Virus record (IMG/VR): IMGVR_UViG_2695420456_000002 | Location: 1-18,835 of that record | From: a virus | Lineage: Duplodnaviria; Heunggongvirae; Uroviricota; Caudoviricetes | Length of the DNA stretch: 18,835 nt | Strand: one strand, 5' to 3' | In this document: in pieces, positions 1-18,835 of the stretch | Layout: each line of letters starts with the position of its first letter | How positions within the stretch are numbered: position 1 is the first letter of the stretch | Translations under genes and position numbers: made by a program | The notes under the pieces: model-generated | What the model saw: only the letters and a program-made list of their open reading frames with translations | The model's database searches: none | What the model was told of the DNA's origin: nothing

Positions 1-1
1 G

Positions 2-910
2 GACTTCAGGGGAAAAACGAGTATTTTTAGTCATCCTGTTTACCTCTTTCTCAGGAAGTTTAGTCTCCAGGATTCCCGGGGCGGTTCAATTGGTGTTAGA
101 GCATGTAACTATGGAGACAAAGAAGAAGCTAAACCGATCCCCCTGCTTAGTGGTGTTAATCTGCTGAAATGTGAACATTGCGGTTCCGCTATGGTTAAGG
201 TGAAAGGAACTAACAAACGGCCTAACCAATATCGTTATTCATGCGATGCAATGCGCTCTAGTCGTATTGCATGTGTGCATACAAACTGGAGTTTTCGAGG
301 TGATCAATTAGAGAAAGCTGTATTGCAATTGCTGGCTGATAAAATCTGGGTTGCTGAGGACAAGGCTAATCCGGTTCCGGCGTTGAAAGTACAGGTTGAT
401 GAAATATCACGCAAGATTGATAACCTGATTGCCCTTTCTGCTATGACAGGAGCAACGAAGGAGCTAGCCGATCAGATTACTACCCTCAATAGCGAGCGTG
501 AAACACTCTACAATCAGATTAAGATGGCAGAAGAGGAAATGTATTCTGTGGACTCTCAAGGCTGGGAGAAGCTCGCAGAATTTGATTTAGAAGATGTTTA
601 TAACGAGGATCGCATTAAGGTCCGGTTTAAGATTAAGCAAGCTCTAAAACGGATCGGGTGTAGCAGGATTGACAAATACAAAAACTTGTTTGTATTGGAA
701 TACATTGATGGCAAGACCCAGAGAGTTGTAATAGAAAATTCAAGAGGACCGAGGAAAGGACAAATCTTTGTCGATTTGAAAACTATCAATGATAGGCAGA
801 TTCTGGAGAGTAACGGGCTTGTTCTGCATCCATGTTTAGACATGCTGACAGATAAAGACTGGAAGCCAGAAGAGGAAATACCAGGTCCATTACAGGAATT
901 TGGAATTTAA
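2..910 (+). CDS. large serine recombinase (integrase/invertase family), C-terminal portion; 5' end lies outside the window
   Basis: Frame 2 is open from position 2 to the TAA at 908-910 (the track ORF 191..910 is only its first-ATG subset). Translation contains ...PLLSGVNLLKCEHCGSAMVKVKG...YRYSC...IACVH, a four-Cys zinc-ribbon recombinase motif typical of large serine recombinases, followed by a long charged coiled-coil-like region. Strong terminator immediately downstream. Confidence 0.55.
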   Translation, partial: DFRGKTSIFSHPVYLFLRKFSLQDSRGGSIGVRACNYGDKEEAKPIPLLSGVNLLKCEHCGSAMVKVKGTNKRPNQYRYSCDAMRSSRIACVHTNWSFRGDQLEKAVLQLLADKIWVAEDKANPVPALKVQVDEISRKIDNLIALSAMTGATKELADQITTLNSERETLYNQIKMAEEEMYSVDSQGWEKLAEFDLEDVYNEDRIKVRFKIKQALKRIGCSRIDKYKNLFVLEYIDGKTQRVVIENSRGPRKGQIFVDLKTINDRQILESNGLVLHPCLDMLTDKDWKPEEEIPGPLQEFGI

Positions 911-946
911 GCGGCCTAAATCGACGTATAACGAGCTAAAACAGTT

Positions 947-972
947 AAGGGGTACATTCGTACCCCTTTTTA
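947..972. terminator. bidirectional rho-independent terminator between convergent genes
   Basis: AAGGGGTAC-ATTC-GTACCCCTT hairpin (9-bp stem) followed by TTTTTAATTT on the plus strand; lies between the recombinase stop (910) and the minus-strand nuclease stop (984). Confidence 0.55.
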
Positions 973-983
973 ATTTAATTGCG

Positions 984-1982
984 TTAGAGTGTCTCTAATG
1001 GGCTTAAATCGAGTTCTAAGTCTTCCGGTATTAAATCAGCTAACGGTGCATTCATCCACTGCGATAAATCTCGTTCTATGTCTTCATCACTAATGTAGTT
1101 GTTCAGATTGATTGCGTTGGTATCATCAAAATACATTGGCTTAGATGGGTTGGTGTGGATGTATTCATTGATGAATGATTTAACATCTTTCAGCTTGCTA
1201 ATCGGTAGCGTTTCTGTGAATCCGCTATTCATTACCTTACGTGGGATTTTCTTGCCCTGAATATTCTTTTTAATCCCCATTTCTAAATCACCAGCTTTCC
1301 ATCCAATGTTAAACAAATGTGAGCATTCAAAGGTGATTTTCTCGCTGGTGTGCTTCTGGTGTTCTCTTACCCGTTGCATCGGATCTTTGCGAGTGGTAAT
1401 TCCATATTTGAAAAACTTCTCGCCAACACGAATTAGATAAAAGTGCATAGGGCGCTGTGCAAACTTGTTTCTGATAACCTGTTTTCTACCATTCTGAATT
1501 GATTTAAGTACCCCCCTAACCAAAGGGCATGTTAACCCGCCTTGTCTGCGGTTATTGTGTAAATCACCTTTCTTGTGAATCTTTCCGTGGCACTTACAAC
1601 GAAGAATTAGTTTAGTGTCAACACCCTGATAAGGTTCAGCCAGACCTAACACATCCCACCCTATCGGCTTGTAGAACTTGCGAGCGTTTTCTAAGTGTTC
1701 TTCTTCGGTAAATCTAAACTTCTTCTTAGGCGGTGATACTCTATCTTTGCCAGTAAACTGACCAGTTAGAACATGACTAATACATGGCGTTTTAACCTTT
1801 CCGTTAACTTCTATGCAAACTTTGGTGTTCTGGAATGGTTTCTTTACAGGAAGCACAAAACCACTGTATAACCATCCATGCGCTTGACAAACTTTAATGA
1901 TTCTGGTTTCATATTCGACCGGAGGGGTCGCACGTTTGCTTTTTGCGGTAAATTCGATATCCTTTGCTAAAGTATTATTCAT
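984..1982 (-). CDS. free-standing GIY-YIG-like (T5orf172/MUG113-type) nuclease domain protein, putative homing endonuclease, with Cys/His-rich N-terminal region
   Basis: 332-aa ORF; the central segment FYLIRVGEKFFKYGITTRKDPMQRVREHQ...GFTETL resembles the T5orf172 (GIY-YIG-like) domain signature; N-terminal region carries Cys/His clusters (RCKCHGKIHKKGDLHNN) suggestive of a zinc-binding DNA-recognition module. GAGGA Shine-Dalgarno sequence 8 nt upstream of the ATG. Confidence 0.5.
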   Translation of the reverse strand: MNNTLAKDIEFTAKSKRATPPVEYETRIIKVCQAHGWLYSGFVLPVKKPFQNTKVCIEVNGKVKTPCISHVLTGQFTGKDRVSPPKKKFRFTEEEHLENARKFYKPIGWDVLGLAEPYQGVDTKLILRCKCHGKIHKKGDLHNNRRQGGLTCPLVRGVLKSIQNGRKQVIRNKFAQRPMHFYLIRVGEKFFKYGITTRKDPMQRVREHQKHTSEKITFECSHLFNIGWKAGDLEMGIKKNIQGKKIPRKVMNSGFTETLPISKLKDVKSFINEYIHTNPSKPMYFDDTNAINLNNYISDEDIERDLSQWMNAPLADLIPEDLELDLSPLETL

Positions 1983-2019
1983 AGTAGTGAATCCTCAATA
2001 AAATAATATTCACTACTAT
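1981..2019 (-). promoter_or_regulatory. 12-bp perfect inverted repeat hairpin enclosing the SD and start codon of the nuclease gene
   Basis: ATAGTAGTGAAT (1981-1992) and ATTCACTACTAT (2008-2019) are exact reverse complements. In the minus-strand mRNA the loop contains GAGG and the 3' arm ends in the AU of the AUG. A TATAAATA motif (minus strand, plus coordinates 2017-2024) overlaps the 5' arm. Confidence 0.4.
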
Positions 2020-2028
2020 TTATAAGAA

Positions 2029-2385
2029 TTAATTATTGTAGTTTTGGAAACCAGTAAGATCGCAAAATGTTTCTGTGTCGTGTACCGGAGAACGATGTTC
2101 TGCCTCGTCAGAGAAAATGTTGGCTACCGGAGATTCTGCGTTAACTTCTGGTACTTCTTCAACTGCTGGCTGAACTTCTTCAATGACTGGTTCCACTACC
2201 GGAGTTTCTTCTACTGGTTCCGGTTCTTTCATTGCTTCAACCAGTGACGGATCTGCTTCATCAAATACCACTTTATCTTCTGCGGTATATTTGTCTATAA
2301 TGAAAAAATGGTCAGAAATATAGCTAACGTCGCCAGCATATTCTAACAAAAAAGCGCCCACCAGAGGCGCTTTTGTTTTATCCAT
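2029..2385 (-). CDS. highly acidic Pro/Glu-rich hypothetical protein (about 118 aa), translationally coupled to the endolysin gene
   Basis: ORF open 2029..2415 from a TTG; preferred start is the ATG at 2383-2385, which overlaps the endolysin stop (ATGGATAA, stop TAA at 2378-2380). Product MDKTKAPLVG...EPEPVEETPVVEPVIEEVQPAVEEVPEV... is strongly acidic low-complexity. The antisense ORF 2044..2247 is W/F-rich junk, which supports minus-strand coding. Confidence 0.5.
   Translation of the reverse strand: MDKTKAPLVGAFLLEYAGDVSYISDHFFIIDKYTAEDKVVFDEADPSLVEAMKEPEPVEETPVVEPVIEEVQPAVEEVPEVNAESPVANIFSDEAEHRSPVHDTETFCDLTGFQNYNN
2350..2374 (-). terminator. terminator-like hairpin just after the endolysin stop, inside the 5' end of the acidic ORF
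   Basis: AAAAGCGCC-CACCAGA-GGCGCTTTT (9-bp stem including A:T pairs, 7-nt loop); on the minus strand it is followed by a T-run (TTTTTTG). It could act as a partial terminator or attenuator. Confidence 0.35.
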
Positions 2386-2731
2386 TCCACCGTGATTTTT
2401 TTGATCTGGAATCAATATGCGTAAAGGTTTTATATTTTCCTAAGCCGTATTGAGTAGGATATTTCCCATCAAGATAAGCATGAACAATATCAGGCGAGAC
2501 ACCCTTGATAACAATGTCAGCCGCACGGCCTCGAACATGATAGCTATTGGTTGCGCCGCCAACATTCTTATTATGAGTCGGGCAACGGTTCCCACTGTTA
2601 ATAATTACTGGCTTCCCGAAGTGCTCTCGTACATCCTCAAGAATCACCAGTAATTCAGCGTCGATTGTATCATAATCACATTTTCCGCATTTACATTTAA
2701 ATTCCTTGCGAGAAAAATGCTTACTTAACAT
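2378..2731 (-). CDS. peptidase M15-family (zinc D,D- or L,D-peptidase) cell-wall hydrolase, putative endolysin
   Basis: 117-aa ORF with the spacing ...SGNRCPTHNKNVGGATNSYHVRGRAADI...FTHIDSR characteristic of the M15 peptidase zinc-binding H/D/H arrangement (S-x-H-x-x-G-x-A-x-D ... H-x-D). RBS TAAGGGGGTAAT directly upstream of the ATG at 2729-2731. Confidence 0.6.
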   Translation of the reverse strand: MLSKHFSRKEFKCKCGKCDYDTIDAELLVILEDVREHFGKPVIINSGNRCPTHNKNVGGATNSYHVRGRAADIVIKGVSPDIVHAYLDGKYPTQYGLGKYKTFTHIDSRSKKSRWNG

Positions 2732-2740
2732 ATTACCCCC

Positions 2741-3088
2741 TTAGATCATTTCGAAGATATAACCAATAAAGCGCATACCCTTGATATAATAAGGAGCAGT
2801 GCCTACACACACCGCGCGTGCATCACCCAGACAGTTAAAGCTATAAGGATTAACTACATCGACTTCTTGCCCTACACGAAAACGATATTTAGGACGTTTA
2901 GCCAATGTAGCGACACAAAACACGGTCCCCTTTTCATGGTCACGGATACATTCTTTATATTGTTTATGTTTAACTCTCTTCGCCTCAAAATCATAGGTCA
3001 TTGATTCTGGGCTAATGCCATTAATAAAAATACCGGAAAGCTGATCAACCGGATAAGTAGGAAATTCAGTGAAAATATTTTTAGCCAT
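2741..3088 (-). CDS. hypothetical protein, 115 aa, 4 Cys
   Basis: ORF with ATG start preceded by GGGGGT SD-like motif; no family recognised by eye. Confidence 0.5.
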   Translation of the reverse strand: MAKNIFTEFPTYPVDQLSGIFINGISPESMTYDFEAKRVKHKQYKECIRDHEKGTVFCVATLAKRPKYRFRVGQEVDVVNPYSFNCLGDARAVCVGTAPYYIKGMRFIGYIFEMI

Positions 3089-3091
3089 GTT

Positions 3092-3119
3092 ATACCCCCA
3101 TAAGATTCTATGAGGGTAT
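3092..3119 (-). promoter_or_regulatory. intercistronic hairpin carrying the SD of the 115-aa gene in its 3' arm
   Basis: Minus-strand RNA AUACCCUCAU-AGAAUCUU-AUGGGGGUAU forms a 10-bp stem (one G-U pair); the start codon lies 4 nt after the stem. Confidence 0.3.
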
Positions 3120-3126
3120 TTATTGA

Positions 3127-3810
3127 TTAAACGTATTTCATGCGCGATTTAATGTGCTTATTGATGTTTTCAAGCATCATTGCTTCGTTGCTTTCCCACG
3201 ATCCTAGCGTCGAATAACGAGTAGAAATTTTATCCGACTTAACGGCAACAATTCGCTTACTCTGTTTCTGTATGCGTTTCTCTAAGCGACGTTTTGCCAC
3301 CGCAGATCCATTCCTAGCGCGTTTGGTTCGGGATTTCTTAGGCTTGTACTTCTTCATGATAAAAGTCCCTTCCTGGTTCTCTACCTTGATGAAGTTGCCA
3401 TTTTCGATGTTACGCATCATCTTACCGCCTTTAATGGCCTTAATGTTCCCGTGGGAGTCTAAGACCTTACCGTTGGCGATTGGAACTAGCTTATTGATTT
3501 TGCCCCCATCGAAATAGTGTTTCAGATAGTCATCCTGACTGCCGATCTTCTTGTCCTTATCCCTTGCGCCCTTGATGAAGATTTGGTGTCTCGTCCCTGA
3601 TCGGTTCTTGTAGTTGGTATTACCTACAGCTTGCTGAGTCCAGCGAGTAGGTCTATCAACATTCTTGTTAATCTTCTTCTGGAGTGCTCTGGAAGCAAAG
3701 ATCGCCCCTTCCCCTAGTGCCCTTTCGAATGTATCGGTTGCCTTTTCAGACCATTGCCGTAACGCTTTCTTAGTCCTTAGAGCGTTTCGTTTATTGGTAC
3801 TGGTTGCCAT
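3127..3810 (-). CDS. very basic (Lys/Arg-rich) hypothetical protein, 227 aa
   Basis: ORF with ATG at 3808-3810 preceded by TAGGGGGCTAAC; many K/R clusters (KKYKPKKSRTKRARNG, KRRLEKRIQKQSKR). Function not recognisable from sequence. Confidence 0.55.
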   Translation of the reverse strand: MATSTNKRNALRTKKALRQWSEKATDTFERALGEGAIFASRALQKKINKNVDRPTRWTQQAVGNTNYKNRSGTRHQIFIKGARDKDKKIGSQDDYLKHYFDGGKINKLVPIANGKVLDSHGNIKAIKGGKMMRNIENGNFIKVENQEGTFIMKKYKPKKSRTKRARNGSAVAKRRLEKRIQKQSKRIVAVKSDKISTRYSTLGSWESNEAMMLENINKHIKSRMKYV

Positions 3811-3811
3811 G

Positions 3812-3982
3812 TTAGCCCCCTAATAACGAAAAGACCCCCGCCAGTGTCCTTAGCAATTGTTCATCCACGGTCATAGCCGGGAGTTCAAGCCCAAAGGACG
3901 TTAGCAGAGGTCTAATAGCTACGTTATAAGTGAGGGCGACAATCAAGAGATAACCAAAATATTTCTTAAGTTTATTCTTCAT
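3812..3982 (-). CDS. small membrane protein, 56 aa (below the ORF-track length cutoff)
   Basis: Hand-translated: MKNKLKKYFGYLLIVALTYNVAIRPLLTSFGLELPAMTVDEQLLRTLAGVFSLLGG. ATG at 3980-3982 preceded by AAGGGGTGAATAT; stop TAA at 3812-3814, 1 nt before the next ATG. Basic N-terminus then a hydrophobic helix; no Cys, so not a lipoprotein. Confidence 0.4.
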   Translation of the reverse strand: MKNKLKKYFGYLLIVALTYNVAIRPLLTSFGLELPAMTVDEQLLRTLAGVFSLLGG

Positions 3983-4000
3983 ATATTCACCCCTTTATTA

Positions 4001-4279
4001 TTATTTTTGTTTGAGTATGTCGAGAACTTGGTCAAATTTGGCGTCCATCGCAACCACTTTCTTCTCTATACCGTGTAGTGTTTGTTCCATTTGGTAAACA
4101 CGTTCAGCAATCTGAGTATGGTTATTCTGCATCGTCTCAAACTTCTGGTTTAACAATGCGTCGCTGGATTCCAATTTCGACAATCTATTTTCAGTTGCTA
4201 ATTGATTTCGGTGAAGTCTCCAAAGACCACCACAAATTAAGGCGATAACACCGATACCGCCATATATAATTTCAGTCAT
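4001..4279 (-). CDS. membrane-anchored coiled-coil protein, 92 aa (N-terminal transmembrane helix plus coiled coil); candidate holin, i-spanin-like or superinfection-exclusion protein
   Basis: MTEIIYGGIGVIALICGGLW hydrophobic segment followed by RLHRNQ and a heptad-rich charged region. Lies immediately downstream of the J-like gene and its terminator. No canonical lipobox. Confidence 0.55.
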   Translation of the reverse strand: MTEIIYGGIGVIALICGGLWRLHRNQLATENRLSKLESSDALLNQKFETMQNNHTQIAERVYQMEQTLHGIEKKVVAMDAKFDQVLDILKQK

Positions 4280-4328
4280 TACGCCCCCGATATTTTTATA
4301 TAGTTTAATGGCAAAATTATTTAGATAA

Positions 4329-4370
4329 AAATAATCCCGCCTAACTCAAAAGAATTAAGCGGGATTAATT
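4329..4370 (-). terminator. hairpin terminator candidate after the J-like gene
   Basis: TAATCCCGC (4332-4340) and GCGGGATTA (4359-4367) are inverted repeats, extendable to about 12 bp, with an 18-nt loop; U-rich tract follows on the minus strand. The long loop makes it atypical. Confidence 0.3.
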
Positions 4371-4385
4371 ATTAAAATTAAATTT

Positions 4386-7300
4386 TTAAGAAACAGTAAT
4401 ACCCGTAGTGGCTTTTTTAGTTACCATTACAGTTAAATCACTGATCCATGTGCTAGGCGTCCAGTTGTTGATTGCGCTTGATTGCACTTCAAAGGTCAAG
4501 GTCACAGCACCTTTACCCGCTGGCATATCAATAACACCTGAGTAAAGACCAGTATTACCGCCATACGCCCTATTATACAACTCTGACCCATTCTTACGAA
4601 CAATCAGGCGACATGTGTCGTAATAGGTATTATTGTTCGACCCTTCACGCGCTCGCAATCCACCAAAACTAATTGCCGGAATAACGATTTGACGATCGAA
4701 CTTGTGATCATCTTCAACGCGAACAGTGACCGTACCCTGTGGATAGCCAGCATAACCATTATCAACGTTAACATCACGGTGCGGGAACTTACGACCAATC
4801 ACCTTAACGAAATCACCCTTAACCTGAGTAGCTTCAAGCATACCCTTAATAACACAGCTAGAGTTAATCGTGACGTTGTTCAGAGTACCAGAATCAGCCG
4901 TGATATTACCTTTAACGGTAGCGTTCATGAACGTAGCGGACCCGCTCTTGTTGATATGCCATCCGGTAGATCCGTTCCAGTTGGAAGACTGGATATAGTT
5001 ACCAATTTTGGCATTATCAATAGCACCGTTTACGATCTTGGCGTTAGTGATTGCCCCGTCCTGAATCTTCGCGCTGTTAATTGCAGCATTGCCGATCTTA
5101 GCGGTAGTAATTGCCGCATCATTAATCTGGGCTGTACCAATTGCAGCATTACGAATCATCGCATTATCGAGATAAACCTTGTTACCTTCGATACCAAACG
5201 GGCAAACATCGGTCCCATTCTGCGGAGCTACAGCAATTTTATCAGCCGTAAAGATGATTTTAGTCGGTTGTGCCGGATCATTGCTTGCGCTCATGTGAAT
5301 ACCAGCCACGCGACCATCTGCATTAACTGCCAGGTTATATTTGCTGTTAATGGTTCCCTTCAAAGCATCGATTTTTACATCTGCTTCCTGATTCACACCA
5401 GCAATCTTGCCATCCATTTCTACCCGAACTTGATCAATCTTAGTTGCGCTTGCTGCCTCACTGGTAGCAATAGCTTGTTTCAGGGTAGTAGCAGATGCAC
5501 TAACTTCTTTGGTGATATCGCCTTTCAGTTCAGCTTTAACCTGATCAATCTTAGTTGAACTTGCCTTATCACCAGAAGCAATCAGACTCTTGAGAGTATC
5601 GGCTGAGGCTTGAACTGTTTTACCCGTTTCAGTAGTGATTTGCTTATGCATTGCATCAATTTTAGCATCGGCATTAGCGCCAGCTTGCTTAATAGCATCC
5701 GCGATAGTTTCATCTAATCGATCTTGTAAACCGATCAGGTCTTCCAGTGCTTCTTTGTCCTGATCGTCCCAGCTAATGGTAGATTTCATTTGCATGAAAT
5801 ACGGTTCAGACCAAACAGCATCATCCATACCGAAAATATCGTAATGTGCCGCGCGAAGATAATAATCCCCGTCCGTCAAGTCGAAAGATGTATGGCTAAC
5901 ACTATTCGTGCTTACCGCCCTTGCATCGGAGAAAGTGCTATCGGTTGCAAATTGTACAATCGTCCCAGCATAGTCCTGTTCCAGAACATCACCGTTCCAG
6001 CTAACGAAAGCAGCATTAAAACCACCACGCGCACTAAAACCTTTAATACCTTTATGCTGTGGGTTAATAGCCACTAAACGCGCTGGGGCGCTCTCTGAGT
6101 TGTTATAGCCCTTAGCCGATACTTCTACCGTAAGTTGTCGCGAAAGGCCGTTAAACTGGTTCATATCAAGTGTATAAGTCCATGATTCAGGATCGCGGGT
6201 ACGGTACTGAATAGACTTACCAGCCTTGTTAGTCACCTTGATAATGTATGCTTCAAACAGGTCACTAAACTTGTTAGTTTCACCGTTGATCATCACATCT
6301 AATTGTTGCTGATTTTCCCATTCGATAATCAGATCATTACCTTCGAAAGTTCCTGGCGTGCTACCCTGATTTTTGATTCGAATAACCGGAGTCGGTAATT
6401 CATAGGTAACAGTAGGATTCTGGTTAATCAGTTCTACCCAATCAGATCTCGCGATGATACCGAAAGCACAAACTCGGTAATCATAAGAACGATCTTTTGC
6501 CAGTGCACTGACACTGAAAATTTGCTGTGAAGTCTGTCCCAGCTTAATCCAGTTAGGCGATCCACTAACACGGTAATCAATCTGGAAGCCGTAGCGGTTA
6601 AAATCTTCCGGCGCATCCCATGTTAAAGTAACGTTCTTACCATAGATTGTTTCACCAGTTGCCTTAATTCTGAAATTAGTAGGCTTCTGTACTGTCATTG
6701 AATCCGGTAAACCACTTGGTCGGTTATCTGGGTTAGCCGCATAGTTCAGGTCAGTATAAACCTGAGAATTATATTCTGTGGCGGTGATCGTCATCATCCC
6801 AGCAATACCAGAATCAATCGAGCGGTCAATTGCAGTAATACGCCAAAGTGAATTATTCAGTTTTAATTCATCATAGGTTACGCTGATAACATCCCACACC
6901 TCGGCAGTGAATGCGTCAGTAGTCATAAAGCTGATAACCTGAGTGATACGAGATTTATTTCGTTCAATGCTCGCAAGTTTATCAATCTGGGCTTTAGACT
7001 TAACAAAACGATATTCGATATCCTTAGCGATAATTCGACCATCTTGACGAATAGTAGCATCGTTTTCAGCATCAGCCGGATAACGTAGCATTTGCTCTGA
7101 ATAGTCAATTGATGGTTCTTGATACATCGCGTTAATGGTATTGAAATAACCGTTAGTGCCACCTGTTTTCAGTGATACCTTACCCATCATGATATTGTCT
7201 TCATTGAATGTATGCTTAACAATATCAGGAGCATCCAGTTTCAGGGTAATTCTTCCGAAGGATTCGAACATCACCCCGCCGAAAGTCTGCATAAGGCTAG

Positions 7301-8165
7301 TCAAGTTCTCTTTAAAGCTGGCGTTCGGATCACATGCACCGTTCGAATGTAGGTCCATCTGACGTACTTGCTTACGTACTTTCAGGAATGAATCAACGTT
7401 AATGTTTTCAATTGGTACGGATAAGCCATATTTTTCATTTGTTAGGTAGTGGAAAATCTGGTCCACGCCGTTAGTGCTAGCCTCAATAGCATTGGTTTCA
7501 AGGTTACGGATTTTTAAGCCCATAACATCGACCGCTACCTGGCTATTTGGTTGGAGAATATCAACACCAGCAGCAAGAGATTTATCATCACGGCGTAACA
7601 CAATACACATGGTTGCAATACCATTGCCTTTGTAGTTGTCGTTCCAGTCTGACCCTAAGTGACGTTTTGCCAGTGACAAAGCGGTGTTAGGATTCTTACC
7701 CGTGCGGAACTCAACCTCTAAAACTTTCCGGTATTCTTCTTTAATGTTGCCTTTGTCCAGTACACCATCACGGATCGTCATGTTCTTACCAACAAGAACA
7801 TTTTTGTTATCGATAAACAGTGCTTTGTAATGGTCGATTTCACCCTCGGCAATTGCGAAGATTTGCACTAACTTATTGTTTTCTTGCTTAGAAATTGCTT
7901 TGTAAACGCAGATTGCACCTGTGCGGGTAGTACCGAAAAGAACGGGTAATACTGTCTTAGGATCGTTTGATGTTCCTAGTGTCACCGCATTATCTGGGCT
8001 TTGTACTTTCGGTGTTTTTGGTGCGCCTACAGTGGAAGCGATCAAGGTCATTGCACCAGCAGCCATACCGATAGCGACTGCGGTCATAACAGAAAATGTT
8101 GCAGCAGCAGCCATCCCAGCAGACGCACCAGCAATAACCGCGCCTACCAATATTTCAAATCCCAT
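4386..8165 (-). CDS. central tail fibre / host specificity protein (lambda J-like tip attachment protein), 1259 aa
   Basis: Size and position after M/L/K-like genes; fibronectin-III-like segment ([11 protein letters not shown]...YDYRVCAFG); coiled-coil region; tandem xAAIxxAKI repeats; distinct C-terminal domain. N-terminal 50 aa are Gly/Ala-rich and hydrophobic. The ATG overlaps the upstream stop (TAATG). Confidence 0.7.
   Translation of the reverse strand: [1259 protein letters not shown]
5000..5150. repeat. tandem roughly 24-bp coding repeats (8-aa units xAAIxxAKI) inside the J-like gene
   Basis: Protein [51 protein letters not shown]; at DNA level repeated AATTGCAGCATT/AATTGCCGCATC units. 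Confidence 0.5.
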
Positions 8166-8584
8166 TATTCACCCCCGAATCTATAAACTTGTTCATAGTC
8201 AATGTCTGAAACAGGAATGGTCATCCAGATACCATCTTCTTCAACGAGGCCATAACCGGAATAATGAGGAACTACGGAATAATAATTACGGTTTCCTAAT
8301 TTGTGGGCTGTGACCAGTAAGTCGCCGTCCTGTAAATCATCAGTGACTAATTTGAAATGTTTCTTAATTGGTTGAAGGATGTTTGAATACCCGCTTAATT
8401 CTTTGCAGATTTTCAAGCCTTCTTCTTTAGTTGAATATTTTTTATAAAGAGAATTATATAGGTCAGTACCAGCGAGAATATCGATGATCTTACATGCAAT
8501 GAGATTGCAATCATTCTCACCCTGAACGAACTCCTGACCTATTAAAGAATTGATGTAATCGGTGATAAGCCTAGTTTTTAGCAT
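8165..8584 (-). CDS. minor tail protein, NlpC/P60-like (lambda gpK-like), about 139 aa
   Basis: The track ORF extends to 8740 but would overlap the upstream gene by 110 nt; the internal ATG at 8582-8584 is preceded by GGAGG (8593-8597) at good spacing. Contains ENDC...H...H spacing consistent with a Cys/His hydrolase. Stop overlaps the J start. Confidence 0.45.
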   Translation of the reverse strand: MLKTRLITDYINSLIGQEFVQGENDCNLIACKIIDILAGTDLYNSLYKKYSTKEEGLKICKELSGYSNILQPIKKHFKLVTDDLQDGDLLVTAHKLGNRNYYSVVPHYSGYGLVEEDGIWMTIPVSDIDYEQVYRFGGE

Positions 8585-8630
8585 GTTGAATACCTCCATG
8601 CTGTTATTTACTAGGCTTAGGGAGAAGGGA

Positions 8631-9284
8631 TTATTTCTTAGAGCTAAACCACTTCGACTCGCTTTGCCACTTCCCGGCACGGGAGAAGAATAGATCGTTC
8701 TCGTTTCCAACATAGGATCGGTGGATACCATCGGAAGCATGACTACGAGCGTTTTTATCTAGAACTTCCCAGATACTATTAAGCTGAAATTCTGATTCGT
8801 TTTTACACTCTTCATCTTCATGTTCGATGTTAATCCCGATGGAATCGACTACCCCACGGAAAACAGGGTAAGTAGTTTCAACCTTGCCCGTGTTAGGGTT
8901 CAGGAAAACCATCTCGATTTTCACATCAGATTTATCGAATTGCTTGTTACGAATCAAGGTAATGTATTCTTCGCGGACGTTAGAAACAGTTACGTTGATC
9001 CCGTTGTTGTTGATCTCCTTCTCTTCGGTATTCGATGAGATTTGAAGAAAATCACCCGTTGCGAGATACGTAAATCCGTTATAGTCCAAATCGAAGTACC
9101 CGTCTGTAAGCCGTAAAACGTCCCCTGACGCGGTTACTACTTCGATAATGTGGAACATCGATCCAGTGGAAAAAAGCTGCGGTAGAGTCAATCTAGACAC
9201 ATTCTGACCTGTCTGGTCGTTGTATACCTCGATGAAGTCCAGATTAGTGCATAGTTTGCTGAATGATTCCTGAATAGTTGCCAT
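8631..9284 (-). CDS. minor tail protein (lambda gpL-like position), 217 aa
   Basis: ORF between the M-like and K-like genes; start ATG overlaps the upstream stop (TAATG). Assignment is by synteny and size only. Confidence 0.45.
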   Translation of the reverse strand: MATIQESFSKLCTNLDFIEVYNDQTGQNVSRLTLPQLFSTGSMFHIIEVVTASGDVLRLTDGYFDLDYNGFTYLATGDFLQISSNTEEKEINNNGINVTVSNVREEYITLIRNKQFDKSDVKIEMVFLNPNTGKVETTYPVFRGVVDSIGINIEHEDEECKNESEFQLNSIWEVLDKNARSHASDGIHRSYVGNENDLFFSRAGKWQSESKWFSSKK

Positions 9285-9844
9285 TATACATTCTCCACTA
9301 ATTCAAATTTCATCTTGCCGATCTGGGCGATCTTCCAATCGATGTTTTCAGTTTTGAGAACAAATTCACCTTCTACGTTCTGATACTTGATCACCTCACC
9401 CGCCAGGACGTTCTGACGCAAGTTAGGGAAGAGTTTCATTTCACCACCTGATTTCACATCTTCGGTGATCGTGTAGATTTTCTTGTGGTTCTCAAACTGG
9501 ATGATAGTTCCCGCTTTCAGTGTTCCGGTGAAGTTGGAGATTCTCACCTTACGCCCACCGCGAGCAGTACCAGCAGCAGCCGTTACCATCTGGCGTACAT
9601 CACCTGTATATTTTGAAAAGTAAGACAGTGGTACATTGAAAGGACGACCAAAAAGGTGACGTGCTACAAATTCTTTTACTTCGTTAATATCCTGAGCCAT
9701 GAAATTCGCGGTAAATTCTGCTTCGTAAAAATGGATGCCAGTAAAGCGACGCTGGAACTTACCGGATATAGATTGCGCCTTGAAGAAAGGCTGTTTTGAT
9801 TTAAGAGTAAAATCTGTGATTTTAATATTCTTGGATTTGAACAT
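9284..9844 (-). CDS. distal/minor tail protein (gpM-like position), about 186 aa
   Basis: First gene after the tape measure. The track ORF begins at a GTG (9880) but that would place the intercistronic hairpin inside the CDS; the ATG at 9842-9844 is preceded by TGGGGGCTTTTTCT, so the shorter start is preferred. Confidence 0.45.
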   Translation of the reverse strand: MFKSKNIKITDFTLKSKQPFFKAQSISGKFQRRFTGIHFYEAEFTANFMAQDINEVKEFVARHLFGRPFNVPLSYFSKYTGDVRQMVTAAAGTARGGRKVRISNFTGTLKAGTIIQFENHKKIYTITEDVKSGGEMKLFPNLRQNVLAGEVIKYQNVEGEFVLKTENIDWKIAQIGKMKFELVENV

Positions 9845-9846
9845 AG

Positions 9847-9892
9847 AAAAAGCCCCCATAGTTTTATGATTATTTATCACTATGGGGCTTTT
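9847..9892 (-). terminator. hairpin terminator/attenuator between the tape measure and M-like gene; the 3' arm doubles as SD
   Basis: AAAAGCCCCCATAG ... CTATGGGGCTTTT inverted repeat (about 10-bp stem, 18-nt loop) followed by a T-run on the minus strand. Confidence 0.4.
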
Positions 9893-9894
9893 AA

Positions 9895-12324
9895 TTACAT
9901 CTTACGGCGCTGTGCGTCTTCTACCGCCTGAGCAACTAACTTAGCGTGACGTTTGATAGCATCCATGACCATCTTGTCTGAGCTATTAACGTTGCCGTTA
10001 ATGTTCAAAGGCGCATTAACTTCAATCGGTTGAGAGTTGCCACCGCCTGATTTTTGAGCAGAAAGGAAGTCTTTCAAATCACCGTTGGTACGCTGATCAA
10101 CTACTCGTTCACCCTTATCAAGCAACCACGTACCTTCTTTGGGGATACTGTCAATACCATCATGTGACATTCCTGTTAAATTTGTTGATTTAATGTTGGC
10201 AATATTTCCCATGTTCTGAGAAACAGCCAATGCAGCAGCAGCGATTTTTTGACCTGTGGTTACGTTGGTCGGATCGTTCCATGCATCGGTAGCAGCCGTC
10301 CACATGTTCACCGTCGCTTGTCCGATAGAGAATGCTTTATGAGCATTGAAAGCCATCTGCATAGCTTTAGTGTTTTCCTGCCCGAAAAGAGTCATTGCAG
10401 CAGCAAAACCGCCATACATATCATCGGCTATTGACTGGCGAGCATCAGCATATTTCTTTTCAATTGCAGCCATCCGTTTTTGATGGTTTTCATTGAGTTT
10501 TTCTAATGCTTCCATCCGTTTAGCCGGATCATTAATACCGTCAATCTTGAGTTTATCGGTCTTATAATCTTGTTCAGCATCCGATTTCTCTTTATCGATT
10601 GCATTAAATTTAGCAAACGGATTATTTGAGTCTTGATAATCATAACCACTAGTTAATTGATTGGTTTTATAACCATCCATTCCCTGTAAAGAATTTTCAA
10701 TCTGAGAATAGTTTTGCTCGGTATCGTTCACACGACGCATATATTCTTCGTAGGAGATAGCTTTACCATCAAGTAACCGTTTATGGCTTTCTAGCTCGTT
10801 GTCCCTGATTTGTTGCAATTGTGTTAAAGCATTCAGAGCATCAATCGGATCAGCACCCAACATCATTTTATAAACGTTTTCAGTATTCTGATCGATTAGC
10901 GCCTGGCGTTTCGCGGCTGCGTCTTCCTGAGAGATTAAGCCCAGAGCTAACGCGTCGTTCACATCTTTTAAGCTGTTTTGCAACTGGCTATTTTGAGAAG
11001 TGATAGACGCTGCAACTTGCCCTTGCAATTTAACATCAAGTGCATTCAGTCGCTTGATTGCATCCTCGCGTGCTTTCTGTGCTTTTTCTGCGGCTTCCTT
11101 AGCCTTTTTAGCTGCCTCTTCCGCTTTCTTTTTGGCTTCTTCCTCGGCTTTCTTCTCGTTGCCAGACTTACCCAATGAAGCTGGTCGAGTTGGTGTAGTC
11201 GGGATAGTCAAATCACGGTTAGGATCTGCCTTGCGGGTAAGATGTTCCCCGTTATCGACAACAATCAGAGAGCCATTTTTCTTATAAGAATCACCAAAAC
11301 GTTTCTTAAATCCTTCAACATCAAAGCCAGCAGTACGAGGATCGACACCAGCACCACGGATCGCGGCCTTTTCCCAATCTGCCAGATTATTCCAACGCTT
11401 TTCTTTATTGTACTTGTCAATAATCTTTTGAGCGTCTTTATGGTTGGCGTTAAGAATACCACCAGTTGCGGTCTTACCTTCTTTATTCAGACGGTCTAAT
11501 GCCCTGAATAGAGAACTCTTTTCCCAATCAATATTAAACCATTCGAATAACCAGTTTAAACTATCAACCAAAGGACCAGTAATGGTCATACCGACACCTT
11601 TCAGGTTATTTTCCAGCTTATTGATATTTTGAGAAAATTTATCATATTTTTTAGCGTTTTCTTCGGTGACGTTAACAGATTGATTCTGAATAGCGATCAT
11701 CGCCTCTTGAGCACTATTATATTTCTCAAGCTGGCTGGTCATATGGCTTGAATCACTGGCTAAAGATTCCATCATGAACTTGATTTCAGCCATTGATTTT
11801 CCGGCTTTCTTCATGTCATAGAACACTTGGATCGCCGCTTTCATACCACCTTGCGGATCAGTCATGAAGTGAGCATAGTTTTCTAACTTAAGGCCAACCG
11901 ATTCTAAGTCATCAGCAATACCACCACCGTTAGCCCATGCATCACCCATCTTATCTAAGGTGTCTTTGTTGATATCACCGAATTTTTCAACTGTTAGGCC
12001 AGTACCAGAAAATTCCTTTTCCAGTCTTTGAAGGGATTCAATCGAGAGTCCGGTCGCCTTAGATACTTCTGAATATTGTTTAACGTATTCCGCGCCAGCT
12101 TTAGCGGCTGCAACCACTGCGGTCGCAACTAAGCCGATACCACCAGCAGCCAAACCAGCAGAGCCAGCGATCCCACGAAGAGATCCAGTCAGACCAGATA
12201 AGCCACCACCAAAATCAATACCACTTGCCTTTTCAGACAAACTATCGAGAAGGTCGGCGGCTTCATTGGTACTTCTCCTTAGACCTTTATTATCCCCTTC
12301 TATTGTTACTATATGTTTTGTCAT
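9895..12324 (-). CDS. tail tape measure protein, 809 aa
   Basis: Long ORF after the chaperone pair; Gly/Ala-rich hydrophobic N-terminal segment, extended coiled-coil region (KKAEEEAKKKAEEAAKKAKEAAEKAQKAREDAIKRL), and hydrophobic/Gly-rich C-terminal region. RBS TTGGGGTAATTT-ATG. Confidence 0.8.
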   Translation of the reverse strand: MTKHIVTIEGDNKGLRRSTNEAADLLDSLSEKASGIDFGGGLSGLTGSLRGIAGSAGLAAGGIGLVATAVVAAAKAGAEYVKQYSEVSKATGLSIESLQRLEKEFSGTGLTVEKFGDINKDTLDKMGDAWANGGGIADDLESVGLKLENYAHFMTDPQGGMKAAIQVFYDMKKAGKSMAEIKFMMESLASDSSHMTSQLEKYNSAQEAMIAIQNQSVNVTEENAKKYDKFSQNINKLENNLKGVGMTITGPLVDSLNWLFEWFNIDWEKSSLFRALDRLNKEGKTATGGILNANHKDAQKIIDKYNKEKRWNNLADWEKAAIRGAGVDPRTAGFDVEGFKKRFGDSYKKNGSLIVVDNGEHLTRKADPNRDLTIPTTPTRPASLGKSGNEKKAEEEAKKKAEEAAKKAKEAAEKAQKAREDAIKRLNALDVKLQGQVAASITSQNSQLQNSLKDVNDALALGLISQEDAAAKRQALIDQNTENVYKMMLGADPIDALNALTQLQQIRDNELESHKRLLDGKAISYEEYMRRVNDTEQNYSQIENSLQGMDGYKTNQLTSGYDYQDSNNPFAKFNAIDKEKSDAEQDYKTDKLKIDGINDPAKRMEALEKLNENHQKRMAAIEKKYADARQSIADDMYGGFAAAMTLFGQENTKAMQMAFNAHKAFSIGQATVNMWTAATDAWNDPTNVTTGQKIAAAALAVSQNMGNIANIKSTNLTGMSHDGIDSIPKEGTWLLDKGERVVDQRTNGDLKDFLSAQKSGGGNSQPIEVNAPLNINGNVNSSDKMVMDAIKRHAKLVAQAVEDAQRRKM

Positions 12325-12327
12325 AAA

Positions 12328-12702
12328 TTACCCCAATTGACCGCTCTTGAGCTTTTGTAATAATGAAGCGTCGAAATAACTATCAACCAAAGCAGAGTTA
12401 CGTTCTTCCTCTTTCTTACGAGCAATTTCTTTTATTTCTTCTTGCGTTTTAAATTGCTTGTCGTCCTTAATCATTCGGAATTGGTTAACATTGATTTTAT
12501 TCAACCATTCACGAGTCATGTTAGGAGATGTAACGTGCATGTAATACATCGACTGTGCATGTCGCGCATCTTGATATAGGGGGCTTTGTGGTTCAAGATA
12601 TGTATCGAATATATGCAACGCCCAAAATAGCGTAATTGGCATATTATCCATCTCATCTTTACTCAAGCCCCGACGCATCATTTGCCGAAAATAAAAATTC
12701 AA
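12328..12702 (-). CDS. tail assembly chaperone-like protein (T-like position), 124 aa
   Basis: Starts at a TTG 8 nt after the upstream stop with no nearby SD; lies between the G-like ORF and the tape measure. Confidence 0.4.
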   Translation of the reverse strand: MNFYFRQMMRRGLSKDEMDNMPITLFWALHIFDTYLEPQSPLYQDARHAQSMYYMHVTSPNMTREWLNKINVNQFRMIKDDKQFKTQEEIKEIARKKEEERNSALVDSYFDASLLQKLKSGQLG

Positions 12703-12710
12703 GAGCGGGT

Positions 12711-13019
12711 TTACTTTACCTCGTTTTCAATTACCGCCGCATCTTTCATCAATGATGCTTGAGCAACTAAGCCGATTAATTCGCTGCGGACGCTAGTATA
12801 CAGTGCCTTAACTTGTTCAATAGATTCAAATACTGGCTTACCGTCTTCATCTTCAATACAACGAAGAATAGAGCGTTCATCGCGGTCTTTTTTATCAGTA
12901 TTGAAAACATGTTCATTAAATTCTTGCACCGACATAGGGCGAGCATAGAACGTAAATCCGCCGAGGGTTAAAGATTCACGTTTCGGAGAAAGAGCTTTCA
13001 GCATTTCATTCAGATTCAT
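12711..13019 (-). CDS. tail assembly chaperone (gpG-like position), 102 aa
   Basis: Small acidic ORF immediately upstream of the tape measure region; GAGGA SD upstream of the ATG. Confidence 0.5.
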   Translation of the reverse strand: MNLNEMLKALSPKRESLTLGGFTFYARPMSVQEFNEHVFNTDKKDRDERSILRCIEDEDGKPVFESIEQVKALYTSVRSELIGLVAQASLMKDAAVIENEVK

Positions 13020-13064
13020 TATTGTTTCCTCATTAATAGTGATTACGCTGTATTTATTTAGAAT

Positions 13065-13571
13065 TTAAGAGATTTTCAAAGTCTGCTTAGTGCCAGTCTT
13101 CTTAATATTTGTTAGGAAAGCAGCCGGAGGATTGCTTAACCAATAGTAATGAAAACCACTTTGCATACTGTTATAAGGAACAGTGACAGCAGCACCACCC
13201 AAATTAACGGTTATATTCCCCGCTCTACCGTTCTGGAGATATACAGCCATAGTAGGAGTACCGCCATTGAATTGACCAACGATAACGCCAACCAGACGCC
13301 CTACGCCCACGTTTTCGGGGTTCTCCATAGATCCTTTGCTTTGCATACCGGAAACAGGATAGTTTGAAGCAGTTACACCCCAGTTATTACCCAATGAAGT
13401 AGACCACGATGCAGTAGCTACAACCGTATCCATACCACGACCAGCCATTGCCGACATATTACGCGGAGCCGGAACTTTTAAAGCTGTTAATGCTTCTTTC
13501 ATCCATCGCTTACCCGTCACCGATACAGCAGATGACCCGATCCAGCCAGGAACTTTAACGACATTTGCCAT
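13065..13571 (-). CDS. hypothetical tail protein, 168 aa (Gly/Ser/Thr-rich, beta-rich composition; possible tail tube or decoration protein)
   Basis: ORF between the putative tube gene and the chaperones; TTGGAGTAATCAAA-ATG start context. Confidence 0.5.
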   Translation of the reverse strand: MANVVKVPGWIGSSAVSVTGKRWMKEALTALKVPAPRNMSAMAGRGMDTVVATASWSTSLGNNWGVTASNYPVSGMQSKGSMENPENVGVGRLVGVIVGQFNGGTPTMAVYLQNGRAGNITVNLGGAAVTVPYNSMQSGFHYYWLSNPPAAFLTNIKKTGTKQTLKIS

Positions 13572-13585
13572 TTTGATTACTCCAA

Positions 13586-13615
13586 TAAAAAAGCCCCACC
13601 ATTAAGGCAGGGCTT
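13586..13615 (-). terminator. rho-independent terminator after the extended tube ORF
   Basis: Minus-strand RNA AAGCCCUGCC-UUAAU-GGUGGGGCUU (10-bp stem with two G-U pairs) followed by UUUUUAUU; sits just downstream of the TAA at 13620-13622. Confidence 0.5.
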
Positions 13616-13619
13616 AAAA

Positions 13620-13745
13620 TTAATTCTTAGCCTTGCGGCCTCGTTTTGCTGTGGCTTTCGCCGTAACTTCTTCTACTTCTGGAATCACCACCGCTTCATG
13701 TTCCGGCAGTGGTTCCGGTTCTGGTAAAGGAAGTTCTTCGTTAGT
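13620..13745 (-). other. in-frame 41-codon open extension downstream of the TGA stop of the putative tail tube gene (candidate readthrough region)
   Basis: After TGA (13746-13748) the same frame reads TNEELPLPEPEPLPEHEAVVIPEVEEVTAKATAKRGRKAKN then TAA; no start codon with an SD within it. Confidence 0.3.
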
Positions 13746-14219
13746 TCATCCGGCAGTGAAGATTTGCTGTTTCAGCGGAGCACCATCAACAGCAAAGGTA
13801 AACTCTTTCGTTACCACTTCTTCATCGCCACCGTTCATAGCAACTTTAGAGATGAAGCCGTTGAAAGCGGTGCGAATACCAGTCTGTTTTGCTGCATCTA
13901 CATAGTATTCAATCTTAATCTGAATTCGAGTACCGTCTTCGGCAGCTTTAATGAGCTTCTCGTGTACCGCATCACCAGGAATGTAGTTAACGGTCAGAGT
14001 CAGATCAGGAACGTTCAGTTTACCTACCAGCTTACGGTTATACTGAGAAGAGAAGGATTTAACTTCTACAGTGCCGCGCTCGATACCAGTTTCAGGAAAA
14101 CCAGCACACTCTTTAATTTCTTCATAGCTTTCATGTGCAAGATCGGTGTTAGTGGTATCGGCGTGATAGAACATACTTACCAGACCACCAGTAAAAATAT
14201 CTTTAAATTGCTGAGACAT
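13746..14219 (-). CDS. putative major tail (tube) protein, 157 aa; alternative: fibre-associated or assembly protein
   Basis: ORF immediately downstream of the tail fibre gene with RBS TAAGGGGTAATTCT-ATG; size and composition compatible with a siphovirus tail tube protein. Assignment uncertain without a search. Confidence 0.4.
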   Translation of the reverse strand: MSQQFKDIFTGGLVSMFYHADTTNTDLAHESYEEIKECAGFPETGIERGTVEVKSFSSQYNRKLVGKLNVPDLTLTVNYIPGDAVHEKLIKAAEDGTRIQIKIEYYVDAAKQTGIRTAFNGFISKVAMNGGDEEVVTKEFTFAVDGAPLKQQIFTAG

Positions 14220-14250
14220 AGAATTACCCCTTAATTAAAATTGTTTATAA

Positions 14251-14269
14251 CGGGGGAACTAGTCCCCCG
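14251..14269. other. GC-rich hairpin between fibre and tube genes (possible attenuator or processing site)
   Basis: CGGGGGA-ACTAG-TCCCCCG, 7-bp stem; downstream tracts only moderately U-rich on either strand. Confidence 0.3.
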
Positions 14270-14276
14270 ACTTTTA

Positions 14277-17200
14277 TTATTTAGTTGCTTTCAGTTCGGC
14301 AATTTCTTTCTGTAATGCTTCGATCTGTGTTTTATATTTGGCGTCCATTTCCTGCATAGCTTTAATAATCAAGGCATTAACAGCAGAGTTAGAAATAGTC
14401 TTGATTGCTTCCGGTTGTTCTGGATCTTCTGTGGATTGAATACCTACTGCTTCCGGCAATACTTTTTCCAGATCCTGAGCAATAATACCTACTTCGCGTT
14501 TAATCACCGTGTCATCGGAAAGAGATTTAACTTTATCGTAGGTGTAGACTTTCAGTGAGTTTACTTTCTCTAATGCACCGTCCTGTAATTCTTCCTTGTT
14601 AATCTTCAAACGGGAGTCAGAGCGAATGTAAACATCGTTAAAGCTACCGTTACGACCTGCGCTAAAATCACCCGCAGCGTTAAAGTCAAAACCAGCGTCA
14701 TGAACATGAAGTTTAACTGTAGCATTACCGATAGTACCGCTAGGAACATGCACACCCATTGCCGCAATGTGATATTGACCCCAATGTGTAGCTTTCCAGA
14801 TGTTATGAGCGGAATTGGTTGATTGGGGGCAATCAACTTGCAAACCGGAAGCACGGTCACGCCAGCTAGCCCAACTACCACCAGAAACGTTACCGCGAAT
14901 CAAACCTTTATCAGACCCGCCGACGCTACCAGATTCAAGATGAATCATCTTATCCGCAAGTTTCCACGTCTGGGCTTGTTTCTGACCACGGAAGCGAATA
15001 ACACCAGCATCATCGCAGTACATCAAGCCTAACTCTAAACCGTCTGGGTCTCTAAACCAGATGTGTTTATTGCCACTGCGACGAAACTCAATATCTGGAC
15101 CAGTTATCTTAATATTACCGGAAGTTGCGATCCCTTGTGAGTGAATACTGCCATTAACACTAAAGTTAATTTCATTAGTACCAGGACCACCAGCACGCTG
15201 TGTATAGAAATGCCAACCGCTTTCATCAGCAAATTCTAAAACCTGCTTACGGGAGTCGTTGCCCCATACTCGACAGTTGAATGAAGACTGTCCGGTATTT
15301 TTACCCCAAGTAAACTTACCACCAACTTCAAGATCGCCTAAGAAGTTTGCTTTAAGAGCACCTGTACCCATCGCACGTTCTGTGCTAAAATGTCGGCCTT
15401 GACTATCTTCTATGTACAAAACGTTATCACGAGCATTATTGCTATCACCCCAATGATTAAATCGAATATAATCGCGAGATCCAGAACGCCCAGCGTCGAA
15501 AGTCAAAAAACCTTTCTTAATGTAAACGTTATTACTAAAACGAGCGGCACGGCTATCTCTTTCAAGAATTAATGCGCCTTCGTTGCCGTCACCACCTAAA
15601 GTAACTTTACCGTTAGTCAAATCGTAAATGAACGGTCTGTTTCCATTCCACCCGCCCAATTTATCATTTTCGGCAGTAGAAAGAAGATAAACTTTATCAC
15701 CGTCATTACGCCAGAATGCACCATAATTACCGTAGATCATGCGGTAGGCGTCGCTATTCATTGAGATGAATTGAGCGTTAGTATAAACTCGTTTTGTTTT
15801 ACCAGTTGCAAGTTCGATCTGTCCGTCGATGTGGTGACGAATAGAAGTACCACCTACATCGCTATACCATTCAAAAACGTTAGTATCAGCATTGGCATAA
15901 CCGATCCAACCTTGACGCGTAATATCTCCAGTCCGATTATCTTGAAACGCAATATGGTTAGATTGACCAGCAGGACGCCGCAAGGTAATAACATTACTAC
16001 CGCCATTTAACAGCATTCGACCAGAAAGAATATTACCTTTATGAGTCCCAGCAATAGAGCTACTAGATTCAACGGTTAGAATCTCCTGAGCATCTGTACT
16101 ACCCGTGGCGAGTCGATAAGTAGAACCCTGAACCGTCTCATGCCAGATCATTTCATTATAGTTACTACGGAATTTACGAATATATTTCCGTCCAGTACCT
16201 CTATCATTGCTTAGATGAACAATGTCATAGCTGTTTTGTGTATTGTCGTCAAAACTCAACACACCACGTTTATTTTCTGTGTTAAAAAGAGTTACGTTGC
16301 GACCACCGATAACACCAACGGAAGGTTTAATTAACGTGGCTTCCGGCGTATCATAAACCGTCAAACTTACATAAACAGATTTCCCATATTCGACAATAAC
16401 GTTATCGGTATAACGCTGATATTTCACGTAGATATCATAGTTATCACCGGAAGTATTGACAGCAAATACCTCAAAATCTTTGTTTGTATTTCTACGATAT
16501 GCAACTACGTTAAGTCCTTTAGGTCTATCGTTACCACTACGGAGAAGAATTTCTACTACATCAACTTGGTCATATGCCGTAACGTTGTAACCATTACCAC
16601 CATGAATACGGAAAAACACACTACGCCCGTTTTGTGGAATTGTTGCGGTTGCCAATTTGAAATATGCAGATACGTTTTCGCTAGAATTGGGAACAGACAT
16701 AACGACGTTTTTAACAAACATCTTATCAACTTCGGCTTTGGTGTATGCACCAATCTCGCCAGGAGTCGGCTTATCACCTTCGTGATACATCTTATAGCTA
16801 AAGTTCTTCTGTCCTTCTCTATCAAAACCATAGGTTTCAACACGAGATCCACCAGACGCATAACGGAAAGTAAATCCGCGACCGTGCGCTTTACCGGCAG
16901 AATGAGGAACATTAAGAGTTAGATCCATGAGTCCATCTTGTCCATTAGTTCGGAAAGCACCAAAGTAATTAAGATCTCGTGATGTCTGGTCTTCCAGATA
17001 GTTAGCTGTCTTGCTTAACAGATACCCACCATGCTTAGTATTGGTATTCTTCTTGATGTAAAGAGCATCATTGCTACCTTCAATACCATCAATTCGTTTG
17101 TTAGCGGCTGCAATTGCGGCATCAGTAGAAGATTTATTCTGGTCTACCTTGTTGTTAATTGCGGTATGGTTGCTATTAACAGTGCCAGTAAGATTGGTAA

Positions 17201-17891
17201 TCTTAGTATCCGCGTCTTTCTTATTGTCGGAAACAGTCTTTTCGATCGCTGTCTTGTTAGCTGCAACCGTGCTAGTTAAGCTAGAAATTTTGTTATCTGC
17301 ATCGGTTTTATTTGCAGTAACAGTTTTAGTTAAGTTGCTAACGTTGGTGTTAGTGGTATTAACCTTGTTGTTAATCGCGGTGTTATTGTCAGTGACCGTT
17401 TTCGTTAAAGCTGCATGTTTGCTATCTGCATCAGATTTGTTTGCGGCAACGGTTCTTTCAATTGCGGTCTTATTCGCAGATACGGTCCCCGTAAGGTTAT
17501 TGATCTTAGTGTCGGCATCGGTTTTATTTGCCGTAACTGTCTGGGTTAAGTTACTAACAGTGGTGTTGGTAGCATCAATGCGCTTATTGGTTGCGGTGTC
17601 TTTAGTGGTAATAGTCTGATTCAGTTCAGCTTTAGCACTAGCCAGATTATTAGCGGCCTCTTGTTTGTTGGAAGCAATAACACGGTCAGTGCTAGTTTTG
17701 TTATTGTCTACTTTAGTGTTAAGTTCAGCGTGTTTTTCTGGAGAAACACTAATTTGGACTACGTTATTATTTTTGTCTTTGGTGTAAATCACATGGTCCG
17801 CCAGTTGTAAGGCGATCTCACCCTGTGATAATTGTTCCGGCGTCGGCTTTTTACCAGCCGTTTGTGTGCGTTTAAATTGGATTGATTGCAT
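14277..17891 (-). CDS. side (L-shaped-like) tail fibre protein with C-terminal intramolecular chaperone (peptidase S74) domain, 1204 aa
   Basis: N-terminal fibre motif (KRTQTAGKKPTPEQLSQGEIALQLAD), tandem Thr/Asn/Lys-rich shaft repeats, internal KPTPGEIGAYTKAEVD fibre repeat, and C-terminal ...YIRSDSRLKINKEEL...VYTYDK...EVGIIAQDLEKVLPEAV matching the autoproteolytic chaperone-of-endosialidase signature. Double stop TAATAA. Confidence 0.8.
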   Translation of the reverse strand: MQSIQFKRTQTAGKKPTPEQLSQGEIALQLADHVIYTKDKNNNVVQISVSPEKHAELNTKVDNNKTSTDRVIASNKQEAANNLASAKAELNQTITTKDTATNKRIDATNTTVSNLTQTVTANKTDADTKINNLTGTVSANKTAIERTVAANKSDADSKHAALTKTVTDNNTAINNKVNTTNTNVSNLTKTVTANKTDADNKISSLTSTVAANKTAIEKTVSDNKKDADTKITNLTGTVNSNHTAINNKVDQNKSSTDAAIAAANKRIDGIEGSNDALYIKKNTNTKHGGYLLSKTANYLEDQTSRDLNYFGAFRTNGQDGLMDLTLNVPHSAGKAHGRGFTFRYASGGSRVETYGFDREGQKNFSYKMYHEGDKPTPGEIGAYTKAEVDKMFVKNVVMSVPNSSENVSAYFKLATATIPQNGRSVFFRIHGGNGYNVTAYDQVDVVEILLRSGNDRPKGLNVVAYRRNTNKDFEVFAVNTSGDNYDIYVKYQRYTDNVIVEYGKSVYVSLTVYDTPEATLIKPSVGVIGGRNVTLFNTENKRGVLSFDDNTQNSYDIVHLSNDRGTGRKYIRKFRSNYNEMIWHETVQGSTYRLATGSTDAQEILTVESSSSIAGTHKGNILSGRMLLNGGSNVITLRRPAGQSNHIAFQDNRTGDITRQGWIGYANADTNVFEWYSDVGGTSIRHHIDGQIELATGKTKRVYTNAQFISMNSDAYRMIYGNYGAFWRNDGDKVYLLSTAENDKLGGWNGNRPFIYDLTNGKVTLGGDGNEGALILERDSRAARFSNNVYIKKGFLTFDAGRSGSRDYIRFNHWGDSNNARDNVLYIEDSQGRHFSTERAMGTGALKANFLGDLEVGGKFTWGKNTGQSSFNCRVWGNDSRKQVLEFADESGWHFYTQRAGGPGTNEINFSVNGSIHSQGIATSGNIKITGPDIEFRRSGNKHIWFRDPDGLELGLMYCDDAGVIRFRGQKQAQTWKLADKMIHLESGSVGGSDKGLIRGNVSGGSWASWRDRASGLQVDCPQSTNSAHNIWKATHWGQYHIAAMGVHVPSGTIGNATVKLHVHDAGFDFNAAGDFSAGRNGSFNDVYIRSDSRLKINKEELQDGALEKVNSLKVYTYDKVKSLSDDTVIKREVGIIAQDLEKVLPEAVGIQSTEDPEQPEAIKTISNSAVNALIIKAMQEMDAKYKTQIEALQKEIAELKATK
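14280..14621 (-). other. intramolecular chaperone / S74 autoprotease domain of the tail fibre
   Basis: Last 114 residues, starting at the SDSRLK motif. Confidence 0.6.
17142..17570. repeat. tandem coding repeats (two units of about 213 bp / 71 aa with internal shorter periodicity) in the fibre shaft
   Basis: TNTTVSNLTQTVTANKTDADTKINNLTGTVSANKTAIERTV... repeated as TNTNVSNLTKTVTANKTDADNKISSLTSTVAANKTAIEKTV...; the antisense strand yields the spurious hydrophobic ORF 17071..17619. Confidence 0.6.
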
Positions 17892-17922
17892 CTAGAATCA
17901 CCTCACTATAAAACAGGAATAA

Positions 17923-17940
17923 GGGAGGCGTTAACCTCCC
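17923..17940 (-). terminator. hairpin (GGGAGG-CGTTAA-CCTCCC) between the 240-aa gene and the fibre gene; weak terminator/attenuator candidate
   Basis: 6-bp GC-rich stem; on the minus strand it is followed by UUAUUCCUGUUUUAU and then the fibre RBS AGTGAGGTGAT. Confidence 0.3.
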
Positions 17941-17973
17941 AACGTTCATGTTTTATTTAGGTAGGAGAATCCT

Positions 17974-18696
17974 TTAGTATTCGCCGAAATCGATCCGGTC
18001 AGTCTTAGCCACTGCGCCAATTTCGGCTGGCGTTGGTTTCTCATTGGTGGAATATACCTTGATCCATTCCGACTTCCCATTTTCCTGGATATTTCGTACC
18101 CGCAAACGTGGAGCACCGGAAGTATTACACGTTAATTGCCATGCGCCATGCTCATTAGCTTGAAGATGAATTAACGATGTATCAGCACCATAAGGGTTAG
18201 TGCTAGCCGTTCCTTTGTAGGTTACGAAGCGGTTTCCTGTCAGAGATTCACTATCAATAGGTCCGGTGAATGGGCTAACGCCTGAGCCTACGCCATAATC
18301 CCCTTGTCGCAGAATTTTTCCCTCGGTCGCTATACCCCTTGCTAGAATCCCGCCATCTGGTTCAAGTTTAAATTCCAGTGTTACAGCTTTGTTATCTGCG
18401 CCACGGGTTTTGTGACTAGTGACATAAGCGTCATAGATGACATAGTAACCAGTGTTAGCAGCACTATAGCCAGAGTTCACAACATAGAACATACGGAAGC
18501 GTAAAGGTGTTTTATCCTCTACCGCTTTCATCAACATTGCTTGATGTTCATCGTCAAGAACACGGTTTAATGTGAGTGTTGTCGGTTCCAGTCTACGATA
18601 ACCAGCAAGTTTCCCCGTAGCGTCCTGATCGTACTCTTCCAGAGTTTCTATCTCTGTGGATTCGGTTAGAGTAGGGAATGCTGCGATGTTCTCCAT
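17974..18696 (-). CDS. tail fibre-associated protein, 240 aa, with C-terminal phage-fibre-type repeat
   Basis: ATG at 18694-18696 with an in-frame TAG 11 codons upstream; weak SD. C-terminus [24 protein letters not shown] matches the KPTPxEIGA repeat also present twice in the adjacent fibre. Confidence 0.5.
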
Positions 18697-18759
18697 AGAA
18701 CTAAAGCTAGGATCGAAAAAGTCGACCTAGACTGGCCCCCTGAATCTCCAGACAACCAG

Positions 18760-18779
18760 TATCACTTAAATAAGTGATA
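18760..18779. promoter_or_regulatory. 20-bp palindrome TATCACTTA-AA-TAAGTGATA in a divergent intergenic region (candidate operator)
   Basis: Perfect 9-bp arms; the outer hexamers TATCAC/GTGATA equal the lambda-type operator half-site but with different spacing. Lies between the minus-strand gene starting at 18696 and a possible plus-strand start (GGAG at 18810-18813, ATG at 18819). Confidence 0.35.
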
Positions 18780-18835
18780 GTCTTAATACTAGTTTTTAGA
18801 CTAGTCATTGGAGAACAGATGATTGATGTCTTAGG

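Follow-up and report, generated by a model that had tools for sequence, protein, structure and literature searches.

The protein p227, encoded in a four-gene cassette next to the endolysin gene of a prophage family, appears from homology to belong, as a distant relative, to the lambda gpZ / Neck1 tail-completion superfamily. Its neighbours p92 and p56 are most likely a holin and its partner for a signal-less endolysin, as they are the only conserved candidates for this role. The cassette was studied in a window of 18,835 nucleotides (IMG/VR record IMGVR_UViG_2695420456_000002, positions 1 to 18,835). The explanation that we prefer is tentative and, taken as a whole, falls a little short of an even chance: p227 would be a tail completion protein (TCP), p115 its virion partner, p56 and p92 would provide the holin function, and a spanin would be absent.

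The four ORFs that a preliminary description of this DNA had noted between a J-like gene and the endolysin gene were all confirmed on the minus strand. The constant neighbour upstream is the J-like tail-tip / host-specificity gene (4386..8165, minus strand, 1259 aa), followed on the same strand by a terminator-like hairpin made of a 16-bp stem and a T-run (4332..4367). The minus-strand genes encoding p92 (4001..4279, 92 aa), p56 (3812..3982, 56 aa, a small basic membrane protein), p227 (3127..3810, 227 aa) and p115 (2741..3088, 115 aa) come next. The Peptidase_M15_3 endolysin gene (2378..2731, minus strand) is the final gene of the unit in the window's lineage, and an intrinsic-terminator-like hairpin, to which no strand was assigned (2350..2374), lies right after its stop codon and closes the transcription unit. 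A GGGGG-type ribosome-binding site was found 5-8 nt 5' of the start codon of each cassette ORF (4/4), and Ka/Ks values against orthologues ranged from 0.07 to 0.21. All four ORFs are under purifying selection; this includes the 56-aa ORF found by hand, which proved to be a real gene. PGAP labels all four products as hypothetical, in keeping with the earlier view that the cassette is uncharacterised. As part of the same tentative explanation, the four ORFs and the endolysin gene would form one short, late, hairpin-bracketed transcription unit, genetically linked to the J-like gene.

The order of the cassette is kept in E. coli, Salmonella and Providencia prophages, one IMG/VR contig, five metagenomic contigs and GenBank record PQ671644. 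Twelve loci carry the complete cassette: the window, L001, L002, L003, L030, L032, L037 and L044-L048; the contigs of L046 and L048 measure 190 kb and 35 kb, respectively. In the related prophage of E. coli VTB96775v (NZ_CP178634.1, 2,889,480-2,924,273), the recombinase is intact. J-like genes of relatives have Phage_Tail_Tip and Ig_GpJ_C domains; that of the window is 43% identical to the L046 gene, and its identity to the gene in PQ671644 is 40.6% (89% of the length covered). An equivalent of the hairpin between the J-like and p92 genes was present in L001, L002, L003, L030, L032 and L037 and was weaker in L044, L046 and L048, and an equivalent of the hairpin following the endolysin gene was found in L002, L003, L030, L032 and L037. 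In L044, L046 and L048, the cassette lies inside the tail module with no adjoining endolysin gene, and a hairpin comes after the p115-like gene. The window contained one exact match to a T4-late-type promoter (TATAAATA), which is no excess over chance. When the region was compared with 50,697 phage records by megablast, a T4-type inh fragment alone was returned, and searching phages by tblastn produced no significant match to p227, p92 or p56. PQ671644 ('DCP80') was considered as a lytic relative and dropped because the record looks chimeric, with a siphovirus module joined to a T4-like genome.

The description of p227 as very basic was borne out (pI 10.7, net charge +36). The window protein matched phrog_1924 at E 1.2e-3, and its orthologues matched the same family at E 1.4e-8, 1e-5 and 3e-6. 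A search with the p227-family profile returned 293 relatives. P0037 and P0099 matched this profile at E 1.6e-17 and 1.8e-12, and both passed the gathering score of the Pfam family PF06763 (Minor_tail_Z). P0037 matched phrog_1924 at E 1.5e-50 and phrog_27 ('tail completion or Neck1') at E 7e-11; lambda gpZ matched the same two families at E 2e-4 and 3e-69, respectively. Direct comparison of the p227-family profile with the single lambda gpZ sequence using hhalign gave a weak alignment (24% probability, N-terminal 32 residues only), so the assignment of p227 rests on the transitive PHROG and Pfam evidence. The window protein had no direct match in Pfam at E <= 0.1, neither the family profile searched against PDB sequences nor the p227 model searched against the PDB with Foldseek gave a match, and GTDB genome contigs scanned with the p227 alignment yielded nothing. 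The AF2 model of p227 (pLDDT 78) contains a long N-terminal helix (residues 7-50), a beta insertion (strands within residues 62-153) and a C-terminal helix (residues 205-223). This predicted architecture matches that described for the TCPs 80alpha gp51 and gpZ, in which a long bent N-terminal helix is followed by a loop or beta insertion and a long C-terminal helix (PMC11661146). BFVD fold matches of p227 were enriched for HK97-gp10, virion-morphogenesis and neck proteins.

The likeness of p227 to the known TCPs (lambda gpZ, SPP1 gp16.1, HK97 gp10 and 80alpha gp51) lies in remote, consistent profile homology and in the predicted arrangement of helices and beta insertion (PMC11661146), and it extends to size and charge: the p227 family spans 183-239 aa and gpZ has 192 aa, both being very basic. 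As with gpZ and gpU, a small partner gene lies immediately 3' of the p227 gene. Unlike TCP genes, which occupy a position between head-closure and tube genes, the p227 gene follows the J-like gene, away from the canonical placement between the head genes and the terminator/tube genes. The prophage interval from the FII-like gene to the tube gene contained no second gpZ-like gene. The p227 branch, phrog_1924, is a sister of the branch that holds canonical gpZ (phrog_27), and p227 also differs from TCPs by its coupling to an upstream membrane-protein gene and by a Lys/Arg-rich insertion (residues about 154-186) that is absent from the orthologues of 183-188 aa. Lambdoid prophages have their phrog_1924 genes flanked by lysis genes on one side and by the small terminase gene (terS) on the other; with this location and that of the p227 gene after J, a function unlike that of canonical gpZ is therefore possible. 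By analogy with 80alpha gp51, SPP1 gp16.1 and lambda gpZ, one or a few copies of p227 would be joined to the finished tail. The protein may lie in the proximal tail lumen, where its strongly basic surface would link the terminus of the tape measure protein to the DNA end that enters the tail, and it is predicted to be required for productive head-tail joining and DNA delivery.

The gene encoding p115 lies directly 3' of the gpZ-like gene in all complete cassette loci (12/12), a terminator-like placement. In L044, L046 and L048, the genes that come after it are orthologues of the window's chaperone and tape-measure genes and not an endolysin gene, which gives the canonical Z-U-(V)-G-T-H order; the p227/p115 pair in these loci is ahead of the chaperone and tape-measure genes and hence nearer the canonical order, yet still after J. 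The slot of p115 in these three loci is that of the tail terminator, making p115 itself a candidate for this role. The predicted fold of p115 is mostly beta, with PilZ barrels as the best fold matches and a low model confidence. Its position and this weak fold signal suggest a small beta-barrel acting as the virion partner of p227 in a tail-terminator or neck slot. When set against the tail terminators lambda gpU, T5 p142 and SPP1 gp17, p115 displayed no sequence or fold similarity to the gpU type. Comparisons by hhalign did not relate p115 to lambda gpU, lambda FII or the 157-aa tube protein of the prophage, and the p115-family profile had no match among PDB sequences. The canonical slot after the FII-like gene is held by a separate 140-aa gene without assignment. 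An exhaustive HMM search for p115 found 9 cluster representatives only, one of which was spurious (the repeat protein P0143), and a related-locus search with P0139 found no viral locus. p115 contains cysteines, as noted in the preliminary description, four in all; because their number varies between 0 and 4 among orthologues, they were rejected as a functional feature.

The window endolysin was identified by matches to Pfam Peptidase_M15_3 (E 1e-27) and phrog_894 (E 2e-45), and no transmembrane (TM), signal or SAR segment was found in it. A T4-lysozyme-type enzyme takes its place in L037, L045 and L047 and is found one gene further on in L001. In eight loci, the unit ends with an endolysin gene of one of these two unrelated types (M15 or GH24), and in PQ671644 the endolysin gene is one position further downstream; neither type carries an export signal. 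Since the M15 endolysin is signal-less, it needs a holin to reach the wall. PGAP annotation of the prophage names no holin or spanin anywhere. Scanning the cassette of 7 loci in every frame and with all start codons revealed no conserved lipobox ORF, which upholds the earlier statement that the cassette has no lipobox cysteine and no canonical i-spanin/o-spanin pair. The lone lipobox match was a non-conserved ORF with a TTG start, nested in the 3'-terminal part of the L002 J gene, and no credible lipobox ORF turned up across the whole window or in those parts of two complete prophage copies that the scan covered.

In agreement with its initial description as an N-terminal TM and coiled-coil protein, p92 begins with a hydrophobic, Gly-rich segment (residues 1-20, hydropathy 2.0) and continues as a helical, hydrophilic tail. 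Its family matches were weak (phrog_12015 at E 4e-5, plus coiled-coil noise in Pfam), its orthologues in L044 and L046-L048 were recovered with a local HMM at E 2e-11 to 4e-6, and its Ka/Ks was 0.20. The hand-found p56 is a membrane protein, as proposed, with a single marginal TM segment (residues 12-28, hydropathy 1.6) and a net charge of +3 (range +2 to +4); it has an N-terminal KNKLKK motif, an invariant Asn20 within the TM segment and invariant Pro25 and Pro35. Local HMM matches to p56 were found in L044-L048 (E 7e-11 to 2e-8), always abutting the gpZ-like gene, and its Ka/Ks ranged from 0.11 to 0.21. In the window, the p56 stop codon lies 1 nt ahead of the gpZ-like start; p56 is translationally coupled to this tail gene and not to the endolysin gene. 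Together with two of its orthologues, p56 matched phrog_2024, a family of unknown function, at E 4e-4 to 5e-3, and the orthologues of L003 and L030 had no match.

Both proteins are small, as holins are, and contain at least one TM segment each, marginal in the case of p56. They are encoded two genes away from the endolysin gene in eight loci, inside one terminator-bracketed unit, and are the only conserved small TM proteins of the late region. No significant match to a holin family was found for p92 or p56 in Pfam, PHROGs or NCBIfam; the sole holin traces were phrog_1296 for the L037 orthologue (E 0.024) and a Listeria holin by tblastn (E 7). The p56 C-terminus (...AGVFSLLGG) is without the charged tail typical of holins, and that of p92 is long, hydrophilic and coiled-coil. 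We infer that p56 and p92 would be small oligomerising inner-membrane proteins, p56 (N-in) acting as the holin and p92, with its TM segment and coiled coil, as a holin partner, regulator or timer. Other membrane ORFs of the prophage are a conserved 81-aa TM ORF beside the recombinase gene and a variable one at the other prophage end. In L040, the latter has 94 aa and 3 TM segments, and a far-end ORF of this type could be the real holin.

Known lysis systems offer partial parallels. In the late cluster of phage P2 (X-Y-K-lysA-lysB-lysC-R-S), membrane proteins, endolysin and tail-completion genes are likewise mixed: the holin and lysis genes share the late block with the tail completion genes and are contiguous with them (Y-K-lysA-lysB-lysC-R-S), lysC physically overlapping R (PMC3091744). 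The P2 lysis genes all come before R and S, whereas the endolysin gene follows the tail genes here; P2 also has canonical Rz/Rz1-type spanins, none of which was found in this cassette family, and there is no sequence similarity to P2. The lambda S-R-Rz/Rz1 system resembles the unit in its small membrane-protein genes and in its signal-less endolysin, which implies a large-hole holin. The unit differs from it by having no holin-family match, no lipobox o-spanin in any frame and two non-lysis genes between p92/p56 and the endolysin gene. Small proteins without family assignment are essential for lysis in other phages, namely the phiKT disruptin gp28, LambdaSo Lcc6 and the Mu releasin gp25. The Mu releasin is a TM and coiled-coil protein, an architecture that p92 resembles. 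It has been described as a membrane-localised DUF2730 protein (bioRxiv 10.1101/2024.01.23.576932); unlike it, the cassette proteins have no DUF2730 match in Pfam, and as the M15 endolysin has no SAR domain, a releasin is not needed. Lcc6 (65 aa, an N-terminal TM segment and a cytoplasmic tail) establishes that a small unclassified TM protein can be essential for lysis (bioRxiv 10.1101/2024.01.23.576932).

A virion-associated or superinfection-exclusion role for p92 and p56 is possible, and both were weighed against the holin function. We consider it unlikely that the two are membrane-active partners of the TCP in the virion or its assembly. As small hydrophobic proteins, they would either travel inside the tail lumen and leave it together with the tape measure, helping to route DNA across the envelope, or serve as membrane-anchored assembly factors; the whole four-gene set would then be a tail module, with the endolysin gene no more than an addition in some lineages. 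In every lineage, the p56 stop codon overlaps with or directly adjoins the gpZ-like start, the four-gene set is conserved as widely as the gpZ-like gene, and in L044, L046 and L048 it sits between J and the chaperone/tape-measure genes with the endolysin gene absent, all as expected of a tail module. This reading also draws on SPP1 gp16.1, a TCP needed for routing DNA into the cytoplasm (PMC11099176), and on the T5 TCP p143, located at the tail tip beside the hub (PMC11784142). However, the positive residues that follow the p92 TM segment suggest an ordinary inner-membrane protein, and the prophage would be left without a conserved holin near its signal-less endolysin. No siphovirus is known to have separate small TM proteins inside the tail lumen. 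That p92 and/or p56 are inner-membrane superinfection-exclusion or immunity proteins, blocking DNA entry by phages that share the tail tip or tape measure, is rather improbable. Their genes are always immediately 3' of the J-like gene, where they would stay because their specificity must match J, and linkage to genes for receptor binding or the tail is a trait of exclusion genes such as T5 llp, phi80/N15 cor and HK97 gp15. Morons are often preceded by a terminator-like hairpin, as p92 and p56 are; a promoter scan upstream of these genes, however, found no sigma-70-type promoter. Both genes are kept where the gpZ-like protein is 38-46% identical and the J-like protein (L046) about 43% identical, and conservation across such divergent lineages is the behaviour of core and not of accessory genes. 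Exclusion is further opposed by the translational coupling of p56 to a structural gene and by the PADLOC defence models, none of which matched a cassette protein of the window at E <= 0.1; the defence role first suggested for these proteins was accordingly not supported.

It is very unlikely that a non-canonical two-component spanin is made up of p92 as the i-spanin and p56 as a lipobox-less partner targeted to the outer membrane. The TM segment and coiled coil of p92 correspond to i-spanin architecture, the scan of the window and of parts of two complete prophage copies found no lipoprotein spanin, and the 153-aa PQ671644 orthologue, and that orthologue only, weakly matched phrog_739 ('Rz-like spanin', E 1e-3), although for a coiled coil this match is at noise level. 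The basic residues right after the p92 TM segment (RLHRN; in PQ671644, GKGIGAIKGK) suggest that the coiled coil would be cytoplasmic. At its N-terminus, p56 carries a cluster of basic residues; it has no cleavable lipobox and no clear signal-peptidase I site, and the prophage would still be without a holin. The proposal that the cationic p227 or the Cys-containing p115 acts as a new factor for lysis, outer-membrane disruption, host takeover or defence is largely refuted, and we give it hardly any credence. It was prompted by the net charge of +36, the transcription unit shared with the endolysin, a prophage family without spanin and the disruptin precedent, phiKT gp28 (bioRxiv 10.1101/515445). 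By homology and predicted fold, p227 is a member of the gpZ/Neck1 family, in which a strong positive charge is a normal trait; the charge of p227 is ordinary and therefore provides no evidence for a cationic outer-membrane disruptor. The preliminary description had named homology to known structural proteins as the finding that would count against its proposal, and for p227 this homology was found. The disruptin gp28 is far smaller, a 56-aa hydrophilic peptide with a net charge of +7 and no TM segment, and disruptins are delimited as amphipathic, hydrophilic proteins of <80 aa with a net charge of at least +4 and no TM segment (bioRxiv 10.1101/515445). By comparison, p56 (+2 to +4) has a hydrophobic segment and p227 is a folded protein of 227 aa. 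Tail genes come after the p227/p115 pair in three lineages, the p115 cysteines are not conserved and neither protein had a PADLOC match. The undescribed function expected for the cassette is withdrawn for p227, a member of the gpZ class, and for p115, its constant downstream partner, which occupies a tail-gene slot in some relatives; lysis and exclusion are left to p92 and p56.

With the most striking member of the cassette recognised as an ordinary virion protein, the main reason for expecting a new cationic lysis or defence factor is gone. A gpZ-type gene now stands, displaced, at the end of the tail operon, and in every case its translation is coupled to that of a small membrane protein; p115, with its narrow family, may be an unrecognised tail terminator. 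The prophage family has a cytoplasmic endolysin, yet no recognisable holin or spanin. Under the preferred explanation, p92 and p56 could add a holin family, or reveal how spanin-less siphoviruses breach the outer membrane. A bolder and doubtful proposal is that they found an undescribed class of phage membrane proteins, either a holin/co-holin pair that, in a family of enterobacterial siphovirus prophages without spanin, would also replace this missing function or membrane-active proteins that are made in a fixed ratio with the TCP and enter the host envelope with it and the tape measure. If so, tail completion and envelope breaching would be joined in one conserved gene block. The prophage family is carried by 55 of 5426 complete E. 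coli genomes (~1%), as well as by Salmonella and Providencia genomes.

Re-examination of the interval between the J-like gene (4386-8165) and the Peptidase_M15_3 endolysin gene (2378-2731), both on the minus strand, confirmed the positions of the four ORFs carried there on the same strand and the accuracy of their initial description: p92 (92 aa, 4001-4279), p56 (56 aa, 3812-3982), p227 (227 aa, 3127-3810) and p115 (115 aa, 2741-3088). These are real genes. A GGGGG-type Shine-Dalgarno sequence precedes each of them, and pairwise Ka/Ks values against orthologues ranged from 0.07 to 0.21, the 56-aa ORF included. Their order is kept in Salmonella (L002, L032), Providencia (L030), a divergent E. 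coli lineage (L003, L004), the IMG/VR contig L037, five contigs from metagenomes (L044-L048) and that portion of GenBank PQ671644 (L001) that resembles a siphovirus, where two of the four, the p92-like gene (L001 12710-13171) and the p56-like gene (L001 13649-13822), are unannotated. The PQ671644 record ('Escherichia phage DCP80'; L050/L001), classified in the Straboviridae, looks chimeric: its first ~26 kb form a siphovirus module related to the window prophage, from terminase to endolysin, and the remainder contains genes of T4 type, namely motA, ndd and two copies of rIIA in inverted orientation.

Profile searches with p227 alone gave a weak match to phrog_1924 ('minor tail protein', E 1e-3), a sister branch of phrog_27; shorter orthologues matched it at E 1.4e-8, 1e-5 and 3e-6, and lambda gpZ matched phrog_27 at 3e-69 and phrog_1924 at 2e-4. 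A p227-family profile retrieved 293 relatives of about 190-220 aa, two of which (P0037 and P0099) exceeded the Pfam gathering score for PF06763 (Minor_tail_Z); P0037 also matched phrog_27 ('tail completion or Neck1 protein', 7e-11). The AlphaFold model of p227 (39-sequence alignment, pLDDT 78) placed a beta-rich insertion between a 44-residue N-terminal helix and a C-terminal helix. 80alpha gp51 has been described with this architecture, and gpZ, gp16.1 and HK97 gp10 are predicted to share it (PMC11661146). Its fold matches among predicted viral structures included HK97-gp10, 'virion morphogenesis', 'type I neck' and tail proteins; a Foldseek search against the PDB returned no match, and direct comparison with the single lambda gpZ sequence was weak. 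Taken alone, the assignment of p227 as a gpZ-type tail completion protein is highly probable, and its positive charge is therefore in line with known proteins of this type. Disruption of the outer membrane by this cationic protein, as put forward in the preliminary description, is extremely improbable. By analogy with 80alpha and SPP1 (PMC11661146, PMC11099176, PMC11784142), p227 would be a low-copy protein located within the proximal tail, linking the tape measure to the DNA end.

The location of the p227 gene after J is unusual for a gpZ-like gene. Other carriers of the phrog_1924 gpZ-like gene were examined in L038/L043, L039, L041, L042 and L033. In lambdoid prophages of Citrobacter, Mangrovibacter and Orbus and in a metagenomic contig, it lies outside the tail module, with the lysis cassette on one side and the small terminase gene on the other; in L039 a holin gene is directly upstream. 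For roseophage R4C, no annotated gene follows it in the linear record.

The p115 family is very narrow, with 9 cluster representatives (1 of them spurious) among 1.84 billion proteins. The protein had no match in any profile library searched, and its cysteines are not conserved among orthologues. Its gene is found directly 3' of the gpZ-like gene in every complete cassette locus. In the metagenomic contigs L044, L046 and L048, the genes directly after p115 are orthologues of both tail chaperones of the window (49-52% and 38-41% identical) and of its tape measure, which places p115 in the U/V slot of the canonical Z-U-(V)-G-T-H order. The cassette had been read as possible new lysis, membrane-disrupting, host-takeover or defence genes; the genes are indeed uncharacterised and devoid of a spanin pair, but this reading fails on its central point, since p227, the cationic protein, can be recognised as structural and its partner p115 is probably structural too. 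New here are the variant arrangement of the genes and two or three families of small proteins without assigned function.

A strong hairpin followed by a T-run was found after J in the window and six relatives, and a second one after the endolysin gene in the window and five relatives; in L044, L046 and L048 the second hairpin follows p115 instead. Bracketed by these hairpins, the block is therefore a discrete late unit. An endonuclease VII gene is found between p92 and p56 in different lineages. Endonuclease VII, tail completion protein and endolysin are generally all of low abundance and required when the cycle ends, and this content is compatible with the presence of a holin in the unit without proving it. 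Motifs of the type (C/T)ATAAATA or TATAAAAA, resembling the T4 late promoter TATAAATA, were seen after the terminator hairpins, upstream of p92 (about 4290-4310), and before the chaperone genes (L046 5880-5895, L048 5893-5905, L044 2225-2237). The exact T4-late-type motif was not enriched within the window. Relatives also carry UvsW, UvsY and endonuclease VII genes.

The p92 protein combines a Gly-rich N-terminal transmembrane segment (TM) with a 70-residue coiled coil, and basic residues immediately following the TM point to a cytoplasmic location of the coiled coil. The p56 protein carries a basic cluster at its N-terminus and a single TM that contains an invariant Asn; two prolines are likewise invariant. 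The p56 stop codon abuts or overlaps the gpZ-like start codon in all lineages. Along with two orthologues, p56 matched phrog_2024 (unknown function) at E 4e-4 to 5e-3, and the orthologues of L003 and L030 yielded no match. The endolysins at the end of the unit are of two types, M15 in the window and T4-lysozyme type in L037, L045, L047 and PQ671644; neither carries an export signal, so both need a holin. In the late region, p92 and p56 are the only conserved small TM proteins; elsewhere, a conserved 81-aa TM ORF is found next to the recombinase gene and a variable membrane ORF at the other prophage end. P2 provides an example of lysis and tail-completion genes within a single block (PMC3091744), and LambdaSo Lcc6 indicates that an unclassified small TM protein can be an essential lysis factor (bioRxiv 10.1101/2024.01.23.576932). 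Collectively, the signal-less endolysins, the sole conserved late TM proteins and these two precedents argue for a holin-type role of p92/p56. We tentatively favour a composite explanation, in which the cassette encodes a tail completion protein, its virion partner and holin-type membrane proteins.

Several observations speak against the holin component. Neither membrane protein has holin homology, p56 is devoid of a charged C-terminal tail and is coupled to the tail gene rather than to the endolysin gene, and in L044, L046 and L048 the set belongs to the tail module and has no endolysin gene in its vicinity. Neither protein matched a described family; matches of p92 were coiled-coil noise apart from those of two orthologues, one Rz-like (E 1e-3) and the other PspB-like (E 3.5e-3). 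Among the alternatives for p92 and p56, an association with the virion or its assembly is unlikely, a function in superinfection exclusion is slightly less likely still, and a spanin lacking a lipobox is very unlikely. A scan of every start codon in every frame identified no conserved lipobox ORF in the cassette across seven loci, the single match being a non-conserved TTG-start ORF within the 3' end of the L002 J gene. The entire window and two complete prophage copies, over the portions scanned, likewise lacked a credible candidate. The absence of a canonical spanin pair, first noted for the cassette, thus extends to the prophage.

The actual holin could instead be encoded at the opposite prophage end, by a 94-aa three-TM protein with a short charged C-terminus (L040 7974-8258), which may be class-I-holin-like or a moron. 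At this variable locus, beside a 184-aa HTH protein, the small membrane proteins differ by strain and had no PHROG match; another strain has unannotated 56-aa and 57-aa ORFs (L029 37626-37796, 37850-38023).

The window is part of a ~35-37 kb chromosomal E. coli prophage. Among 5426 complete E. coli genomes, 55 carry the cassette region (1900-4450), and in none of them does it lie outside the chromosome. Insertion sites differ among closely related prophages (L028/L029 versus L035/L040): hicB in strain PRO_A-1412-6M-A and ycdX in strain VTB96775v; the Salmonella copy (L002) adjoins the ycdY/ycdZ/csgG region. The late genes, on the minus strand, follow a lambda-like order: terminase gpA, W-like joining protein, portal, protease-capsid fusion, FII-like gene (96 aa), 140-aa gene, 277-aa gene, T4 gp37-like fibre, tube protein, gp38-like adhesin, two chaperones, tape measure, Dit, hub, DUF6950 protein and J. 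After J come the four cassette ORFs, the Peptidase_M15_3 endolysin, a 128-aa ORF, a 332-aa endonuclease-like gene and a large serine recombinase.

Within 13065-18696, the siphovirus tail module contains an insertion of a 1204-aa T4 gp37-like distal long-tail-fibre gene (phrog_1699, E 2e-148) and a 168-aa gp38-like adhesin gene (phrog_1121, E 2e-34). Two tube-protein paralogues flank these genes: the 157-aa tube protein, and a 240-aa ORF that is tube-like at its N-terminus but fibre-like at its C-terminus. The 128-aa ORF (2029-2415, minus strand) matched neither PHROG nor Pfam; positions 2046-2286 are 78-82% identical in nucleotides to inh, the prohead protease inhibitor/minor head protein gene of RB49-like T4-type phages. 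In this siphovirus prophage, the stretch looks like a myovirus head-gene fragment that lies immediately past the terminator of the endolysin gene.

Positions 1-88 belong to the terminal part of a multicopy IS3-family element, with 100% identical copies and with matches among 3553 of the 5426 E. coli genomes; the element disrupts the large serine recombinase gene (89-910, plus strand). A sister prophage has an intact 559-aa recombinase, to which homology begins only at about base 89, so this copy can probably no longer excise. The adjacent 332-aa gene (984-1982, minus strand) matches the C-terminal part of the endonuclease family phrog_681 (E 3e-20). Two E. coli strains (H40, H45) have the cassette region divided by an additional GIY-YIG nuclease gene, and homing-type nucleases thus appear to move around the recombinase end of the prophage.

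Follow-up and report, generated by a model that had tools for sequence, protein, structure and literature searches.

A conserved UGA-ended cassette on the tail tube and capsid genes of an Escherichia coli prophage, a candidate for programmed stop-codon readthrough

A tail tube gene that ends in UGA and remains open in the same frame for a further 41 codons raises the question of whether this stop is simply the end of the gene or a site at which some ribosomes are programmed to continue. The gene lies on the minus strand of an 18,835-nt stretch of viral DNA, analysed here as a whole and referred to as the window. The features at the 3' end of the gene are the following:

13749..14219, minus strand: tail tube (major tail) protein gene, 157 sense codons; assigned from PHROG, Pfam, Foldseek and gene order
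13746..13748, minus strand: in-frame UGA stop, the proposed readthrough site; TGA in 60/60 loci of the clade (see below)
13736..13745, minus strand: 10-nt spacer ACUAACGAAG, whose first codon, ACU, provides the +4 A
13623..13745, minus strand: in-frame extension of 41 codons, open in frame 0 only in every haplotype
13620..13622, minus strand: second stop, UAA, ending the extension five bases ahead of the terminator hairpin
13587..13615, minus strand: intrinsic terminator, a G+C-rich hairpin of 10 bp with a T-run after it, from a pattern scan

The tube protein matches PHROG 158, "major tail protein" (E = 6e-21), and scores 28.2 bits, just below the cut-off of 28.4, with the Pfam family Phage_TTP_11 (PF16460). 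Profile searching of PDB sequences with the tube family returned no match, and the tube fold was recognised through a fold search: with the AlphaFold model as query, the top Foldseek matches were the tail tubes of NF5, YDC107, lambda (gpV) and 80alpha, with probability 1.0. The gene order (tube, a gp38-like adhesin, tail chaperone, tape measure) places the gene just upstream of the chaperone and tape-measure genes. The same prophage carries a second, 277-aa tube paralogue, which, where the 157-aa protein stops, runs on into a constitutive C-terminal domain of some 115 aa. No match to the region was obtained by megablast against GenBank phages, and a scan of genome contigs yielded no relatives; DCP80, the nearest phage isolate, shows only 44-45% identity and has no such cassette. 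The host of the prophage is E. coli, with 39EVA and 24AR0357 among the carrier strains; in the copy used for context (strain PI7) the terminase is annotated as frameshifted.

The sequence reads as the earlier note on this DNA had described it. The ORF, stop included, spans 13746..14219 on the minus strand and encodes 157 aa; its TGA, at 13748-13746, has A as the +4 base and is followed by 41 open codons and a TAA. The encoded extension (13745-13623) is TNEELPLPEPEPLPEHEAVVIPEVEEVTAKATAKRGRKAKN, an acidic Pro/Glu linker leading through VVIPEVEEV to a basic tail, AKATAKRGRKAKN, and is predicted to be disordered (pLDDT <50). The hairpin and T-run found by the pattern scan, at 13615-13587, do lie after the extension and not after the TGA, and the 174-nt gap between the tube gene and the next gene is the largest in the tail module. 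Among the 18 minus-strand genes of the window the tube gene is the only one to end in TGA, the other 17 ending in TAA. Inspection of codon alignments revealed neither an ATG nor a Shine-Dalgarno-like sequence for the extension itself. The caution that an open frame of this length might arise by chance was well placed: at this base composition, 41 open codons have a probability of about 0.07 in a single sequence, which is not significant, and it is the comparison with related loci that takes the extension beyond chance. A Pfam search with the extension gave no match, nor did tblastn, and no homologue of the peptide turned up in 5.8 billion proteins or in 1.84 billion cluster representatives, so that its function is without an anchor.

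The comparison included 60 tube loci (the clade, window included) drawn from E. coli chromosomes, IMG/VR, Logan and ENA, and both the TGA, as TGA-ACT, and the open frame-0 extension are conserved in 60/60 of them. The tube genes of these assemblies reach a synonymous divergence of 0.6, the codon ahead of the TGA varies (GGA, GGC, GGT, GCT or TCT), and the downstream gene and the terminator differ in some lineages. The extension measures 33, 36, 39, 40 or 41 codons, implying that all indels within it are multiples of three. Frames +1 and +2 carry stops in every haplotype. The string TGAACT..CGAAGAAC is invariant over the 18 tube haplotypes, although synonymous options existed. In sister lineages of the tube gene, 8/8 of those examined end in TAA. 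Relatives in Salmonella, Providencia and Edwardsiella have tube genes that end in TAA and encode short basic C-terminal tails (...ARK, ...VIPEAVAAKEK); the resemblance is no more than suggestive of homology with the extension.

The earlier impression that the extension looks like protein agrees with coding selection specific to frame 0. When haplotypes L029 and L030 are compared with L025, L052 and L019, frame 0 gives an omega of 0.15-0.22, against 0.9-4.0 for the other frames and 0.25 for the tube gene itself. In the deepest comparison, whose coding signal is carried essentially by one long branch, third codon positions account for 11 of the 16 differences, and only 4 alter the amino acid (simulation P = 8e-5). 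Among the long-type haplotypes alone, omega is only about 0.4; the pooled dN/dS of 0.41 was uninformative by itself, the signal coming from the deep split between lineages, and synonymous divergence is low. The latter amounts to 0.13 in the long-type extension against 0.30 in the tube gene, a conservation to which constraint on the RNA, or a more recent genealogy of this stretch, contributes. On the evidence of these substitution patterns, the selection acting on the extension is of the coding type and specific to the tube frame.

A homologous cassette is found at the major capsid gene of the same prophage (Peptidase_S78 plus Phage_capsid domains), which lies outside the window. It consists of TGA-A, a Pro/Glu-then-basic extension and a near-identical terminator; the tube and capsid extensions share 50% identity over 40 aa (tblastn E = 3e-5). 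Throughout the 21 genes of the prophage late module, TGA stops occur only at the capsid and tube genes, in both cases as TGA-ACT followed by 41-42 open codons. Close capsid relatives all keep TGA-A (TGA-ACT or TGA-AAT) together with an open extension of 28-45 codons (33/33), while distant ones end in TAA in 45/46 cases and have a cassette-like extension in 0/46. Taking the two cassettes together, 41 distinct haplotypes are available, in which frame 0 is never closed and all indels are multiples of three. The acidic linker and the basic end persist where nucleotide sequence, C-terminal end and terminator all differ, the ends being KRGRKAKN, KRSRKAKD, KRGRK, KRGRKSRK, KKQRKTKE or KKVGRPPKAK. An AT-hook identity for the basic tail was considered and dropped, since the only match to the Pfam AT_hook family, that of the capsid variant ...KKVGRPPKAK, falls below the cut-off (13.3 vs 17.4 bits, E = 0.079); the tail of the window's tube extension, KRGRKAKN, gives no match to this family. 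The terminator of the tube gene is of the capsid-cassette type (AGCCCTGCC..GGTGGGGCTTTTTT), different from those of the sister tube genes (AGCCATCCTTCGGGGTGGCT). The tube cassette, with its terminator, looks to have been copied from that of the capsid gene.

Between the stop and the terminator, the transcript is predicted to fold as follows:

13730..13735, minus strand: 5' arm of a conserved stem, AACUUC, starting exactly 10 nt after the UGA; from RNAalifold, pair counts and an offset scan
13665..13670, minus strand: 3' arm of the stem, GAAGUU, pairing with the 5' arm and ending just before the ACGGCGAAAGCC anchor
13672..13728, minus strand: hairpin interior, from minimum-free-energy folds
13653..13662, minus strand: small hairpin GGC-GAAA-GCC within the AKA codons, its loop of GNRA type; from RNAalifold

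The stem was predicted independently by RNAalifold. Two of its pairs switch from UA to AU on both sides, and the observed score was reached by 0/500 shuffles. When the spacer length was scanned, an average of 5.83 of the 6 pairs formed in the tube cassette at a spacer of 10 and at most 3.7 at any other offset; the capsid cassette gives 5.33/6, again at the 10-nt offset only. At least six different arm pairs are found over the two cassettes (AACUUC/GAAGUU, AACAAC/GUUGUU, AACAGC/GUUGUU, AACCUU/GAGGUU, AAUUGC/GUAGUU and AAUCGC/GUGAUU), and 2/18 tube haplotypes (L012 and L020) have a stem with two broken pairs. Folds are more stable than those of shuffled sequences, with z = -2.7 to -3.1. The interior contains a second helix, in which UUUAC (13728-13724) pairs with GUAGA (13676-13672), and, in the long-type sequence, additional inner helices; these tentatively modelled helices are particular to each sequence type. 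The small hairpin, whose GGC-GAAA-GCC motif also occurs in the capsid cassette, shows a CG-to-AU change on both sides in four haplotypes (GGAGAAAUCC); it could be a by-product of the codons used. An Rfam search produced two matches only, both at chance level.

These observations are probably best explained by programmed readthrough of the UGA, which would yield minor, C-terminally tagged isoforms of the tube and capsid proteins. Of the stops, TGA leaks most in E. coli, where it is read mainly as Trp (PMC11126739; PMC10570021). Most ribosomes would stop at the UGA, giving the 157-aa tube protein, and in a minority a near-cognate tRNA, expected to be tRNA-Trp in E. coli, would read the stop and let translation proceed through 41 more codons. 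The product would be a tube isoform about 4.5 kDa larger, carrying a flexible acidic Pro/Glu linker with a Lys/Arg-rich tip; with Trp inserted, the junctions would read QQIFTAG-W-TNEELPLPEPEPLPEHEAVVIPEVEEVTAK in the tube and VLHISAE-W-TPVEPSEPSPDLGEENLIPEPEEESQTVK in the capsid protein. We infer a signal of three parts, made up of the weak UGA-A context (UGA-ACU), the conserved 10-nt spacer and the RNA stem lying 10 nt past the stop, which may stimulate the event; UAA and the strong terminator would close the cassette. Extended subunits incorporated into the virion from both genes would place the same kind of low-copy tag on head and tail. As to what the tag might do, a surface whisker binding polyanions such as LPS, capsule or DNA is a speculative guess.

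Other routes into the extension were considered and rejected. Frameshifting does not apply, the extension being in frame 0 and the other two frames closed. Stop-hopping is disfavoured by a variable last sense codon and by the lack of visible matched take-off and landing codons. An ATG overlapping the stop (GGATGA) opens an ORF of 2 codons only and is missing where the last codon is GCT, GGC or GGT. Neither the window nor a 50-kb stretch containing the whole prophage has a tRNA gene, and hence no suppressor tRNA is encoded by the phage. The readthrough proposed in the earlier note is thus supported, every testable sequence-level prediction (conservation of the TGA, of the +4 A and of the frame, selection specific to that frame, no visible start signal in the extension, no suppressor tRNA, and a stop hexamer shared with a Qbeta-type phage) having turned out positive, though it is not proven.

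The rival explanations differ in how much of this evidence they can absorb. That the TGA represents a recent nonsense mutation, the remnant of a longer tube gene turned pseudogene, or a sequencing error, as the earlier note had allowed, might be thought from the single sequence and from the presence in a public database of a 198-aa "fused" protein, P0002. The latter was entertained as a natural stop-less fusion and rejected, for its DNA has TGA at this place and the protein results from a gene call made with genetic code table 4; a version with a sense codon is absent from the 5.8 billion proteins and 1.84 billion representatives. With TGA present in 60/60 independent assemblies whose tube genes diverge by up to 0.6 at synonymous sites, and with the extension under purifying selection, this alternative is refuted by the conservation of stop and frame, and we give it almost no probability. 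Decoding of the UGA as selenocysteine, the downstream hairpin serving as a bacterial SECIS, would account for the identity of the codon, in a host that has the machinery, and for a hairpin beginning some 11 nt past the UGA, roughly the distance at which the minimal SECIS of E. coli fdhF sits. Between sequence types, however, what the stem encloses varies in size from a GAAA loop of 4 nt up to about 60 nt, the arms are free to change in sequence, and indels shift the distance from the UGA to every inner helix; by inspection, no conserved SelB-binding apical loop or bulge is apparent, and Rfam gave no match. It is moreover hard to see what selenocysteine would do where a disordered linker begins, and we consider its use here very improbable.

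The two remaining alternatives, to each of which we assign the same low probability, accept the conservation and differ on what is conserved. One holds that the sequence belongs to the 3'-UTR of the tube mRNA and has a non-coding role, for example in stabilising or processing the message, in enhancing termination or as a 3'-UTR-derived small RNA, and that the open frame is incidental. It fits the conserved, covarying stems, the stability of the folds relative to shuffles (z = -2.7 to -3.1), the synonymous divergence of the long-type extension being below that of the tube gene (0.13 against 0.30) and the terminator with its U-tail downstream. Structure alone, however, does not produce third-position periodicity in one frame, nor can it explain why omega is 0.15 in frame 0 yet exceeds 1 in the others; neither does it fit a frame that stays open in all 41 haplotypes of two cassettes with indels in multiples of three, a peptide character kept despite differing nucleotides, C-terminal ends and terminators, or the absence of any Rfam family beyond chance. 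Most likely RNA structure and coding coexist, and only the version with RNA acting alone competes with readthrough. The other alternative makes the extension a separate small gene, expressed from a non-canonical start or by reinitiation after the UGA as a free acidic/basic peptide of about 4 kDa. Coding-type conservation shows that the extension is translated but does not show that it is fused, and a GTG codon (the V of VIPE) is conserved within the extension. Against this, the codon alignments have no ATG or Shine-Dalgarno-like sequence ahead of any candidate start, and it is upstream of the conserved GTG that synonymous changes and every in-frame indel are located, which means that the stretch directly after the UGA is held in the tube frame too. 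The in-frame link to an upstream gene, furthermore, recurs in a second, independent context, that of the capsid (33/33 loci), and a separate gene gives no reason for a TGA-A stop upstream of it in an otherwise TAA-using genome.

A bolder form of the readthrough explanation, which we advance tentatively and think somewhat improbable as a whole, is that the cassette might be a portable, actively stimulated readthrough signal for bacterial ribosomes, copied from capsid to tube, that displays a polyanion-binding peptide in a few copies on head and tail. The display level would then track host physiology, since temperature, nutrients and cAMP all influence how often UGA is read through in E. coli. 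To our knowledge no bacterial readthrough signal other than that for selenocysteine has been described as using a 3' structure; a stimulatory role of the stem would thus be without precedent and, were this reading true, the cassette would be the first prokaryotic element, selenocysteine signals aside, in which a 3' RNA structure stimulates readthrough.

In the literature searched, we found no account of a tailed DNA phage that uses readthrough on its tube or capsid gene; recoding of phage structural genes has been described as frameshifting, and readthrough of a leaky stop as a device of RNA phages such as Qbeta. If confirmed, the present case would make stop-codon readthrough one of the devices available to tailed dsDNA phages, with one tag set on capsid and tube through duplication of a small cassette. 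It would also provide a compact natural bacterial readthrough element of about 150 nt with a candidate RNA stimulator, which could be useful for low-copy display on phage particles. An annotation gap would be exposed as well, because gene callers never report such extensions: RefSeq leaves 174-193 nt as "intergenic" at this place, and the sole database protein containing the extension is the call made with the wrong genetic code.

One of the closest parallels is the A1 protein of the E. coli RNA phage Qbeta, made by readthrough of a leaky UGA that ends the coat gene. In the Qbeta-type record NC_001890, the coat gene stop lies in the context UAC-UGA-ACU and is annotated as leaky, with readthrough at about 5% chance. 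The likeness extends to the host translation system, the UGA-ACU hexamer, the location on a major structural protein gene and a Pro-rich flexible linker opening the extension; here too, a minor subunit with an extended C-terminus would assemble together with the major one. The differences are that Qbeta is an ssRNA levivirus and the present element belongs to a tailed dsDNA prophage, in which paralogous cassettes occupy two genes, capsid and tube. The readthrough CDS of the Qbeta-type record measures 990 nt against 402 nt for the coat CDS, thus about 196 extra codons, as compared with 28-45 residues, predicted to be disordered, in our case. The Qbeta extension forms a folded domain. A conserved stem stands 10 nt past the stop in the prophage, and we know of none described at such a position in Qbeta.

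Comparable as well are the Listeria phages PSA, A118 and A500, whose capsid and tail genes are both recoded at the 3' end (Atkins et al. 2016, PMC5009743; Zinke et al. 2022, PMC8718954). The prophage would share with these phages, as with SPP1 gp17.1* and the T7/T3 capsid protein 10B, a recoding event near the end of the genes for the most abundant virion proteins, which in those systems yields a fixed minority of C-terminally extended subunits. They do so by +1 or -1 frameshifting at slippery sites, however, whereas the present extension lies in frame 0 behind a stop with the other frames closed; and the extensions of T3, A2 and SPP1 are folded Ig-like or FN3 domains, unlike the short, charged and predicted disordered one found here.

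As regards the RNA, readthrough signals of alphaviruses, tobraviruses and MuLV comprise a stop, a spacer of 7-12 nt and a stem that is backed by compensatory substitutions and closes off a "loop" of variable make-up (Firth et al. 2011, PMC3159437). The 10-nt spacer and the stem of the prophage cassettes are of the same kind. The viral signals operate on eukaryotic ribosomes with eRF1 and have stems of 10-14 bp; here the ribosome would be bacterial (RF2) and the conserved closing stem has only 6-7 bp, plus inner helices that differ by sequence type. We know of no experimentally demonstrated bacterial counterpart of structure-stimulated readthrough other than SECIS. Finally, lambda gpV has the same tube fold, with the C-terminus as the site that tolerates additions. 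Its C-terminal domain, which is Ig-like, is constitutive, whereas in the present tube protein the addition would be conditional on passing a stop.

The 157-aa gene is a tail tube gene. Its product hits PHROG 158 ('major tail protein') with E = 6e-21 and scores slightly below the cut-off for Pfam Phage_TTP_11; Foldseek places an AlphaFold model, confident in its tube domain (pLDDT 80-90), closest to the PDB structures of the NF5, YDC107, lambda (gpV) and 80alpha tail tubes. Downstream come genes for a gp38-like adhesin, a pair of tail assembly chaperones and an 809-aa tape measure. Re-reading of the sequence bore out the earlier note's description of the 3' end of the gene:

13746..14219, minus strand: tail-tube ORF, 157 aa, ending in TGA with A as the next base
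to TAA at 13622-13620, minus strand: extension of 41 codons in the frame of the tube ORF, TNEELPLPEPEPLPEHEAVVIPEVEEVTAKATAKRGRKAKN
13615-13587, minus strand: terminator hairpin 3' of the extension, 10 pairs, G+C-rich, followed by a T-run

The 174-nt gap following the tube gene is the largest in the module. At this base composition 41 open codons would occur by chance with a probability of about 0.07, so that the caution expressed on this point was well placed: the open frame of a single sequence carries no significance. Stop-codon usage is extremely biased in the window and in the corresponding prophage of E. coli strain PI7 alike. Among the 18 minus-strand genes of the window, the tube gene alone ends in TGA and the other 17 in TAA; the 34 genes of the PI7 prophage (positions 8127-43030 of the sequence L059) use TAA 28 times, TAG 0 times and TGA six times, capsid and tube genes included.

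The window represents an E. coli prophage: an 801-base query that spans the tube gene is 99.8% identical to sequences in strains PI7 and 24AR0357. The PI7 element measures about 35 kb, carries a large serine recombinase (559 aa) and lies inside hicB, splitting this antitoxin gene into two segments (L059 7971-8090 and 43223-43531); its annotation marks the terminase gene as frameshifted. At its left end (191-1982) the window is unlike PI7 and holds two ORFs, one of 239 aa, whose match to an integrase family is limited to the family's C-terminal part, and one of 332 aa that is endonuclease-like. None of the isolated phages searched in GenBank closely resembles this prophage.

Comparison of orthologues, which the earlier note had proposed as a check, was made on 60 loci including the window, drawn from complete E. 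coli chromosomes and from IMG/VR, Logan, ENA and NCBI assemblies, with tube proteins 83-99% identical to the window's. TGA is followed by ACT in 60/60 loci, and in all of them the in-frame extension is open, over 33, 36, 39, 40 or 41 codons. The last sense codon before TGA varies (GGA, GGC, GGT, GCT, TCT), and some lineages have a different downstream gene and a different terminator behind the extension. By comparison, all eight sister tube lineages examined (from E. coli, Salmonella, Edwardsiella, Hafniaceae, one unassigned Logan contig and phage DCP80; 44-74% identical where measured) end in TAA with a terminator immediately after, and lack the extension. A 198-aa database protein (P0002) resembling a natural tube-extension fusion was rejected as such: its DNA (positions 41-637 of ENA contig k141_243218) has TGA at the junction, and the protein, with W at the stop, exists solely because genes on this short contig were called with genetic code table 4. 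Since TGA and the open extension are conserved across the clade, and the DNA of P0002 itself has TGA, a nonsense mutation or sequencing error in an originally longer gene is excluded.

The pattern of substitutions indicates that the extension is under selection as protein. The deepest two lineages of the short type differ at 16 of 99 nucleotides, 11 of them at codon position 3, with an amino acid altered in only four codons; random placement of the same substitutions gave an equally good result in 8 of 100,000 trials. Nei-Gojobori counting for deep pairs puts omega at 0.15-0.22 in frame 0 and at 0.9-4.0 in the remaining frames, compared with 0.25 for the tube gene in the same pairs. Every indel in the extension, located right after the UGA, is a multiple of three, and frames +1 and +2 contain stops in every haplotype. 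The character of the peptide is kept despite differing nucleotides and 3' flank: a Pro/Glu stretch of acidic character leads into the (V/T)VIPE core, and the end is basic (KRGRKAKN, KRSRKAKD, KRGRK, KRGRKSRK or KRGRKTK). Inspection showed no ATG and no Shine-Dalgarno-like sequence ahead of the extension, and no tRNA gene is found in the window or in the stretch containing the whole prophage. Together, these features make translation from the tube gene through the UGA the simplest reading, and the readthrough suggested in the earlier note appears well founded on strong comparative evidence.

When the prophage was searched at low stringency with the extension peptide, a second match appeared directly 3' of the major capsid gene:

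outside the window: major capsid gene, 666 aa, identified by Peptidase_S78 and Phage_capsid domain matches
L059 28987-29121, minus strand: TGA-ACT, 42 in-frame codons TPVEPSEPSPDLGEENLIPEPEEESQTVKAKATAKKQRKTKE, TAA TAA and a near-identical terminator

Across 40 residues the capsid and tube extensions share 50% identity (tblastn E = 3e-5). Among close capsid relatives in IMG/VR (88-100% identity), 33/33 have a TGA with A as the next base (in ACT or AAT), and their extensions are open for 28, 42, 43, 44 or 45 codons. Distant capsids (35-50% identity) end in TAA in 45/46 cases and in TGA-TAG in the other one, and a cassette-like extension is absent from all 46. Both cassettes occur together on at least 15 IMG/VR contigs, and within the 21-gene late module of PI7 TGA is used by the capsid and tube genes only. 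The capsid cassette is the more widely distributed of the two, since a sister prophage carries it and yet has a tube gene ending in TAA without an extension. The terminator of the tube cassette is of the capsid type, unlike that of the sister tubes; judged from this likeness, the whole cassette at the end of the tube gene looks like a copy of the one behind the capsid gene. In DCP80, the nearest isolated phage, the capsid gene stops at TAA (L001 567-700) and is followed by a 28-codon ORF in a different frame, with its own ATG overlapping in TAATG, and then by a terminator; its product, Ala/Pro-rich and basic at the end (PVKKSKSASG), could be an analogous tag made by another route.

RNAalifold, applied to 18 tube haplotypes, predicts a stem behind the stop:

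13735-13730 and 13670-13665, minus strand: stem arms AACUUC and GAAGUU

In short-type sequences, two pairs of this stem show A-U in place of U-A, both sides having changed. This covariation was reached by 0/500 shuffles, and sliding the partner column destroyed the pairing. In both cassettes, an offset scan showed that the six bases starting exactly 10 nt past the UGA pair with the six preceding an anchor, A(C/A/U)GG(C/A/U)G(A/G)AA, found after the 3' arm. Mean pairing at this spacing is 5.83/6 in 23 tube haplotypes and 5.33/6 in 18 capsid haplotypes, against no more than 3.7/6 at the remaining spacings from 6 to 15 nt. At least six distinct complementary arm pairs occur across the cassettes; the stem is broken at two pairs in 2 of 18 tube haplotypes. 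What the stem encloses varies from a GAAA tetraloop, in the 28-codon capsid type, to some 60 structured nucleotides. A small hairpin 3' of the stem, GGC-GAAA-GCC, has one compensatory variant and could be a side effect of codon choice. A SECIS element is disfavoured because the apex of the stem varies freely; a search of Rfam with the RNA element found nothing. Readthrough stimulators of eukaryotic viruses consist of a 7-12 nt spacer and then a covarying stem (PMC3159437), the same architecture as that of the cassettes. The stem is a candidate stimulator of readthrough.

The tube gene is flanked by a T-even-type long tail fibre gene (14277-17891; Gp34_trimer and S74 chaperone domains) and, on its other side, by the gp38-like gene (13065-13571), both housed in a siphovirus-like tail module. 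The gp38 gene is missing in some relatives (L021), and others (L029-L032) have a 422-aa gene after the cassette instead. Between fibre and tube genes, a perfect 7-bp G+C-rich palindromic hairpin (CGGGGGA-CTAGT-TCCCCCG, 14251-14269) scores as terminator-like on the plus strand only, opposite to the genes. The chaperone ORF (12711..13019) and the next ORF (12328..12702), both on the minus strand, show a lambda G/GT-like arrangement and are annotated as two separate genes in RefSeq; the -1 frame of the chaperone is open only from 12726, leaving a 13-nt overlap with GGUAAAG-UAA as the sole possible -1 slip site (12702-12730). A second tube-fold gene lies upstream of the fibre gene (17974-18835, minus strand; L059 27386-28219). 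The PI7 version, 277 aa in length, shows 30% identity to the 157-aa tube throughout the tube domain (E = 7e-16) and has in addition a C-terminal domain, constitutive and about 115 aa long. In the window copy the N-terminal 30 codons or so diverge, apparently in another frame, and the first in-frame start gives only 240 aa; this could reflect a frameshift, a different start or misassembly.

UGA is the leakiest stop in E. coli and is decoded mainly as Trp, at a rate that varies with temperature, nutrients and cAMP (PMC11126739, PMC10570021). In the Qbeta-type record NC_001890 the coat gene stop stands in the context UAC-UGA-ACU, sharing the UGA-ACU hexamer with the cassette; the annotation describes leaky readthrough with a chance of about 5%, and the extension opens with a Pro-rich linker. 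On these two grounds we propose that a small proportion of ribosomes would place Trp at the UGA and append the 41-residue tail to the tube protein. A level of a few per cent is a guess drawn from the Qbeta-type annotation, and the stem may raise or set it. The extension is disordered in the AlphaFold model and has no homologue in the protein databases searched. In T7 capsid protein 10B and lambda gpV, what is added at the C-terminus points outward, and by analogy the tag might be displayed on the particle surface; in the prophage's own 277-aa paralogue the constitutive domain begins at the same C-terminal point. The 809-aa tape measure roughly suggests a tail of about 30 hexameric rings, or some 180 tube subunits, so that 1-5% readthrough would give a few tagged subunits per tail. 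An AT-hook-like match is weak, below the Pfam cut-off and confined to some capsid variants.

No description of a comparable case was found in the full-text literature searched, a limited collection. In function, the feature comes nearest to the Qbeta A1 protein and to the long isoforms of major capsid and tail proteins that PSA, A118, A500, SPP1 (gp17.1*) and T7 (10B) make by frameshifting (PMC5009743, PMC8718954). Unlike these, the presumed readthrough occurs here in a tailed dsDNA prophage, two genes carry copies of the cassette, the tag is short and predicted to be disordered, and a conserved 3' stem is present.

Follow-up and report, generated by a model that had tools for sequence, protein, structure and literature searches.

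The question raised by this locus is whether the palindrome at its right-hand edge belongs to the control circuitry of a phage or to a different kind of element altogether. The window (the whole stretch of DNA analyzed, 18,835 nt) is the entire contig CYDC01000070.1 of GCA_001285425.1, and it ends 108 nt into a multicopy repeat. Inspection of the sequence places a 20-bp dyad, TATCACTTA-AA-TAAGTGATA, with 9-bp arms and a 2-bp center, at positions 18760 to 18779; to its right lie two copies of ACTAGT (18788 to 18793 and 18800 to 18805), a GGAG (18810 to 18813), and an ATG (18819 to 18821). An earlier note on this DNA had described the dyad, both ACTAGT copies, the GGAG, and the ATG, and every one of these motifs was found to lie where it had been placed. 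The same note read the region from 18697 to 18835 as a divergent intergenic region of the phage, and the palindrome as kin to the operators bound by lambda CI and Cro. Our analysis leads to a different conclusion.

We consider it about 95% probable that positions 18728 to 18835 are the left end of IS2, a member of the IS3 family, inserted in a tail-region gene of an E. coli prophage. Aligned with IS2A as annotated in E. coli K-12, this stretch corresponds (plus strand) to IS2 nt 1 to 108, at which point the contig stops inside the repeat, and 107 of the 108 positions are identical. The sole change, A to G at IS2 nt 31 (window position 18758), is common to many natural IS2 copies, and Stx phages, as well as other genomes of E. 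coli and Shigella, contain IS2 copies that match the segment from 18728 to 18835 with 100% identity. From 18728 onward the sequence agrees, nt 31 excepted, with that printed by Lewis et al. (2012, PMC3299598) as [TAGACTGG...TATCACTTAA]ATAAGTGATAGTCTTA. Its first 42 bp (18728 to 18769, plus strand; IS2 nt 1 to 42) match the left terminal inverted repeat (IRL) printed in PMC3299598, starting with TAGACTGG... and ending with ...TATCACTTAA, and depart from it only through A31G. When IRL is aligned with the right inverted repeat (IRR), the common blocks are CCAGAC and TATCACTTAA. IRL is the recipient end in figure-of-eight formation and an end to which transposase binds; at the other end IS2 carries a 41-bp IRR, the element is bordered by a 5-bp direct duplication of its target, and its orfB, which encodes the DDE catalytic domain, is joined to orfA by -1 frameshifting at A6G. 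The copy in the window is seen for nt 1 to 108 alone, and it may be truncated or rearranged. The feature as such is already known biology, namely, the left end of IS2.

The distribution of the sequence is of the same character. In a megablast comparison of 17900 to 18835 with phage records, only the last 108 to 109 bases were matched (at 95 to 100% identity), and the annotated phage-record matches to 18727/8 to 18835 were all labeled IS2, InsC, or IS2 OrfA. With the same query, matches turned up in 4706 of 5426 complete E. coli genomes (median of 3 places per matched genome, up to 41), almost always through the IS2 segment, and at least 5000 plasmid records carry orfA by tblastn. The distribution is thus multicopy and mobile, as expected of IS2, in both E. 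coli genomes and plasmids. The phage part (17900 to 18728) was found in a few dozen related prophages only, at 81 to 94% identity. Among the 5426 complete E. coli genomes, no record spans the phage part and the IS2 part, and none has an insertion at this site inside the gene described below.

The nature of the interrupted gene is clearest from its closest uninterrupted relative, the prophage of E. coli CE0007a (locus L001), which is collinear with the window up to 18727/18728 and unrelated beyond. Its homologue is a 277-aa CDS, annotated as hypothetical, and relative to such uninterrupted genes IS2 sits 27 codons inside the reading frame. What is left in the window is the 3' remnant (codons 28 to 277) at 17974 to 18726 on the minus strand, as delimited by alignment with the uninterrupted relative; the missing 5' part is absent elsewhere in the window. 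Given the junction at 18727/18728, positions 18697 to 18727 are coding sequence of the broken gene and not intergenic. The idea of a divergent phage intergenic region accordingly fails on both sides, in that everything from 18728 rightward is IS2 and uninterrupted relatives have a 277-aa CDS in this place. The junction also makes an in-frame TAG just before the point at which translation of the remnant resumes, and the ATG at 18696 that opens the listed 240-aa ORF (17974 to 18696, minus strand) is not a true gene start but codes for a Met inside the truncated gene. The interrupted gene lies just upstream of a 1204-aa long-tail-fiber gene. Among protein families it matches phrog_158, “major tail protein,” only, and that weakly (E=5.5e-8), and Pfam, NCBIfam, and PDB sequence searches returned nothing. 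The 157-aa ORF at 13746 to 14219 carries the tail tube annotation in RefSeq relatives and appears to be the true gene for that protein. In this genome the insertion of IS2 inactivates the phage gene, with probable polarity on the downstream tail genes.

The empty site reads GTCGACC/TGATTG, the slash marking the point of insertion. In K-12, a duplicated 5-bp target, ATTAC, borders IS2A on either side, and by analogy we infer that CGACC (18723 to 18727) is the presumed 5-bp target site here and would be found duplicated at the right end of IS2. On this basis the right junction is predicted to consist of IS2 ...GGGGCAAATCCA, then CGACC, then TGATTGTCTATCTGG..., for an insert of 1331 + 5 bp.

The opposite end of the contig also lies in an insertion sequence. 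Bases 1 to approximately 88 to 90 (minus strand) are the terminus and the orfA start of IS629, again of the IS3 family. A query with window positions 1 to 1000 matched 3568 of the 5426 E. coli genomes, spread by the IS629 repeat, and the element is annotated as IS629 in a Stx2a phage record. IS629 interrupts the large serine recombinase (integrase) gene: its insertion point corresponds to bp 858 of a gene that in related prophages encodes a 559-aa “recombinase family protein.” As a result of this insertion, the “serine recombinase” ORF at 191 to 910 is a C-terminal remnant only, and the lysogeny or late-gene switch that had been tied to this recombinase loses its partner: the gene has been cut by IS629. 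The prophage fragment, with an IS at both sides, is probably defective and unable to excise. The copies of IS2 and IS629 also account for the assembly breaks at both contig ends. The locus belongs with the ends of mobile elements and not with candidate phage regulatory switches.

Judged within the window, the palindrome at 18760 to 18779 carries weak statistical weight. Three perfect palindromes with 9-bp arms and a spacer of 0 to 10 bp occur in the window, against a mean of 1.0 in simulated sequences of the same composition. The 20-mer is single-copy in the window, even with 3 mismatches allowed; a search for further copies, one of the checks that had been proposed, was run within the window and at up to 3 mismatches returned this one copy only. 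With 22 occurrences of the hexamer TATCAC/GTGATA in the window, the match to the lambda half-site is uninformative. ACTAGT occurs 5 times against 4.1 expected, and the unusual feature is the close spacing of one pair only. The palindrome owes its significance to the near-identity of these 108 nt in thousands of IS2 copies, and to the experimental footprint described in PMC3299598.

Against this background, the notion of a native phage control region, divergently transcribed, in which the palindrome is a CI/Cro-like operator for lysogeny or for the late tail genes, commands practically no credence. It would make sense of a dyad containing TATCAC/GTGATA and followed by a Shine-Dalgarno sequence (SD) and an ATG, and of the phage structural genes to the left. 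However, the DNA from 18728 onward is that of IS2 and not of the phage, related prophages have an unbroken coding sequence and no palindrome at the site, the hexamer is present 22 times by chance while the palindrome is present once, and the downstream gene is the orfA of IS2. The comparison with the empty site had already refuted this candidate. A more mundane objection is that the phage-IS2 junction might be an assembly artifact, that is, a chimeric contig end. Both contig ends do stop in multicopy IS elements, and the junction is present in 0 of the 5426 complete E. coli genomes. We nevertheless regard an artifact as highly improbable: the phage sequence gives way to IS2 precisely at nt 1 of the element, which is what a true insertion predicts, an identical contig is present in two samples, and contigs that end shortly inside repeats are normal for short-read assembly.

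With the left end of IS2 as the preferred reading, the motifs fall into place. In the IS2A alignment the dyad occupies IS2 nt 33 to 52. The left arm coincides with element III, a motif at the inner end of IRL whose ten bases, TATCACTTA(A), are present in IRR as well, and the right arm is an inverted copy that is found at the IS2 left end only. According to PMC3299598, which cites Hu et al. (1994), bp 39 to 48 are protected and the OrfA (InsA) repressor docks at TAAATAA, just 5' of the promoter PIRL. Transferred to the window via the K-12 IS2A alignment, the footprint-protected stretch, TTAAATAAGT, lies at 18766 to 18775 (IS2 nt 39 to 48). PMC3299598 also assigns the TGAT at bp 48 to 51 to the start of the extended -10 in PIRL, a weak promoter, so that the right arm of the dyad overlaps the promoter; on the strength of this description and of conservation, the extended -10, TGaTAGTCT, is placed at 18775 to 18783 (plus strand; IS2 nt 48 to 56). 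Scans for consensus sigma-70 promoters and for terminators found nothing in 18600 to 18835 nor in the left end of K-12 IS2A, and the empty consensus scan fits a weak extended -10 promoter while lending it no independent support.

The ACTAGT pair (18788 to 18805, plus strand; IS2 nt 61 to 66 and 73 to 78) is situated in the orfA leader, around the likely transcription start of PIRL, which we infer to be near IS2 nt 63. A leader-hairpin role for the pair was considered and dropped: a fold of the orfA leader including both copies was not significant (z=-1.47), and the pairing is lost in Aeromonas-type and qnrS1-linked relatives. Rfam (at gathering thresholds) and tRNA scans of the whole window returned nothing. 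The SD GGAG and the first 17 nt of orfA/insC (18810 to 18835, plus strand; the ATG at 18819 is IS2 nt 92) are identical to K-12 insC1. The predicted peptide begins M I D V L G..., and the start lies about 91 nt from the left tip, as IS2 requires. The suggestion of a plus-strand gene starting at the ATG at 18819 is thus confirmed in the form of IS2 orfA/insC, and the question of what that gene might be, a repressor or a Cro-like protein, is settled in favor of OrfA, a small helix-turn-helix (HTH) DNA-binding regulator, and against a Cro-like phage gene.

The orfA of the window copy continues past the contig end, and domain matches were made with the full K-12 OrfA protein, which matches Pfam HTH_Tnp_1 (E=1.8e-19) and NCBIfam NF006928, “IS2 repressor TnpA” (E=2.9e-83). 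OrfA is described as having an H+HTH binding domain and a leucine-zipper-like oligomerization motif (PMC3219604), and PMC3299598 credits it with repressor activity on the adjacent promoter. The prediction from the palindrome alone of a dimeric HTH regulator was therefore sound in its first half, given that the HTH regulator OrfA is encoded next door and is a reported binder of this site (PMC3299598); that it acts here as a dimer is presumptive, as is the symmetric reading of the dyad by such a dimer.

These placements fit the published account of IS2 control. IS2 transposase is kept low through transcription of orfA and orfAB from the weak PIRL, at the inner edge of IRL. The OrfAB transposase binds the left arm of the dyad (inner IRL), and the 14-kDa OrfA, with its leucine-zipper-like motif and an N-terminal HTH in common with the transposase, docks at the center and right arm. 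OrfA so bound occludes the extended -10, which switches off transcription of orfA and orfAB and, with it, the supply of transposase. OrfA binding, repression, and the status of PIRL as an extended -10 promoter are taken from the literature (by way of the secondary description in PMC3299598), and the identity of IS2, the positions of the motifs, the gene interruption, the HTH of OrfA, and the conservation and covariation of the dyad come from the present analysis. Once the figure-of-eight and the minicircle have formed, a stronger junction promoter arises, with its -35 in IRR, its -10 in the left end, and a mandatory 17-bp spacer between them (PMC3299598, PMC3219604). By its position, this -10 would be the TAGACT at the extreme tip, at window positions 18728 to 18733.

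To follow the dyad among IS2 relatives, we compared 80 OrfA-encoding loci from one-genome-per-species contigs and four plasmid relatives; the resulting table of left ends (n=84) comprises 79 of the genome-collection loci, the window, and the four plasmid relatives. Of the 84 IS2-like left ends in the table, 64 have a perfect dyad. Conservation in relatives had been put forward as a check on the palindrome, and the outcome depends on which relatives are meant: the dyad is absent at the site in uninterrupted prophages and is kept among IS2-like left ends. Among the copies from Shigella flexneri SFBU1023 and E. coli ECMA0423 (loci L007, L009, L011, and others), the commonest left-end variant, which is abundant in S. 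flexneri and some E. coli genomes, has TT for AA at the center. Read on the opposite strand, this variant gives back the original 20-mer exactly, such that the symmetry is intact and TAAATAA becomes TATTTAA. A few copies have ATT in place of the orfA ATG along with extra mutations, and these look like decaying copies. IS2 orfA, identical or 95% identical, was also observed on 0.5- to 5-kb contigs from unrelated phyla (L042, L045, L050, L068, and L071; Streptosporangium, Paenisporosarcina, Lamprocystis, Brevibacterium, and a Collinsella MAG), most simply as a result of contamination from E. coli or a cloning host.

The more diverged relatives vary in both arms and center. ISEc36-type elements have an imperfect dyad, TATCACTTA-AG-TTAGTGATA, with 8 of 9 pairs; a Rahnella relative has TCACTTA-A-TAAGTGA; an Aeromonas-type relative has a different yet symmetric CCTCTTAA-C-TTAAGAGG; a qnrS1-linked Klebsiella element has CTCTTA-AAA-TAAGAG; and in a Salmonella relative the perfect arms amount to 4 bp only. 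Half-site spacing among the relatives is 1 to 3 bp. In the Aeromonas-type and qnrS1-linked elements both arms have changed together, from CAC/GTG to CTC/GAG, with a further T/A-to-C/G change. Where right ends were recovered, in the Aeromonas element and in the Salmonella relative of the same clade, the inner motif of IRR shifts in parallel. The Aeromonas and Salmonella relatives, both of the CTCTTA clade, also differ in the recognition helix of OrfA (A42N, S44N, and L48K), at positions that fall inside the mutationally defined binding domain (PMC3219604). The -10 hexamer, TAGTCT, is kept in all relatives, save for TAATCT in Providencia. The ACTAGT pair is kept in the IS2/ISEc36 clade only: Aeromonas-type and qnrS1-linked relatives lack the first copy and have an altered form of the second.

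As far as the sequences go, this covariation supports selection for a symmetric site read by a common HTH, in a sample that is small and amounts essentially to one independent lineage split. PMC3299598 gives the docking site as TAAATAA and not as a two-fold symmetric operator, and the word palindrome is absent from it. We tentatively suggest, at somewhat less than even odds, that the OrfA site is a true two-fold symmetric operator extending beyond TAAATAA, built from an inverted element III (TATCACTTAA) set against the -10 of PIRL and coevolving with the OrfA recognition helix (CACTTA/TAAGTG to CTCTTA/TAAGAG, with A42N, S44N, and L48K). If so, the operator would tolerate a flipped center (AA to TT) and spacings of 1 to 3 bp, and the known model of IS2 would be refined, not overturned.

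Rigid dimeric operators seldom show a half-site spacing that ranges from 1 to 3 bp, and it is here that a structural role for the dyad has its appeal, either as a hairpin with an 8-bp stem in incoming or junction-promoter transcripts or as a cruciform or other DNA structure in transposition. A loop would accommodate a spacing of 1 to 3 nt with symmetry kept better than a rigid dimer would, and folding of the 20-mer does give a hairpin (-6.3 kcal/mol, z=-5.8) with 8 bp in its stem and 4 nt in its loop, which is kept within a longer transcript. But the right arm precedes the PIRL -10 and hence is missing from the normal orfA mRNA, protein protection of exactly that stretch is reported in PMC3299598, and the stem is weak, AT-rich, and far from the SD and ATG, all of which makes such a role unlikely. 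That the symmetry is incidental, with the left arm held by the inverted repeat and the right arm by the promoter, is in our view decidedly unlikely as well. Chance alone would supply about one palindrome of this kind in a window, and the 8 of 9 pairs in ISEc36-type elements and the 4-bp perfect arms of the Salmonella relative speak for it too; the compensatory two-arm changes in the Aeromonas-type and qnrS1-linked elements (CAC/GTG to CTC/GAG and T/A to C/G), however, and the perfect symmetry of the AA-to-TT center variant, argue against it.

Several other observations were made in the window. The two other perfect palindromes with 9-bp arms, at 947 to 968 (AAGGGGTAC-ATTC-GTACCCCTT), between the convergent ORFs at 191 to 910 (plus strand) and 984 to 1982 (minus strand), and at 2350 to 2374 (AAAAGCGCC-CACCAGA-GGCGCTTTT), near the overlap of the ORFs at 2029 to 2415 and 2378 to 2731, look like transcription terminators. 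The 157-aa tail tube gene (13746 to 14219, minus strand) ends in TGA, after which the frame is open for 41 more codons (TNEELPLPEPEPLPEHEAVVIPEVEEVTAKATAKRGRKAKN) and is followed by a strong intrinsic terminator (region 13620 to 13748). In five diverged relatives this extension is always in frame, at 36 to 41 codons, with in-frame indels only; stop codons crowd the other two frames, and the TGA-ACT context is constant. In the relative prophage L001, a 670-aa capsid-family gene also ends in TGA, and downstream of it, at 4681 to 4812, comes a 42-codon in-frame tail that is similar in sequence to the tube extension and is followed by the same terminator. These are candidates for programmed UGA read-through, which would yield C-terminally extended tube and capsid proteins, or the extension could instead be a duplicated 3' module; a literature search turned up no matching description in the titles and abstracts that it returned.

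With regard to the locus itself, the earlier reading is partly supported, in that a regulatory site and an adjacent HTH gene are present; its framing as a phage switch was wrong. What is added to IS2 biology is modest, namely, that a promoter-proximal dyad symmetry is kept via compensatory changes in diverged relatives. In relation to known systems, the segment shares with IS2 the same 42-bp IRL, dyad, TGaTAGTCT extended -10, SD, and orfA start (107 of 108 positions over nt 1 to 108) and differs from it in A31G, in its insertion locus within the 277-aa prophage gene, and in that the first 108 nt alone are in the window. The operators of lambda OR and OL resemble the IS2 dyad in their symmetry, in binding an HTH protein, in overlapping a promoter element, and in the hexamer TATCAC. 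However, the lambda operators are 17 bp long and are arranged in arrays of three between cI and cro, whereas the IS2 dyad is one 20-bp site with other spacing inside a transposable element; it has neither a 17-bp site with lambda half-site spacing nor several adjacent copies, and OrfA (HTH_Tnp_1) is without homology to lambda CI/Cro. The supposed kinship to the CI/Cro operator thus founders on length, spacing, and copy number, the shared hexamer being common by chance.

Closer parallels are found among the insertion sequences. InsA of IS1 is autoregulatory: it binds its own inverted repeats and represses a promoter within IRL. In IS30, an N-terminal transposase fragment overlaps its promoter (PMC3299598). 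The likeness to IS2 lies in a small HTH protein with the DNA-binding domain of the transposase, acting on the inner left repeat at a weak promoter, an arrangement by which transposase synthesis is limited (PMC3299598); the proteins and ends of IS1 and IS30 are unrelated to those of IS2. By contrast, the OrfA of IS911, a closer relative, is without this repressor function (PMC3299598).
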